A stretch of 64,000 nt of DNA, from IMG/VR virus record IMGVR_UViG_3300017963_000192, positions 124,001 through 188,000 of that record; one strand, written 5' to 3'. The translations under genes were made by a program, and so were the position numbers. Below, one piece after another: positions 1 to 64,000 of the stretch. Position 1 is the stretch's first letter. The number at the start of each line of letters is the position of its first letter. The notes under the pieces are model-generated. The model made no database searches, had not been told where the DNA came from, and was given only the letters and a program-made list of their open reading frames with translations.

Positions 1-60
1 AAATTTTCTTAATATTTTGATAATCTAGGTCATTTTTTGCCTCCTTAACTTATAAGGTTC

Positions 61-89
61 AATTTATTATAAAAGTTACAGTTTGTCAA
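61..89 (-). promoter_or_regulatory. sigma70-like promoter firing out of the left window edge
   Basis: TTGACA (89-84), 17 nt, TAAATT (66-61); AAGGAGG RBS at 46-40. Confidence 0.5.
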
Positions 90-90
90 T

Positions 91-125
91 AAAAAAACCC
101 TTCTAAAAATAAGGAGGGTTTTTTT
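91..125 (-). terminator. intrinsic terminator closing the RNA array (possibly bidirectional)
   Basis: A7-CCCTTCT..AGGAGGG-T7 hairpin flanked by A and T runs, just downstream of the last pentamer tract. Confidence 0.75.
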
Positions 126-223
126 ATTGGTTTTCTGTTCAATTCTGCTCAATTCTTATCTCTTCTGTTCAGTTCTCGTCATATCTTTTCAGCTCTTGCC
201 ACCTCACTTCTTTTAACTAATTT

Positions 224-270
224 GACCAGCTAAGTAATGAACTTAGAAAACTTCTTTAAAAGTTCTGGTC
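224..270 (-). repeat. tRNA-like separator repeat (copy 4)
   Basis: GACCAG-AACUUU uaaa GAAGUU-uu-CUAAG uucauua CUUAG-CUGGUC. Confidence 0.8.
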
Positions 271-363
271 TTTTCTACTCTTAACTTCTCAGATCTAAAC
301 TATTCAAATCTCGTCTACTCTTAACTTGCCTGATCTAGTCTGTTCCTATCTTATAACTAATTT

Positions 364-410
364 GGGCAGTTAGGTAACGAACCTAATTAATTTCTTTAAA
401 AATTCTGCCC
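364..410 (-). repeat. tRNA-like separator repeat (copy 3)
   Basis: GGGCAG-AAUUUU uaaa GAAAUU-aa-UUAGG uucguua CCUAA-CUGCCC. Confidence 0.8.
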
Positions 411-518
411 TCCTCTGTTCTGGACAATTCTTTTCTTTCCTATTCTTTACTCATCAAAACTATCCTACTCTACTCATGTCTGCTCTTTTCTTCTCTCCTC
501 TTTCCATTTAACTAATTA

Positions 519-565
519 GGGCAGCCAAGTAATGAACTTGAACAATTCCTTTAAGAATTCTGCCC
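519..565 (-). repeat. tRNA-like separator repeat (copy 2)
   Basis: GGGCAG-AAUUCU uaaa GGAAUU-gu-UCAAG uucauua CUUGG-CUGCCC. Confidence 0.8.
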
Positions 566-704
566 TCTTTGCTATTCTTGTCTTCTCAGATCTAAACTAT
601 TCAATTCTCGTCTATTCTTAACTTGCCTGATCTAACCTGATCTTATCTTATAACTAATTTGGGCAGTGGAGGATTAGAACCTCCACTAACAAACCAAAGT
701 TATA

Positions 705-1448
705 TTAACCAACCTTTGCCCAATTCTTATCTTTGATAACTGGATTAAATGGTTCAATGGTGTCTGATGCAACAATGCCTTTAATTGAATATGTTCCATA
801 TGTTCCAGAATTTTCCGGTCTCCAGGCACCGTATCCAGATAATGCTCCAGCTTTTACTATTATCTCAGTCATTTGTTCTGGACTAATAACGTTTTCATCA
901 AAAGCAACTCTTAAATTTAAAGTCCAATCAGAAAACATTGCTCTGTAAAAAGGCACCAAACTCCCTTTCTTACCACCGAGATTTCCAAGTTCAATGCTTT
1001 TATCGTACTTTTTATATTTAATTGGAATTAAACCTCTCCTTGCTGTAGGAACTACAAAAATAGCCGCCTCTAATGCTTTTTTCATTTTTCTTCCTAGGAG
1101 ATTTTGACCAACATTTACAAACGATTTTTTAAATCCTATTGCAGGTACTCCTACTAAACCTTTTTTTTCATCGAGCCAATGAGCCTTTCCTTTACATTCC
1201 TCATCAGGGTCAACTGCTTTGGTTCTTTTAAGGATTTTATTTTTTTCTTTTTCAAAATCTTCTCTTCGCTCTTTTAAAAGATTTTTTGATTTTGCGTTTT
1301 GAAGAAGCTCTGTTTGCCCTTCAATAACAAACTCAATCCACGAAATAAATCGAGATGGCTCTATAATATTTAGATTATCTTTTACAGAGCCTCCCTTTTT
1401 TTCTGCTTTTTTGCCTAATTCTTGTACACTATCCTTTTTCTTTGGCAT
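705..1448 (-). CDS. stand-alone Cas7/RAMP-like RNA-binding protein (Vipr-like)
   Basis: RAMP-style motifs: N-terminal strand IEGQTELLQN, GVPAIGFKKS (cf. IPgsslKG), YRAMFSDW, Gly-rich loop GALSGYGAWRPENSGTYGTY; GAGG RBS. Confidence 0.75.
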   Translation of the reverse strand: MPKKKDSVQELGKKAEKKGGSVKDNLNIIEPSRFISWIEFVIEGQTELLQNAKSKNLLKERREDFEKEKNKILKRTKAVDPDEECKGKAHWLDEKKGLVGVPAIGFKKSFVNVGQNLLGRKMKKALEAAIFVVPTARRGLIPIKYKKYDKSIELGNLGGKKGSLVPFYRAMFSDWTLNLRVAFDENVISPEQMTEIIVKAGALSGYGAWRPENSGTYGTYSIKGIVASDTIEPFNPVIKDKNWAKVG

Positions 1449-1474
1449 AATTAATTCCTCCTGCTAATTTAATA

Positions 1475-2101
1475 TTAAATCAAAGGCTCATATTCATTCA
1501 CAATTTCTTGTAAAATACTAATCACCTTTTTTAATCTTTTTTCTATTGCTATAAAATGTAAATTTGCTTCACAATCATTTATAAGTGCTTTAGCTAATTT
1601 AACATATTGTAATGCTTGTTTCTTATCATCTATAATTATATCCGATAAATATTGAATCCTTTTATATTTTTTGTTAGATGTTGTTTTTACTCCATGAGAG
1701 CTATATTGAACAGGTATCTCTTTAAGAGAGTGTTTTATTATTTTATTGGCTGGTGCTTTTATTCTTGGTATAGGAACAAATGTAATAGACCTTTCTAATT
1801 GAGATATTTCTCTTGAAACATAAAGCAAATGCCCTTTCTTTTTATCCATAGTTAGAAGCTTGTGTATTTCTCTAAAATTATTAGAATCATATTGCTTTAT
1901 TAACATCTTTGCTATTTCTTTTGTAGTTTCTGCTCCAGTTTCATTTAAAAATTTGTAATAATCTTCTATACAAAGATTTTCATCAATATTTTTGCTTATC
2001 GCTTTTTTATGAAAAAAACTTTCTTCTTTGAACTTCCAACTTTTAATTTCGATTCCAATGTCATTTAGTTCTTTTTTTATAGACGATGTAAACTTAACCA
2101 T
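1475..2101 (-). CDS. conserved phage protein, putative partner of the Cas7-like protein
   Basis: co-oriented 26 nt upstream of the RAMP gene; IHKLLTMDKKKGHLLY..ISQLERSI resembles the LHxxFEWDDxxAAxxYRxxQARxLIRSI family I recall beside such genes. Confidence 0.55.
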   Translation of the reverse strand: MVKFTSSIKKELNDIGIEIKSWKFKEESFFHKKAISKNIDENLCIEDYYKFLNETGAETTKEIAKMLIKQYDSNNFREIHKLLTMDKKKGHLLYVSREISQLERSITFVPIPRIKAPANKIIKHSLKEIPVQYSSHGVKTTSNKKYKRIQYLSDIIIDDKKQALQYVKLAKALINDCEANLHFIAIEKRLKKVISILQEIVNEYEPLI

Positions 2102-2123
2102 TAATTGTCCCCTAATATAATGT

Positions 2124-2160
2124 GTACATTAAATATACATTACTATTATCCAATAGTCAA
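2124..2160 (-). promoter_or_regulatory. sigma70-like promoter for the RAMP operon
   Basis: TTGACT (2160-2155), 17 nt, TATATT (2137-2132); shares 20 nt with the promoter at 6926-6962. Confidence 0.7.
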
Positions 2161-2178
2161 GTATTTTTTAAAAAAATT

Positions 2179-2246
2179 AAAAACCACCTTCTTATAAGAG
2201 GGTGTTTTTTTAACTAAAAAAACCCCCCTGTTTCCAGAGGGGTTTT
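2179..2246 (-). terminator. tandem intrinsic terminators after the major capsid gene
   Basis: two GC hairpins (CACCTTCTTATAAGAGGGTG; CCCCCCTG..CAGAGGGG), each with an A-run on the + strand. Confidence 0.7.
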
Positions 2247-2277
2247 GTTAAAGACTAAATTATATCGTAGTTAGAAT

Positions 2278-3444
2278 TTATGAACTCATCCAGCCAGGTA
2301 TAGTAGCTGAAGATTTAACAGCACACGCAACCGAACGTGGGTTAACAATTACTTGACTGATTTGCTCAAGGAATAACCATCCATAGGCTGGCTGGTTAAA
2401 CACGAACATATCAGCAGGAAGTACTGTAAGCTCTACCCTTATAGGCATTGCTCCAAGATATCTTCCTTCTGTAACAGCGAAGATAACGCCTTCAGGAACT
2501 GAAACGTTTTCAATTCCAGCTTCGTCAACACCCGCAGTTACGAATATGTTAACGCCCCAAATACTTCCAAAAATACCTGTTAAGAGAAGATCTCTTGAGG
2601 TAATTGGATCGTAATCGATTGCGTTGATGTTTTTCTTCAAGTCACCAAGTTCCGCCCTATTCATAATGAACTTGTCAACAAGTAATCTGTGTCTTTCAAC
2701 TTCGTATTGAAGTGTTTCAAGAACAGATTTGCTTATTGTTGAAGTAACATTAATCTGTGAGTTCTCAAGCGTAGATGCTTGGTAAAGCTCTTTAAGACCA
2801 TTTCTATCTTCTTTCAGCATAATCTGAAAGGTGGTCTTGTCGTGTGTTCTGTCTACGATGTCATACTGTCTTTGTGCTATCTCTGAGATAGTGATGATTG
2901 GTCGTGCAGTTACTAAGAATTCAGGTGGGAAAATCCTGTTTCCTTTAACTACAGTCTCAACTGTCTGACCATCTTCTTGGATAATAAGAGCAGTAACGTT
3001 TACGTCTTTTTCATAGGAGTTAATCTGACCTTGTGCCAGATTGTGAGTCCTATATACCTGTCTGATGAATCCTTCATAGTCTAGTCTATCAAGGATGAGT
3101 GGAATCATCTCTGCTCCAAATCGTAGCCTTTCAGCTTCGTCTGCCGCAAATACAGACTCAACGATTCTTTGCTTTTCTTCTGGAGTGTAAAAAGATTGTG
3201 CTTGTTTTCCTGGTCTCTGATACTGTGCTCGAAGTCCTGCGAACTTCATTTGCTGGTTTATTAAGTCTTGGTGATCATACGCATTAAGATTGCCTTTTGA
3301 GTCAAACATGTCTTCCTTGGATTCTACAAGTCTTCCGGCAGAGTTTTGTCCACCAAAAGATTTAGGGTTTAACAGCCTTTCGTCATATTTCTTTGCTATT
3401 GCAGCAGTTTTGACAGTTTTCTTTTCCATTTTTTCAGCCCACAT
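2278..3444 (-). CDS. major capsid protein (HK97 fold)
   Basis: 388 aa; PLILDRLDYEGFIRQV, RTHDKTTFQIMLKED, GIFGSIWGVNIFV, GWLFLEQISQVIVNPRSV; last gene of scaffold-decoration-capsid block; strong GGAGG RBS. Confidence 0.85.
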   Translation of the reverse strand: MWAEKMEKKTVKTAAIAKKYDERLLNPKSFGGQNSAGRLVESKEDMFDSKGNLNAYDHQDLINQQMKFAGLRAQYQRPGKQAQSFYTPEEKQRIVESVFAADEAERLRFGAEMIPLILDRLDYEGFIRQVYRTHNLAQGQINSYEKDVNVTALIIQEDGQTVETVVKGNRIFPPEFLVTARPIITISEIAQRQYDIVDRTHDKTTFQIMLKEDRNGLKELYQASTLENSQINVTSTISKSVLETLQYEVERHRLLVDKFIMNRAELGDLKKNINAIDYDPITSRDLLLTGIFGSIWGVNIFVTAGVDEAGIENVSVPEGVIFAVTEGRYLGAMPIRVELTVLPADMFVFNQPAYGWLFLEQISQVIVNPRSVACAVKSSATIPGWMSS

Positions 3445-3454
3445 AGTAGCCTCC

Positions 3455-4153
3455 TTATGATAATCTCATTTGAAATTGAAGTTCAGGATCGTTGGCTGAT
3501 GGAACCTTTGTTACGAATCCTATTGTGACACCAGTGCCACCTATAGTTGGAAGACCGTTTGCACTAACTGTAACTGCTGCATTTAATGCCCAAGCAGCGT
3601 CAGTTTCATAAGCCAATGTAGCAATCTCACCAGAACCTTCAATAATCGCAGCACGACCACTACCAAGAGTCTGATCTATTCCTGTTAGATTAGGATCTTG
3701 ATATCTATAGTCAATTAATACAGTTTCAGTTGCACCGATACTTGAACCACCTCCAGCGTGGGTAATTATACCATTAGTTGCATTAACAGTATAGTCAGTA
3801 GTTACGGTGTAAGCGGTTCCATCAGAATCTGTTACTCTAACTGATGCACTTTGGATATTTGCGTTATTCAAAGTTATTGTTGTACCAGAACCTGTAAATG
3901 TTCCACTTTCATCAATCACAGGACGATAGAAACTAGTAGTCTTGTGGCAGAAAAACATACCAATAATTTTAATGTCGGCTGTGTTATCTGCAACTTTAGC
4001 TAGTCCAGTAGTTCCATCAAGAGTTGCAATATAACCTGCAATGAAGTCCGCAGAAGAATCTACGTCTCTCCATCCAGATATTATGTTGCCGCTCAGTTTA
4101 CGAACAGAATTAACAATTCCATTCCTCCCGATTGGGGGCAATACTGTACTCAT
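3455..4153 (-). CDS. head decoration/cement protein with inserted beta-rich domain
   Basis: between scaffold and capsid; Gly/Thr rich; DQTLGSGRAAI, IGFVTKVPS; insert TTDYTVNATNGIIT. Confidence 0.65.
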   Translation of the reverse strand: MSTVLPPIGRNGIVNSVRKLSGNIISGWRDVDSSADFIAGYIATLDGTTGLAKVADNTADIKIIGMFFCHKTTSFYRPVIDESGTFTGSGTTITLNNANIQSASVRVTDSDGTAYTVTTDYTVNATNGIITHAGGGSSIGATETVLIDYRYQDPNLTGIDQTLGSGRAAIIEGSGEIATLAYETDAAWALNAAVTVSANGLPTIGGTGVTIGFVTKVPSANDPELQFQMRLS

Positions 4154-4178
4154 AATTGCCGTTCCTCCTTACGATTGA

Positions 4179-6212
4179 TTAGTATCCTCGCCTTTCACGG
4201 GATACATCTTCCCAATATTTACGAAATTCCTCTCTTCGATCTTTGCTTGCTTGAGTACCTCTAAGAGGAGCAGTGTCTTTTTCTTCAACACTCGCTGTTT
4301 TATCTCTCGAACTTTCCTCTGAAGATTCCTTTACAGGTTCCTGAGTTCCATCTTTTATTGTATAGTCCTGTACGAACTTTGCAATCTTTGTAAATTCGTG
4401 AATATCTTTTTCCATAAATGTCTCAAAAGCTTCTTTCATAATCAATTTCTGATTATCTTCATAACCATCTATAAATGAATTATGAGCAATAGCTTCAGCA
4501 GCCTCTTTCTCAATACCATACTCGACAAGATTAGTAATCATTGCCTCTTTAAGAGGACAATCAAGTATGCCTTTCAATTGCTGAAGTGATGCCAATTCAA
4601 CAGCGAGCTTTGCTTTATTAACATTGTTTTCAACGCTGTGCTGTCTAATTCTCTCAGCAACTTCTACAGAAACTTTTCCTTTCTGTGCTTTAAGATTAGA
4701 ATCAAGACCATCTGGATGAATAGTTGGAGCTAACTTATCCTTTGCAGGTTGTTGCTTAATCTCCTTATTAATTTCATTAGCTTGATCTTTTGCAGTCTGT
4801 GCGTTAATAGGATCTTGGTTTTGCTTGTTTAAATCCTTAAAAGGATATAGCTGTGCTTCCTTTTTCATTTCTGATAACCTCGTTTTTATTTTGTCGATTA
4901 CATTAGAAGCCGTAATCTCCGAAATTTCATCTTCAGAAGCTTTCTTTTTCTCTTTCTTTTCACTCTTTGATCCTTTCTCTCCTGTTGTTACTTTCATAGC
5001 ATCATCACTCCCCTTTCCTCTAGTAATGTTTCCTGGAGTACCGGCAGTACCTTCTTTTGTCTCCTCATCATCGTCACTTTTTTCTCCGCACTCGTCATCA
5101 TCTTCTTCCGCTTGCTTAACAACCTCAGTTTCTTTACTGGCAACAGCTTCCGGTTTCTTGTCTTCTTCTTTGTCTTCTTTCTTTTCGAAAGGACTCTTTG
5201 ACTTTTCTAAAGTACCTTTGCCTTTGTCCATTTCACCTTCAAGATCATCGAAATCTTTTTTAGGAATACCTGCGTCTCCTTTAAGACCTTCGCCTTTCTC
5301 AAGCCAATCTACAAGCTCTTGAATTGCGTCTTTTAATTTACTTATGATTCCTTCTAATCCGCCACCTGCTGGTTTAATGTCTGCGATTCCACCTGGCTCG
5401 CCCATACCCAGCGCGTCAAGACCAGCTAGTCTTATACGAGTATCATTGTACTTTTTTAAAAGAGCTTCAACTCTTCTTCTAGACGATGATAGTCCCTCGA
5501 CCACACTAGAAACATCAGTAGCTTCTTTGAGTTCTAAAACTCCATCCTTTAGTTGAACTTTTCTCATTAGAACACTCCTTTTAGTATTTTGGTTTGAACT
5601 TTCCTTTGGCGGGTTTACACCCGTTGTATCGTTGTCTGGTTTTTTAGCTAATTGAGTAGGTTGGGGTGTTCCGACCGATTGACTAGTGGGAGGTAGTTGT
5701 GTAGGTTTTCCTACATCAACTCCGACTAACGACTGATCTTCCTTTTCTTCTTCAGGTTTTTTCATTAAAACATCTTTGAATAATTGCTGAACGTCTTCTA
5801 CGTCCCTATAATCAATTAAATCTTGAATTCGATCAGTTCTCCAACCTTCTTCTATTAAAGTATCTAGCAATGAATCTAGATCTTCTATTTCATCTCTTTT
5901 AACTATCTTATTAATATCTTTTCTTAAACTTGACAAAGAGTCATCGTTTAATTGTTCTTCTGGCGATTTTTGAGGAACTGCTCCTGGTACGGGAGGTTTA
6001 GCTCCAGTTCCAGGGGGTGCTCCTACTCCACCTAAAGGAGGTGCTCCAGCTTGACCCGTAGGTTTAACTTGCTTTCCTCCGCCTTGTTGTGCTGGAGGTC
6101 CTAGCTTATTAGGGTCAGGAGGAGTCTTGCTCCCTTCTCCTTGTGTTGGTGTATGTAAAGAGGGCAATTCAGTTAAATTCGGATTACCCGCACTATCCAT
6201 TGTTTCAGGCAT
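4179..6212 (-). CDS. putative head scaffolding/core protein
   Basis: 677 aa; Pro/Gly-rich N-terminus, acidic/Lys-rich coiled segments, many KxA motifs; position upstream of capsid. Confidence 0.6.
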   Translation of the reverse strand: MPETMDSAGNPNLTELPSLHTPTQGEGSKTPPDPNKLGPPAQQGGGKQVKPTGQAGAPPLGGVGAPPGTGAKPPVPGAVPQKSPEEQLNDDSLSSLRKDINKIVKRDEIEDLDSLLDTLIEEGWRTDRIQDLIDYRDVEDVQQLFKDVLMKKPEEEKEDQSLVGVDVGKPTQLPPTSQSVGTPQPTQLAKKPDNDTTGVNPPKESSNQNTKRSVLMRKVQLKDGVLELKEATDVSSVVEGLSSSRRRVEALLKKYNDTRIRLAGLDALGMGEPGGIADIKPAGGGLEGIISKLKDAIQELVDWLEKGEGLKGDAGIPKKDFDDLEGEMDKGKGTLEKSKSPFEKKEDKEEDKKPEAVASKETEVVKQAEEDDDECGEKSDDDEETKEGTAGTPGNITRGKGSDDAMKVTTGEKGSKSEKKEKKKASEDEISEITASNVIDKIKTRLSEMKKEAQLYPFKDLNKQNQDPINAQTAKDQANEINKEIKQQPAKDKLAPTIHPDGLDSNLKAQKGKVSVEVAERIRQHSVENNVNKAKLAVELASLQQLKGILDCPLKEAMITNLVEYGIEKEAAEAIAHNSFIDGYEDNQKLIMKEAFETFMEKDIHEFTKIAKFVQDYTIKDGTQEPVKESSEESSRDKTASVEEKDTAPLRGTQASKDRREEFRKYWEDVSRERRGY

Positions 6213-6337
6213 AAATTATTCTCAATAAAACGCTATTATTTTCGTACTTAAAAAAATAAGAACGGATATCCAAATTTTAAGGATGGAGGGGTAAAAAATT
6301 CCCTTTTTTGTGTAGACAGATATATATTTTTGTGCAA

Positions 6338-6844
6338 TTACATTATTAGAGATTCGAAAAGACTTTTATCTCCTTTATCTTTTTCCGGTTCTTCTCTCTC
6401 TATACTAAGAGGAACTCCGGTTATATCTCCTGATTCTCCTGTTGGAAGTTCTGTTTTTTCTTCTTCAAGTTCCATTTTACCTTTTTCTTTAGGTATTGCT
6501 CTTTCATCGATTGGAGGAAGATCAGTACTTTCTGGAAGTTCTTCGGAAACTTCAGACATGGTTGGATCGGAAACACCTATGTCATTATCTTGTTTGTTAT
6601 AAAATTCATAAAATTCTTCAGGAGTATCAAATTTTAGTTCCATACCTCCTTGTTTTATCCCAAACTTTTTATTAATTTCATAATTAACATAAGCCCATGT
6701 ATATTTAAACTCATCTACGGTAACTTCAGCTTTTTTAGCCCATTCAAAAAAGGCAGTATCTAAATCCATAACACCTTTTGTATTACTTATAAAGTCCCAA
6801 AAGCTCGCTACATGATCTTTTACTTTTTCTTTATTAAGAGCCAT
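6338..6844 (-). CDS. hypothetical acidic virion protein
   Basis: GGAGG RBS; FWDF..DTAFFEWAKK..TW segment resembles FWKY..EDVFIDWVEK..IW in 7632-9413. Confidence 0.6.
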   Translation of the reverse strand: MALNKEKVKDHVASFWDFISNTKGVMDLDTAFFEWAKKAEVTVDEFKYTWAYVNYEINKKFGIKQGGMELKFDTPEEFYEFYNKQDNDIGVSDPTMSEVSEELPESTDLPPIDERAIPKEKGKMELEEEKTELPTGESGDITGVPLSIEREEPEKDKGDKSLFESLIM

Positions 6845-6925
6845 ACTGAATCCTCCATTTCCATTTAATAATGTTTAAATATTAATAAAAAACATGGCAA
6901 TTTTAAGGTTTTTTTTAAAAAAGAT

Positions 6926-6962
6926 TTGACTTTTATCAAAAAGTAATGTATATTTAATGTAT
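6926..6962 (+). promoter_or_regulatory. sigma70-like promoter
   Basis: TTGACT (6926-6931), 17 nt, TATATT (6949-6954). Confidence 0.65.
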
Positions 6963-7640
6963 ACTAAAAAGAGGTTGGTGTATATGCATTCAAACTTATC
7001 GTACATAAAAGAGTTCAAGGAAGATAATTTTTATAACATGAATTATTATGATTTAGAATTTTGGAGAGTTTTAGAATATTCTCTTTATCTTTTATATTCA
7101 AGACCTGTTGACCCAGACTTTGGGCAAGCACCAAAAAATTTTAACCCTATTTTAAGATGTGCTGGTATTGGTTTGTTTGATCCTTATATGATTGGTGGTA
7201 GCGAGGCTCGATATTTAGGTGTTGAAGGTTGGAAAGCTTGGCCAGAAAAAAACGGTTTAGAAAGAACCGTATTGTTATTAGAAAAAAATGTTGATGCTAT
7301 AAATAATCCAAACTTTTACAATAAACCTATTGTAGGAGAAACAAAGTATACAAGACACAGCCTATTAATAACAAATCATTTTATGTTTACAAAGGAAGTC
7401 ATTTCAGAAAATGAGATTATAATAAATTTTTGTAATATGAAAACCAAAAAGTTTAAGAGAGTTCACATAAAAAATTTAAGCATAATTAAAGATATGGTTT
7501 TCAACAAACAAAACTATGATGAAAATTTGATAAAATCAAATGTAGTTGATGGTTCTAATCTAGAAATAAAGGATGAAAATGTTAAAGAAATTCTAAAAAG
7601 GTTAGGTTTTTTAGAATCTGAAATAATCTATTTAAAATAA
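6957..7640 (+). CDS. hypothetical protein (counter-oriented insert in head module; true start likely the second ATG near 6984)
   Basis: 227-aa ORF with own promoter and GAGGT RBS. Confidence 0.6.
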   Translation: MYTKKRLVYMHSNLSYIKEFKEDNFYNMNYYDLEFWRVLEYSLYLLYSRPVDPDFGQAPKNFNPILRCAGIGLFDPYMIGGSEARYLGVEGWKAWPEKNGLERTVLLLEKNVDAINNPNFYNKPIVGETKYTRHSLLITNHFMFTKEVISENEIIINFCNMKTKKFKRVHIKNLSIIKDMVFNKQNYDENLIKSNVVDGSNLEIKDENVKEILKRLGFLESEIIYLK

Positions 7641-9413
7641 TGCAACTTCTTCAACAGGTTCAATCTCCTCACCATATGGAGCAACTTCATAAAAATAAGA
7701 TCTTCTGTTTATAGGGTTTCCTCCAACAGAATCTCTTTCATTTATAGTTATTTTTATGTGTCTTGTTTCTCTTGAAGTTGCCAAAACTATTTTTGCAAAT
7801 GAACTCATAGCTTCTTGACCAGCTAATGTTTCTAATGCTTCAGAAACTCTTCTAAAAGCCTCCTCTTCATCGTTTATATACATAAATCTTGACATTACAT
7901 CTTTAACAACGTTATACCCAATATCTGAACCAGTTACCGAAATAAGTCTGCCCCCAACTTTATCCCATTCAATGTAACCTCGTATTGCAGGAAAGCCCTC
8001 TGATTCAATTAAATAATCACCAATCGAATGTCTTTCTTCAGTAGCCTCTTTCTCTCTATCTAATTCAAATGCATCAAGAACATCTTGACCTATTTTATTC
8101 CAAATATCAGTAACTTCTTTTATTGATAAATTCTCTTTTTCTACCCAATCAATAAAAACATCTTCTATTGTAGATACTCCTTTAACGTTGCTTGCGTATT
8201 TCCAAAATTCTTCAGATCTACTTTCTATTTTTTGGATGTATGTCTCTCCTATTTGTAATTCCTCTTCAATCCATTGTTTTGCTGCGGCTTGACATTCGTT
8301 GAGATTTCCCTTATCTTCTAATACCGAATGCATTTTCTTTAGAATTTCTCTCTCATCTTTTATATCTAAATCTTTTGCAATATCTGCTATTGATTTTGCA
8401 CTACCAACAGTTTGAATTTGTCTCGTGAATTCTCCTAATTTATCTATAACATTATCGTGAGATGCCGCTTTAGGCATATCCCCTTCTTCTGGTTCTTTTT
8501 TTGTTTCTTCTGGATTTCCTCCCTCAAGTCCACCTTTTTCTGCCTCTCCTGGTCTTCCTATGTTGGTTTCGGCTATCTCTGCTATTAATTCTGCATCTTC
8601 TTCAGTAACTTGCATACCAGTATTTTGAGAAATTAAATTAGGATCTCTTGAAGTTAATATTTTTCCTGTATCAGAAGTAATATCTTTTAAATCTTCTTCA
8701 GTAAGTACCGTTTCTGCAACTTTGATTCTATCAAAATTTTCGTAACTTATTTTATTATAATTTTCTATAGTATCTTTAAGTTTTTGATACCACCCTCTTA
8801 AAGGATTGGAAATCTCATCAGTTTCGTTTTCGTCAACCATTTGTGCTTTTTCTAACACAAAAGCAACAAACTTCTTTATAATTTCATCAGAGATATACCT
8901 TTTAATAGACTCTTTATCTTCAGTAACACCTTCTGGTGCTGGAGTCTCTGGTACGCTTGAAATGTCACTTTCTAAAACAGCATCCTCTTGAGCCCCCCTA
9001 ACTTTTAGGGGGAGTTCTGGGTTTGTTAGTCTATGTAACAGTTCCCTTATTCTACTTGCTTGTTTTAATAAAACGTTATCTAAAGAAGCCATTGGTTGTT
9101 CTCCTCTTTCCTTTTTAGATTTATAAGTTACATGCAATTGCATCTCATTTTGAAAAGCCCTATCAGTATGGTACTTTTCTTTAAATTGTTTCACAAGTTT
9201 TGACACTTCTTTTTTAGTAGCCAGTTCTATTGTGTCTACTTTAACACCACCCTCATAAATATCAACTAAGTAACCTTTTCCAACTTCAGCACCTGGTCTT
9301 TTTTTCTTAATAAAAATATCAACGCCAGCACCTGGGGTAACTTTTTCTCTACGTTTTGTTTCATCTTGAGAAGTGTCTTCCTCTTCGTGTATGTCTTCTT
9401 TAATTACTGGCAT
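7632..9413 (-). CDS. hypothetical acidic virion (head) protein
   Basis: 593-aa Glu-rich ORF next to the protease; KQAS/KAAS/KYAS motifs. Confidence 0.6.
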   Translation of the reverse strand: MPVIKEDIHEEEDTSQDETKRREKVTPGAGVDIFIKKKRPGAEVGKGYLVDIYEGGVKVDTIELATKKEVSKLVKQFKEKYHTDRAFQNEMQLHVTYKSKKERGEQPMASLDNVLLKQASRIRELLHRLTNPELPLKVRGAQEDAVLESDISSVPETPAPEGVTEDKESIKRYISDEIIKKFVAFVLEKAQMVDENETDEISNPLRGWYQKLKDTIENYNKISYENFDRIKVAETVLTEEDLKDITSDTGKILTSRDPNLISQNTGMQVTEEDAELIAEIAETNIGRPGEAEKGGLEGGNPEETKKEPEEGDMPKAASHDNVIDKLGEFTRQIQTVGSAKSIADIAKDLDIKDEREILKKMHSVLEDKGNLNECQAAAKQWIEEELQIGETYIQKIESRSEEFWKYASNVKGVSTIEDVFIDWVEKENLSIKEVTDIWNKIGQDVLDAFELDREKEATEERHSIGDYLIESEGFPAIRGYIEWDKVGGRLISVTGSDIGYNVVKDVMSRFMYINDEEEAFRRVSEALETLAGQEAMSSFAKIVLATSRETRHIKITINERDSVGGNPINRRSYFYEVAPYGEEIEPVEEVALF

Positions 9414-9440
9414 TATTACATTTCTTCTAATTTAAGATTC

Positions 9441-10325
9441 TTATGCCACTTTTAAATTTTCTAATCTATATATTAATTGATCAAACTGATTTGATAGTCT
9501 CTTTTTTTCGCTAATTGTACTAGCGTCCTTAATCATTCTATATATTGTGTTCATAAGATATATAACTTCTTGACCTTCTTCTGTATTAGCTACTTTAAGT
9601 AATCTTCCAGGAAGTATATCACTAACAGCATCAATAACGTATGCAGTATTACATGCGGGACTAGAAACTACAGACAATTCATAAAAATCCACACCTTTTA
9701 GTAATTCTGCAACTCTTCTCCCGTTATACCTTCCACCTCTTTGATATGTGAGGTGTGAGCACATATCAGATTCCTTAACAATCTTTTTACCACAACATGT
9801 TGCTATTGAATATTTAATAGAACATCCCATAGAAACAGGAACTCTTGTAGGATATTTTTGAAGAGTTCTAGCAATACTCGGTGCTTTTTTAGAATCCAAA
9901 CCATACAGACACACAACGTGACCATCTTCATAATCCTTAGTCATCATCATAGAATCGAAAAGCAATCCTATAGAATTTTCAAAAGACTGACTCTGGTGAT
10001 CTTTATAAAGAGCGGCAGTTCTAAATGTTTGGTATCTTGGTATCCCTTTTTCTGGGTGAATCTCTTCCAATTCAGTACGATCAAAATAATCAGCATTTTT
10101 ATTAACCTTAGATTCCCAAATACCTTTACCGTATTTACCATAGAAATCGCCAAAGTCTAATGCTCTTGTTGTACCGTAAATATAATCTTCAACAATTGGA
10201 GAAAGCCAATGCGTTCCTCTTTTAGTTTCAATTATTTCAGCTATTTTGTCCTTGTCTTTTTTACTGAACTCTTTGAATTGTTTATAGGTACTCGTTCTTC
10301 CGTAAATTGGTCTTACATTACTCAT
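9441..10325 (-). CDS. prohead maturation protease
   Basis: NKNADYF, YKDH (His), VSMGC (catalytic Ser), FYELSVVSSPAC; CCG..CSH zinc insert. Confidence 0.8.
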   Translation of the reverse strand: MSNVRPIYGRTSTYKQFKEFSKKDKDKIAEIIETKRGTHWLSPIVEDYIYGTTRALDFGDFYGKYGKGIWESKVNKNADYFDRTELEEIHPEKGIPRYQTFRTAALYKDHQSQSFENSIGLLFDSMMMTKDYEDGHVVCLYGLDSKKAPSIARTLQKYPTRVPVSMGCSIKYSIATCCGKKIVKESDMCSHLTYQRGGRYNGRRVAELLKGVDFYELSVVSSPACNTAYVIDAVSDILPGRLLKVANTEEGQEVIYLMNTIYRMIKDASTISEKKRLSNQFDQLIYRLENLKVA

Positions 10326-10547
10326 TGATAATCTCCTATTTAAAGTTCTCCTAGATTTTCTTCCTCTTGATAAATTGCAGCCTCTAAATCATCATCACTT
10401 ATTAACATACTTTTAAGTTCAAGTCCTAAAAGATATTCCTCATCACCTTCTGTTGATTCTAACATTAAATTGTATGCTGCATCTTCTACTAGCTCTGCCG
10501 GAACACTATGTCCAGCACAAATTACCTCATTATGGTCTATAGTTTTC

Positions 10548-11303
10548 TTAAATATTATCCATCATTCTTCTTTGTTCTTTAATTTTCTTTTTATCTATAA
10601 GGTGAGATTCACTTATAAAATCTATATCCACATTTAAATGCAAATCATCACCCTCTATTTTAGTTACAATTATTTTAGGAGTTTCAAAATTAGGAACTCC
10701 CTCAATACCTCCAGAGATATCTTCAGCCAAAATCTCTCTAAACAAGTAATCCTCTTCTTCAGTTGAAAAATAAATTGAAATTGCATAGTTAACATCATCT
10801 TCGGTAAGTTCTCTTTCCTCATCAGCACTATAAAGAATATCTTCAACAGCTTTTAATAAAAGAGACAAACTCACTTTACTATCAAATGATGCATCTCCTT
10901 CTGGCATTATATACTCTTGTCCATAATCATCTTCTTCTTTGTAAAAAGATAGATTAACATTAAGGTTTTCGACATTAGTTTTAAATTGGTTAGCAATTTT
11001 TACATCTGGAGAATCTTCAAAAATTGCTGTTTTCAAGAGTTCATTTATCCCATCAATATTCTTTAAATTCATTCTTAAACTCCTTTCTTCAGCTTCTTTT
11101 TCCATCTTTTTTAACTTTGTATAATAATCTGGTATCTCGTAAAGGTGATCGAGTGCTATAAGTTCAGCAACTTCTCTATTATTAGTATGTTCCATTTCAA
11201 CTTCAATACCCATATCTAATTGTTTTTGATCAACCTCGTTCGGAGTTAAATGTTTTCCAATCCCTTCCCAATTATCTGTATTAATTGTTACAGAAAACTT
11301 CAT
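10548..11303 (-). CDS. DUF5661-like N-terminal domain virion protein
   Basis: QLDMGIEVEMEHT..IALDHLYEIPDYYTKLKKME. Confidence 0.65.
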   Translation of the reverse strand: MKFSVTINTDNWEGIGKHLTPNEVDQKQLDMGIEVEMEHTNNREVAELIALDHLYEIPDYYTKLKKMEKEAEERSLRMNLKNIDGINELLKTAIFEDSPDVKIANQFKTNVENLNVNLSFYKEEDDYGQEYIMPEGDASFDSKVSLSLLLKAVEDILYSADEERELTEDDVNYAISIYFSTEEEDYLFREILAEDISGGIEGVPNFETPKIIVTKIEGDDLHLNVDIDFISESHLIDKKKIKEQRRMMDNI

Positions 11304-11368
11304 GGCAATTCTCCTTTTAACCTTTTAAATTTAAAAAGTAATAAAATTTTGGCTAATTTTAAGTTTGT

Positions 11369-11827
11369 TTAGATAAGTTTTCTTGATTCCAATGCCATTT
11401 TTAAGAACTCCATAAATAACTGTAATGTTTCAGCATCCATCTCTACAAGACACGTTTCTGGTAGGGTTTCTTGCTGTTCTTCTGTTATAAATAAAATGGC
11501 ATTATCAATAATTTGTGATGGGTTTTCTTGCGGTAAAATTTGTTCAAAATCCTCTATACACTCTTCTTCTTGACTACTCAATCCATCAGGATATGTTTTA
11601 TAATATAATCTTTCAGCATCCTCATCAGATATGTTAAAATCATCCATTATTAAATCTTTTATTTGTTGTTTGTCTAATCCTTTTTGCTGTCTAATCCATA
11701 CAATTATTTCTTGTTCTTTTTGTGAGTCAAATCTTTGATAAGCCTGGGGTTTAGCAGGAGAATTTATAATTGAAGGATTGCTCTGCATCATAAAAGCAAA
11801 TTTTCTTTTTATTAATTCTTTATACAT
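11369..11827 (-). CDS. hypothetical protein
   Basis: 152-aa ORF in the head operon. Confidence 0.55.
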   Translation of the reverse strand: MYKELIKRKFAFMMQSNPSIINSPAKPQAYQRFDSQKEQEIIVWIRQQKGLDKQQIKDLIMDDFNISDEDAERLYYKTYPDGLSSQEEECIEDFEQILPQENPSQIIDNAILFITEEQQETLPETCLVEMDAETLQLFMEFLKMALESRKLI

Positions 11828-11829
11828 AA

Positions 11830-11976
11830 TTATCTGTTTATTTCCTTAAAAGAAAATTTCTTATCAATTACTGTTACAACAATATTTAAATAATATTCCT
11901 TATTGCATTTAGAACATTTTACAAAATAAGAATCTTCCAATATTAAAAAAGATTCATTTCCACAAGTACATTTCAT
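11830..11976 (-). CDS. small zinc-ribbon protein (48 aa, not in ORF track)
   Basis: MKCTCGNESF..VKCSKCNKEY; fills the gap between neighbouring genes exactly. Confidence 0.6.
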   Translation of the reverse strand: MKCTCGNESFLILEDSYFVKCSKCNKEYYLNIVVTVIDKKFSFKEINR

Positions 11977-11979
11977 TTT

Positions 11980-12225
11980 TTATTGCAAAAGAATTCTCTC
12001 TAAATCCTCAATTGCAAGTTCTTCTTTTTCTTCAGCAGCCATAAAATCTTTGCACTTTTGTAAGTATTCACCCATCATTTGTTTTTTCTCATCAATAACG
12101 GCATGTTCCTCTTGTTCCGCACTTTGAAGATCTTGTAAAGCATCCCTTGCTTCCTCAACTTGTTGTTCTGCATCCATTGATTTTCTTACTAGTTCATTTA
12201 TATTATTTGCTTTTCTAAATTCCAT
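11980..12225 (-). CDS. small coiled-coil putative internal head protein
   Basis: GAGGT RBS; N-terminal MEFRKANNINELV motif. Confidence 0.65.
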   Translation of the reverse strand: MEFRKANNINELVRKSMDAEQQVEEARDALQDLQSAEQEEHAVIDEKKQMMGEYLQKCKDFMAAEEKEELAIEDLERILLQ

Positions 12226-12236
12226 TTTAACACCTC

Positions 12237-12614
12237 TTATATTGTGTATCCTAACAACTTCAAAAAATCATCTCTATAATCCATAATTTTTTGAATGGTT
12301 TCCGCATCTTGTTGCACAGAAAGTTTATTAATTAACCCATTTGCAAATTCATTTATTAATTCTTGAAGTTCTTGCGTAGTCCATTTAAATGCTTGATCTT
12401 CTTTTACCATTTCTTCCATACTTTTAATATTTCTAAACTCCATTTCAAATCCTCCATGTATCTTCATATCCCTTAAATGAGATTTAGCCTCTTCCTCCGT
12501 TTTGTGGGAAGATATTATTTTCCCGTTCTTATGATCTTTTATAACCCAAGGTGCTGATTCACCTTTAGAGTTTTTATGACCTTCTACGTGTTGTATGTAA
12601 CTATACTTGTTCAT
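12237..12614 (-). CDS. putative internal head protein
   Basis: WVIKDHKNGKIISSHKTEEEAKSHL module; internal MEFRNIKSMEEMV motif with its own GGAGG RBS. Confidence 0.6.
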   Translation of the reverse strand: MNKYSYIQHVEGHKNSKGESAPWVIKDHKNGKIISSHKTEEEAKSHLRDMKIHGGFEMEFRNIKSMEEMVKEDQAFKWTTQELQELINEFANGLINKLSVQQDAETIQKIMDYRDDFLKLLGYTI

Positions 12615-13251
12615 CTTTTATTTTAAAATTTATTGTTCCTTTTTCTTTGTCTAAATAAATAAAAGCCTCTTCAATATTTTCGATGTTGTTTTCTTTAGCT
12701 ATTTTTCTCAAAGTTCTTTCAATATTAAAATAATCATCATCACTTAATTTCATTTCGTTTGCATAAACGTTGCGTCTAAAAAAATCAGCTTCTTGTTCCA
12801 TTCCATTTTCCATAAGAAAGTCATATACTTGATGTTTTAATTCAGTATTCCCTTCTGTTTCTCTTTTTACATATGATATATTACCATTAATAAAACTCTC
12901 CGCAAGTTTCATTACAATTCTTTCTTGCATCCCTGATTCTTCAGAAGATTTTCTCTTTTGTGATAATGGTCCTGATTTTCCAGGTCCATGAACTTTTGTT
13001 GGTTCGTCTAAATATTTCTTTGGTATTTTATCTATAATAGTTCTCATGATATACTCCTTTGATTTATTATATTTTTTACCGCTTTCTTCAATAGCTTTTA
13101 TCTGATCTAAAAGTTTTTTAGGAGCACCTTTAGATTTTAGATAACTAATCCATTGTCCAGGGGTTCTCCCTTTCTTTGCAAATTTGTCGTAAAAATTATT
13201 TATCTTCATTTCTCTTGATATTTCCATATTACTCTCCTTTATGTTTTTCAC
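12601..13251 (-). CDS. hypothetical virion protein (start probably MEISR near 13227)
   Basis: ORF in head operon; AGGAG RBS before the second Met. Confidence 0.55.
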   Translation of the reverse strand: MKNIKESNMEISREMKINNFYDKFAKKGRTPGQWISYLKSKGAPKKLLDQIKAIEESGKKYNKSKEYIMRTIIDKIPKKYLDEPTKVHGPGKSGPLSQKRKSSEESGMQERIVMKLAESFINGNISYVKRETEGNTELKHQVYDFLMENGMEQEADFFRRNVYANEMKLSDDDYFNIERTLRKIAKENNIENIEEAFIYLDKEKGTINFKIKDEQV

Positions 13252-13723
13252 TATGAAAAACTATTTTTTCTTTTGACTCCTCTTCAAGAGGAAAATCTTC
13301 ATATTTAAATATATCTGGCATATCTTCTGGGACATCAACAGTTTTTTTGTTTGATGCAACATCTAACATCTTTAAAATTTCATCATATATTTTAGGATTT
13401 GGATTTTTTACACCTAAACTTCTGGCTACTTCTTTAAATTTATCTAAATTAATAAAAGGAGATGCCTCTAATTCATTGTTTATAATGTATATATAAGCCT
13501 CTATATCATTTCTCCAATTAGGTAAATGCCCATACAAATTTTCTAGCTTTCCCCAAGTAACATCGTAGTATCGACTATCTGCTTTTCTATCTAATACTTT
13601 GTTTATAAGATTTGACAATCTTATTTCATCTCGTATCCGAGACGCTATGTCTCTTCTTTTTTTAGAAGATAACAATTTATTGATGTCTACAGCATTTCTA
13701 AAATTCATATTATAATTCCTCAA
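13229..13723 (-). CDS. putative internal head protein
   Basis: MNFRNAVDINKLL motif; RKAD site. Confidence 0.55.
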   Translation of the reverse strand: MRNYNMNFRNAVDINKLLSSKKRRDIASRIRDEIRLSNLINKVLDRKADSRYYDVTWGKLENLYGHLPNWRNDIEAYIYIINNELEASPFINLDKFKEVARSLGVKNPNPKIYDEILKMLDVASNKKTVDVPEDMPDIFKYEDFPLEEESKEKIVFHSEKHKGE

Positions 13724-16700
13724 ACGATTTTTTTAACTCATCATTTAATAGGTGTGGATAGTCAATCCATAATCTTAAATTTTCTACAAATATAAGTACT
13801 TCATCTGTTTCGTGACCGTTAAGACACTTACCATTGACATCCCACAACTTACCTTGTTTTAACTTATAATTAACTTCGGGACTATCCTTGAATTTTTCAC
13901 TTAATTTAAAACCTCTAGGATTATCTGGATCATCAGATATTGGTTCAATTTGATTGAAAACTTTGTATGTACTCATTTCTTCTTGAGATAAATCAAAATT
14001 GCTTTGTTTAAAAGCTTTTCTTATAACTTTTTCATTAGAGTCATTTACAACTGTTATATGTTTAAGTAGACTTTCAGTAAAACTACACTCTTCCATACCA
14101 ACCCAATTAGATATATAGAGATTTTTACCTTGATTAAAGACAGGAATCATTCCTTTCTTTTGAATTTTTTCATAAGAAAGAGTATTCCTAATTAAATTGT
14201 TTTTAGCATCTTTATCCGGTATATCACTATATTTCTTCTCTAGTTTTTCTTTTTGACTTGTCTCCCATTCCTCTAAATCAACAACATCTAACACAAAAAT
14301 TATATTATCATAATCTTTCTTTATAAACTTACCCACTTTATTTAAAAACCTAGAAAGTTGAGGAATATATTCAATAGGACAATCCTTTACATTTATTCCA
14401 GCTATTGAATGTGAACGATGTCTTTGAATATGAGGATCAACATTGTTTCCAAATTCTTCATCATCAAATCCTTCAATACAAGGATACATTATCAAAATTT
14501 CGTTTTTAGCAGAAATTATAGAACCTAGATTTCTACCTTTGCTTAACAATTGTTTAACACCATATCTTAAACCATCATTTTTAACGACATTACTTAATTT
14601 AACAGTATAAACCCCTTGTTCCTGGTACCCTTTTAACTGTCCGTATGCAAAGCAAGTGTTACCAAGATTTCTTAAATGTTTGAAAATTTCAGATTTATCT
14701 AAATTTGAAGATGCAAACATTTTAGTCCATTCCTCAAATTCTCTTGATAGCATTAAATCAGAATAATCTGTTAAATCATCACTATCAGAATAATATTCCT
14801 GATGTATAGGGTAGAATTCAGTAACGCTATATGAATGGAGTTTGCCTTGTTTATATAAATTGGTGAGTATTTTAGAAATATCTTCATTTTCTTGAAGTAT
14901 CCCCTCTTTAAAATCACCATTGCTCTTTTTATCAATCACACTTAATTTATTATTTAAATTAATTAGTAATAATTTAACTTCAGAAGGTATACTAGGTGAT
15001 TCAAGATTTTTGAACCAAGTATCATCATCAACAGGATGAAGATTTTTAGTTATTTCACTATCAAAGTCAGCTTCTTTAACTTTTATTTCTTCTGGACTTG
15101 GTTTAGCTGTTTCAACAGTTCCCTCTTTTCCAATAAATTCTCTTGATTCAGATTCTAAGTCTTCAATATCTTCTTTTGAAATTTCTTCTGTTTCTGCTGT
15201 TTTTTTCTTACCAAGTCCCAACTTGTCTTTAATCTTTGCCGTAACACTACCCGTAGGAGGAGGTGTTCCACCAAGAGGTGAGCCAACACCAGCAGCACTA
15301 CCAACTAATGGATGAATAAAAGCACCAATCTTTTCTTCGAGTTCTTTTTGTTTCTTTTTATTACTTAATTCGTCTTCTAAGCTCATCCCCATTAATTGAA
15401 GAAGTGTTATAGCACTTATAGGTCCTTTACCTTGAGCATAAACATTATTCATAAAAGTCATAAATGCTTGGTCGTCACGCATCATTAATTTTTTATGCCA
15501 TAGTATTTTAGGAACAATGAGACGTTCTTCTAATTCTCTTCCAGATCTACTTACTCTGTATTGTCCAACTAATTCTTTCTTGTCCCTTCTGTACCAATTA
15601 TTTTTCTCTGCCATTATTCTAAAAAATTTATCTTGTATCCAAAGTACTTGAAATAAGTCTCTTTTAGCTTTATACCTTGATAGCTGAACTTGAAGACCAA
15701 CATTTGCTGAATTATATGTTCCTACATTATCAACAAGATAGCTATGGCTGTTTTCAACAGTTAAATTATAAACTTTTTTAGTATTTTTAATCGATTCAAC
15801 AGATTTTACCATTAAATAAACATAATTATCATCAACAAATGCTTTTTGTCCTTTAAATTTATGAGAATCATCAAAGTCAAACGTGCATTCTTCTTCCCAA
15901 ATTAATTTTGCCAAATCAAATGCAAATTTACCATAAATATCGAGTCTAATAATTGGTTTTCTTTTATATTTTGAAGTTAAATTTCTCTTATTGTTATCTT
16001 GTATTGTCCAATTAACTGGAAAACCTATTTGAGCTAATATCAATTCGATTTGATTTGCTAAAATTTTTGAGGTGGTAGTAAAATGAACAGTATGTTGTCC
16101 ATTTCTTTTATTTATTTGATGACAACCATCCCCTCTAAAAATTCCTTTAATCAGTTCTTTCTTTAAATTTAAAGACCAGCCCATCACTTCTTTAGATAAT
16201 TGTTTTTTGTGAGAATATTCTCCAGCGTGTTTCTTAAACCAATTTACTTTATCTTTAACTATATTTTGAGTGATTGATCTTAAATGCAGTGCCCCTTGCT
16301 TGTTAGAAAAACTTGAAATTGGAATTCCTTCTATTGCACAAAGATTTGTTACATCATCTATGTATTTACTTTCATTTTCTCCAAAACATAATCTAATTCC
16401 ATGCAATTCTTTTGTGGTGTGGTGCTTTTCATAACAACCTTCAGCTATAAAATAACCAAGAAGTCTGGCTGATGTTTCTGTAGTATTTGTATCAACTTCT
16501 ACAAAATTTCTTGGAATCATTAAGTAATCCCATTGTTTGATTTCTTCTGCTTTTAATTTCTTAATAGGGTTATAATTTATAGGTAATCCACTTATATATT
16601 TTTTTCTAATTGTTGTCCTTCCTATATCTATTGGATTTAATTTAATTCTTGGTGATTTTCCAATAGAATGAGCGTAGAGTTTGCCCGCATTAACCTCACG

Positions 16701-18068
16701 ACCACATCCACACGCACATTTACGAGGCCATGTCCACACAGACCACTTGTGATTATCAGTACATTTAAACTTCTTTCCTCCCCAAAGGGTTATTTCAATT
16801 ATATTGTTAGGAATCCCCTCGTCCCAATTATCTGTAACTTTTTGTTCCATACCATCTTTATCAATAACAGAATCCCCTACTTCAATATCTTCAACGTTTT
16901 TATATCCTTGAGGAGTTGTGATTTTTGTACCTTTTGTAAAACAAGCATAAGTTGATTCCCCACTTAAAAATTGTTTTCCTACTCCAAGAGCAACCATTTT
17001 CTTCTCTGTAATGTCTGACCACTCTTTTTCAAGTCTCATAACCTTGTCTGCAACAGTAACATATTCAACATTTAAGCCATAATGATAGATTAAACTAAAG
17101 TTTGGGTCGAAAGTTGACTGTTGTAACATTTGAGCCAATGCTCTTTGGTGCGTTTCGTTAGGAATCCACCCCTTGTTAGCGTCACCTAGTTTAAAAATCT
17201 TTAAAGGATAGATAAAGTTGTCAGCAATTGTGATTTGAGCCTCTCTTAATTTGTCTTCGTACATCAAAAGCCTAAAAATTCGGCTTATTATTGAAGTTCC
17301 TCTAACATCATAAGGGTTACTTCTTCTTGCAATGTGTGTAACCTCATCTGGATCAAGTGTTATGTTTTTTCCTGTTAAAACTCTTCTAAAAACGTCTTGT
17401 GGGAGTCTTCCTTTAAGTCTTTGATCTTCGGGTTTTGTTGAATGTACTAAAGATTTAAGTTCATCGTCTGGTATAAGCTCAATTACGCTTTCCTGGTCTG
17501 CAAAAGGAGTGAATCTTACTTCAATAAAATCAGGATTATGAACTATAATATCTTCCCACATTCCAGTTTTACTGTTCCAAGGAGTGTGAATGAAAATTTC
17601 TCCAATTTTCATAAATTCCAAGTCTATTGCGGGTAATTTCGAGAAAAATCCTGTTTTTTCAATACATTCTTGAATATGTGTGTTAATATGAGGGTCATCA
17701 ACTACAATTTCTGCTTTTGAATAAGGTAATTCTGCATGAACATCTAAAACGGCTCCTACTAATTCATCATGATCGTAAAACCATCTACACCATCTATTTA
17801 TTTGCTTTAAAGTTCGTGGTAAATAAATAGCTGTGGTAGTAATCTCTGGATCATAGAATCTTCTGGAAGGATTTCTTAATATATTATTTCCCGCACCGTA
17901 TGCGGCAATTTGATTAAGAAGATTTCCACCACCTAATCCCAAAGATTGAAACTGACCACTCGTTCCTTTCTTAATTCTTTCCCTATCTGTTTCAGCATTA
18001 ATTGTTCTTGGTAACATATCCTGAAAACTTTCAGGTAAAGGAACATTTTCTTGATTGATTGTAGGCAT
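13710..18068 (-). CDS. portal protein with intein and long C-terminal extension
   Basis: WCRWFYDHDELVGAVLDVHAELP, THIARRSNPYDVRGTSII, PLKIFKLGD, GESTYA/SANVGLQ. Confidence 0.85.
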   Translation of the reverse strand: MPTINQENVPLPESFQDMLPRTINAETDRERIKKGTSGQFQSLGLGGGNLLNQIAAYGAGNNILRNPSRRFYDPEITTTAIYLPRTLKQINRWCRWFYDHDELVGAVLDVHAELPYSKAEIVVDDPHINTHIQECIEKTGFFSKLPAIDLEFMKIGEIFIHTPWNSKTGMWEDIIVHNPDFIEVRFTPFADQESVIELIPDDELKSLVHSTKPEDQRLKGRLPQDVFRRVLTGKNITLDPDEVTHIARRSNPYDVRGTSIISRIFRLLMYEDKLREAQITIADNFIYPLKIFKLGDANKGWIPNETHQRALAQMLQQSTFDPNFSLIYHYGLNVEYVTVADKVMRLEKEWSDITEKKMVALGVGKQFLSGESTYACFTKGTKITTPQGYKNVEDIEVGDSVIDKDGMEQKVTDNWDEGIPNNIIEITLWGGKKFKCTDNHKWSVWTWPRKCACGCGREVNAGKLYAHSIGKSPRIKLNPIDIGRTTIRKKYISGLPINYNPIKKLKAEEIKQWDYLMIPRNFVEVDTNTTETSARLLGYFIAEGCYEKHHTTKELHGIRLCFGENESKYIDDVTNLCAIEGIPISSFSNKQGALHLRSITQNIVKDKVNWFKKHAGEYSHKKQLSKEVMGWSLNLKKELIKGIFRGDGCHQINKRNGQHTVHFTTTSKILANQIELILAQIGFPVNWTIQDNNKRNLTSKYKRKPIIRLDIYGKFAFDLAKLIWEEECTFDFDDSHKFKGQKAFVDDNYVYLMVKSVESIKNTKKVYNLTVENSHSYLVDNVGTYNSANVGLQVQLSRYKAKRDLFQVLWIQDKFFRIMAEKNNWYRRDKKELVGQYRVSRSGRELEERLIVPKILWHKKLMMRDDQAFMTFMNNVYAQGKGPISAITLLQLMGMSLEDELSNKKKQKELEEKIGAFIHPLVGSAAGVGSPLGGTPPPTGSVTAKIKDKLGLGKKKTAETEEISKEDIEDLESESREFIGKEGTVETAKPSPEEIKVKEADFDSEITKNLHPVDDDTWFKNLESPSIPSEVKLLLINLNNKLSVIDKKSNGDFKEGILQENEDISKILTNLYKQGKLHSYSVTEFYPIHQEYYSDSDDLTDYSDLMLSREFEEWTKMFASSNLDKSEIFKHLRNLGNTCFAYGQLKGYQEQGVYTVKLSNVVKNDGLRYGVKQLLSKGRNLGSIISAKNEILIMYPCIEGFDDEEFGNNVDPHIQRHRSHSIAGINVKDCPIEYIPQLSRFLNKVGKFIKKDYDNIIFVLDVVDLEEWETSQKEKLEKKYSDIPDKDAKNNLIRNTLSYEKIQKKGMIPVFNQGKNLYISNWVGMEECSFTESLLKHITVVNDSNEKVIRKAFKQSNFDLSQEEMSTYKVFNQIEPISDDPDNPRGFKLSEKFKDSPEVNYKLKQGKLWDVNGKCLNGHETDEVLIFVENLRLWIDYPHLLNDELKKSFEEL
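15711..16943 (-). mobile_element. LAGLIDADG intein in portal (411 aa)
   Basis: CFTKGT..KCTDNHKW..LLGYFIAEG..GIFRGDG..VGTYN|S. Confidence 0.9.
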
Positions 18069-18094
18069 TTAAATCTCCGTGTATTTATTTCATC

Positions 18095-19162
18095 TTATCT
18101 TAAAGGTTCTACTACGACTTCTTCTACGCCTTGTGCCTTTTCTTCTTCTGTTATTTCTTCTTCTTCTGGACTTTTGTAATACGTAAATTTAACAAAACCC
18201 AAATCTTTTACCATATTTTCAAAATTATCAACGAAGAATATTACATCTTTTAATCGAATATCATTTCTTTGACCTTTCGATTTTGGTGTAATAAAAGATG
18301 TTCCTGCTGGTTGGAATGCCATATAAACCCAAACACAAGTTCTACACAAATTTTCAACATAATTCCAATAATCTTCTTTTATTCCTGTATAATCTATTGT
18401 CCCATCTTCACGTTTAACATAACCATCAAAAAACCTTTCTGGATGTGTTAAGTACCTATCATTAATAAGTTTATTTAAATGTAAAGCCCTTTCCATTCCT
18501 GATTCTAAAAGTTTTTTAATTCTTTCCATTCTCTCTCTTTGAAGTGGTGTTACTGCCATTATTCCAGGAGATTTAAACTTTTGACCAACCTCTTCTTCTG
18601 TTTTAGCATGGGGACTTCCTGGGGGACTTTTTAATTTCTTGCCTCTCGTTTTTTGTTTCTTTTCTGCTACGTTAATCATCCAGTCTAACATTGGAATTTT
18701 TTGTTCAAGTACCGCAATAGTTTCTAATATTCTACTTCCTAAAGTACCCCTTAATTCTTTTGCACCTTCAGTAATTTCATCAGAAGTTTGATCGCCTACA
18801 ATATCTTTCATCATCTCTTTACACCTGTCAACATAATTTCTGTAATAGGAAAGAGTTTCTTCAACGTAGCGTGTTTTTTCTTCTTTCTCCGCTTTTTCTA
18901 CTCTAGCCTTTAAATCCTCGCTTTCAGCTATGCCTATTCCACCCTGTAACAATATAGGGTCATCCCATATTTTAAAATCTTCTTCAGTTTCTTGAGTTTC
19001 TTGTTGTTGGGTTTCTTCTTCTTGGGTATCTGAAAATTTAAGAATATTACTATTAACAAGTGCATCCTTAATAAGAATATCAAGTTCTTTTTCGGTAATA
19101 ACATCAACGTATGGAAATAACTCTTCTGAAATAATCTCAACAATTAATCTTTCAACATCCAT
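18095..19162 (-). CDS. hypothetical protein
   Basis: 355-aa ORF with GGAG RBS, upstream of portal. Confidence 0.6.
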   Translation of the reverse strand: MDVERLIVEIISEELFPYVDVITEKELDILIKDALVNSNILKFSDTQEEETQQQETQETEEDFKIWDDPILLQGGIGIAESEDLKARVEKAEKEEKTRYVEETLSYYRNYVDRCKEMMKDIVGDQTSDEITEGAKELRGTLGSRILETIAVLEQKIPMLDWMINVAEKKQKTRGKKLKSPPGSPHAKTEEEVGQKFKSPGIMAVTPLQRERMERIKKLLESGMERALHLNKLINDRYLTHPERFFDGYVKREDGTIDYTGIKEDYWNYVENLCRTCVWVYMAFQPAGTSFITPKSKGQRNDIRLKDVIFFVDNFENMVKDLGFVKFTYYKSPEEEEITEEEKAQGVEEVVVEPLR

Positions 19163-19182
19163 ATCAACTCTCCACTATATCA

Positions 19183-19746
19183 TTAATATTCAATAGTTGG
19201 AAGGGGTTCTTCTATACCACCACCTATTCCCTCTTCCATAATCTCAGCAACGCCTTCATCAAAATATTGTTGAATAACATTTTCATTAACATAAAGGACT
19301 TTTCCACTATCTGTTCTAATTCCTATTTTACCATCGTCTCTTGGACCAACTATTTCGTAGAACTGATTTCTTTTAAAATACTTATCTAGTTGAGGATGGG
19401 ATTTTGTATATAAAATCTCATTTTCTAAAACATTTTCTTCAACTTCTGGTTGTAACTGTTTTCTTTCTGGTTCAATAGTTTTAAATCTACCCATTTCTTC
19501 TGGGCTTAAAACATCTTCTGCACCTATACCTTCAATGTCACCATACGTATCCTCTTCTTCAATAACAGCAAACTTTAATGTTCTTCCATCGTTTATGATA
19601 AAAGAAAGAACCACCAAATCATCTTCAACATCTATTGAATAACTTTCAACAACATCATCCAATGCTGATTCACCTATTAAATAAGCTTCCTCTAAATTAT
19701 CTACAGTTAAAATACCACCTTGTGAGTCTATTACTTCACTTTTCAT
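19183..19746 (-). CDS. hypothetical acidic protein, possible SH3-like C-terminal domain
   Basis: GGAGG RBS; YEIVG..IGIRTDSGKVLYV. Confidence 0.55.
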   Translation of the reverse strand: MKSEVIDSQGGILTVDNLEEAYLIGESALDDVVESYSIDVEDDLVVLSFIINDGRTLKFAVIEEEDTYGDIEGIGAEDVLSPEEMGRFKTIEPERKQLQPEVEENVLENEILYTKSHPQLDKYFKRNQFYEIVGPRDDGKIGIRTDSGKVLYVNENVIQQYFDEGVAEIMEEGIGGGIEEPLPTIEY

Positions 19747-19762
19747 TACTATCCTCCATAAA

Positions 19763-20188
19763 TTAATCTTCAGTACTTAGCATACTATCTAAAATTTCAG
19801 ACTCTTTATTTAAATGTAATAGTTCAATATCTTGAGCTAACCGAACTATGATATCATCAACAGAATCTTTAGTATTAATTTTACTTACTTTATTAGCATC
19901 AATTTCTCGACACTCACCAAGAATCTCAACTTGCACATACTCTCTATTAATATCTCCTCCCATACCAACAACTCTACCCACAGACGTATTGCTAATGGCA
20001 CGAACTATATCACAATTTTCTCTAGGTGCGTCCAAAACAAAAACTTCATCACCTATACAAATGTCTCTTTCAGAAATATCTCTAATCTTCATATAAATAT
20101 CCCTTAATTTATTTATTTGCTGACTCTTTTTCTTGCTTTCTAAATACCGCAACATCGGGATGATTTTCATAAAAACCTTCAGAAACAT
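19763..20188 (-). CDS. hypothetical protein with SH3/KOW-like domain
   Basis: ICIGDEVFV..VGRVVG..VQVEI. Confidence 0.5.
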   Translation of the reverse strand: MFLKVFMKIIPMLRYLESKKKSQQINKLRDIYMKIRDISERDICIGDEVFVLDAPRENCDIVRAISNTSVGRVVGMGGDINREYVQVEILGECREIDANKVSKINTKDSVDDIIVRLAQDIELLHLNKESEILDSMLSTED

Positions 20189-20462
20189 CTTTTGATACTC
20201 GAAGTATTACATCAACAGATGTATCTCCCTTTTCGTTATACTTTAACATACACTTTTCAGCCATCTTAACTTGATCACTAGGGAATTTTTCTTTATACAT
20301 ATCCGATGCAACAGTCTCAAAAGGATGTTCAGTTAGAAGACCTCTCTTTCCTATTCCCTTAAAAGATGTTCTAACATATCTTAAAAGGTTATATTCTATA
20401 AGATCTTTTTGAGAAAAAGATACTAAACCTTTACCAGAATTTAATTTTGTTACTTCAGCCAT
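20109..20462 (-). CDS. hypothetical protein, first gene of the leftward late operon
   Basis: AAGGAG RBS; upstream CTTAAAATT motif. Confidence 0.6.
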   Translation of the reverse strand: MAEVTKLNSGKGLVSFSQKDLIEYNLLRYVRTSFKGIGKRGLLTEHPFETVASDMYKEKFPSDQVKMAEKCMLKYNEKGDTSVDVILRVSKDVSEGFYENHPDVAVFRKQEKESANK

Positions 20463-20577
20463 TTCGCTTCTCCTTATACGAGATTCTTTTTACCTTATAA
20501 ATTATAAGAAGAAATGTTTGAATTTTAAGTGATGATTATTGATTTTAATTAATTAATACATAAAAAATAATGAAGCA

Positions 20578-20614
20578 AAAAAAATCCTTGAGGGGCGACT
20601 CCCAAGGATTTTTT
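20578..20614 (-). terminator. intrinsic terminator downstream of HTH gene
   Basis: AAAAATCCTTG..CAAGGATTTTT hairpin. Confidence 0.65.
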
Positions 20615-20703
20615 AGAGGATTTAACACCTTCTTATTAAGTCATTTAATAAAAGTAGGTTAAGGTTGCACCTTAAATAATATATGCTTATTGTCAATAAA
20701 AAT

Positions 20704-21294
20704 TCAAAATGAACTGAATAAAAATTTTTCTTCTTCAAGAATTTTAGGAATGTCTGGTAAATCTACTACAATATCTTTGTATCTTGGATTTTCAATGTTA
20801 TCTTTTATTTTATTAACAACATTCTTCTTGTCTCTAGGATCGATTAACCCTTTATATTCTGAAATCAGATTTAATAATCTCTTTCTTCGTATCAATACTA
20901 TTAAAGTATTCATAAATGTTGAGTCCGGTAATGGGTTTAGGTTGACTTTATATAAATTATTTTTAAATTTTCTTTTAATTCTACTAATTAATCGTACTTT
21001 CTCTAATTCTTCAATTCTTCGTATCTGTGTTCTAATAGATGTTCCTAAAGATTTAGAAATATAATCCAAAGAAACATTAATCTCATCTTTTCCTGTTTTT
21101 GATTGACTAAATTGAGCCATTTCTTTAAGAAAATAGTAAGTTTCCTTTTCTTTAGGAGAAATAATCTTATATCCAAGAAGAACATAAGAGTTCATTTGAC
21201 CTATTTCTATAATAGGGTGCTCCTTTAAAAGGATTTGAAGTCTTTTTAGTTGAGATTCTTTAGACAATAAGAACCATTGATTGTTTTTATCCAT
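20704..21294 (-). CDS. winged-HTH replication-initiator-like protein (paralog 1)
   Basis: SPKEKETYYFL..VSLDYISKSLGTSIRTQIRRIEELEKVRLI..NLYKV; start MDKNN with GGAG RBS; adjacent to iterons. Confidence 0.65.
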   Translation of the reverse strand: MDKNNQWFLLSKESQLKRLQILLKEHPIIEIGQMNSYVLLGYKIISPKEKETYYFLKEMAQFSQSKTGKDEINVSLDYISKSLGTSIRTQIRRIEELEKVRLISRIKRKFKNNLYKVNLNPLPDSTFMNTLIVLIRRKRLLNLISEYKGLIDPRDKKNVVNKIKDNIENPRYKDIVVDLPDIPKILEEEKFLFSSF

Positions 21295-21396
21295 AAGACG
21301 CTCCGATATCATCAAAATAGAGAAAAATAGAGAAACTTTAACACACAATATAATAACCTTTTATTAAAAAGGATATTTTGTCAATAAAAAAACAGA

Positions 21397-21580
21397 GTGA
21401 CAGTTCTGTCACCTATGAAGTGACAGTTCTGTCACCTATAGAGTGACAAGGTTGTCACTCTATAGAGTGACAAGGTTGTCACTACAGGCAAAAGTCCCAC
21501 TTTCCCCCGTAGTGACAGTTTTGTCACAAAAATGCCGATTTTTGAAGTCCCACTTTCCCCCGTAGTGACAGAACTGTCAC
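21397..21580. repeat. six palindromic GTGACA-N4-TGTCAC repeats plus a 27-nt direct repeat; probable replication origin or parS-like site
   Basis: copies start at 21397, 21420, 21443, 21467, 21512, 21565; AAGTCCCACTTTCCCCCGTAGTGACAG at 21492 and 21545; AT-rich flank; at the strand switch. Confidence 0.8.
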
Positions 21581-21780
21581 TCTATTATTATCTGATATAT
21601 AAGAATATTATTAGTTGATATATGCAAAAATTTTTTAGGGGGGAAATTTTAAGATAGGGAAAGAAAAGAAAAAAACCATCTTAAAACTTTCTTATAAAAA
21701 AAAGATTGCAAAAAAACCCGCCCCCTTGTATGTTGTCCATACGACATAGTTATTAAAATAAAGTTTATGGAGGTGAAAAA

Positions 21781-21978
21781 GTGAAAGTAAGTGATTCCTC
21801 TCAAAAGGAATACAAAACAGGGATTCATGTAACTTTGCCATTGTCTCTTGTTGAGAGAATGGACATGTTTTTAATGAACTCTAAAGAGGCTAGTACAAGA
21901 AGTTCGTTACTAGCAGATATATTATCAACATTTTTAGATAATGTTGATAATAAAAATGATGAGATTAAACAATATTAA
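21781..21978 (+). CDS. ribbon-helix-helix (CopG-like) regulator
   Basis: IHVTLPLSLVERMD..TRSSLLADIL; GGAGGT RBS. Confidence 0.7.
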   Translation: MKVSDSSQKEYKTGIHVTLPLSLVERMDMFLMNSKEASTRSSLLADILSTFLDNVDNKNDEIKQY

Positions 21979-21996
21979 ATTAAAGGAGGTTTAAAG

Positions 21997-22971
21997 ATGG
22001 AAGTGATTAATGTTTCTATTAAAAAAATCAAACCTGATCCAAATCAGCCAAGAAAGAGATTCGATGTTGATGCTCTAGAAAGGTTGAGACTCTCTGTTAA
22101 AGATGTTGGAGTGGAGCACCCAATATTAATAAGGGAGAACGGATCTGGTTACACTATTATTGACGGAGAAAGGAGATGGAAAGTTTCTAATGAATTGAAT
22201 TTAAAAACAATTCCAGGTATAGTTGTAGATACGGACAGTGCTCTCGAAGTACAGTTACGTTCAGATTGTTTGAAAGAGGGTTTAAACGTTGACGAAAAGG
22301 ACAAAGCAATTTATCTGTATTACCAACATTGGAACCCTAAAACAAAAACTATACAAAAAGAAAAAAGTGTGGATACTAGTATCCACCCTAATACATTTAG
22401 AGAAATTTCTCGTAGACTTGGTTTATCTAAAGATAGGGTTTTAATTGCGATAGATAGGTTTGAATTGAAAAATAATGATCCAGAATTTATTGAAGAGGTT
22501 GATAAAAAGTACAACCCAAAAAGCAAAAGCTCTTTTGGTACGGTTGATTCTACTATAGCAATGACAAGGGCTTTAAAAGATAAGCCAAAAGTTAGGAAGG
22601 AGCTAATTAAAGATACACTTGAGAGAAAAAAAACAGGCATTTCTAAAAATGCCGAAGTTAAAGATACTATTAAAAGATTAAAAGATCTTGAGGAGGATGA
22701 TGTTGATACTGCAAAGAAAATTCTTAAAGCGGAAAAGGCTAAAGACATGCCTGATGTTAATGTTGTTTTTAAGCGGTATGTAGATAAATACAATTCTCTA
22801 AACGTTGATTTTATGAGTAAGAACTTTGGTAAAGTTAAGGAACACATTAACGATAGTAATGTCCTAAAATTGATGAGGTTATTTGAAGAGGTTATACAAG
22901 ACGTTACTGGAAGAAAATTCATCTTTAAAGAGGCGGATTCAAATAAAGATAGAATTAAAAAATTAACATGA
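21997..22971 (+). CDS. parB: ParB/Srx-domain protein
   Basis: IKPDPNQPRKRFD, PILIR, IIDGERRW. Confidence 0.85.
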   Translation: MEVINVSIKKIKPDPNQPRKRFDVDALERLRLSVKDVGVEHPILIRENGSGYTIIDGERRWKVSNELNLKTIPGIVVDTDSALEVQLRSDCLKEGLNVDEKDKAIYLYYQHWNPKTKTIQKEKSVDTSIHPNTFREISRRLGLSKDRVLIAIDRFELKNNDPEFIEEVDKKYNPKSKSSFGTVDSTIAMTRALKDKPKVRKELIKDTLERKKTGISKNAEVKDTIKRLKDLEEDDVDTAKKILKAEKAKDMPDVNVVFKRYVDKYNSLNVDFMSKNFGKVKEHINDSNVLKLMRLFEEVIQDVTGRKFIFKEADSNKDRIKKLT

Positions 22972-22988
22972 TGTAGAGGAGAGATAAT

Positions 22989-23534
22989 ATGAAATACAAA
23001 TTGCTTGATCGTCAGAAAAAGAAAATGCTTGAGACTTGGTATAAAGACATTATTACTGATGAAGAACATAAAATTAAAAAGTGGGAACGTATAGTTGGAT
23101 GTTTTTTTGATGATAGTAGTTATACTTTAAAAGTAGGTGTTGGAGAAAAATCTCTTACAACAGAAAATGTTATGGATGAACTTGATATAAAATCAACCCC
23201 AAAAAACAGGAGATCTACTCAAGTCGATATTAATTATGCAATGAAAAAATTGCGTAGTTTTGGTGCTCCAGCAGGAGGTATTAAAGTTAATAAAAATACT
23301 TATTATTACATTGCAAAGACAGATAATGAAGTTTCTATGTTGCAAGCTAAAAATGAGAAACGTTTGTTAGGGCATTGTAAGACGTATCTATCTTTAATGG
23401 AGCCAGAGAGTTCTACTGACAGAACATACGCTGTTTTGGAGAATTTTATTGATTCTATTGAAAAAGGGTTAAGACAAAAAGAATCCAAACAGAAAAGATT
23501 ACTTACTTTAACAAGTAGAAGATTGTCAAGATAA
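22989..23534 (+). CDS. hypothetical (possible wHTH) protein
   Basis: 181-aa ORF, GAGGAG RBS. Confidence 0.55.
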   Translation: MKYKLLDRQKKKMLETWYKDIITDEEHKIKKWERIVGCFFDDSSYTLKVGVGEKSLTTENVMDELDIKSTPKNRRSTQVDINYAMKKLRSFGAPAGGIKVNKNTYYYIAKTDNEVSMLQAKNEKRLLGHCKTYLSLMEPESSTDRTYAVLENFIDSIEKGLRQKESKQKRLLTLTSRRLSR

Positions 23535-23545
23535 TAATTATTAAT

Positions 23546-23581
23546 AAAAAACCCGATAATTTAGGTATTATCGGGTTTTTT
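23546..23581 (+). terminator. intrinsic terminator followed by a TTGACA -35 element
   Basis: AAAAAACCCGATAAT..ATTATCGGGTTTTTT. Confidence 0.75.
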
Positions 23582-23689
23582 CTTGACAAAAATTTAATGC
23601 ATCCTAACATATAGTTCTTCAAATCGGACAGTTTCCTTGTCCGTAATAGAAAGTACAACTGTGTGTAGTAAAAAATAAAGGAGCAGCTT

Positions 23690-24607
23690 ATGAATGTAGT
23701 CCAAGTTCCTCTCGATGTCATTGGTATTGATGAAAACCAGCCCAGAAAATATTTTGATGAAGATGCCTTAAATAGTCTTAAAGAATCAATCTTAGAAGAA
23801 GGTATAAGAGTTCCTTTATTAATTAGGAAGGAACTCGGATACGAGACAGGTTATTTACTTGTAGATGGTGAAAGAAGATTTAGAGTTGCTGTTGAGTTGG
23901 ATTTAGAAGACGTTCCTTGTATCGTGGAAGAGACTGATGGGACTGATGTTGAAATTTTTGAAACACAATTACGTCTGGACTGTTTGAAAGAGAAACTTTC
24001 TTCTGAAGAATTGGATAATGCACTTCATAAGTATTGGGGTTTGCTAGGGAATCTTTCAGAGGAAGACATACCAATCCCAAAAACAAACCAAGGGGATTGG
24101 AGAATACCTTATATGTCAAAGCGTATAGGAATTTCTTATACTAGAATTAAAATGGCATTAGATAAACAGGATTTTAAAGAGAGAAACAGAGAGTTTCATA
24201 AAAAGATAAAAGATAAAATAGAGAATAGTGGTGAATCTGAAAAAGAGAACAAAAAATATAATAGGATATTGGAAGAAACTAACAGAATAGCTAATTTAAG
24301 AAATAATGATGAAACTCGAAAAGAAATAATAGATGAATACATTAAGGAAAATGTTCCAGACAATACTCATGAGTTAAGAGAGAAGTTAAGAGAAATTAGT
24401 GAGACGGAGCAACCTTCTAGAGAGACAATTGCCAATATTTTAGGAACACCTATTAATACAAATTCAGAACGACATAGACTAGTAAATATTTTAGAAAAGT
24501 TTAATAAAGACTTGGAAAAGGAAAAAGATAATCTTAATGAACAAGATAAAGTAAAATTAATAGAACTTCTAAAAGAGAGTTTAGAAATATTATATAGATT
24601 TCAATAA
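23690..24607 (+). CDS. parB: second ParB/Srx-domain protein
   Basis: DENQPRKYFD, PLLIR, LVDGERRFR, QLRLDCLKE (cf. QLRSDCLKE in the first copy). Confidence 0.85.
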   Translation: MNVVQVPLDVIGIDENQPRKYFDEDALNSLKESILEEGIRVPLLIRKELGYETGYLLVDGERRFRVAVELDLEDVPCIVEETDGTDVEIFETQLRLDCLKEKLSSEELDNALHKYWGLLGNLSEEDIPIPKTNQGDWRIPYMSKRIGISYTRIKMALDKQDFKERNREFHKKIKDKIENSGESEKENKKYNRILEETNRIANLRNNDETRKEIIDEYIKENVPDNTHELREKLREISETEQPSRETIANILGTPINTNSERHRLVNILEKFNKDLEKEKDNLNEQDKVKLIELLKESLEILYRFQ

Positions 24608-24626
24608 GTTTTAGCAGGAGGACATA

Positions 24627-25178
24627 ATGCCAGATGATAGGTTTAAGATAATACAACCTAAACCTAAATGTGATTTTTTAGAATCTCTTGAAGATGTTAT
24701 GGAAGAAGATATGGCTTTGTCTTTTTACGATTTCTATAGAAACATCATATCTATTGGTGGTACACCCAAAAAACATAAGAAACTTGGTGATTCTTTAACT
24801 AAAAGAAAAATCAAGAATTTGAAATATATAATATCAAATTATGGTTTAGAAAAAACAATTATGGCAATGAAAATTGTCAAAGATAAGATTGAACGTGGTG
24901 AATTACAAAAAAAAGTTTCTTCTCGGTATTTTGAAAAAATCGCATCAAATTTAAAAAATAATAAATATAAAAGCAGACCTCTTTTTAATCGTGAGATAGA
25001 ACATTCAAAAGAAGTTATTCCCATTCCTACTGAAAAAGTTACAGAAGAATATGATTCTAAATATGAAAGATTTAATTGGATGTATGAGTGTCCCAACTGT
25101 AACAAGGAAATTGATCCTTGGGAAAAACAATGTCCAGAATGCAATGTCTTTTTTAACTGGGCGGAGGTTAAAGTTTAA
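24627..25178 (+). CDS. hypothetical protein with C-terminal zinc ribbon
   Basis: CPNC..CPEC. Confidence 0.6.
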   Translation: MPDDRFKIIQPKPKCDFLESLEDVMEEDMALSFYDFYRNIISIGGTPKKHKKLGDSLTKRKIKNLKYIISNYGLEKTIMAMKIVKDKIERGELQKKVSSRYFEKIASNLKNNKYKSRPLFNREIEHSKEVIPIPTEKVTEEYDSKYERFNWMYECPNCNKEIDPWEKQCPECNVFFNWAEVKV

Positions 25179-25211
25179 ACGACTGTTTTTATTATTTATT
25201 AAAGAGGATTT

Positions 25212-26348
25212 ATGAAAAAAGTATTGTGCTTTTCTGATGTTCATTTAGGGCTTCGCACGTATAGTTATCAAAGAGAATCAGGGTTATTTGATGCCGAAAT
25301 TGAGGCAAGGATAGCTTTAGATGAAGTTTATGAAAAATCTAAAGACTCTGATATTGATATGATTATTTGTGCTGGAGATATTTTTCATACCTCTCATCCA
25401 ACCTCAAAGAATATTGAATTTTTCATTGGTTGGTTAAAGAAAATGGATTCTCTTGGTAAGAGGTTTTATATAATACCAGGAAATCACGATGTTAGTGACC
25501 ATTCTCATTCAATAATTTTTATGAATAAATTAAAATTAAATAATATTTATCTTGTTGACTCAAATACTGAAACAAACGGGGCATCTGCATATTCAAAATT
25601 TGGAGATTGGACTATTCTTTTTGTTCCTTATCTTCCTTACGAGACTTCAAAAGAAAAAGATTTACCCACTTTTAATATGGTTAAGGAATTAATAAGCAAA
25701 CCTTTTGATAAAGTTATACTAGTAACTCACATTCACGAGGCGGAGGCTAAAACTGGTAGTGAAGGAGTTATGTTAGCAAGACGTGTGGCTAATATGAACT
25801 TTGATGAGTTTAATAAAAAGATGATATTATTAACCGGACATATTCATCGACATCAAGTATACACAAAAAAGAAGGGAACTATGGTTGTATATCCAGGATC
25901 ACTTTTTTATAACGATTATTCAGATGTTAATCAAGATAAGGGATATGTATTAATAGATGAATCTGGAAATATTGAGTTTAAAGCACTTCAAAACATCAGA
26001 AAATTTGTATTTTATACAATATCAAAGGACAGAGACGTATTTGAATTCTTTAATGGTTTTAGAATAGGTACGAATAAGGTAGTGTTTTTGAAAATAGAGC
26101 AAGATGATAGAGTGAATGAAAGAGATTTGAGGGAGCTTTTAAAAGAAAAAGGTTGTACTTTAGGTAAAGTCTTTTACAAAAAAGAAGATATTGAAGAAGT
26201 AGATACGGATATTGATTTAGAAGAAAGCGATCCTTTTATAATATTTGATGAAGATATTAAGGAATGGACAGAAAAAGAGGGTAAAAAAGACATTTTAGAG
26301 GACTTTATCGAAATCGGACACCAGTGTTTGGGAGAAGCTATAAAATAA
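25212..26348 (+). CDS. sbcD: Mre11/SbcD nuclease
   Basis: FSDVHLG, AGDIFH, PGNHD, TH, GHIH, YPGS. Confidence 0.9.
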   Translation: MKKVLCFSDVHLGLRTYSYQRESGLFDAEIEARIALDEVYEKSKDSDIDMIICAGDIFHTSHPTSKNIEFFIGWLKKMDSLGKRFYIIPGNHDVSDHSHSIIFMNKLKLNNIYLVDSNTETNGASAYSKFGDWTILFVPYLPYETSKEKDLPTFNMVKELISKPFDKVILVTHIHEAEAKTGSEGVMLARRVANMNFDEFNKKMILLTGHIHRHQVYTKKKGTMVVYPGSLFYNDYSDVNQDKGYVLIDESGNIEFKALQNIRKFVFYTISKDRDVFEFFNGFRIGTNKVVFLKIEQDDRVNERDLRELLKEKGCTLGKVFYKKEDIEEVDTDIDLEESDPFIIFDEDIKEWTEKEGKKDILEDFIEIGHQCLGEAIK

Positions 26349-26360
26349 AAGGAGAGAATC

Positions 26361-28547
26361 ATGGCGTATTCACCACCAGCAAATCAACAAGAATCTAATG
26401 AGGGTTTAATTGCTGAGATTAAACTTGGTAGTTTAACAGATGTTAATTTATATTTAAATGATGGGACTTATCCAGCAGATCCAGACTCAAGAGATACAGA
26501 CAATAAAACAGCATTAATGGTAAGTGCTGTTAATTCTCATACTGACCAACCAGACATTACAAATGCTTTATTAGGAAAGGGGGCTGACCATTCTCTTACA
26601 GATAGTGTTGAGGGTAGAACAGCAATGCATTGGTCAGCAGTTGGAAACATGGCACAAACAGCAGAGAATTTAGCTGATGGTGGTTACACAACCCTCGACC
26701 AGACTGATAATGATGGTAACACAGAACTTCATGTTTGTTGTATATATGATGGGCACAATGTTGCTGGTTTTCTTTTAGATACAACATATTGGACTAGTCC
26801 ACCAAATCCAGCTAACATTGAATATTCTAATACCGATACTCACACACCTTACTTGGCATGTGCTAAAAACGATTCTCCTAATACTATTCCAGTTTTAGAT
26901 GGAAAAGGTGCAAACGTATCTGCTACGGATACTAATGGATATAATGCAATGATCATTGCTGCCAGAAACAGTTCTGCAAATGTAATCGCCCCTTTAAAGA
27001 CTGCTGGAACAAGTATCACTTTTAAAGATGGGAATGATAGAAATGCTCTTATGCATTGTGGAATGGTTGATTCATCTTCTGCCGTTGTTGCGGCTTTAAT
27101 TTCTGAAGGAATTCCTAAAGATATATATGACAATGCAACAGACAAAAAAACTGCATTAATGTATGCTGCTGAATATGATGCCTCTACTTCAGGTGTAGCA
27201 ATGATTAACAATAATGTTAATCCAGAAACTTTAGGTAATTATAATTTTACGGCATTACTTTGGGCTGCTTATTATGATAGTGGAGATTTCATAACTTCGG
27301 TGAATGGTTTGGTTAATCTCGATGCAGTAGGGTTGGTTAGTTTTTTAAGTCCTACAACAATTTTAAGCACTACTGAATGGGATGCTTTGTGGATTGCAAC
27401 ATATCAAGAATCTGATAATGCTATTCCTTCTTTGATAGATATAGGTATGGATGTTGATGCCGTTGATACAGGTCATCCTACATCTGAAACAATATTGATG
27501 TTTGCTTCAAGAAATATGAAACCGGATTCAATTACAGCTCTCATAGACAAAGATGCAACCTTTAAAAAGAGAGATGATATTGGTAGGATAGCTATGCATT
27601 TTGGACTAGAGACTAGGGATTTACCAACTATTAATGCATTGATAAATCATCCTGATTTAGATCCTAATACAAAAGATTTGAATGGAGTATCATTGCTAAT
27701 GACGGCTGCTGAATATGATTTATCAACAATAATACCAACATTAATAACAAAAGGAGTCGCTCTTTCTACAAAAGACAATTCTGGTAAGACAGCGTTAATG
27801 TACGCATCCAAAGAAGGCAATATAGCATCTGTTACAGCATTAGTAACTGGTGGAGCAAGTTTAGATTCTAGAGATTTTAGTGATAATACTGCACTTCTTA
27901 TTGCAGCAGATATGAATGGAAAAGGTCACAAAGATGTTGTTGAATATTTAATTAATCAAGGAGCTAATGTTAATGCAAGTAATAATAGAAATCAAACGGC
28001 ATTGATGTGGGCAGCTAAGAAAAACTATACAGATACTATAACATTATTGATAAATAACGATGCTGACTATACTAAAATAGATGATAAAGAATGGACTGCT
28101 CTTAAATGGGCTATCGAATGGGGTAGTAGCAATGCTGAAACTTTATTGCGAACTTACATGAATCCTGAAGCAGAGATTCAAGTAAGACAGAGTGAAACTA
28201 TTTACGTTTCTGGAGAATCTGTGTATGATTTTGGTGAAATTGTAGCAGGAAACTCTGGTGAGGCTATCTCATTTAGAATTTTAAATCACGGTACTTCTGA
28301 TCTAGAAATAGAATATGTTTATACTGAGAGTAATGTGTTTGTTATAAATACAACATCTATGGCAACAACGATTGCTCCAAATGGTGAGACATCTTTTACA
28401 ATAACATTTGCTCCACCAATCATAGAAGATCCAGATAGTGTGAGTGCGGCTCAATATAGGGATACTATAAAGATATCTAACAATGATGTAGATGAAGGTA
28501 TGTTTGAGTTTGATGCTTTTGGTACTGCTTTGGAGCCGGAGGCATAA
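26361..28547 (+). CDS. ankyrin-repeat protein with C-terminal Ig-like (choice-of-anchor D/ASH-like) domain
   Basis: many GxTALMxA repeats; C-terminal YDFGEI..FRILNHGTSDLEI..TIAPNGETSFTITFAP..ISNNDVDEG.FEF..G. Confidence 0.85.
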   Translation: MAYSPPANQQESNEGLIAEIKLGSLTDVNLYLNDGTYPADPDSRDTDNKTALMVSAVNSHTDQPDITNALLGKGADHSLTDSVEGRTAMHWSAVGNMAQTAENLADGGYTTLDQTDNDGNTELHVCCIYDGHNVAGFLLDTTYWTSPPNPANIEYSNTDTHTPYLACAKNDSPNTIPVLDGKGANVSATDTNGYNAMIIAARNSSANVIAPLKTAGTSITFKDGNDRNALMHCGMVDSSSAVVAALISEGIPKDIYDNATDKKTALMYAAEYDASTSGVAMINNNVNPETLGNYNFTALLWAAYYDSGDFITSVNGLVNLDAVGLVSFLSPTTILSTTEWDALWIATYQESDNAIPSLIDIGMDVDAVDTGHPTSETILMFASRNMKPDSITALIDKDATFKKRDDIGRIAMHFGLETRDLPTINALINHPDLDPNTKDLNGVSLLMTAAEYDLSTIIPTLITKGVALSTKDNSGKTALMYASKEGNIASVTALVTGGASLDSRDFSDNTALLIAADMNGKGHKDVVEYLINQGANVNASNNRNQTALMWAAKKNYTDTITLLINNDADYTKIDDKEWTALKWAIEWGSSNAETLLRTYMNPEAEIQVRQSETIYVSGESVYDFGEIVAGNSGEAISFRILNHGTSDLEIEYVYTESNVFVINTTSMATTIAPNGETSFTITFAPPIIEDPDSVSAAQYRDTIKISNNDVDEGMFEFDAFGTALEPEA

Positions 28548-28550
28548 AAC

Positions 28551-28766
28551 ATGCCTAGTTATAATGAAAGTGTTTCTTGTAAGGGGTGTGGTGCTATTTT
28601 AGTAAAGGAATCTTGTATTTATTGTGGTACAGATAACGATGTTGTTTTTATGAGTATTAAAGAATACCAAGAAAAATTGCATTCTCATCTATTCTTTTGG
28701 GGAAATCCTGCTTTAGGACTTCCAGACACATATTGTGGGAGAAAAATAATATTAAGATGCGAATAA
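28551..28766 (+). CDS. small zinc-finger protein
   Basis: CKGCGA..CIYCG. Confidence 0.55.
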   Translation: MPSYNESVSCKGCGAILVKESCIYCGTDNDVVFMSIKEYQEKLHSHLFFWGNPALGLPDTYCGRKIILRCE

Positions 28767-30832
28767 ACAAAATAGAATTAAAAGGACACGGTTCTTATAG
28801 AAATTATACAGAGACAGATGTTCCTCTAGGGATTACTGGTGTTGTAGGTATATGGGATGAAGATCCACAAAGAAGTAATGCGTCTGGAAAATCAACTTTA
28901 GTTATGAGTGTTATTTATGCTCTGTTTGGGGAAGGTGAGTATAATAGGGTAGATGAGTTGGTAAATGATACGCCCATAGACAATGAGATGTTCGTTAAAA
29001 TTAATTTTGATCTTAATGGTAGAAATTATATTATTGAACGTGGTAGAAAAGGCACATCATCATTTTTAGATTTCTTTGAAGAAGGTACTCGTAGAGGAGA
29101 CAACATGAAATCCACTCAACAAGCTATTGTAGATGTGCTTGGAATGGATTATGATATGTTTACATCCTCTGTGTTCTTTGAACAAGGTAATATTGATAAA
29201 TTTATTAACGTTACTCCCGAACAAAGACGACAGTATATTGACAAAGTGCTTGGTTTAGAGGTTTGGAGGAACGCCTCCAAGTTTGCGAGCAAAAAAGCAA
29301 GAGAGCAAGAAACTCTTATAAAGACTACAACAGAAGAAATAGCAGCATTAACGACTAGAATAAAAGAGATAAGTGAAAAACTTACGAATAAAGTTGAAAT
29401 AGAAAAAAGCATAGCTAATAATTCTGAAAAATTAGAGGAAGAGAGGAAAGAGCTTGAAACATTACAACAATCTAAAACTTTAATTTCTACATCAGAGACT
29501 TTAGCAAAACAAATCCAGGTAATAGATGCTAATTTAATTACAAAGAATAGTGAAATTAATGATATTATACGAGATAAAGAAAGGTTTATAAAAAATTTAA
29601 ATGAAAGTGAGAATGCGTTATCAAACTTTGTTGAAGAAGATGAAACCGTTGTTTTGAATATGGAAAAGGAATTAAAAGAATTAAATGATAAAAAAGATGG
29701 ATTCTCTTCTTCTATAAGTGCTGTAAACTCTGACATAACTAAACTTAACACTAATATTAGTAATGTTAAAAACATAAAAAGAAATATCTCCGAAGGGTTA
29801 TGTCCAACATGTCAACAACCAGTATTAAAAGAATATGTTTCTGAACAACATCAACATTATGATAATGAAATTAATGAATATGAATCAAGCCTTAAAGATA
29901 AACAGAAAGAATCTGAAACATTACAATCGCAGTTTCAAGATATTAGGAAAACTTGTTCTGATATGTTTGATAACATTACAGAATTGCGAACTAGAATAAA
30001 TAATAATAAATTACAAAAGCAAATGCTTGAATCTGAAATTCTAAACATTAAAAATCAAATTGATGCGAAGAAATCTCTTGAGAAAAATTACAGAGGAACT
30101 ATTAGGGATTTAGAGATACAGCAAAATGAATTAAAAAATAAACATGTTGACATACAGAGTAAAATACCTCAAGGTGTCGAAGAAAAGATTGAGAATCTTG
30201 AAGAAAGCATTAAAAATATTGAAAAAGACATCTCTTATTGGAATATAAGACTAGGAGAGATGAATCAGTTAGAGGCTGATAAAGAAAATCTTGAAAAAGA
30301 TTTAAATGTTAAGAAAGCTGACTTAAATAATGCGAGAAAAGTATTATATATTTATAATGCCTTAACAACGAGATTTTTGTATATCGCAAAAAAGAAATTT
30401 GATAAGTCAATTATTGATATACAAAACGTATCTAATGATATCATACATCAAATACTCCCAGAGATTTCTGTGGATATTTATGTAGACGATTCTAAAGCTA
30501 AAAAGTTAATAATAGGGTTTAATGTAGATAATAAACCTAGAAGTTATAAGAGATTATCTGGTGGTCAACAAACGATAGTAAATATTGGTTTGCGTCTTGG
30601 TTTTTCTAAAGTTATTAAGAAAAGAGCTAAAACTAATATAGGGTTTGTTGTTTTAGATGAGCCTTTTGGAGTGTTGGATGAGTATAGTAAAACTCTTGTA
30701 AGAAGGATGCTCACTTTAATGTTGGATTGGTTTGAGCAAGTTATTGCTATTTCTCATGTTGATAGTATTAAGGAATTCCCTAATATAATTACTGTTAGGT
30801 TCTCTCCAGAGAAGATTAGTTATATTAATTAA
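28757..30832 (+). CDS. sbcC: Rad50/SbcC ATPase
   Basis: SNASGKST, Q-loop FFEQG, CPTC hook, LSGGQ, LDEPF, ISH; start MRINKIEL. Confidence 0.9.
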   Translation: MRINKIELKGHGSYRNYTETDVPLGITGVVGIWDEDPQRSNASGKSTLVMSVIYALFGEGEYNRVDELVNDTPIDNEMFVKINFDLNGRNYIIERGRKGTSSFLDFFEEGTRRGDNMKSTQQAIVDVLGMDYDMFTSSVFFEQGNIDKFINVTPEQRRQYIDKVLGLEVWRNASKFASKKAREQETLIKTTTEEIAALTTRIKEISEKLTNKVEIEKSIANNSEKLEEERKELETLQQSKTLISTSETLAKQIQVIDANLITKNSEINDIIRDKERFIKNLNESENALSNFVEEDETVVLNMEKELKELNDKKDGFSSSISAVNSDITKLNTNISNVKNIKRNISEGLCPTCQQPVLKEYVSEQHQHYDNEINEYESSLKDKQKESETLQSQFQDIRKTCSDMFDNITELRTRINNNKLQKQMLESEILNIKNQIDAKKSLEKNYRGTIRDLEIQQNELKNKHVDIQSKIPQGVEEKIENLEESIKNIEKDISYWNIRLGEMNQLEADKENLEKDLNVKKADLNNARKVLYIYNALTTRFLYIAKKKFDKSIIDIQNVSNDIIHQILPEISVDIYVDDSKAKKLIIGFNVDNKPRSYKRLSGGQQTIVNIGLRLGFSKVIKKRAKTNIGFVVLDEPFGVLDEYSKTLVRRMLTLMLDWFEQVIAISHVDSIKEFPNIITVRFSPEKISYIN

Positions 30833-30842
30833 GTAGGTGAAG

Positions 30843-31001
30843 ATGAAAGTTCAAAAAATGAGAGTAGTGTTTTGTCCTTTTTGCGGGCATCCACAATATG
30901 CTTTTGTTAAAGATGATGATGAAATAGGGGAAGTTACTTGTGAAGATTGTAAAAAAGAATACAATCCTAAAGATTATGTAGATACTCCAGCACCCTATTA
31001 A
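30843..31001 (+). CDS. small zinc-ribbon protein (52 aa, not in ORF track)
   Basis: CPFCG..CEDC; AGGTGA RBS. Confidence 0.6.
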   Translation: MKVQKMRVVFCPFCGHPQYAFVKDDDEIGEVTCEDCKKEYNPKDYVDTPAPY

Positions 31002-31054
31002 GTTTATAATTAGTTAGCAAGATTTTTATGTCTTGCTATCTTTATTTATAGGAG

Positions 31055-32518
31055 ATGAATATGATATTAAATAAAGTTTATGAAGAATTCGTAGAAACAA
31101 CAGGATTAACAGATAGTATGTACAAAACAGTCTTTGTTCAAATAGGAGACGTTTTGAGTTTAATTAACAACGTTACTTGGATGAGTTTAGTTTATAGTAT
31201 CGGAGATAGTTCTTATCCAACAGATTTTATGGGTAAAGCTCCAACACCTTTATATGTTGTGGAGATAGCCCAAAATCTTTTTGAAAAATCTTACACATTC
31301 CCAGAAAGTAGTAAAGTTGAATTGGATGTTAGATTTAAAGGAAAGTTTTTAAAAGTTACTTGCGAAGGTGATAAGGTTAATATTCCTCAAGAATTGGGGT
31401 ATGTAAAACATTATTCACTATTTCCTTTTTTTCTTATTACTAAAAAAGTTTATGATATTTTTGAGGAATTTGATAGTCTGTTTTCTTTTGTAAACAGATT
31501 TAAAACAAAAGTCAAATCTATTTACGCTCCATTAGAACAGAATTTTGAAAAGACAATAGTTAAAAAGTCAATTGATAGTGGGAATGTCACAAATTCTGGA
31601 GTTGCTTCAAGATTAGGTTTAGTAGAAAATATGAAGAAAAATAGAGATGATTTATTAAAGAGAACCGAAAAATTGAGAAATGATAGGGAAAAGCTTGTTC
31701 AAGATAAAAATAATATTTCTCAAATATTAAAAAAGAAAGAGGGTTTGTTTTTTGAAAAATCAAATCTCGATAAAGAGTACGAATTATTACAAGAAAGTTA
31801 TGATAAAGATAAGAAGAAGTTTGATAAGGTGGTGGATATTCTTGCTACAATAGATTCTGAATTATTATCTCAAAATAATTCAGAAACTCCAAACAATACT
31901 GAAATAATATATCTCAAGGAGAAGAAAGATGCTTTTACGGGAGAAAAGATAGCATTAGAGAATTCTTTAAATGATACACATTCATTAAAAGAGTCTTTAT
32001 TGGTAAGAATTAATTCTCTTAAAAACGACATTACTAACGGTGGTGATTATAATGCTACCGATGTTGGTGTTATGGAGAGTAAAATTGCAGCTGTTGATAA
32101 AGAAAGGGATGAGATATATGGTGCATTAGTTACATTGGAGAATGAGATAAAACAACAGAGTGCATCTGCCTCTAATGAAAGCAAACAAATAGAGATGAGT
32201 AAAGAGACTCCAATGCCGTCTGGAATTGATTCTATTTCTAGAAAGAATATAGTAGAACATTTATCTAGTCCTTTACAGCCAACATCTGTTACAACTGTAA
32301 TGAACTATTTAAGATATTATTTTGCGTATCATACAACTAAAATAGCGACACAATTAAGTACTGTTCATTCTAATGTTGATCAAATAGCGTTACAATCTCT
32401 TGCTTGTAAGCTTACTTTGGTTAGACATTTTGGAGTGTACTATAACAATGTGTTCTCTGCTGTTAATTTCGTTGATGATAGGGTAGGACACGTAACATTG
32501 GTAGATGTTAAAGCATAA
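31055..32518 (+). CDS. long coiled-coil protein
   Basis: 487 aa, central heptad-rich region. Confidence 0.6.
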   Translation: MNMILNKVYEEFVETTGLTDSMYKTVFVQIGDVLSLINNVTWMSLVYSIGDSSYPTDFMGKAPTPLYVVEIAQNLFEKSYTFPESSKVELDVRFKGKFLKVTCEGDKVNIPQELGYVKHYSLFPFFLITKKVYDIFEEFDSLFSFVNRFKTKVKSIYAPLEQNFEKTIVKKSIDSGNVTNSGVASRLGLVENMKKNRDDLLKRTEKLRNDREKLVQDKNNISQILKKKEGLFFEKSNLDKEYELLQESYDKDKKKFDKVVDILATIDSELLSQNNSETPNNTEIIYLKEKKDAFTGEKIALENSLNDTHSLKESLLVRINSLKNDITNGGDYNATDVGVMESKIAAVDKERDEIYGALVTLENEIKQQSASASNESKQIEMSKETPMPSGIDSISRKNIVEHLSSPLQPTSVTTVMNYLRYYFAYHTTKIATQLSTVHSNVDQIALQSLACKLTLVRHFGVYYNNVFSAVNFVDDRVGHVTLVDVKA

Positions 32519-32919
32519 TGCGTCCTTTTTTAGATTGGCTCTTTAGAAGGAAGGGTCGTGTCGCTAAAAAGTTTTTAGATGATGTAAAGATGATGAATAG
32601 TCTATCAAATGAGATTAAGACGAAGCAAGAGAGATTGGATACGCTTGAATACCATACTTTGTTAGAGAAAAAAGAAGAATTTTATTTGTCATTATCTAAT
32701 TTTTTAGAATTAATGGAAATCTCTAACCTTGGTATGCAAGAAATCCTAAAGAGGTGTAAACACGTTTCAGAGCTTGATGGTAAGTCTTGTTCTGTAATAG
32801 AAATACACGCTGTTTTAGAAGATAATCACATAGTTCTTTGTCCTGACGTTAAAGAATGTGATAAACATAAAGGTATGGATAGTGAAAAGATGAAAATAGC
32901 AATGATTAGGAGAAAATGA
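32518..32919 (+). CDS. hypothetical protein
   Basis: coupled TAATG junction. Confidence 0.55.
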   Translation: MRPFLDWLFRRKGRVAKKFLDDVKMMNSLSNEIKTKQERLDTLEYHTLLEKKEEFYLSLSNFLELMEISNLGMQEILKRCKHVSELDGKSCSVIEIHAVLEDNHIVLCPDVKECDKHKGMDSEKMKIAMIRRK

Positions 32920-32920
32920 A

Positions 32921-33226
32921 ATGGATAAATTAATAGTTTATTTTTTCAGCACTATTTTTGCGATTGGTCTTGTTATTGTAACAGTTATTTGGGAAGGTTT
33001 TGCTATTTATAAATTGTGGGAGTGGTTTATAGTTTCCACTTTTGGATTACCTGTGATATCCATTCCAATAGCAATTGGAATTAGCCTTTTTGTTAATGTA
33101 GTTAATTATAAATCCCCTTCTATTGGAGAGAGTGACAAAAAGAGTTTGAAAAAATTTGGTATAAAACAATTATCAATTGGGTTTTCATTGTTAATAGGAT
33201 ATGTTGTTAAGACGTACTTTATGTAA
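32921..33226 (+). CDS. membrane protein
   Basis: three hydrophobic segments. Confidence 0.65.
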   Translation: MDKLIVYFFSTIFAIGLVIVTVIWEGFAIYKLWEWFIVSTFGLPVISIPIAIGISLFVNVVNYKSPSIGESDKKSLKKFGIKQLSIGFSLLIGYVVKTYFM

Positions 33227-33236
33227 AGGATTATAA

Positions 33237-34049
33237 ATGAATCAAGATAATCAAAACGAAATAATAATTAATTCTGACACAGGAGAACCTGAAACGTCTA
33301 CTGAATTAGTTCCAGTAGAAACTCCTACTACATCAATTCAAGAAGAAGATACCGCAACCTATGGAAGAGTTTTAAAAAGAAGTACTATATGTACTGTTTG
33401 CAATCATCCACAATATAGAGAAATAAATCTTATGCGTGCTCGTGACCATATGCCTTTAGACGAAATATCAAGACTTATGTTGGTATCTGTGGATGCATTA
33501 AGAATACATTTTAAGAATCATTATATGATTTCTGAATCTAATAGCAGAATTATTGCTTTAAGAGAAGACGCAAGCCCAGAAGCAAATGAGCTTGTTAGAA
33601 AAATCTTTGATAAAGAGATTGATTTATTTTCTGGTGCTCAAAGTGTTTTAGAATCTAAAGCCGAAAGGTTAAATGCGATTAGAAGTAGGATGCAACTATT
33701 AACCGATAGGCAAGAGATAGATGCGTTGGATGATATAGAGACTGCTGAATTTATTAGTTTGAATAAACTAGCAGAGGAAACAGAAAATTCTGTATTAAAA
33801 GCTTATCAAATAATCGATAAAAAGCTTTTTCCTATGAAGAAAGAGGAATTGTCCAATGCTATCCTTCAGTATAAATTAAATATTTTAAGTAAGATGCTTG
33901 ACCAGATTCAAATAGTCTTTCTTGAGTTTGAGAGTAACGCACAGTTTAAACCACTAATCGATGAATTAAGGAGGGCATTAGCATCGAGATTTAATCAAAT
34001 TGAAGATGAGATTCTTAAATCTGGTGGCATTATGCAACAAAATCAATAA
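33237..34049 (+). CDS. Zn-finger/HTH protein, possible terminase small subunit
   Basis: CTVCNHP..EISR..VSVDALRIHFKNH followed by helical region. Confidence 0.45.
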   Translation: MNQDNQNEIIINSDTGEPETSTELVPVETPTTSIQEEDTATYGRVLKRSTICTVCNHPQYREINLMRARDHMPLDEISRLMLVSVDALRIHFKNHYMISESNSRIIALREDASPEANELVRKIFDKEIDLFSGAQSVLESKAERLNAIRSRMQLLTDRQEIDALDDIETAEFISLNKLAEETENSVLKAYQIIDKKLFPMKKEELSNAILQYKLNILSKMLDQIQIVFLEFESNAQFKPLIDELRRALASRFNQIEDEILKSGGIMQQNQ

Positions 34050-34052
34050 AGG

Positions 34053-35081
34053 ATGTGTGAGGTATTTATTATAATGGCTACACAAGTTACATGCAATAAT
34101 TGTGGTAAGGATTTTAACGTTACACCATCAAGATTTGAGACGAGAGATTTTTTCTTTTGTTGTAAAAAATGTGAGGGAGAATACAGAAAAGTAGAACCTA
34201 ATATGAAATGTCCTATTTGTGATAAATCTTTTCATATAAAACCTTATAGAATAAAACGTTTATCAAATGGGGAAGAGGTTTGCTGTTCTAAAGAATGTTC
34301 TAATATCCATAAAATGGAAAGGATGCTTGGGGAAAATAATCATCAATATGGTTTAAAAGGTGAATTAAACTCAAGTTTTAAAAAAGATTTTAAATTTTCT
34401 AGATATGGATATTTATTGGTAAGATATGTAGATCATCCTTTTAGGGGTAAAGATGATTTTATTCTTTTTCACAGAATTATTATGGAAGAATTTTTGAAAA
34501 ATAATTATCCCGATAGTCCCTATTTAGTTACAGTTGAAGGTTTTGGCGAACTTTTATTTTTGGACAAAAGCATTGTAGTTCATCACAAGAATGAAAATAA
34601 ATTAGATAATAGAATTTCAAATCTTAAATGTATGTTTAAAGGAGAACATACTAGTTATCATAATGTAATTGGTAAAAAGAAAAAAGTAGCTACAACCCCT
34701 CTTGTTAAAATGGATTTAGATGATGCTGCTCAAGATATAATGAGTAATGAGAACGTAACGATTCCTCCTAAAGATTCTAAATTAATAAAAACAAACCTTT
34801 TTATAGCAATCCCTAAAAATCATGTTGGTCTTATATGGTCGAGAAGCGGAATGTCTGTTAAAAACAAAATTGAAGTTGGTGCTGGTTGTATAGATTCGGG
34901 ATATAGGGGTGAAGTTAAAGTTCATTTATACAATTATGGAAACAATTATTTTAAAGTTAATAAGGGGGATAGGATAGCACAGTTATTAACAATACCTATT
35001 AATCCTTATGAATATGAAGAAGTAGATGATCTAGATGAAACTAAAAGAGGTTCTGGAGGTTTTGGACATTCTGGAACATAA
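34053..35081 (+). CDS. dut: trimeric dUTPase fused to zinc-finger/HNH endonuclease
   Basis: HRIIME..VVHHKNENKLDNRISNL; dUTPase motifs SRSG, GCIDSGYRGE, GDRIAQL, RGSGGFGHSG. Confidence 0.85.
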   Translation: MCEVFIIMATQVTCNNCGKDFNVTPSRFETRDFFFCCKKCEGEYRKVEPNMKCPICDKSFHIKPYRIKRLSNGEEVCCSKECSNIHKMERMLGENNHQYGLKGELNSSFKKDFKFSRYGYLLVRYVDHPFRGKDDFILFHRIIMEEFLKNNYPDSPYLVTVEGFGELLFLDKSIVVHHKNENKLDNRISNLKCMFKGEHTSYHNVIGKKKKVATTPLVKMDLDDAAQDIMSNENVTIPPKDSKLIKTNLFIAIPKNHVGLIWSRSGMSVKNKIEVGAGCIDSGYRGEVKVHLYNYGNNYFKVNKGDRIAQLLTIPINPYEYEEVDDLDETKRGSGGFGHSGT

Positions 35082-35297
35082 AAATAATTCTTAAAGGAGA
35101 AAAATTATTATGCAACAGGTTATCACTAAAACTAAAAATTATGAAAGGGGTGTTATTGTAAATTCAGATATTATAAAAGAAAAATGCCCAGTCAATCCGA
35201 AACACCAATTAAGTACCAATATTATGGGTGAACTTGTTTGTTCTGTATGTTTTTTAACATTAAAAGATTTAAAAAAAATGATGGAGGTAGACAAGTA

Positions 35298-35561
35298 ATG
35301 TATGAGACAGATCAACATTTAAATAACATATATGATAATTGTAATCAAATTATAGATTTTTTAGATGAAATAAATAGTTCTGAAAGGAAAGACAATATAG
35401 CATATTATACTGTTCGTGCAGCAGAATGCCTAGGAAACATTAGGAGTATTGTTTCAATGTTGTGTACAAACGTTGTAGAGAAGTCCGACAAACTAATTGC
35501 TTTGGAAAATCAATTAAATACGGCACACGATATTCTTGATGATATTGAAATGGAGGGATGA
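35298..35561 (+). CDS. hypothetical protein
   Basis: start MYETD after GGAGG, following a 62-aa ORF at 35110-35298. Confidence 0.5.
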   Translation: MYETDQHLNNIYDNCNQIIDFLDEINSSERKDNIAYYTVRAAECLGNIRSIVSMLCTNVVEKSDKLIALENQLNTAHDILDDIEMEG

Positions 35562-35762
35562 TTATGTGTAATAATAAAAAAGTGAAGGAAGGGGCATATG
35601 TCCCTCCTTGTAGTTTTTTCTTTTGTTTTTTGGGAGATGATAAAAGAATAAAAGAATCTGATTTAGATAAGATATGGTTGGATTCAATAAGAGATAGTAT
35701 AGAATATGAAAAGGAAATAATTGAAAATGAATTATCTACATTTTTTTAAAGGAGACATATAA

Positions 35763-38700
35763 ATGAATAAGAATGTTTTCAAAACAGCATTTCAAGAGTT
35801 TATATTCGTTAGAACTTATTCTAGATGGTTAGATAAAGAAAACAGAAGAGAGACTTGGGAAGAAGCAGTAGATCGTTATTGTACATATATGAAAGAAAAG
35901 CATGGAGATAAAATATCAGATAAAGAATATAAGGATGTGCATGATTCCATTTTAAATATGGAAGTAATGCCATCAATGAGAGCTATGTGGGTTGCAGGGA
36001 AAGCTTTAGACATTGAAAACTTTTCTGGTTACAATTGTTTGGGAGAAGATACTGAATTTGTTACAGATAAGGGTGTCAAATCTTTCAGAGATTTTAAAGA
36101 CGGTGATAAGATTGTTGTTTTAACTCATAAAAACAATTGGAAGAAAGCTGTAGTTAAAAACTTCGGAAAGCAGAAACTAAACAAGATTACGTATGGTCTT
36201 GGAGGAAGAGGATTAGACAACATTGTCTATGCTACAGAGGATCACAGGTGGTTTTTGAATGATTCTGAAGAAGTTGTTACAGAAATAAAAGAAAAAGATA
36301 ATCTTTTAAAAAGTTGTTACAGAAAAACTTTTGATTTTGATTCTGCAACTCCAGAAGAAAAAACATATTGGTGTTATGGTTTTGTTTATGGAGATGGGAC
36401 TAAAATAAAAAGAAATGGAGAATATAAGCATAGTTTGGTAAGATTATTAGGTGATAAAAAAATATATTTAAATCGTTTTGAAGAAGTTGGTTTTAAAACG
36501 TCTGTGTCGGACAGTATAGATGGGGGTTGTTATGCTTATACTGGAGAATATTTAAAAACGTTACCTAAAATTGAAAAAGAGCCTTTGGGGAAAATAGAGG
36601 CTTTTGTAGACGGTCTTCTTTGTGCAGATGGAGGTAGAAAATATGTAAAAGACAATTTCTATTTTTGCAACATTCAGCAATCTGGAGAGGAGGGTATTAG
36701 TTTTATAAGAAAAGCTTTTCCTATGTGTGGTTATTTTATTGTTAGAGAGGATGATTATACTGGTGAGACTACTAATTATGGAGAAAGAAATAAAACAATA
36801 AGATTTTCTTTTAACAATCCTTACGCTACAGAGTACAATTCGTTGTATACTGTAAGAAAAATTGATGTTAGTTATAAAGAAGAGGATGTTTGGTGTCTTG
36901 TTGTTGAAGATGATAAAAGTTTTGTTTTGAAGAATGGATTAGTCACAGGAAATTGTGCTTTTACAACAATACAAAATCTAAAGGATTTTGCTGAAATACT
37001 TTATATTTTAATGAATGGTACTGGTGTTGGTTTTTCTGTAGAAAGAAAGTTTGTTAATAACCTTCCTTTAATACAGGAAGTAAATACCAACGAGGCAAAA
37101 GAAATGATAACCTTTGCAGATAGTAAATTGGGGTGGGCTAAAGGTTATGAAAAAGTTTTGAATTGTTTATGGAACGGAATTGACTTTGAGTGTGATTACA
37201 GCAAGATTCGACCAAGGGGTTCTCGATTAAAAACATTTGGTGGACGAGCTTGTCTTACAGGCAATACTGTTGTATACAAAGATAGGAAGAAAAGTAGAGG
37301 TTGCAACGAGATTACTATTAAAGATCTTTATGATATGAAGGTTTCAGGTAAAAGAAAACATTTTTCTGAAAGCAATCAACCTGGACCATCCCATTTTAAT
37401 AAGGTAAAATTGCGTTCTTTAGACGAAGAATCTGGAGTATTTTTTAGAAATCAATTAATAGATGTTGTTGACAATGGTGTTGCTCCTATATTTGAAATAG
37501 TAACTGAAAGTGGTTATAAAATCAAAGCAACTTCTAATCACAGATTTATGAAAGATACAGGAGAATGGTGTTATGTATCTGATTTTTCAAACGGAGATTT
37601 GATTGCTATTAATGGTTCTAAAGAAAAGAAGACAGGTGTTTGCATTGATTGTGGTATATTTGTTAGTAGGAGAGCTATAAGATGCAGATCTTGTGCCAAT
37701 AAAAATCAACAAAAAAATGATTGTTTGCCCACAACTGTTAGACAAAGAAAAGAATGTCAAAAAGATAAAAAAGATTTTTGTGAATTGTGTAAACACAATG
37801 GTTCAGTTAGTAAACTTCAAGTTCACCACAAAGACGGAAATCCTTATAACAATAAAAAAGAGAACAAGCAAACTTTATGTGAAAAATGCCACAGAAAAGA
37901 AGATGCTAGACGAACTACTTTTGGTAATCCTTACTCTCATAGATATTTATCTTATGATAAAATAGTTTCTGTTGACTATGTAGGTAAAGAGCAGGTTTAT
38001 GATTTGGTTATGGAGGCTCCTAACCATAATTTCGTAGCTAACGGGTTTGTTTCACACAACAGTGGTCCAGAACCTCTTAAAAATCTTGTTGATTTCACCA
38101 CAGATATAGTTGAACAAAATAGGGGTTATAGAATTCAACCTATAGACGCACACGATATTTGCTGTAAAATAGCAGAAATTGTTGTGGTTGGAGGAACTCG
38201 CAGAAGTGCTTTGTTAAGTTTATCTGATTTAACTGATAATCAAATGGCTCACGCTAAATCTGGAGAATTTTGGAATACAGCACCACAAAGGTCAATGTCA
38301 AATAACAGCGTTTCTTATACAAGAAAACCTGATATGGTTTCATTTTTGGATGAATGGAAAAATCTTTATAAGTCAAAGAGTGGGGAACGAGGGTTTTTTA
38401 ATAGAGTTGCTACTCAAAAAAAAGCTAGTGAGAATGATAGGAGAGATGGTTCTAAAGTTATTGGAACTAATCCTTCATTGAGAAAAGGAACAAAAATAAT
38501 AACAACGGATGGTCTTTTAAACATAGAAGATTTAGAAGGTAAAGAATTTGATATTATTAATCTTAATGGAAAAGTGAGTAAAGCTAAATGTTGGTTATCT
38601 GGTAAAAGCAAAAAATTATACCGAGTTAAATTTGTTGGAGGACACGAATATTATTGTACTGCTGAACACAAGTGGCCTGTTTATGAAGATGGTGAATATT

Positions 38701-41573
38701 TTAAAAAAGAAACCACAGAAATTTTTTCTAATGACTGGATTGCTGTAAATAAAAACGATGCTTTACCTTTTGGGAATCAAGGTAATTACTATGATGGTTT
38801 TTTTATTGGATGGATTTATGGAGATGGTGCTGTAGGTAATAGATCTACTGGTGAAAGAATCACTTCTTTATGTGTTTCTGAAGAAGCATTTAAAATGGGT
38901 ATTGGAGATATTCTTTTAGAAAAGTTGCATATGATAACAGGCGGAAAGCAAAAGTGGATTGATAGAACAGTCGATAAATCAACTTATGAAATGACTATTA
39001 CCAATAAAAAATTAGATGATTATCTTGATTCTTTTGAAGTTAAAAGGAAAGAACACGGTTTACCAAAATTTATTTTTAATAAAGCTAGTGAAGATTTTAG
39101 GAAAGGTTTTCTTGATGGTATTTTATCGAGTGATGGACATATTGAACAATCAACAAAAAATTCATATAGGTTAACCTTTATATCGAGTCATAAAAAAATA
39201 GCAGAGGACATATCAACTCTTTTTGGTATGTATGGTATAAAAAATTCTATTATGTTTAAACAAACTACAGCATCTTTTCCTAACGGAAGAGATTATGATA
39301 GGTTATATAATAGATATACTGTTCGTGTCTCAGATATTCATTCGATGCAACATTTATCTAGTTTACTTTCTTTAAAAAACACTAAAAATGATGAGAGATT
39401 AAGTAGTGTTCAAAACATAGAACCTCGTCATACAATAAACAAAAATAATATTAAAGTTATTAGTGTTGAAGAGACAGATTTGTTTGAAGATGTTTGGGAT
39501 GTTTCTGTTTTTGATGATACTCATTGTTTTCAATTAACTCAATGTGTTACTGGAAACTGTGGCGAAGTCCTCCTTCGGGACAAATCTCTCTGCAATTTAA
39601 CAGAAGTTGTTATTAAGCCAGAAGATAATTTTGATTCTCTTAAAAGAAAGATAAAAATAGCAACTATGCTAGGTACGTGGCAAGCAGCACTTACAAATTT
39701 TAAATTTGGTAGTAAAAAATGGAAAGAGAATTGTGACGAAGAAGCATTGTTAGGAGTATCCTTGACTGGTGCTAGAGATCACAAAATATTGGGAACAGTA
39801 AATGATACTGCAAAGAAATGGATAGCGGATTTAAAGCACATAGCTATTGCGACCAATAAGAAAATTGCACCAAAGATTGGAATTAATAGAGCCGCCGCAA
39901 TTACCTGTATAAAACCATCTGGATGTTTGTCTGTAGATTCTTTAATTACTACAAACGAAGGTATTTTAGAATTACAAGAAATAGGAGATGTTGTTGGAGA
40001 TGCTTGGCAAGATCATAAAATTTATGTTGAGCAAGAGAATTCCGCAGAACTATCAACTAAATTTCATGTTAATGGAGAAAGTCCTACTAAACTTATTCAT
40101 ATGAGTTCAGGAGTTGTGTTGGAATCTACTTTAAATCACAAATTTAGGGTTATGGAAAAAGGCGAGTATGTTTGGAAAGAGGCGAGGGATATAATAAACG
40201 GGGATTGTCTTCCTTATAAAATTGGGGGGTATGCGGGAGGTTCTTACCAAGAGTTAACAAAAGTTTCTCCTCCGTATTGTAATGTTAAAGAAATATTACA
40301 ACCAGAGAAATTAGAAGAAGATTTAGCATACGTTCTTGGACTGTATGCTGGAGATGGTAGTACTCATAAAAAAGGCATACGTATAGCAGGACATATTGAT
40401 AAGAAAGAAAGTTTGTATAAAGCATCAGAAATTATTAAAAGATTTTTTAATATAGATTGTATTATTTATGAAAGAACATCTGGAAATAATGCTGATTTGT
40501 ATGCAAATTCTACTTTTTTATTATCTTTTTTAAGAGCTAATGATTTAGTTAAAAATAAAACAGAACATGTTGAGATTCCATTGGTTATTAGAAAATCTCC
40601 TGCTTCAGTAATAAAAGCATTTGTAGACGGTTTGTTTGATGCAGATGGTTGTGAGTCTTCTAGTGGATACAAAATATTATGTACTGTGTCTGAAAAGTTA
40701 GCAAAACAACTACCTGTAGTTTTAAGATGTCTTGGATATGCTTGTTCTTGTAAATTAATGCCTCCAACGAAATCTTCATTAGGTAATAGGATGAGGTATA
40801 GAATTACAATTGTGAGAGGAAGAGATGGGGAATACAACAAAAGTGGTCTTGGAAAATACTATAAAATGTTGGATGATTTCAATATGAAAAATTTCATACC
40901 AGATATTGTTGAGTATGTTGAAGATAGTCATAGTAACACAGCAGATTTGGAAGTTCCTAATAATAATACATATATTGCCAATTCTTATGTTAGTCATAAT
41001 ACTGTATCCTTATTAGTTGATTGTTCACCAGGGGCACATACTCGGCAAACAAGCACGGGATATTATATAAGGAGAGTTAGAATATCAGCTACTGACCCAC
41101 TATGTTCATTGTTAAGGGAACAAGGTATTCCAGCACTTCCAGAAGTTGGGCAATCAAAAGATAATTGCAGTACATTTGTTTTAGAATTCCCTTGCAAAGC
41201 ACCAAAAGGGGCTAAAACAAAATATGGAGAAACAGCAAAAGAACAATTAGAATATTGGAAGATGTATAGAGATTTTTATTGTGAACACAACCCATCAATA
41301 ACAATTTCTGTTAAAGAGGATGAGTGGTTAGATACAGCAGCGTGGGTTTATAAAAATTTTGATAATATTGGAGGATTGACTTTTTTGCCATCTAGCGATC
41401 ATGTATATCAACTAGCTCCTTATGAGGATATTGATAGAGAAGAATATGAAAAAAGATTAAAAGATTTTCCTAAAAATATAGATTTTAGTGTATTATCAAA
41501 ATATGAAAAAGAAGATGCAACGGAAGGTGCTAGAGAGTTTGCTTGTTCTGGAGACAAGTGCGAATTAGTCTAA
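35763..41573 (+). CDS. nrdJ: class II (B12-dependent) ribonucleotide reductase with four inteins; about 640 aa spliced
   Basis: RTYSRW..ETW, MPSMR, YN/CAF, GTGVGFS, VVVGGTRRSA, TNP/CGE, KPSG/TVS, EHNPSIT, C-terminal CSGDKC. Confidence 0.95.
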   Translation: MNKNVFKTAFQEFIFVRTYSRWLDKENRRETWEEAVDRYCTYMKEKHGDKISDKEYKDVHDSILNMEVMPSMRAMWVAGKALDIENFSGYNCLGEDTEFVTDKGVKSFRDFKDGDKIVVLTHKNNWKKAVVKNFGKQKLNKITYGLGGRGLDNIVYATEDHRWFLNDSEEVVTEIKEKDNLLKSCYRKTFDFDSATPEEKTYWCYGFVYGDGTKIKRNGEYKHSLVRLLGDKKIYLNRFEEVGFKTSVSDSIDGGCYAYTGEYLKTLPKIEKEPLGKIEAFVDGLLCADGGRKYVKDNFYFCNIQQSGEEGISFIRKAFPMCGYFIVREDDYTGETTNYGERNKTIRFSFNNPYATEYNSLYTVRKIDVSYKEEDVWCLVVEDDKSFVLKNGLVTGNCAFTTIQNLKDFAEILYILMNGTGVGFSVERKFVNNLPLIQEVNTNEAKEMITFADSKLGWAKGYEKVLNCLWNGIDFECDYSKIRPRGSRLKTFGGRACLTGNTVVYKDRKKSRGCNEITIKDLYDMKVSGKRKHFSESNQPGPSHFNKVKLRSLDEESGVFFRNQLIDVVDNGVAPIFEIVTESGYKIKATSNHRFMKDTGEWCYVSDFSNGDLIAINGSKEKKTGVCIDCGIFVSRRAIRCRSCANKNQQKNDCLPTTVRQRKECQKDKKDFCELCKHNGSVSKLQVHHKDGNPYNNKKENKQTLCEKCHRKEDARRTTFGNPYSHRYLSYDKIVSVDYVGKEQVYDLVMEAPNHNFVANGFVSHNSGPEPLKNLVDFTTDIVEQNRGYRIQPIDAHDICCKIAEIVVVGGTRRSALLSLSDLTDNQMAHAKSGEFWNTAPQRSMSNNSVSYTRKPDMVSFLDEWKNLYKSKSGERGFFNRVATQKKASENDRRDGSKVIGTNPSLRKGTKIITTDGLLNIEDLEGKEFDIINLNGKVSKAKCWLSGKSKKLYRVKFVGGHEYYCTAEHKWPVYEDGEYFKKETTEIFSNDWIAVNKNDALPFGNQGNYYDGFFIGWIYGDGAVGNRSTGERITSLCVSEEAFKMGIGDILLEKLHMITGGKQKWIDRTVDKSTYEMTITNKKLDDYLDSFEVKRKEHGLPKFIFNKASEDFRKGFLDGILSSDGHIEQSTKNSYRLTFISSHKKIAEDISTLFGMYGIKNSIMFKQTTASFPNGRDYDRLYNRYTVRVSDIHSMQHLSSLLSLKNTKNDERLSSVQNIEPRHTINKNNIKVISVEETDLFEDVWDVSVFDDTHCFQLTQCVTGNCGEVLLRDKSLCNLTEVVIKPEDNFDSLKRKIKIATMLGTWQAALTNFKFGSKKWKENCDEEALLGVSLTGARDHKILGTVNDTAKKWIADLKHIAIATNKKIAPKIGINRAAAITCIKPSGCLSVDSLITTNEGILELQEIGDVVGDAWQDHKIYVEQENSAELSTKFHVNGESPTKLIHMSSGVVLESTLNHKFRVMEKGEYVWKEARDIINGDCLPYKIGGYAGGSYQELTKVSPPYCNVKEILQPEKLEEDLAYVLGLYAGDGSTHKKGIRIAGHIDKKESLYKASEIIKRFFNIDCIIYERTSGNNADLYANSTFLLSFLRANDLVKNKTEHVEIPLVIRKSPASVIKAFVDGLFDADGCESSSGYKILCTVSEKLAKQLPVVLRCLGYACSCKLMPPTKSSLGNRMRYRITIVRGRDGEYNKSGLGKYYKMLDDFNMKNFIPDIVEYVEDSHSNTADLEVPNNNTYIANSYVSHNTVSLLVDCSPGAHTRQTSTGYYIRRVRISATDPLCSLLREQGIPALPEVGQSKDNCSTFVLEFPCKAPKGAKTKYGETAKEQLEYWKMYRDFYCEHNPSITISVKEDEWLDTAAWVYKNFDNIGGLTFLPSSDHVYQLAPYEDIDREEYEKRLKDFPKNIDFSVLSKYEKEDATEGAREFACSGDKCELV
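36036..36953 (+). mobile_element. intein 1 in nrdJ (306 aa, LAGLIDADG)
   Basis: CLGEDT..ATEDHRW..GLLCADG..VTGN|C. Confidence 0.9.
37251..38060 (+). mobile_element. intein 2 in nrdJ (270 aa, HNH)
   Basis: CLTGNT..ATSNHRF..VHHKDGNPYNN..LCEKCH..VSHN|S. Confidence 0.9.
38475..39557 (+). mobile_element. intein 3 in nrdJ (361 aa, LAGLIDADG, Ser1)
   Basis: SLRKGT..CTAEHKW..GILSSDG..VTGN|C. Confidence 0.9.
39924..41000 (+). mobile_element. intein 4 in nrdJ (359 aa, LAGLIDADG)
   Basis: CLSVDS..STLNHKF..GLFDADG..VSHN|T. Confidence 0.9.
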
Positions 41574-41585
41574 AGGAGAATTAAT

Positions 41586-42266
41586 ATGAAACAATTATTG
41601 GATTTAACTAATGTTTCTACTAAAAGATGTTTTATAGTTGGAGAACTTAATGGTAATTATGATATTCTTATGAGGATGTTGTATGAACAAAGATTCTCTC
41701 ACAACGATACTCTTATTGTTACTGGTGATTTTTTTAATGTAGATTATATTAAATCGATAGATGCTACTGTCTTTTTAAGGAATTCTATGAATTGTTATTC
41801 TGTAAAGGGTAGCAAAGAAATCAGGCTATTGGAAAATCTGGAAAATCAAGACAAAGTTGAAGATGTTCATAACAAATTACAGGGAAAACTGAAAGAGCCA
41901 TTAGTTGAATTCATAAAAGAACTCCCTTTAATAATTAAGATTAGGGATTATTATATCATTAATGCTGGTGTTGATCCCTCAAAAACATTAGATGAACAGG
42001 ATTTGGAGGTGTTTTATAGTATAGGAGAGTATGATAAAGATAGTCGTTTCTATCAATATCCTAATCCAGAGGGATCTTCTTGGTATAATACACCATATTT
42101 AGTAGAGGGAAAGCATGTTAAGATATGTTTCAGTAAGATTTATCTAGATGATATTGAAGTTCCGGCAGGATATAATTTAGGCACTAATTCTCAAGTTCAG
42201 CCATTACTGAGGACTTTAATTCTTGATAAAACACAAGAAATTCCAGTTATTATTAAGACAAAGTAG
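41586..42266 (+). CDS. degenerate metallophosphoesterase (Ser/Thr phosphatase-like)
   Basis: VGELNG, TGDFFN, VKGSKE, INAG align with GDxHG, GDxxD, GNHE, HAG. Confidence 0.7.
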   Translation: MKQLLDLTNVSTKRCFIVGELNGNYDILMRMLYEQRFSHNDTLIVTGDFFNVDYIKSIDATVFLRNSMNCYSVKGSKEIRLLENLENQDKVEDVHNKLQGKLKEPLVEFIKELPLIIKIRDYYIINAGVDPSKTLDEQDLEVFYSIGEYDKDSRFYQYPNPEGSSWYNTPYLVEGKHVKICFSKIYLDDIEVPAGYNLGTNSQVQPLLRTLILDKTQEIPVIIKTK

Positions 42267-42329
42267 ACTTAACATTTAAGAAATAATTCTTATATTTTAT
42301 TTGTATAATGAATTAGGAGGACTTTTAGA

Positions 42330-42779
42330 ATGAATAGAAAAAATTGGAACAGTTCAGATATGGAATATATTGTACCATTATACAGAATGGCTATGTCAAG
42401 AGTTCCTAATGAGAAAATAGCAGATTGGTTGGCTGTAAATGGAATGAGATATTCAAATCAACTAGTTAAAAGGACTTTGAGGATGGCTGCAAGGGAAGAT
42501 TTAATAGATTATCTCATCAAGGAAGAAGAAATAAACCTTGGTGATGATATTAAATCAAGAATGACTGCAAGGATAGGAAAGGTTATAGGTATTAGACCAG
42601 ATGGTGATACTATTGAAGTTAAATGGGAAACGGGTGGAAGACAACTTCTATCAAAAGAAAGCGTTTTCAAATTAAGGACTAAAGAAATTGTTGAAACTAA
42701 AGACTTTTCAAAAGTTTGTACTCCAAAGGATGACACATATAAGAAAATGGAAGAACAAAATATTTACCCAAAAGGATAA
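42330..42779 (+). CDS. hypothetical protein with SH3-like domain
   Basis: AGGAGG RBS; INLGD..IGKVIG..IEVKW. Confidence 0.6.
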   Translation: MNRKNWNSSDMEYIVPLYRMAMSRVPNEKIADWLAVNGMRYSNQLVKRTLRMAAREDLIDYLIKEEEINLGDDIKSRMTARIGKVIGIRPDGDTIEVKWETGGRQLLSKESVFKLRTKEIVETKDFSKVCTPKDDTYKKMEEQNIYPKG

Positions 42780-43115
42780 AAATAATGAGACCTGATTTAA
42801 AGGATATGCAAAGTGCTGAAATTTATAGAAGGCTTGATGAAAGATTAAAAAAGAAAAAAGAAAAAGAGATTAAAGAATCTCAAGATACTCAATCAAAAGA
42901 AAATGAAGATTAAACCTATTAAAATTTAAAGGAGATATATGATATGGAAAGATTAGATGAAAACAGCACTAAATTTAAGGTTCAGAAACTTATTGAAGGT
43001 ATGATAACGAGAGTTTTCAATGGTTCTGTTCCAGAAACTACATTAATCCCCGTTGTGGAGGAAATTGACAAACTCTATAAAGAGGGGAAAGAAAATATAA
43101 CATAAGAACATAGGA

Positions 43116-44051
43116 ATGAGCATATTAGATTATCAGCACGACACATTGTCTCCAAGAATTTGGAGATCAACTGGAGAGTTACGACAAGGTGTTCAGGAAT
43201 TTATATTTGATTCTTTAAAAGCTTTTTTTGAGCATGAAGATATTACTGGTTGGGAAGAGTTTGTTAAAAGAATCTACATAGGTAGCAGTCTCGCTACCTA
43301 TTTTTATACTGAAACATCTGATTTAGATGTTAAAGTCATAGTAGATGTTGATTCATTCAGAGAAAACAATAAAAGAATGGAAAGTCTCTTTGATGATGAT
43401 ATCTTAGAATACTTGATAGATGCTGGACGAAAGAGTTACTGGTTAACCGCTATGGTTCCAGGGACTTTACATGTCCTAGACTTTTATTTTTATTCTACAA
43501 CTGAAGCTAAAGAAATAAACCTATTAAAATATGATAGTCTATATGATGTTATTGAAAACAAGTGGATAAAAGAACCTAAAAAATTAATAGGAGGGTTATC
43601 TCCTATTGCTGTTTTAAATTTTGCTAAAGAAAAAGCACAGCCATATCTAGATAGTCTAACTTTAAACATAGCTAAAACAAAGAGAGACACTATTGATTTA
43701 ATGGTCCTCATAGATTATCTAAAAACTTTGGATGGTGATGATTTAAGTAGTTATGCAATGGCTGTTGTAGAAAGTTTAGATGTGGTTAACAATGATATTG
43801 AAGAATTAATTGAAGATCGTGATATCATAAGGAATTTAAGACACACGACTTTTGAAAAGAAAGAACTACGTTCAGAATTAGAAAAAATAATGGGTTCAAT
43901 TAACTACTCAGATGAGAATCTTATTTTTAAAGTTCTTCAGCGTTATGGTTATATGAGAATTTTATCGGAGATAAAAGAATTATTTAGAGATAAGCACATA
44001 TCTCTAGAAGAAATACCTGAACTTGCAGAAATTTTAAACATAAGGGAGTAA
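43116..44051 (+). CDS. Pol-beta-superfamily nucleotidyltransferase-like protein
   Basis: IYIGSSLATYFYTETSDLDVKV (hGS..DxD). Confidence 0.7.
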   Translation: MSILDYQHDTLSPRIWRSTGELRQGVQEFIFDSLKAFFEHEDITGWEEFVKRIYIGSSLATYFYTETSDLDVKVIVDVDSFRENNKRMESLFDDDILEYLIDAGRKSYWLTAMVPGTLHVLDFYFYSTTEAKEINLLKYDSLYDVIENKWIKEPKKLIGGLSPIAVLNFAKEKAQPYLDSLTLNIAKTKRDTIDLMVLIDYLKTLDGDDLSSYAMAVVESLDVVNNDIEELIEDRDIIRNLRHTTFEKKELRSELEKIMGSINYSDENLIFKVLQRYGYMRILSEIKELFRDKHISLEEIPELAEILNIRE

Positions 44052-44052
44052 C

Positions 44053-45333
44053 ATGGAAAAGCAAGCAGGGAAAATTCTAGATTTCTTTAAATCTTTTTTT
44101 AGTAACAAGATTGAAGATATTGGTACGGAGCCTTCTTTGACAGAAGAAGAACAAGCCAAAGAAAAAGAACTTGAAGTAGAAACCACTCAGGAAAAGATAG
44201 ACGAAAGGGAAGAGCAAGGAATTCCAGAAGAACAACCCCCAATAGATAACGAAGTTTTAATTGATGATATTGAAGAAGAAACAGGAGAAGTTGAAAAACA
44301 TCCTTATAAGATAATCTTACCTCCAGAACTAGAAGCACGATTAGGTGATCCCGCAGTAGATCACTCATATTCAGCTTTAAAATATTTAGAGAGTCTCGGA
44401 TACAAGACGTTTCGTTTTGTTGTAAATCCAGCATCTTCTCACAAATCCGATATTTGTGATGAGATAGCGAAAAAGAATCCTTGGGAACTTACACCACATC
44501 TACAAAATGCTGTAGCAGAGGCCAATGCAAAAGGATATCCTGTTGCTCCGATATTTTTTTTGACTCATGTCAACTCTTGGGGTTATTTGTGGGTACATGC
44601 ACCTACAAGTATTGACCAGATTCCTAATAATGCCCCTGGAATTCATATGTATGATGACCAAGAAGATATTGATTATGATAAGGATCAATTATTAACTTTT
44701 TTGGAGGATGTTATTGTTGATAGATATACGTTAGCACCAGACATGTTTGAAACGATTACACCAGTAGGTGAACTACACAAAGAACTGTTTGAAGAGGAAG
44801 GTCCCTTTAGTTTTGAAACAGTTGAACCTACTGGAGAAAAAAGTACAAGGTTTTTTTCCAATAAAAATAAAGTAAAATATGGGGAATATAATAATGACGA
44901 AACAGTTAAGCATTCTGGAGATGTTCCAACAAGATGTTTTTCCAATAATGACATAATAAAAAAATCTGATTCTAATTGGATAGAATCAGTTAAGCCTATT
45001 AAAACTAGGAAGAACACATTTATAAGAAACGAAATAGGATTGGTTCAACTTATTCCTAAAGGCAGTATAGGAATTCAGATTGGTATTTATAATGATATTG
45101 CTAAAATATTCTTTTCTGATTTAGAAAGAGCGATATTAGTACCTAAAAATAGTGTAAAAATTGTAGAATTAAAAGAATCTGATAAAAATGAAGTTGACAG
45201 AGGAATGTTTGTGTCTATAGATGGAGACTTAGCATTGGCAATGGGAATGATGGATGAGAATCTTCTTGTCTATGAGCCAGAATATGAAGATTATGTAGGT
45301 ACAGATGAATGGCGGCTATTAGAGATCGTTTAA
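44053..45333 (+). CDS. hypothetical protein, possible degenerate MuF-like region
   Basis: MEKQAG start; SDICDEIA..PIFFLTHVNS resembles the MuF C..C..HPNC region. Confidence 0.45.
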   Translation: MEKQAGKILDFFKSFFSNKIEDIGTEPSLTEEEQAKEKELEVETTQEKIDEREEQGIPEEQPPIDNEVLIDDIEEETGEVEKHPYKIILPPELEARLGDPAVDHSYSALKYLESLGYKTFRFVVNPASSHKSDICDEIAKKNPWELTPHLQNAVAEANAKGYPVAPIFFLTHVNSWGYLWVHAPTSIDQIPNNAPGIHMYDDQEDIDYDKDQLLTFLEDVIVDRYTLAPDMFETITPVGELHKELFEEEGPFSFETVEPTGEKSTRFFSNKNKVKYGEYNNDETVKHSGDVPTRCFSNNDIIKKSDSNWIESVKPIKTRKNTFIRNEIGLVQLIPKGSIGIQIGIYNDIAKIFFSDLERAILVPKNSVKIVELKESDKNEVDRGMFVSIDGDLALAMGMMDENLLVYEPEYEDYVGTDEWRLLEIV

Positions 45334-45475
45334 GAAAGATACTCGAACAGGATTTAATATTAGAATTTAAAGATCACAACGCCCTAGAAAACCAAGAGAA
45401 ATGGAACGCCACCCTAAAAATTATTAAAACCAAAATTGAAAGTGTTATAGACAAGATAGAAGATGTTTATAAATC

Positions 45476-46063
45476 TCAATGAAACTTTGAATTGAACGAA
45501 GCTATTGTCATAATTAAATCCTCATTGTCAATGAATTCTTCCAAAGAAGATAAGTTTTGATGTGTTGATCCTTTTCTAACATATTCTTTTATTTGCAACA
45601 TTTGATTTATCCTTGTAAAAGGATTATTGCAAGTTTTGTGCATATAAAGAAGATCTCCTAACCGTTTTCTTTTTAGCAATTTAATTATTGTATTTAAGAA
45701 TGTTGAGTCTGGGAATGGCGGGGTATAAATATAATACCCTCCGTTCGGTATTCTTTTTAGTAATTTATATTTTTCAAGACGTTTTATACGGTATTCTTGA
45801 GATGTTTCGGTAGTACCTAATGCCTCTGATAGAAAGTTTAAACTAGGATTACATATAGGATTTTTATGTTTCCTTACTTGAATGTCTGATAAATCTTTTA
45901 AAATATAATAAGTTTCTTTATCCTGGGCAGATAAAACTTTATATCCGAATCTAATATACATTATGGGATTAACGGGATTACCAATATTAAGTTCTTCGAG
46001 AACAGTATCAATCCTAGATTGCCCACCATTTGATGTAATCAAATACCAATCTTTATCTTTCAT
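45476..46063 (-). CDS. winged-HTH protein (paralog 2 of 20704-21294)
   Basis: GYKVLSAQDKETYYILK, PSLNFLSEALGT, PFPDSTFLNTI..KRKRL match paralog 1. Confidence 0.75.
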   Translation of the reverse strand: MKDKDWYLITSNGGQSRIDTVLEELNIGNPVNPIMYIRFGYKVLSAQDKETYYILKDLSDIQVRKHKNPICNPSLNFLSEALGTTETSQEYRIKRLEKYKLLKRIPNGGYYIYTPPFPDSTFLNTIIKLLKRKRLGDLLYMHKTCNNPFTRINQMLQIKEYVRKGSTHQNLSSLEEFIDNEDLIMTIASFNSKFH

Positions 46064-46207
46064 GCCATAGTGTTGTATGTTATTTTATTTTGTAAGAAAA
46101 ACCTAATATCTTTTTAATGCAGAAATAAAGCAACAAAAATTTTTAAAATTAATATTTTTTTATTGTATTTTATTTTGTTTAATATATTGTTGTCACATAC
46201 AATATGA

Positions 46208-46396
46208 TTGGAGGATATGAAATTAATGGGAAGAAAGAAAATAAATCCTGCGAGCAAGGCGGTAGTTGCTTCTTTTTCAGTAAGCCCACAACATGTTAAG
46301 ATGATAGATGCCCTTGTAAAAAAAGAGAAGAAAGGTAAGTCAGTTTTAATTCAGAATTTAATAGAAAAAGAATACACCAAAAAAATAGGTAAATAG
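46208..46396 (+). CDS. ribbon-helix-helix regulator (start probably the ATG near 46217)
   Basis: SFSVSP..MIDALV..KSVLIQNLIE; GGAGG RBS. Confidence 0.6.
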   Translation: MEDMKLMGRKKINPASKAVVASFSVSPQHVKMIDALVKKEKKGKSVLIQNLIEKEYTKKIGK

Positions 46397-46398
46397 CA

Positions 46399-46986
46399 AT
46401 GCCGAGAACACTTGTTGACGAAAATAACATAAGTCCAAATACTTTTACTAATACAATGGAAGAAGTGTTTGGTAGATTTGAAGAAATGTATAAGCAGTTT
46501 CAAGAAGGTTTTTCTTATGATGAGTTTAGTAGTGTCAAAGTTCTTTTTGATACGAATATGGTTCGTTTAGATGATGTTACTGACATAGAGATAATAATAG
46601 ATGAGATAAACAAAGTTTCTGGAAGAATATTTATGTATGGTGCTTTATATGAATCGCAACAAAGAGTTCTACATCAATTAGAGGATGAGTATGAAATATG
46701 GTTTGCTGAAAAGTATGTCATCGTGGATTCAAACCCAGAACCAGCAGAAGATACTACAGAAGTAGGGAAAAAGATTAAAAAAAAGAAACAACGAACCGAA
46801 ACACAAAAAGAACAATTAATAATTGTTGCTTATGGTGATGAGTATTCCGCATTTAAAGAAAGAATTAGGAACGAAACTAGAAGATTAGGTTTAGTTAAAA
46901 GAGTTGTTAATAGCCTCGATAGTTATTCCTACAAGCTTCATAGTATTTTAAACTACAGACAAATAGCATTACAAAAAGGATTATAA
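46399..46986 (+). CDS. helical protein, possibly UvsY-like
   Basis: coiled-coil pattern EDEYEIWFAEKY..RTETQKE. Confidence 0.4.
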   Translation: MPRTLVDENNISPNTFTNTMEEVFGRFEEMYKQFQEGFSYDEFSSVKVLFDTNMVRLDDVTDIEIIIDEINKVSGRIFMYGALYESQQRVLHQLEDEYEIWFAEKYVIVDSNPEPAEDTTEVGKKIKKKKQRTETQKEQLIIVAYGDEYSAFKERIRNETRRLGLVKRVVNSLDSYSYKLHSILNYRQIALQKGL

Positions 46987-47333
46987 AATTAATAATTTTT
47001 TTAAAAAAATTGTTGACTTTTTTATGTCTCTTATATACATTGAGTTTAATGTATGATGTGTGTATAAATTAAAAAAATTTAATTTTATCATTAAAATTTT
47101 TAATTATTTAATTAATATTTATTAGTTATATGAGGGATTAGATGATTACGTGGATATTTATAGCGTGTGGCATACTTTTCCTAATTACGATAATAAGGAT
47201 TATCGTCTCTGTCAAAGTTATTACAAAAGATCCTGATGATTTACAGGTTCGATTAGACGTAAAACAAAAGATGATGAAATAATATGAATAAGATGATGCC
47301 TATTTTTAAGAATAAAAATGACAGAGGGAAATT

Positions 47334-47757
47334 ATGGAACTTAATGTTGAAGAGGCATCAAGAAAAATTTGTCCCATGTCTTTTTCTGTTTACGTTTTAG
47401 AAGATTCTGATTATAAAGAGAGTGTTTATTCTATGTGTAAATCAGAAAAGTGTATGGCATGGTCGTGGACAAAGGAAGAGGAAAAGAAAGGTTATTGTAA
47501 ATTCATAATTAATAAAATTGGATAGGAGATTAACTATGGCTGAATTACTTAAATTTTGGAAGATTCAAACATATAGTCCTGATGAGTTTTTTAAAAAAGT
47601 TTGCAATGCTGAAGATGAGAAAATTATATCGAGAAAGCAAGGAAAGAGTCTTATTAATCTTTTTTCAAGATTAAAGAGTAAGACAAGTAATAATCTGTCA
47701 AAGAAGGATAATAAATGTATCGATACTGTCTTTGAATTTTTGGAAATCGTGTTTTAA
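47334..47757 (+). CDS. two small hypothetical ORFs (47334-47525 Cys-rich; 47518-47757)
   Basis: KICP..CKSEKCMAW..GYC motif in the first. Confidence 0.5.
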
Positions 47758-47760
47758 ACA

Positions 47761-48459
47761 TTGAGTTTTATTATGAACGCAGTAAAATTAAACACTACAG
47801 CAGTTAATAATTATTCTAAAAGACCTTTTAGAATAATTTTATTTTTAAGAAGTTTTTTTTGTGTTTTTAATTTTCTTTTTATCAAATTACGGAATAATTT
47901 ATTTGGATATTCTAGTAATTGTAAACATATTAATAAAACTTCTTTTAGACCAGTTGCTGACATAGAAGAAAGAAAAACAAATATTTATGATTTTAATAAG
48001 ATTAAAAAAAATAGAAAGAAACATAAAAGAATAAAAACATCTAAACGATATAAAAAGTCCCACCTAAAATTTAAATTACCGTCCATAGGATTACCTTCTA
48101 TTAACTTCCCTAAAATAAATTGGGACGTATTTATTCCATTTTTGAAAATTGTTTTTAAATATCTTTTTATATTATCGTTGTGCTTTTCTATAGTATTTGG
48201 ATTTTTATGGTTATTTACATCAGAGATACTAGATATACTTAAAACAGAACAAGATTTGACTAGAAAAAAAGTAATTAGGTCAATAGTACTTGAAGAAGTT
48301 ACTCCAGAGAGAGCAAGAGTTGAAAGTTTTTCAAACAGATTAATAGAAGTAGAAGAGGCTTTGAATTTAAAAAAGAATCCACAACTTAAACCGAAAAAGA
48401 AGAAAAAGAGAAAATATCGAGTTATGAACAGTAAAAAAGTAAAATACATTATAAGGTAA
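47761..48459 (+). CDS. membrane-anchored basic protein
   Basis: single TM segment followed by coiled coil. Confidence 0.5.
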   Translation: MSFIMNAVKLNTTAVNNYSKRPFRIILFLRSFFCVFNFLFIKLRNNLFGYSSNCKHINKTSFRPVADIEERKTNIYDFNKIKKNRKKHKRIKTSKRYKKSHLKFKLPSIGLPSINFPKINWDVFIPFLKIVFKYLFILSLCFSIVFGFLWLFTSEILDILKTEQDLTRKKVIRSIVLEEVTPERARVESFSNRLIEVEEALNLKKNPQLKPKKKKKRKYRVMNSKKVKYIIR

Positions 48460-48465
48460 TTTATT

Positions 48466-49116
48466 ATGATTAAGAAAAAGGATGTATCAAAAGTTGTTAA
48501 AGATAGGAGAACCCATTATCATTTACCAAAAGCTCATTTTAGAGTTTTATTAGGAATTGTTATAGCCTTGTTTGTAACATCTTTTGTATCTACCACTATA
48601 ATAGTTGTGTCGAGAAATGAATCTATTGATTCAAATTCTTATTTAGGCAGATTGAAAAAAGCAAAAGAAAAATATGAATATTTTACTGAGAAATTAACAA
48701 CTCTTGAATTGCTTAATTATTGGACAAATAATTATGTAGATGTCGAATATAAAAAAAATGGAAACATTAAATTTAAGGAAGCTGATTGTGTATCAGCAGT
48801 ATACCATTGTTTGGAACATTATGGATATTTAAGAAGCATTCTTAATGTTAATAGTATGGTAAGAGAACTGAAAAGGACAAAATCGAAAAGAATCTCAAAC
48901 AAAAAAGAATTACGACCTGGAAATCTTTTGTTTCTTAATGAACATGTTGCCCTTGTAGCTGGACTAACTCCTTCAGGATTAATTATTTACATTGATGTTA
49001 ATGGTAAGAATATGGGGTTTGGGATTAACACTATAAAGTTTGATTCTAAAAGAATCGAAGGAATTTATAAAATGTCATTCGAGATGTGGGCTGGAGATTT
49101 AATAAATCAAGTGTAG
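48466..49116 (+). CDS. membrane-anchored NlpC/P60-like peptidase
   Basis: N-terminal TM; ADCVSAV, LRPGNLLF, HVALV. Confidence 0.65.
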   Translation: MIKKKDVSKVVKDRRTHYHLPKAHFRVLLGIVIALFVTSFVSTTIIVVSRNESIDSNSYLGRLKKAKEKYEYFTEKLTTLELLNYWTNNYVDVEYKKNGNIKFKEADCVSAVYHCLEHYGYLRSILNVNSMVRELKRTKSKRISNKKELRPGNLLFLNEHVALVAGLTPSGLIIYIDVNGKNMGFGINTIKFDSKRIEGIYKMSFEMWAGDLINQV

Positions 49117-49124
49117 GCACATAT

Positions 49125-49484
49125 ATGGTATTTCCTAAATTAGATGAATTTTATATTAATCTTTCCTACATTATTCAGTACATTGTGTATTATGGATATA
49201 CTATCAATGAAAGAGGATACAAGAAAAAATTCGGTAAAGAATTGGATTACCTTGTAAACCTAGAAATTATAGAAAAATATGAATTAGTATTATATAAAAC
49301 CCCCAAGTTGATAATGTGTGATGTATCTTTTACGGTTAAATCTAATAAAAAATATAAAACTTACGAGGTCAGATTAGACTTAACTAAAAATATGCATAAT
49401 GGTGTCTCGCTTTTACATAATAATAATGTATATTTTTTTGATGTATTTTGTATAAGCTATGGAAAAGATAGCGGATTATTGTAA
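49125..49484 (+). CDS. hypothetical protein
   Basis: ORF; start uncertain. Confidence 0.4.
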   Translation: MVFPKLDEFYINLSYIIQYIVYYGYTINERGYKKKFGKELDYLVNLEIIEKYELVLYKTPKLIMCDVSFTVKSNKKYKTYEVRLDLTKNMHNGVSLLHNNNVYFFDVFCISYGKDSGLL

Positions 49485-49504
49485 AGGAAGACGTATATTA
49501 AAAT

Positions 49505-49687
49505 ATGGGAAATCTCATAAAATTTTGTATTGAATGTGGTACTTGGACAAATCAGATTGAAGTTAAGCCTAATAAATTCAAATGTTTGGGATGTAAGAAA
49601 ACAAGCCACATTTTCAATCCCATCTTCAATTCAGAAGAACTGCAAAAAATAAAAAATAGATTGACAAAAAAATTAGTTGAAGAATAA
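49505..49687 (+). CDS. small zinc-ribbon protein
   Basis: CIECG..CLGC. Confidence 0.55.
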   Translation: MGNLIKFCIECGTWTNQIEVKPNKFKCLGCKKTSHIFNPIFNSEELQKIKNRLTKKLVEE

Positions 49688-49985
49688 AAAAGTTGTTGAA
49701 AAGTTAAGGGCGATATTAAGAATGATTAATCAAGAAAATCGTAAAGATGAAATTGAGAAAACTTTAATTGGCATAATTTCAAAATGTTTGTGTATAGATG
49801 GGTCGGAGATAGCACCAGAATCAAACCTCTTTAACGATTTAAGTATTGACGATTTAGATTTTATAGAAATTTTAACAACAATTGAAGGGCTTCTGAACAT
49901 AGAGATATCAGAATCGGAATCTGATGTCTTTTCAAGTGTTCAGAGCTTATTAGATTGTGTTGAAAATAAATTACAAGAAAATTAA
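49677..49985 (+). CDS. acyl carrier protein-like, lacking the conserved Ser
   Basis: IAPESNLFNDLSIDDLDFIEILTTIE..IEISE..SVQSLLDCV. Confidence 0.75.
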   Translation: MKNKKVVEKLRAILRMINQENRKDEIEKTLIGIISKCLCIDGSEIAPESNLFNDLSIDDLDFIEILTTIEGLLNIEISESESDVFSSVQSLLDCVENKLQEN

Positions 49986-50190
49986 CGTGTGTGTTAAAGT
50001 AGGAGTATAAGAAGACAAAGGTGGGGAATTCGTTTGTAAGAATAGGAGAAACTTTGGACTGATTTTTTGACATAGTACTACAATAACATTATTGCACGTA
50101 ATTTTAAATGCCTTTTTAGTTCAATAAAAATCAATAAAATCTAAAAAGCTCATTTAATAATCAATAAAAAACCAATGGAGGTATTTTAAA

Positions 50191-51432
50191 ATGATTTATG
50201 CATTAGAAACTTATTTTGGTGAACTGGATGAATCTGGTTCGTCAGGAGACTACGCAGTAGAAAAAACTATTACTTCGGACTCTAACGGAAACCCGATTAA
50301 CAACGTTTTAAGGATTGTAAATCCCGATTCAGTATTCAAGTATTGGAGATCTTGGCCAGCTTGTGATGATGGAGAAGTTCGTCCTTTTATAATTGCGAAT
50401 GATTATGAGGGTGACGGAATTCTTGCCAAGCTTTTAGGGGATTATCATCCTTTTAAATGGTTTGTTGGGGGTATTCTAGAATCAACGAAAGATGAGAATA
50501 ATCAGAAAAAGTATATTTATGAAGAGACTGACCCTGAACTTATACTTCAAATAGCTTACAACAATGATAGATCTGGTGGTTCTGGGCATTGGAGACCTCG
50601 AAAAGAGTACGCTTTTAATATTATTGACAGACAGCCTGAATCAAAAGGAGAGCATGTAGGTCAAAACTGGTGTGCTGTTAACTCTCATACTAAATTATTA
50701 AGAATGCCATCAACCGCTTTGGAACAGTTAAAAGCTGTTTATGAAGCTAATGGTAAAGTTGATGAATATGATATTAATTATACAAAGCAAGGCAAAGGCA
50801 GAAACACAAAACACTACATTCAAAGAGCTGGAGAAAAATTACCTAATATCGTAATAGGGTATCTCACACAAGAAGAAAAAACATATCAAACCTATGATTT
50901 AAAAGAAGAGTGTAAACTCTCATCTGCACAATACATATTAAAGTATCTAGCAAATACCATACAAAGAGTAGACGGTGTTTTGGGTACAAGTTATTATCAA
51001 GAACTACAAAAACAGGCTGAAATTGAAAAAGCCGAATGGAACGCCCAAAAACAGGATGCTGCTCCAGTTAATGTTGCGACAACATCTCCTCCGCCTACAA
51101 CAACGCCTTCCCCTACTGTGGTTCAACATACTCCACCACAGCAACAAACTCAACCACCAAGTACGGAGCAGGTTCAACAACCTCAAGCGATTCCAACACC
51201 GCAAGAACAGACTCCTCCAGCAGCACCTGTGAGGAGTAGGGTTCCAATTGCTTCTGACGAGAAAACGATAGATTGTCCGTTCTGTAAAAAGAGCATACCA
51301 GAGTCTTCAGAAACTTGTCCTGAATGCAATAACAAGTTAATGGAACCCTGTGATAAATGTAAGACTCCTTTTAGTATTCTCGAAACAACGTGTCCTAATC
51401 CAGACTGTAAAGCACAGTATAAGGTTGGTTAA
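50191..51432 (+). CDS. putative ssDNA-binding protein with Pro/Gln linker and double zinc ribbon
   Basis: WRPRKEYAFNIIDR, YDINYTKQGKGRNTKHY (gp32-like pattern); four CxxC-type pairs at the C-terminus. Confidence 0.55.
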   Translation: MIYALETYFGELDESGSSGDYAVEKTITSDSNGNPINNVLRIVNPDSVFKYWRSWPACDDGEVRPFIIANDYEGDGILAKLLGDYHPFKWFVGGILESTKDENNQKKYIYEETDPELILQIAYNNDRSGGSGHWRPRKEYAFNIIDRQPESKGEHVGQNWCAVNSHTKLLRMPSTALEQLKAVYEANGKVDEYDINYTKQGKGRNTKHYIQRAGEKLPNIVIGYLTQEEKTYQTYDLKEECKLSSAQYILKYLANTIQRVDGVLGTSYYQELQKQAEIEKAEWNAQKQDAAPVNVATTSPPPTTTPSPTVVQHTPPQQQTQPPSTEQVQQPQAIPTPQEQTPPAAPVRSRVPIASDEKTIDCPFCKKSIPESSETCPECNNKLMEPCDKCKTPFSILETTCPNPDCKAQYKVG

Positions 51433-51987
51433 ATGTATTTGGGATTGGATTTGTCATTATCGGGTAGTGGTGTTGTTGTAATTGATTCCAGTTACAGCAT
51501 TATTCACAAAGAACTTCTCTCTACACCAATGAAGGGTGTAGAGAGATTGTTCTTTCTCGAAGAGAAATTTGTGAATTCGATTTCTAAATATATTAGAGAT
51601 TTAAAATTAGTGTGTATAGAATCTCCAGCCTATGGGGTTTCAGAAGGAAATCTTTTTAGTTTAGGTCAATGGGGCGGAATAGTAGAATTAAATCTTTTTA
51701 AGTTAGGATTGAAATTTATTTATGCAAGTCCAACACAATTAAAGAAATATGTACTAGGTTCTGGAAAAGGACAAAAAACATTAATGCTATTAAAAACTTT
51801 TCAACAATTTAATGAAGAATTTGATGATGATAATATTTGTGATGCTTATTCCTTATCAAGGATTGCCCATGATTATCATTTTAAATATGAATTGAATAAA
51901 GATATTAAAACTAAAAAATATCAATTGGAAGTATTAAAAAGTATACACAAGAGTTTGACAGAGAAAGATGATGGAACTGTTATATGA
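51433..51987 (+). CDS. ruvC: RuvC-like Holliday junction resolvase
   Basis: YLGLDLSLSGSG, VCIE, PTQLKKYV.G.G, DNICDA. Confidence 0.85.
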   Translation: MYLGLDLSLSGSGVVVIDSSYSIIHKELLSTPMKGVERLFFLEEKFVNSISKYIRDLKLVCIESPAYGVSEGNLFSLGQWGGIVELNLFKLGLKFIYASPTQLKKYVLGSGKGQKTLMLLKTFQQFNEEFDDDNICDAYSLSRIAHDYHFKYELNKDIKTKKYQLEVLKSIHKSLTEKDDGTVI

Positions 51988-52541
51988 GTAAAGCATTTTC
52001 TCATGATAGGGTGAACACGGGAAAAGAGGAATGGTTAACTCCTCCAGAAATAATAAAAGTACTGGGGGAGTTTGATTTGGATCCTTGTGCTCCTATAACC
52101 CGTCCTTGGGATATGGCAAAGAATCATTATACTATTAATGATCATGGATTGTTACAGAAATGGGAGGGGAGAATTTGGCTTAATCCTCCCTATGGTAACA
52201 AAACACATGATTGGTTGTTAAAATTAGCAAATCATGGCAATGGTATTGCTTTGACATTTGCTAGAACAGAAACGCTTATGTTTTTTGATTGTGTTTGGGA
52301 TAAAGCAGACGCTGTTTTCTTTTTTAAGGGAAGATTAAAGTTTTATCATAGAGATGGAAGTGAGGGAGATACTGCCGGAGCACCGAGCATTTTAATAGCA
52401 TATGGTTTTGATAATGTAGTATCTCTTAAAAATAGTGGGTTAAATGGTAAGTTCATTTTATTAAATGAAGAATATAAAGTTAAATTAAAAGAAAATGAAA
52501 TTAAAGACAATATAGTTGAAGAAGTTTCATTATTTAATTAA
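51984..52541 (+). CDS. phage DNA N6-adenine methyltransferase
   Basis: EWLTPP, FDLDPCA, WLNPPYG, ARTET, GRLKF. Confidence 0.9.
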   Translation: MSKAFSHDRVNTGKEEWLTPPEIIKVLGEFDLDPCAPITRPWDMAKNHYTINDHGLLQKWEGRIWLNPPYGNKTHDWLLKLANHGNGIALTFARTETLMFFDCVWDKADAVFFFKGRLKFYHRDGSEGDTAGAPSILIAYGFDNVVSLKNSGLNGKFILLNEEYKVKLKENEIKDNIVEEVSLFN

Positions 52542-52553
52542 GGAGGGAGTCAG

Positions 52554-52775
52554 ATGTTAGATAAGCTTAAAGAAATTTTTGGAGATATGTCTAAGTGGAT
52601 TCTTTTAGGCATAGTAGGAATTGCTGTAATACTAGGTATAGTTCTTTTTGTTTTTATAATTAAAAACATTAAGATTGTTATCATATGTGGTGTTATAGCA
52701 TTGGTAGTTGGAGTTGTTGGTTATATTCTCTATATGAAATTTAAACCTAAAGCTTCAGAATTATTAATATTTTAA
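52554..52775 (+). CDS. small two-TM membrane protein
   Basis: two hydrophobic helices; GGAGG RBS. Confidence 0.6.
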   Translation: MLDKLKEIFGDMSKWILLGIVGIAVILGIVLFVFIIKNIKIVIICGVIALVVGVVGYILYMKFKPKASELLIF

Positions 52776-52804
52776 ATATGGGAGAGGTTAAATCTCTCCC
52801 ATAT
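52776..52804. other. perfect 11-bp inverted repeat (terminator or processing hairpin)
   Basis: ATATGGGAGAG-N7-CTCTCCCATAT. Confidence 0.6.
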
Positions 52805-52815
52805 ATTAATTTGAA

Positions 52816-53277
52816 ATGAATTTTGAACCGCCTGTTGGATATAGGGTGTTAATTATAAGGACTTTAGAAAGAGGTCACGAAATTAAGTATTATCAAGATG
52901 GGAAAGTATTTACATTAGAAAAAGCATTAGAAATAGTTAAGGTAGCAATCCCTATGTTAACTCCAAACAGAGAAGAGAAAAGACAAAACGGTAGACGTTT
53001 CAAAGAAGACGGTGAAGAAATGTTTACTTTAACTGCTCAAGATCAGCATGGAGTGATGGTTAAGGATGAAGCTATTCCTAAAAGAAGAATAAGAAGACTT
53101 ACCCCTAAAGAATGTGAACGTTTGATGGGATTGGAAGATGATTGGACGAGATGGGGTATTGATGAAGATGGTAATGAATATGAAGTCTCGGATACACAAC
53201 GCTATCGGATGGCTGGAAATGGTGTTGTAGTAGACGTTGTAAGAGAGATTATAAGGAGATTGGTTAATGCAAGTTGA
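52816..53277 (+). CDS. C-terminal fragment of a C5-cytosine methyltransferase
   Basis: RRLTPKECERLMG (motif IX), QRYRMAGNGVVV (motif X); no motif I or PC motif. Confidence 0.7.
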   Translation: MNFEPPVGYRVLIIRTLERGHEIKYYQDGKVFTLEKALEIVKVAIPMLTPNREEKRQNGRRFKEDGEEMFTLTAQDQHGVMVKDEAIPKRRIRRLTPKECERLMGLEDDWTRWGIDEDGNEYEVSDTQRYRMAGNGVVVDVVREIIRRLVNAS

Positions 53278-56200
53278 AGAAATAAGAGCCATACCTCAAG
53301 GAATCAGAACTCGACCTCAGATGTTGGACAAGGTTTTTGATAACAAGTTCTGTAAAAAATGTAAGCTCTATCAATGTGCAAAGAATCCTTATATAGAAGG
53401 AAGGGGCAATAAGAATGCTAAATTATTAATTATAGGTGAAGCTCCTGGAAAAAATGAAGATGAGATGGGACAAGTTTTTGTAGGAAGTTCTGGAAAGACT
53501 TTGCAGGAAAGGCTTAATAGATATGATATTGATTATTATATAACCAACGCTGTAAAATGTTTAGACGGTAAATCCTTAGTAAAAACAAAAGAAGGTAATA
53601 AGCGGATTAATTGGATAGTAAAAAACAAATGGGATGGTGAAGTTCTTTCTATTAATAAAGATGGTGAGTTTGTCTGGAAAAATATTTATGGTTGGCACAG
53701 AAGTCTCATTAATAATAGAGACATATATAAAATATCAATAATAGATGGTAAAAACAATCCAAATGGAAAACCTAACATTTTAGTAACAGAAGATCATATT
53801 ATTATTACTGAAAGAGGTGAGGTTTTAGCAAAAGATCTTGTTTCTGGAAAGGATAAAATTGCTACTGGAACTCCTTATTTTGGAGGACATAGATCAGAAC
53901 AATTAATTATTGGATCATTGATGGGGGATGCGTTTGTTTCAAATAGAAATTATTTAGAAGAAAGACATTCTCTGAAACAAAGAGAATACCTACTTTTAAA
54001 AACCAAATTGTTGGAATATTGGAAACCCTCTATAAGTAAAGGAACTATTAGAAACAACAAAAAATCTTATTCTTATATTGGGTATAGGATTTCAAGTACA
54101 TTATTTTTTAAACAATTAAGGAAACAGTTTTATAAAAACGGGAAAAAAATTTTTCCCGAACATTATGTAAATAGATTAAATATTTTTGGACTAGCTATAA
54201 TTTTTATGGATGATGGCTACGGTAGATATTATGATAATAATAAGCATTCGAGAAGTGAGGACACGTTTCAAGTTGAAATTGCATTAGGAAAGATTGATGA
54301 AAAATCAGCCAAAAACATTGTGAACAGGTTTAAAGAATTAGGGTATGATGTATATGTTACAAATAAAGATATTTATAGATTAAGATTTAAATATAAAAAG
54401 GCTTATAAATTCTTAAAGGATATTGCAAAATATGTTCCCCATAGTATGAGGTATAAGTTGCCCGAATCTTTGAGAGATTATCCTTTTATGGAAAGTGCTT
54501 ACAAACCAGAAAAAACAAAGACATACTATTCTGAAATAAATGTTTCAAAAGTGGATTATTCAAAATTATCTAATTCAAAATCGGTTTATTGTATTGATGT
54601 AAAAGATACTCATAACTTTGTAACACCTTCTGGAGTTGTTCATAATTGTAGACCTACAGATGCTCAATCTAAAAATAGAACTCCTAGACCTGTTGAGATT
54701 AAATGTTGTCTTCCTTTTACAATGAAAATAATAGAAGAAATAAAGCCTAAAGTTATATTAACATTAGGAAGAATACCGATGTCTCAAATACTTGGATTGA
54801 ATTTAAGTATGAAGATTATGAGAGGGCATACCTATTACCATCCAGAATTAAATGTTACAATAATTCCCACATACCACCCTGCATATTTAGGGAGAGTTAA
54901 CGATGCTTTATATTACAAACAATTCGAAAATGATTTATTAATTGCTAATAATTTAGCGTATGCTCCGGCAAAAAGAATATTACCACCGTCACCAATTTCT
55001 ATGAAAGATCCAATAGAAATAAAGGAGTATTTAGAATCATTATTAAACGTTGATGCTATTGCAATAGACTTAGAAACAAGTGGGACTGATCATATTAATG
55101 ATAAAATAACTGATATATCTTTTTGTGCTAAAGCTGGTGAGGGTGTTCACATATCTTGGGATGATATAATACCTCATTTTGAATTATTGAGTGAGGTAAT
55201 GATGTCAGATGCTGTTAAGGTTGGTCAGAACTTTACTTTTGATATAAAGTTTTTAAGAATGGCTGGAGTAGATGTTAACAATTATTCTTTTGATACCTTA
55301 CTAGCAGAACATATGTTAACAATGAGTTATGAAAAGAAAGAAGTGAGTGGTTTGTATAAATTGAAGAACATGGCATGGAAAGGAACTCCTATGGGAGGTT
55401 ACGAAGAAGTTCTTGGCTCTGGAGGAATCAAAAAAGCGGTTAAAAAGAAAGAGAAAAAGAAAGATGAAGATGTTTTTCAAGGAAATTTATTTGAAAATCC
55501 TAATGAAAAAAAGAATGAAGAGCTAGAAAAATTTGCAAACGTTATAGATGTTATTAGAAAGAAAAAGTTAGAGGATTCTGGATTAGAACCTTTAGAATAT
55601 TATTCAGCAATGGATGCGGACGTTACATTTAGACTTTTTCAAAGACAGAAACCTTTGATTGATAAAGATTTCTCTTTTCCTTTTTATGAAATAGTAATGC
55701 CGTTATCATGGACATTAATGAGAGTAGAGGAAAATGGTATTAGGTTAAATTCGGATTATATGAATTCTATTAAGATTGATAATCTAGAAAATATGGAAAG
55801 ATGTAAACAAGAATTATTTAATCTGGCAGGGAAAGAATTTAATTTAAACTCTACTGATGATTTAAAAGATTTAATATTTAATAAGTTAAAGATAACACCT
55901 AGTGATGAATTTAAAACCAAACCAAGCAAAACCTATCCTGATGGGCAGTACTCAACCGATGAAAAAGCAATAGCGTATTATAGCTCGAAAAATCCAGCAT
56001 TGAATTTTTTGATTGAATACAGAAAACTTTACAAAGAGAACTCTACTTATATAGACGGCTTTAAAAAATTTATGCAAGAAGATACTTGGAGAGTCCATCC
56101 TAATTATTTACAACACTCAACTGCTACTGGAAGATTGAGTTGTATTTCGGAAGGGACGAAAATAACGATGGTTGGAGAAGAAAGAAATATAGAAAATGTT

Positions 56201-59050
56201 AAAGTTGGTGATTTAGTTTATTGTTATGATGAAAAAGGCGAATTGAAAATATCAAAAGTTACGAATGTTTTTAATAATGGCATTCAAGATTGTATTAAAT
56301 TAAAATGGCAAAGTAGTGGTTCTGGAGATATTGGAGAATTAGTATTAACACCAAATCATTTAGTAAAACACAAATATAAAGGGTGGATTCGTGCTGATTC
56401 ATTAAATCGATATGATAAGATTTTTCATTTAAGAAAGTCCTTACAGAAAAATGGTAGAATTAGATTATATGGGACTAACAAGTTTATGAAATTTGAGGAG
56501 CAAGTTATAAAGGAAGAATATTTTAAAGCTCCATCTAGTTTATTAATTCATCATAAAGATGAAAATCCGTCAAATAATAAAATTTCAAATTTTGAAATTT
56601 TATCTAATTCAAAACATTCAAAATTACACTCTATAAAATTGGTAAAAGAGGGAAGAATTAAATGGGATCATTTAGATAAGTATAGAGATAAGATAAAACG
56701 AAGAACTGGTAAAAACCATTATTATTGGAAAGAATTTAATAAAGAAGATCTTATCCAAATGTTAGAAAATGCTAATGGAGTGATATCTAATTTAAAGATT
56801 GACAAAGAAACATTTAGAAATAAATGCAAATTAGTTGGTTTTGATTATAAAAAATATAAATATTTTTATTCTAAAAAAGTTGGATATCTTGATGAGAAAA
56901 AAATTGTTAATGTTTTATATAAATTTGAAAAAGAATCCAATTCATTTGATAAATGTGCAAGGTACTTAGGAATAGGTAGATCTAAACTTAAAGAGTTATG
57001 TGACTATTACGGTATTTCTACAAATCATATGATTTTATCTGTAACACCTTTTGGAAAATGCAAAGTATATGATCTAGAAGTAGAAGAACACCACAATTTC
57101 ATTGCTAATGAAATTTGTGTTCATAATTGTCTTTCCCCACCTATTCAAACCATCCCTAGAAAGAACAAGATTAGAAACATGATTGTTCCCAGAGATGGAG
57201 GAAAGCTTGTTGTTGCAGACTTATCTCAAATAGAATTAAGAATCTTGGCAATGATTAGTGGTGATCAAAGAATGATAAACGCTTTTGAAAGTGGTGTTGA
57301 TTTTCATACTGCAACAGCTTGCAGTATGTTTAGAATAAATCCTAATGAATTTGATAAAAATAATTCTAAACATAATGAATTTAGAAGTGTTGCAAAATGT
57401 GTTCATCCATCATCTTTAATTATTTATAATCTTGAAATAAAAAGAATGTGTGATATTGTTAAGAATAGTAAAGAAGATTCTTTTGAAAAAATACAAGGAC
57501 ATATTTGGAACGGTAAAAATATTGTTGATTTAAAAAACACATATAAATCTAACAAAGGTAAGAGAATATTAATTTCTGCTCACAAGTCTATTTTAGTGTG
57601 TTCTGAAAATCATCAAGTACAGTTAAAAGATGGTTCGTTAAAAAAGGCAAAAGATATTAAAGAGAAAGATGTTTTATGTGATGTATCCTTTCCTGATTTA
57701 GTGTCAATGCCACAAAGTATTAAGATAAATCCTTTTAATGGAGAAGATGAACAAGGATTAACATTATGGTTAGATGAAAAATGGGCATATTTAGCTGGCG
57801 TATATACAGGAGATGGGTGCTATGCTGAAAAACATATTAGTATTTCTACTGGAAGTGAAAGCAAACACGAAGATTGGAAGGATGTTTTAATAAAAGCTTT
57901 TGATGATGTCGGAATTTATGCTAAAAAAAGAGATTCTCATTTTGATAAAAAAAGAAATAGAAATAGTAAAAGTAGTTCTGTGTACGTTGGTTCAACTAGA
58001 ACAAGAAGATTTTTTGATAAACTTGAACTGACAAAAGAGGGTGAAGGAAAAACATTAAGAGTTCCTCTGTGGGTGTTAAATAATTATGATAATTGTTGGG
58101 CATTCCTTGGTGGATTATTGGATACTGATGGAACAGTTACAACTGATCCATTAAGTAGAACATTGTCTATTACAACAAAGTCTTGGGAGTTAATGCAGGA
58201 TTTAACAGTATTGTTAAACAGATTAGGAATTGAATACGGAATAGAAAATACTTTCAATAAAACATATAAAAGATATTATTTTAGAGTGCAGATTTATGCA
58301 CGAAATACTGAAGAGATTTTTAATAGAAAGATAATGCGTTGTCCATACAAAGTTGAAAGATTAAAGAAAAAAGTAGAGACCCTTAAAAACAGAAGAAGAT
58401 CTAACCATAACAAAGATAATTTTGTTAAAAGAATTGAAGTATTAGATGAGGGAGATTTATTTGATATTGAAGTTGATTCTAAAGATCATCTTTATTGGGT
58501 AAATGGTATAGTAACTCACAACACAATAAACTTCGGAATAGCTTACGGAAGAGGTGCTTATTCTATCGTTGTTGAGTTAAGAGACTTCTATGGTATTGAT
58601 ATTACTCAAGATGAGGCAAGTAACTTTATTAACACTTTTTATGGGACGTATAAAGATGTTAAAAGATGGATGATAGAGACAGTTAATTTTGCAAGAACTT
58701 ATGGATATGTTGAAACAATTTATGGTAGAAAGAGATTTTTACCTATGATACATAGTTCTAATACAGAAGATAAAGCGAAAGCAGAGAGACAGGCAGTTAA
58801 TACTATGATTCAATCTTCTGCATCAGACGTGAACAACATTGCACTTATTAGAATAGGGAAATGGTTGGACGATAGCAATAAAAAATCTATGCTAATCGGA
58901 TGTGTTCACGATAGTATTTTAGTAGATAGCCCAGAGGATGAGGTTGAAGAAGTTTCTGAAAAACTTGTGGAGTGTATGACTAAAGATGTACCACGAATAA
59001 CTATTCCGCTTAAAGCGGATTTAGATATATTAGACAAATGGGAGAAATGA
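53267..59050 (+). CDS. polA: family A DNA polymerase with N-terminal family-4 UDG domain and 3'-5' exonuclease; three inteins, about 860 aa spliced
   Basis: CKKCKL, IGEAPG, NAVK/CRP, YHPA; DLETSG, YSAMDAD; TGRLS, ADLSQIELR, RSVAK/TINFGIAYG, VHDS. Confidence 0.95.
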   Translation: MQVEEIRAIPQGIRTRPQMLDKVFDNKFCKKCKLYQCAKNPYIEGRGNKNAKLLIIGEAPGKNEDEMGQVFVGSSGKTLQERLNRYDIDYYITNAVKCLDGKSLVKTKEGNKRINWIVKNKWDGEVLSINKDGEFVWKNIYGWHRSLINNRDIYKISIIDGKNNPNGKPNILVTEDHIIITERGEVLAKDLVSGKDKIATGTPYFGGHRSEQLIIGSLMGDAFVSNRNYLEERHSLKQREYLLLKTKLLEYWKPSISKGTIRNNKKSYSYIGYRISSTLFFKQLRKQFYKNGKKIFPEHYVNRLNIFGLAIIFMDDGYGRYYDNNKHSRSEDTFQVEIALGKIDEKSAKNIVNRFKELGYDVYVTNKDIYRLRFKYKKAYKFLKDIAKYVPHSMRYKLPESLRDYPFMESAYKPEKTKTYYSEINVSKVDYSKLSNSKSVYCIDVKDTHNFVTPSGVVHNCRPTDAQSKNRTPRPVEIKCCLPFTMKIIEEIKPKVILTLGRIPMSQILGLNLSMKIMRGHTYYHPELNVTIIPTYHPAYLGRVNDALYYKQFENDLLIANNLAYAPAKRILPPSPISMKDPIEIKEYLESLLNVDAIAIDLETSGTDHINDKITDISFCAKAGEGVHISWDDIIPHFELLSEVMMSDAVKVGQNFTFDIKFLRMAGVDVNNYSFDTLLAEHMLTMSYEKKEVSGLYKLKNMAWKGTPMGGYEEVLGSGGIKKAVKKKEKKKDEDVFQGNLFENPNEKKNEELEKFANVIDVIRKKKLEDSGLEPLEYYSAMDADVTFRLFQRQKPLIDKDFSFPFYEIVMPLSWTLMRVEENGIRLNSDYMNSIKIDNLENMERCKQELFNLAGKEFNLNSTDDLKDLIFNKLKITPSDEFKTKPSKTYPDGQYSTDEKAIAYYSSKNPALNFLIEYRKLYKENSTYIDGFKKFMQEDTWRVHPNYLQHSTATGRLSCISEGTKITMVGEERNIENVKVGDLVYCYDEKGELKISKVTNVFNNGIQDCIKLKWQSSGSGDIGELVLTPNHLVKHKYKGWIRADSLNRYDKIFHLRKSLQKNGRIRLYGTNKFMKFEEQVIKEEYFKAPSSLLIHHKDENPSNNKISNFEILSNSKHSKLHSIKLVKEGRIKWDHLDKYRDKIKRRTGKNHYYWKEFNKEDLIQMLENANGVISNLKIDKETFRNKCKLVGFDYKKYKYFYSKKVGYLDEKKIVNVLYKFEKESNSFDKCARYLGIGRSKLKELCDYYGISTNHMILSVTPFGKCKVYDLEVEEHHNFIANEICVHNCLSPPIQTIPRKNKIRNMIVPRDGGKLVVADLSQIELRILAMISGDQRMINAFESGVDFHTATACSMFRINPNEFDKNNSKHNEFRSVAKCVHPSSLIIYNLEIKRMCDIVKNSKEDSFEKIQGHIWNGKNIVDLKNTYKSNKGKRILISAHKSILVCSENHQVQLKDGSLKKAKDIKEKDVLCDVSFPDLVSMPQSIKINPFNGEDEQGLTLWLDEKWAYLAGVYTGDGCYAEKHISISTGSESKHEDWKDVLIKAFDDVGIYAKKRDSHFDKKRNRNSKSSSVYVGSTRTRRFFDKLELTKEGEGKTLRVPLWVLNNYDNCWAFLGGLLDTDGTVTTDPLSRTLSITTKSWELMQDLTVLLNRLGIEYGIENTFNKTYKRYYFRVQIYARNTEEIFNRKIMRCPYKVERLKKKVETLKNRRRSNHNKDNFVKRIEVLDEGDLFDIEVDSKDHLYWVNGIVTHNTINFGIAYGRGAYSIVVELRDFYGIDITQDEASNFINTFYGTYKDVKRWMIETVNFARTYGYVETIYGRKRFLPMIHSSNTEDKAKAERQAVNTMIQSSASDVNNIALIRIGKWLDDSNKKSMLIGCVHDSILVDSPEDEVEEVSEKLVECMTKDVPRITIPLKADLDILDKWEK
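53558..54646 (+). mobile_element. intein in the UDG domain (363 aa, LAGLIDADG)
   Basis: CLDGKS..VTEDH..GSLMGDA..FMDDG..VVHN|C. Confidence 0.9.
56141..57127 (+). mobile_element. intein in PolA (329 aa, HNH)
   Basis: CISEGT..LTPNH..IHHKDENPSNN..CVHN|C. Confidence 0.9.
57398..58522 (+). mobile_element. intein in PolA motif B (375 aa, LAGLIDADG)
   Basis: CVHPSS..CSENH..GLLDTDG..VTHN|T. Confidence 0.9.
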
Positions 59051-59051
59051 T

Positions 59052-60164
59052 ATGGAAATAACATTAGATAAAATGAAATTAAGTACTACATTGTCGTTTT
59101 TGGACAAGGTAATCAAGAAAAAAGATGTAAGTGAGGTTTATAAAAATTGCCAGTTTAAATTTGAAAATAATTCTCTTACTTTGTATGCTTGTGGTGGACA
59201 GTATGTAGTTAAATCTAGTTATGGTAGAATTGGTGCTACGAACATGAGTTGCCTTGTTGAATATGATGCATTAAATAAATTGATTCCTCTTTTGGATAAT
59301 GATGAAATAATATTTAAGTTCAATTCGGATAATATGGTCATCTTTGATGGTGGAAACGAGTATACTTTTCAATATTTTGTGGAAGGTGATTTTGCTAATA
59401 TAATCGATAGTTTGAGTTTGCAAGTGAGTAGTGAGCCTATAGTTGTAATAGATGTTAGTGAACTTGAGAAAATAAATAAATTTGTATATCCTTGTATAGA
59501 TACTACAAAAAATGCAACTCTTTGTGGGGTTTTTTATGATGGTAATTTTGTTACTACTGATATAAAAAGTTGTGCAATTTATCATTACGATGAAAAAGAG
59601 AGTGATGATACTATATTTATACCAAAGGATGGCTTTGATATTATTAGCACTTTATCTGAAAAGGATTTAACATTTTCTTTTCATCATTCGGAAAACATAG
59701 TAATAGCACAATCTGAAAATGTTTCTTATTTAATTCCTTTAATGTCTGCGAAGTTCCCTAGCTATAAACCTCTTGTTGAGCATGTGAGTAAATATAAAAA
59801 CCAAGTAAGGATTGATAAAGGAAAATTTGTAAAATCTTGTAGTAAACTCCTTGCATTCTCAACGTCTATGTTTAGTGCTGTTAATAAAGCAGATTTTGAA
59901 ATTAATGATATAATTAATATGAAAGCTGGCTCTGATAGAAAAAGAGCTATAGAAGAATTGGCTCCTATAGAATCTAATAGTAACGGGAAAGTAGGATTTT
60001 CTGTTAATGTAGCTCAACTTTTGAGTCAGGTTTCTAAAATAGATGAATCAGAAATAACACTTAAATATGAAGAGGGATCTAAAAACCCTCTATATTTTTA
60101 TGGAGATGAAAACAAAATGTACCTTACTACGTTACTAGTTGGAGGAGAAGAGAATGGAGAATGA
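59052..60164 (+). CDS. dnaN: DNA polymerase III beta-type sliding clamp
   Basis: 370 aa; LCGVFY..VTTD, IFIP, KFPSYKPLV, NPLYF. Confidence 0.7.
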   Translation: MEITLDKMKLSTTLSFLDKVIKKKDVSEVYKNCQFKFENNSLTLYACGGQYVVKSSYGRIGATNMSCLVEYDALNKLIPLLDNDEIIFKFNSDNMVIFDGGNEYTFQYFVEGDFANIIDSLSLQVSSEPIVVIDVSELEKINKFVYPCIDTTKNATLCGVFYDGNFVTTDIKSCAIYHYDEKESDDTIFIPKDGFDIISTLSEKDLTFSFHHSENIVIAQSENVSYLIPLMSAKFPSYKPLVEHVSKYKNQVRIDKGKFVKSCSKLLAFSTSMFSAVNKADFEINDIINMKAGSDRKRAIEELAPIESNSNGKVGFSVNVAQLLSQVSKIDESEITLKYEEGSKNPLYFYGDENKMYLTTLLVGGEENGE

Positions 60165-61506
60165 TTTACCAGATGTAATAAAAGAAATTAACAAAAGCAA
60201 AAAAGCAACAAAGATAACAACACTGACAAAAGCTAAAGCGGCTCGACTTAAAAAAATGTTTTCTGGTTCTGTATCTGTAGATGCTATTTCAAATGGTGGT
60301 TATGCTTATCGAAGAATACATCTGTCTTTTGGTTCAAAGAGTGCTGGAAAGAATGCTCTCCTTTATCAAATGATGGCATATAATCAAAGACTTTGTAGAG
60401 ATTGTGGTGGAATTAGAGCAATTTATTGGGGAGTTAAAGAAGATAGACATTCACTTTTTATGAAATACGTATTAAAAATACCTCAATGTTTGTGTGGAGG
60501 TCAAGGAAAAATATTCTTAATTCTTGATTATGAAAAATCAATTGATGTTGAGGAACCTAGAAAGGTAGAGGTTGTAGAATGTTTTGACAGGACTACTGGA
60601 GAACAGGTTTCTGATGTAGAATATGAAGATGCTAATGATAAATACAAAAAGCTATGTGCTAAAGAAAAACTCACAGAGAAACAACAAAAAACACTTGAAG
60701 ATTTAGAAGTTTGGTTAGATAAGCTTGATGTTAAAAAGCAAATCATTGAACAATTGTCTACTGCTGATTATCTTGTTGCGTGTGGGGTTCTTATTGATGA
60801 ACTTCTAATTGCTGACCCAGAAGATACCGAAGAAGGTATTGAACATTGTAGAAAGATAATTAAAGAAAGAGGTGTTGACGGGATTATCTGGGATTCAATT
60901 CAAGCAGCAATACCTAAATGGGTTAAAGAGAGAGATGCCGAAGCTGATACAATGGGTAAAGAGGCAAAGCAAAACGCATTATTAATGCGTCATATCTGTA
61001 GTTCCTTTGCAGCAAGAGATTTAGAAGATGAGATGGAAGCATATAAACCAGGTTTCTTCTTGACAAGTCAAATGAGAAGTTCTATGAGTATGTATGAGCA
61101 AGATAGCTATTCTGGAGGACATGGAATAAAACATCATATAAGTTTTGCTTTAGAGCACAAACGTAATAAATTTTTAAAAGAAGATGGAACTGAAGCGTCT
61201 TTTAAAGAACAATTCTACGGGCAAGAAATAAGATTACGTGCAGAAAAGAATAAGTTTGGTCCTCCTGGAGATATGTATACTGTCGATTATTATTTCAGAG
61301 AATCTGAGCATCATAGTGTTGGAGAGATTGATCATACAAAAGAGATAGTTAATTTAGGTATTTCTAAGGGACTTATTGAAAGGGCTGGAGCATATTATAA
61401 AACTAAGGGAGAGTCATTTCAGGGGATGGCAAGACTTACAGAATTCTTTAGAGAGAATCCTGAATTTGTAGGAAACTTGTATGAAGATATACAAGAGAAA
61501 TTATAA
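60154..61506 (+). CDS. recA: RecA-like recombinase with insertions
   Basis: SGSVSVDAISNGG, GSKSAGKN, LDYEKSID, WDSIQA, SQMR, SGGHGIKH, KNK, ERAGAYY. Confidence 0.85.
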   Translation: MENDLPDVIKEINKSKKATKITTLTKAKAARLKKMFSGSVSVDAISNGGYAYRRIHLSFGSKSAGKNALLYQMMAYNQRLCRDCGGIRAIYWGVKEDRHSLFMKYVLKIPQCLCGGQGKIFLILDYEKSIDVEEPRKVEVVECFDRTTGEQVSDVEYEDANDKYKKLCAKEKLTEKQQKTLEDLEVWLDKLDVKKQIIEQLSTADYLVACGVLIDELLIADPEDTEEGIEHCRKIIKERGVDGIIWDSIQAAIPKWVKERDAEADTMGKEAKQNALLMRHICSSFAARDLEDEMEAYKPGFFLTSQMRSSMSMYEQDSYSGGHGIKHHISFALEHKRNKFLKEDGTEASFKEQFYGQEIRLRAEKNKFGPPGDMYTVDYYFRESEHHSVGEIDHTKEIVNLGISKGLIERAGAYYKTKGESFQGMARLTEFFRENPEFVGNLYEDIQEKL

Positions 61507-61985
61507 TGGATAACAAAAAGAGGTCAAAGAAACGAGAGAATAAAGGAGCATCAAATATAGGTGGAAGAAGTCACCCTAATTCTGGAGCAGTTTGGTATAG
61601 AAAAGGAGATTACTCTAACGAGAATTTCTTAATAGAAGATAAATATACTGATGCTGACTATTACTCTCTTTCTTTATCTGTTTTAAATACTGTCGAAAAA
61701 CATGCTAATAAGGTTGGTAAAATACCTGTAGTAAGCATAGGTTTTGAGTCGTATAAGAAAGATTACGCAGTTTTAAGAGAGTGTGATTGCTCTCATATTG
61801 TAGATGAAGATATAGAAATTATTGAAACCGATAAGAAAAGCAAGAGAATCTACTGTGAAGAACTACAAAAAAAATATGTAAATTGCGAAAATATTTTTCT
61901 TTTTAAAGTTAAACTACGTGATAGATTTTATTATATTTTAATGCTAAATGACTTTGAAGATAACATAGATAAATTTTTTTGTTAG
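61506..61985 (+). CDS. PD-(D/E)xK Holliday-junction-resolvase-like nuclease
   Basis: GGRSHPNSGA..KGD..LIEDK. Confidence 0.7.
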   Translation: MDNKKRSKKRENKGASNIGGRSHPNSGAVWYRKGDYSNENFLIEDKYTDADYYSLSLSVLNTVEKHANKVGKIPVVSIGFESYKKDYAVLRECDCSHIVDEDIEIIETDKKSKRIYCEELQKKYVNCENIFLFKVKLRDRFYYILMLNDFEDNIDKFFC

Positions 61986-61994
61986 GAGAGATTC

Positions 61995-62696
61995 ATGGCT
62001 AAATGTCCAGAATGTAATGGATCAGGTTTCATACTAAAGAAAGATAAATACGATGAAGATGTTTGGTCTCCTTGTGAATGCAGAAAGAAAAGAGAAGCAG
62101 AAGTTTCTACAGAGATTAAATTTACAGAGGCTAACATTAGAAAATCATTACGAAGATATACTTTTGAAGACTACCTTAAATACCCGTTTAAAAGAAAAGA
62201 CAAATTACATAACGCCCCACAAATAAAAGAATTTCAAAATTATTTAGAGAATCCTTCTGATTTTCTTGATAATTATTCTGTGTTATGGATTTGGGGAACT
62301 GATGCTAATGCTGGTCACACAACCCTAGCATCAATTTTAGGCATTAAATTACTTGAGTTTGGATATAAAGTTAGATTTTTGGAGATACAACACTTGATAG
62401 AAGCCTTTACAAAGTTTGATGAAAAAGAAGTATTTTTTACAGAACTTAAAAAATTTGATATTTATATTATTAATGATGCGTTTGATGTTGATAGGGGTCA
62501 TGTCGGAGGAAAATATTCTCAGGTTCATTTATACCAATTTATTAATGATGCATTAATTGATGGAAAACATTTTATAATGACATCAAACAGGTTAGTTCGT
62601 GACATAGACAAAGGTGATTTAAAAGATTTCGAACAATCGAAAATAATAATATCAAGGTCAGTCAAACAATTAGAGTTTAGAGGTTCTATAGATTGA
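61995..62696 (+). CDS. DnaC/IstB-like helicase loader with degenerate Walker A
   Basis: CPECNGSG..CEC, YTFEDY, WIWGTDANAGHTTLA, YIIND, MTSN. Confidence 0.7.
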   Translation: MAKCPECNGSGFILKKDKYDEDVWSPCECRKKREAEVSTEIKFTEANIRKSLRRYTFEDYLKYPFKRKDKLHNAPQIKEFQNYLENPSDFLDNYSVLWIWGTDANAGHTTLASILGIKLLEFGYKVRFLEIQHLIEAFTKFDEKEVFFTELKKFDIYIINDAFDVDRGHVGGKYSQVHLYQFINDALIDGKHFIMTSNRLVRDIDKGDLKDFEQSKIIISRSVKQLEFRGSID

Positions 62697-63013
62697 GTAA
62701 AAAAAGGAAGGGAGAAGACAGTAATTTTGAAAAATCTGTAGATGGATTATCAGCAGAAACTATAGCAACATTAAGATGGAAAGCAAATGAGTTAGGCTGT
62801 AGTGTTGGTGAACTCGTGGCAGAAATATTTTTCGGTTACATTTGTGAAATGGAAGAAGCAATGTTAAGATTTTTTAAAAGGGCTTTAGAACAAAAATATA
62901 AAGAAAGTGATATTAAAGATGTTGCAATGTTTACTTTTGGAGCAGACAAGGAAGATGTTGAATTTTTGTTTATGAAAGCTAAAAAAGAAGAATCTAAAAA
63001 AAAGAAAAAGTAG
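62693..63013 (+). CDS. hypothetical protein (possible RHH)
   Basis: LRWKANELGCSVGELV. Confidence 0.45.
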   Translation: MSKKRKGEDSNFEKSVDGLSAETIATLRWKANELGCSVGELVAEIFFGYICEMEEAMLRFFKRALEQKYKESDIKDVAMFTFGADKEDVEFLFMKAKKEESKKKKK

Positions 63014-63244
63014 GTGGTAGTTATGGCTTATGCGTGTAGTATGAGAGTCGCAGGCATAGAGTTCGATATTTATAATGGGGAAAGAGTAAGTCCTACTTTA
63101 ACAAAGTGGGATTATTACGTAACCCCAAGATTGGCTATGCAAATTGACAAGTGGCGCATACAGAATTCTGTTGATAAAATATCTACAAAAGAGCAGATGG
63201 AGTTTTTAATCAGTCAAGGCTTTATAAAAAAATATAGTGAATAA
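63014..63244 (+). CDS. hypothetical protein
   Basis: short ORF in operon. Confidence 0.45.
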   Translation: MVVMAYACSMRVAGIEFDIYNGERVSPTLTKWDYYVTPRLAMQIDKWRIQNSVDKISTKEQMEFLISQGFIKKYSE

Positions 63245-63260
63245 GTAGGAGATTCATGTA

Positions 63261-64000
63261 ATGGCGAATCCTTTAAAAGATATCGGAGGAATACCTGTAA
63301 ATGAAGATAATGAAGCTTTAATCATTACCAATGCTATTAAGAACAAAAAGAACAGAGAAATATTTGTTCGACACATTGATTATAGGTTATTCAGAAGAAA
63401 AGAATTTCAAACAATGGCGTTTGCTATTCAAGCTATTGAAACCTCAAATATGGAAATGAATACTGATGCTATTATTTTGAAATCTAAAACTTGTCCTATT
63501 AAAAAAATAGTTGATTTTGAATTTATAGAAACACTTAAAGAAAATTTTCCTGAAGTGCCGGAGTCAAATTTTATAGAACATCTTGTAACACTTCGTACTG
63601 ATAGTGTCAAAGCTCAAGCATTTGATTTGGTTCATAAGTCTCTTATTAGATCCTTTATGAATCCTCAAGCTGGAATAAAGGATCTCGAAGTTAGGGTACA
63701 GGCATTACAAGATTTAATAACATCTGGATACTCTTCAACAGAATGCCAGTTTCTTACTATGAAAGAGGCTGTAGCTGAATATGTATATGATAAAGAGCAT
63801 GGGGTAAGGAGTAGAACTACTGGTTTCAGACAATTAGACGAAAAACTTATTCAAGGCTTGAAAGAGGAATGGATTTCAATTATTGCAGGTCTGGCGAACA
63901 TGGGGAAGACACATACTTTAAACACTCCTATAATAATGTATGATGGGAGTATTAAAATGATTCAAGATATTGAAGTTGGGGATTTGTTGATGGGCGTTGA
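63261..64000 (+). CDS. dnaB: replicative DNA helicase DnaB, 5' part (runs off window), with intein starting at Walker A
   Basis: open frame MANPLKD..TTGFRQLDEKLIQGL..ISIIAGLANMGK then THTLNTPIIMYDGSIKMIQDIEVGDLLMG. Confidence 0.85.
   Translation, partial: MANPLKDIGGIPVNEDNEALIITNAIKNKKNREIFVRHIDYRLFRRKEFQTMAFAIQAIETSNMEMNTDAIILKSKTCPIKKIVDFEFIETLKENFPEVPESNFIEHLVTLRTDSVKAQAFDLVHKSLIRSFMNPQAGIKDLEVRVQALQDLITSGYSSTECQFLTMKEAVAEYVYDKEHGVRSRTTGFRQLDEKLIQGLKEEWISIIAGLANMGKTHTLNTPIIMYDGSIKMIQDIEVGDLLMGV

What the first reader, a model, noticed from the sequence alone, without database searches (positions are those of the whole stretch)
21397..21600. Palindromic iteron cluster at the strand switch, between an initiator-like HTH gene and RHH/ParB genes
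Seen: six GTGACA-N4-TGTCAC palindromes, the first four spaced 23, 23 and 24 nt (about two helical turns), the last two inside a 27-nt direct repeat, followed by an AT-rich tract. Inference: replication origin bound by the wHTH protein, or a centromere for the two ParB proteins. This hints at a plasmid-like maintenance module in a large phage.
Basis: partly seen in the sequence, partly recalled or inferred. Interest (0 to 1): 0.6.

Follow-up and report, generated by a model that had tools for sequence, protein, structure and literature searches.

The report
Jumbo-phage winged-helix binding-site hub, origin-like
Six identical 16-bp palindromes sit in a conserved control region of an uncultured 218-kb phage and are most likely read by a new winged-helix protein encoded next door, probably marking the replication origin, though a purely regulatory role cannot be excluded.

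Summary
Six perfect GTGACA-N4-TGTCAC sites lie at window 21397-21580 (0.06 expected by chance). They occur nowhere else in the 217.7-kb phage genome and are identical in three independent assemblies.

They belong to a larger, rigidly spaced grammar conserved in at least 8 related metagenomic phage loci:
- variable 7-NN-7 palindromes;
- a twice-repeated conserved box (AAGTNNCASTT) 8-10 nt before a palindrome;
- two AT-rich 13-mers (ATTATTAYCTGTA) 3 nt after the last palindrome.

The hub always lies between a gene of a new, unannotated winged-helix (wHTH) family and a ParB gene.

Palindrome sequence classes match the wHTH recognition-helix classes one to one. The wHTH protein is predicted to be a symmetric dimer, and its only annotated remote hits are phage replication initiators. 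RHH and ParB1 are absent from relatives, so they are not the readers.

There is no ParA, integrase or resolvase, so "plasmid-like partition module" is not supported. The GC-skew minimum falls exactly here but merely tracks transcription blocks.

Best reading: the palindromes are wHTH-dimer sites. That the hub is a replication origin with autoregulation has a probability of about 0.4. Rivals are a purely transcriptional operator hub (about 0.3) and a ParB loading site (about 0.12).

The parts
20704..21294 (-). Clade-1 winged-helix (wHTH) gene, 196 aa. It is the probable reader of the palindromes and a candidate initiator and autoregulator.
   Evidence: The ATG at 21294 has a GGAG ribosome-binding site. 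AF2 gives pLDDT 88 with a wHTH at residues 47-117. The family has 28 or more members, all unannotated. Its PHROG hits are only to replication-initiator families. The homodimer score is 0.77 against a best control of 0.00.
21379..21392 (+). Conserved TGTCAATAAAAAAA element between the wHTH gene and the first palindrome.
   Evidence: It is shared with L005 and L098 at the same relative place. Its function is unknown.
21397..21482 (.). Four tandem 16-bp palindromes (GTGACAR-NN-YTGTCAC) at 23, 23 and 24 nt, made of two pairs of identical 23-24-nt units.
   Evidence: Relatives have only one site at this position, so this is a lineage-specific amplification.
21492..21527 (+). Direct-repeat copy 1: the conserved box AAGTCCCACTT, then CCCCCGTA, then palindrome 5.
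   Evidence: The box plus palindrome, with 8-10 nt between them, is conserved in L005, L098, L012, L108, L110 and L111.
21528..21544 (+). Inter-repeat element AAAAATGCCGATTTTTG.
   Evidence: The counterpart AAAA(G/A)TGCC...TTTT appears between the two repeat copies in L005, L098, L012 and L100.
21545..21580 (+). Direct-repeat copy 2: the conserved box plus palindrome 6.
21583..21628 (+). Two 23-nt AT-rich direct repeats carrying the conserved 13-mer (TATTATTATCTGA and TATTATTAGTTGA). This is the candidate DNA-unwinding element.
   Evidence: Two copies of ATTATTAYCTGTA, 22-24 nt apart and starting 3 nt after the last palindrome, are seen in L012, L108, L110 and L111; L005 and L098 carry a variant of the same block. 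The region is 87% AT. The motif is unique in the genome and is not a recurrent promoter motif.
21636..21646 (-). Inverted copy (TAGGGGGGAAA) of the TTTCCCCC part of the direct repeat.
   Evidence: inverted repeats I21 and I22. TTTCCCCC has 7 genome hits, 3 of them here.
21726..21742 (+). TTGTATGT plus the small palindrome GTATG-N5-CATAC, just upstream of the RHH gene. This is a candidate RHH operator.
   Evidence: Three of the 4 intergenic TTGTATGT copies in the genome lie upstream of the two RHH genes.
21781..21978 (+). RHH-like 65-aa gene, the first gene of an extra cassette.
   Evidence: There is a weak HicB-like/RHH Pfam hit. The gene is absent from the hubs of L005, L012, L108, L110 and L111.
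21997..22971 (+). ParB1, a ParB_N protein with the GERR motif. It is a paralogue, not the conserved hub partner, and carries an internal 18-bp perfect palindrome at 22369-22386.
22989..23534 (+). 181-aa ORF of unknown function, the last gene of the extra cassette.
   Evidence: No Pfam or PHROG hit.
23546..23588 (+). Hairpin terminator (CCCGATAAT...ATTATCGGG plus a T run) followed by a TTGACA promoter-like hexamer. It separates the cassette from ParB2.
   Evidence: Sequence printed.
23690..24607 (+). ParB2, the orthologue of the single ParB that flanks the hub in every relative. It is an orphan ParB with no ParA in the genome.
   Evidence: Seven of 7 clade-1 loci with enough flank have it.
24627..25178 (+). 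Conserved 183-aa protein with a C-terminal zinc ribbon and a borderline DnaB_2 (DnaD-like) match.
   Evidence: DnaB_2 scores 22.2 bits against a cut-off of 22, and only 2 of 5 orthologues match. There is no PDB relative.
45476..46063 (-). Clade-2 paralogue of the wHTH protein (35% identity). It is not part of the hub and is paired with a divergent RHH gene at 46226-46396.

Best explanation
The six palindromes are binding sites for symmetric dimers of the 196-aa wHTH protein encoded immediately to the left. They form part of a conserved multi-element hub: palindromes, a conserved box, and two AT-rich 13-mers at fixed spacing. The hub sits at the head of the phage's 54-kb DNA-replication gene block.

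The hub most likely works as the phage's replication origin, in the manner of lambda O at ori-lambda or of iteron plasmids. In that model, wHTH dimers occupy the sites. A second factor that does not vary between phages occupies the conserved box. The adjacent AT-rich 13-mer repeats melt so that the phage's own DnaB-type helicase can be loaded. The sites nearest the wHTH gene also repress its promoter.

Shown here: the sites, their uniqueness, the conserved grammar, and the match between site class and helix class. Inferred: binding, dimer occupancy, unwinding and origin function. The orphan ParB2 encoded on the other side probably acts on or near the hub, in organisation or silencing, rather than in ParA-driven partition.
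For: - The sites are perfect, six-fold, and unique in 217.7 kb. They are reproducible in three assemblies.
- The same grammar is found in 8 clade-1 loci, with four different palindrome classes but the same 7-NN-7 geometry and spacing.
- In the complete 252.9-kb relative, its own palindrome also occurs only at the hub.
- Recognition-helix classes match half-site classes: RTQIRR with GTGACA, RTQ(R/K)NR with GGAAAT, (E/D)CQSRR with GACTT, SQQARR with TGTAGCAT.
- In the L005/L098 pair, ParB is about 90% identical with an identical HTH segment. The wHTH protein is only 74% identical with changes in its helix, and the palindrome half-sites differ.
- RHH and ParB1 are missing from relatives that keep the hub.
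- The wHTH model is confident (pLDDT 88). The predicted homodimer scores 0.77 against a best control of 0.00, the runs agree in at least 73% of contacts, and partner pLDDT is at least 80. That mark was reached by 20 of 30 solved pairs and 1 of 23 single chains. The interface leaves the recognition helix and wing free.
- The family's only annotated PHROG hits are six replication-initiator or loader families, and no transcription-regulator family is hit.
- The longest structural alignment is to the N-terminal domain of a staphylococcal plasmid initiator, 4pta (Z 9.3, rmsd 3.0, 100 of 121 residues).
- The 13-mer repeats sit 3 nt from the last palindrome but 130-290 nt from the ParB start, and they are not a recurrent promoter motif.
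- The phage encodes PolA, a DnaB-type helicase, a primase, RNR, RecA and SbcCD in the block that starts at the hub.
Against: - There is no experimental or read-depth evidence of initiation.
- GC skew is uninformative.
- The wHTH fold is equally close to CRP/FNR, MarR and ArsR regulators, and no initiator family threshold is met.
- Relatives have only 2-3 sites, a number typical of operators.
- The hub lies between divergent genes, where operators are expected.
- Clade-2 paralogues sit in compact wHTH/RHH pairs that look regulatory.
- The match between site class and helix class also follows phylogeny, and ParB co-diverges with the same phages, so only the L005/L098 pair separates the two candidates.
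- The DnaD-like call for the neighbouring gene is borderline.
Confidence: 0.4

Rival explanations
1. The hub is a purely transcriptional operator. The wHTH dimer is a repressor or activator that binds the palindromes to control its own promoter and the divergent promoter of the ParB/replication operon, like lambda OR/OL with CI. It has no role in initiating replication.
For: - The sites lie between divergently transcribed genes.
- The 16-bp palindromes at 23-24 nt match lambda operator spacing (established knowledge).
- In L012 the proximal site lies about 30 nt from the wHTH start codon.
- Relatives have 2-3 sites.
- The nearest folds include CRP/FNR, MarR and ArsR regulators.
- Clade-2 paralogues form compact wHTH/RHH pairs.
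Against: - No sigma-70-type promoter above chance was found in the region.
- There is no regulon elsewhere.
- The conserved box and the strictly positioned AT-rich 13-mer pair do not vary with the regulator, and a simple operator does not need them.
- PHROG hits are exclusively to initiators.
- No lysogeny genes are present.
Confidence: 0.3
2. The hub is a ParB loading site or centromere. The palindromes are parS-like sites for the orphan ParB2 (or for ParB1 in this phage). CTP-bound ParB clamps load there and spread, to organise, segregate or silence phage DNA.
For: - The 16-bp palindromes are adjacent to a parB gene, as with chromosomal parS and F sopC (established knowledge).
- ParB flanks the hub in 7 of 7 loci.
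- The GERR CTP-binding motif is conserved.
- ParB's helix also differs between the GACTT group and the other groups.
Against: - There is no ParA.
- ParB has no N-terminal extension.
- The ParB helix is nearly the same (SYTR-I/V-K/D) in the GTGACA and GGAAAT groups. It is identical in L005 and L098, whose palindromes differ.
- ParB1-type genes in other phages lack upstream palindromes.
- ParB1 has its own candidate intragenic palindrome.
Confidence: 0.12
3. The palindromes act as structures (RNA hairpins, terminators or DNA cruciforms), or as packaging or recombination signals, rather than as sites for the wHTH protein or ParB.
For: The two outer palindromes score as terminator-like hairpins followed by T runs, one on each strand. 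The palindromic character is kept while the sequence changes between phages.
Against: - All six copies share the same arms while the central 2-4 nt and the flanks vary. This points to sequence-specific reading, not mere pairing.
- Stems are only 6-8 bp.
- There is no Rfam match.
- The region lies upstream of both flanking genes, where terminators are not expected.
- It is internal in three assemblies.
Confidence: 0.05

Closest known systems
Phage lambda origin (ori-lambda) with the O initiator
   Same: Several palindromic sites about 20-24 nt apart are each read by a dimer of an N-terminal winged-helix domain, next to an AT-rich region that melts. The wHTH family has weak hits to O-like PHROGs 678 and 18020.
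   Different: Ori-lambda lies inside the O gene, and O carries a C-terminal domain that recruits P-DnaB. Here the sites are intergenic and the protein is a 196-aa wHTH plus a helical dimerisation region. There is no Pfam match to the O family. The hub also has a conserved box and a 13-mer pair, and is always flanked by ParB.
Iteron-type plasmid replicons (RepA_N of staphylococcal pSK41/pTZ2162; RepE; P1 RepA)
   Same: The layout is initiator gene, repeated sites, AT-rich element, with expected autoregulation. The longest structural alignment is to the RepA N-terminal domain, 4pta (Z 9.3, 100 of 121 residues). A possibly DnaD-like protein is encoded nearby.
   Different: Classical iterons are direct, asymmetric repeats read by monomers or lie inside the rep gene, whereas these sites are symmetric. 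No Rep family threshold is met. The Z score is in the range common for winged helices.
Lambda/434-type operator arrays (OR/OL with CI and Cro)
   Same: Palindromic sites of 16-17 bp at 23-24 nt spacing lie between divergent genes, one of which encodes the HTH dimer. In this phage a small RHH gene lies on the other side.
   Different: There is no CI-like sensor or protease domain and no integrase. The RHH is absent from relatives. Extra conserved non-palindromic elements are present.
ParABS centromeres and chromosomal parS-ParB near oriC; RK2 KorB-OB
   Same: 16-bp palindromes lie beside a parB gene with a conserved CTP-binding motif. The pairing of an origin-like region with parB resembles bacterial chromosomes.
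   Different: There is no ParA and no N-terminal ParA-contacting peptide. The ParB reading helix does not track the palindrome class.
TubZRC partition of Bacillus plasmids and Clostridium phage c-st
   Same: A wHTH dimer (TubR) binds iterons, and this phage encodes a tubulin homologue.
   Different: The tubulin gene is 46 kb away in its own operon and is weakly PhuZ-like. TubR was not among the structural matches.

Membership tests
Lambda O-type origin and initiator | The initiator belongs to the phage O family (Pfam Phage_rep_O or equivalent). | tested here: not met
   No Pfam family above cut-off in any of the 28 members. Only weak O-like PHROG hits, with a best E of 3.6e-6, in 7 of 28 members.
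Lambda O-type origin and initiator | Several palindromic initiator sites lie next to an AT-rich region. | tested here: met
   There are six sites, followed by an 87% AT tract with two 13-mer repeats. Relatives have 2-3 sites.
Lambda O-type origin and initiator | The origin lies inside the initiator gene. | tested here: not met
   The sites lie 100-290 nt upstream of the wHTH gene, in the intergenic region.
Lambda O-type origin and initiator | Replication starts at the site. | not testable with these tools
   Only assembled contigs are available, with no raw reads or RNA. Skew is confounded.
Iteron plasmid replicon (Rep_3, RepA_N and others) | A Rep protein of a recognised family. | tested here: not met
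   Pfam finds nothing. The PDB profile's best hit is an ArsR-like regulator at E 0.0015. The fold match to 4pta has Z 9.3 only.
Iteron plasmid replicon (Rep_3, RepA_N and others) | Directly repeated asymmetric iterons. | tested here: not met
   Each site is a symmetric 7-NN-7 palindrome, although the units are tandemly arranged.
ParABS partition system | A ParB with the ParB_N domain and CTP-binding motif. | tested here: met
   ParB_N E-values are 1.6e-20 and 1.5e-18. GERR is invariant.
ParABS partition system | A cognate ParA-type ATPase. | tested here: not met
   No AAA_31 or CbiA match in the 217.7-kb record, which is 88% complete. None is seen beside ParB in any relative.
ParABS partition system | The ParB N-terminal peptide that contacts ParA. 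| tested here: not met
   The ParB_N domain starts at residue 3 in both ParBs, so there is no N-terminal extension.
ParABS partition system | parS is bound by the ParB. | tested here: inconclusive
   Adjacency is conserved, but the ParB helix does not track the palindrome class.
CI/Cro-type immunity switch | A repressor with a CI-like (HTH_3 plus S24) architecture, together with lysogeny genes. | tested here: not met
   No such domains are present. There is no integrase or resolvase.
TubZRC | The tubR-tubZ operon is adjacent to the iterons. | tested here: not met
   The tubulin gene is at genome 191.6 kb, 46 kb from the hub, with different neighbours.

The most novel reading that the evidence does not exclude
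A lineage of uncultured jumbo phages uses a chromosome-like 'origin plus parB' hub. It is built around a previously undescribed initiator family whose DNA specificity has diversified into at least four classes, which could act as incompatibility or immunity types between co-infecting relatives. A second invariant factor reads the conserved box. An orphan CTP-type ParB, working without ParA, is loaded beside the origin to organise or silence the replication module.
Probability: 0.25. Interest if true: 0.75.

Novelty: new variant of a known kind. Interest (0 to 1): 0.55.

Why it matters
Replication origins and initiators of jumbo phages are almost entirely unmapped, and the role of the frequent orphan ParB genes in virulent phages is unknown. 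This hub offers a defined 250-bp DNA element and a small, confidently modelled protein family with natural specificity variants. It also supplies an always-adjacent ParB. Together they make both questions directly testable in vitro, even though the phages are uncultured. The site-class/helix-class pairs give ready-made specificity-swap experiments. If the hub is only an operator, it is still the master switch of the phage's 54-kb replication gene block.

Tried and rejected
- GC skew as origin evidence. The global cumulative minimum is at window 21592. However, the genome consists of one minus-strand and one plus-strand transcription block. The four credible counter-oriented genes follow their own coding strand. 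The complete relative G001 has several blocks, with skew flipping at each. Rejected as confounded.
- Depletion of the GTGACA half-site outside the cluster. A first-order Markov model suggests three-fold depletion, but a maximal-order model does not (33 observed, 31.5 expected). Dropped.
- Sigma-70 promoters in the region: no more than chance.
- The conserved box and the 13-mer as recurrent promoter motifs: they are not recurrent.
- Known RNA families and tRNAs: none in the window.
- GenBank phages: no relative of the region, of the wHTH protein, or of full-length ParB2.
- Pfam and PDB sequence profiles for the wHTH family: nothing beyond a generic winged helix.
- The DnaD-like identity of the 183-aa neighbour: borderline, in 2 of 5 orthologues, with no PDB relative. 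Kept only as a hint.
- Similarity between the two RHH proteins: none.
- Literature searches found no description of this module.
- Sequencing runs: only assembled DNA contigs, with no RNA or raw reads. Read laying was therefore not run, since it could show neither ends nor depth gradients.
- The L005 record is not held as a whole genome, so uniqueness of its palindrome could not be tested genome-wide.
- A single-protein scan of viral contigs with ParB1 found nothing. One search failed on a frame slip, which was corrected.

Full report
**What is there.** The window is positions 124001-188000 of a 217,703-bp virus record with about 31% GC, rated 88% complete. Six perfect GTGACA-N4-TGTCAC sites start at window 21397, 21420, 21443, 21467, 21512 and 21565. 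Shuffled sequence gives a mean of 0.06 matches. Read more closely, they are 7-NN-7 palindromes, GTGACAR-NN-YTGTCAC. The motif is found nowhere else in the genome. Copies with up to three mismatches are at or below chance and lie in coding sequence. The 486-bp intergenic region is letter-for-letter identical in three assemblies from different samples, so the array is not an assembly artefact.

**Finer anatomy.** The left gene most likely starts at the ATG at 21294, which has a GGAG ribosome-binding site. The right gene starts at the GTG at 21781. The gap between them is 486 bp. Reading from left to right, the gap contains these elements:
- a conserved TGTCAATAAAAAAA at 21379;
- four tandem sites, made of two pairs of identical 23-24-nt units;
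- two copies of a 36-nt direct repeat (21492 and 21545), each holding the box AAGTCCCACTT, then CCCCCGTA, then a palindrome;
- two 23-nt AT-rich direct repeats (21583-21628), in a tract that is 87% AT;
- an inverted copy of TTTCCCCC at 21636.

**Neighbours.**
- Left: a 196-aa winged-helix (wHTH) protein.
- Right: an RHH-like 65-aa gene, ParB1 (324 aa), a 181-aa ORF, a hairpin terminator with a TTGACA-type promoter, and ParB2 (305 aa).
- Next come a 183-aa zinc-ribbon protein with a borderline DnaB_2 match, then SbcD, an ankyrin protein and SbcC.
- The same block also holds an intein-laden RNR, a PolA-UDG fusion and RecA. Further along it are a DnaB-type helicase and a Toprim primase.
- So the hub heads the phage's 54-kb DNA-metabolism block, and it is the genome's only major divergent strand switch.

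**Relatives.** The wHTH protein belongs to a family of 28 or more proteins. All are unannotated, none has a Pfam domain, and none has a relative in GenBank phages. A tree splits the family into two clades, each with 100/99 support.
- Clade 1 contains the window protein and every array-associated member.
- Clade 2 contains a second paralogue that each of the three large phages also carries (window 45476-46063). Clade-2 genes are paired with a conserved divergent RHH gene in 5 of 5 loci and have no palindrome array.
- All seven clade-1 loci with enough flank (window, L005, L098, L012, L108, L110, L111) have a divergent ParB across a gap of 320-490 bp.
- That ParB is the orthologue of ParB2. RHH, ParB1 and the 181-aa ORF are an extra, separately terminated cassette found only in this phage.

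**A conserved DNA grammar with variable palindromes.** In all clade-1 loci the gap reads in the same order: one or more palindromes, then two direct repeats of {box AAGTNNCASTT, 8-10 nt, palindrome}, then 3 nt, then two copies of ATTATTAYCTGTA 22-24 nt apart, then A/T-rich DNA up to ParB. L005 and L098 carry a variant of the 13-mer block.
- The box and the 13-mers are conserved. The palindromes are not.
- The half-sites are GTGACAR (window), GTGACAT (L108), GGAAAT (L005), GGWAAY (L098), TTGACTT (L012 and L111), TCGACTT (L110) and TATGTAGCAT (L100).
- In the complete 252.9-kb relative G001, its own palindrome again occurs only at the hub.
- The box and the 13-mer are not recurrent motifs in the genome, so they are not general promoter elements.
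- The 13-mers keep a fixed distance from the last palindrome but a variable distance (130-290 nt) from the ParB start.

**Who reads the palindromes.** RHH and ParB1 are excluded as primary readers, because relatives keep the hub without them. That leaves the wHTH protein and ParB2.
- The wHTH recognition helix falls into classes that match the half-site classes one to one: RTQIRR with GTGACA, RTQ(R/K)NR with GGAAAT, (E/D)CQSRR with GACTT, and SQQARR with TGTAGCAT.
- ParB's helix is nearly the same (SYTR-I/V-K/D) in the GTGACA and GGAAAT groups.
- The L005/L098 pair is the one comparison that separates the two candidates. Their ParB proteins are about 90% identical with identical HTH segments. 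Their wHTH proteins are 74% identical with two helix changes. Two half-sites have changed in a coordinated, mirror-symmetric way.
- The AF2 model of the wHTH protein is confident (pLDDT 88, pTM 0.78).
- The predicted homodimer scores 0.77 against a best control of 0.00. The runs agree in at least 73% of contacts and partner pLDDT is at least 80. That mark was reached by 20 of 30 solved pairs and 1 of 23 single chains. The interface leaves the recognition helix and wing free.
- I put the probability that the wHTH dimer is the palindrome reader at about 0.7.

**What the hub does.** Several points favour a replication origin:
- The family's only annotated PHROG matches are six replication-initiator or loader families, and no transcription-regulator family is hit.
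- The longest structural alignment is to the N-terminal domain of a plasmid initiator, 4pta (Z 9.3, rmsd 3.0, 100 of 121 residues).
- The composite, rigidly spaced architecture includes an invariant AT-rich 13-mer pair.
- The hub is unique in the genome and has no regulon.
- It heads a self-sufficient replisome gene block.

Several points count against it:
- The fold is equally close to CRP/FNR, MarR and ArsR regulators.
- No initiator family threshold is met.
- Relatives have only 2-3 sites.
- The position between divergent genes suits an operator.
- The clade-2 wHTH/RHH pairs look regulatory.

I therefore rate "origin with autoregulation" at about 0.4, "operator only" at about 0.3, and "ParB loading site" at about 0.12.

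**GC skew.** Three results show it reflects transcription rather than replication.
- The genome is one minus-strand block plus one plus-strand block.
- The four credible counter-oriented genes have a skew near zero or follow their own coding strand.
- The complete relative G001 has seven blocks, with the skew flipping at each. That gives three local minima, and the hub is only one of them.

The inflection therefore neither supports nor refutes an origin.

**Partition.** The record holds no ParA-type ATPase and no integrase or resolvase. Both ParBs begin directly with the ParB_N domain. A tubulin homologue exists 46 kb away in its own operon and is weakly PhuZ-like. Orphan ParB hits without ParA are a known pattern in virulent phages (bioRxiv 10.1101/2024.12.31.630880). 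A classical plasmid-like maintenance module is therefore not supported.

**Comparison and novelty.** Functionally the hub is closest to ori-lambda with the O protein, where dimers bind palindromic repeats next to an AT-rich region. It also resembles iteron replicons with autoregulated initiators. The formal alternative is a lambda-type operator array. It is not a member of any of these families by the tests run. The new features are:
- the protein family;
- the tripartite conserved grammar;
- the diversification of specificity into at least four classes;
- the constant pairing with an orphan ParB in a lineage of uncultured jumbo phages.

I rate it a new variant of a known kind.

**Limits.** No binding, unwinding or read-depth data could be obtained, because only assembled contigs exist for this phage. 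Read laying was therefore not used. No alternative genetic code was used.

Noticed in passing
window 22369-22386 (inside ParB1); L091:6331-6354: An 18-bp perfect palindrome, GTGGATACTAGTATCCAC, lies in the variable linker of the ParB1 gene and is unique in the genome. The ParB1-like gene of L091 has a 24-bp perfect palindrome at the same relative position with the same ACTAGT core. This is a candidate intragenic parS for ParB1-type proteins. L090 and L010 have none.
   Followed up: partly
window 45476-46396: A second, clade-2 paralogue of the wHTH protein (35% identity) is the only credible counter-oriented gene in the plus-strand block. It is paired with a divergent 56-aa CopG-like RHH gene across a 163-bp AT-rich gap. 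The same pairing is seen in 5 of 5 clade-2 loci.
   Followed up: partly
window 21726-21733, 46073-46080, 46195-46202: TTGTATGT occurs 20 times in the genome. Only 4 copies are intergenic, and 3 of those lie upstream of the two unrelated RHH genes. It is a candidate shared operator motif.
   Followed up: partly
window 21781-23588: RHH, ParB1 and the 181-aa ORF form a separately terminated cassette (a hairpin terminator at 23546-23581, then TTGACA). It is inserted between the hub and the orthologous ParB2 and is absent from all relatives.
   Followed up: partly
genome 191615-192694 (outside the window; L092:1486-2565): A 359-aa tubulin homologue scores 62 bits on Pfam Tubulin and hits the PhuZ PHROG weakly. 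It is preceded by a 56-aa RHH-like ORF and a 142-aa ORF. A Toprim primase and an 848-aa DnaB-type helicase frame lie just upstream.
   Followed up: partly
window 13710-18068, 35763-41573, 53267-59050: Three very large genes are interrupted by inteins or homing endonucleases. One is an unidentified 1452-aa protein, one is a ribonucleotide reductase with several intein segments, and one is a UDG-PolA fusion with LAGLIDADG, HNH and intein domains.
   Followed up: no
window 26361-28547: A 728-aa ankyrin-repeat protein is encoded between SbcD and SbcC. Its position is conserved in the relative L005.
   Followed up: no
genome end, 217,650-217,703 (outside the window): The record ends in tandem CGCCTAAACCTT repeats, a likely assembly break. 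A longer 234,748-bp contig carrying the same wHTH protein exists.
   Followed up: no
G001 (L115-L127), the whole 252,876-bp relative: The record is flagged as having direct terminal repeats, but the repeat is only 72 bp. That more likely reflects a circular or permuted assembly. Its gene layout has seven strand blocks, against two in the window's genome.
   Followed up: no
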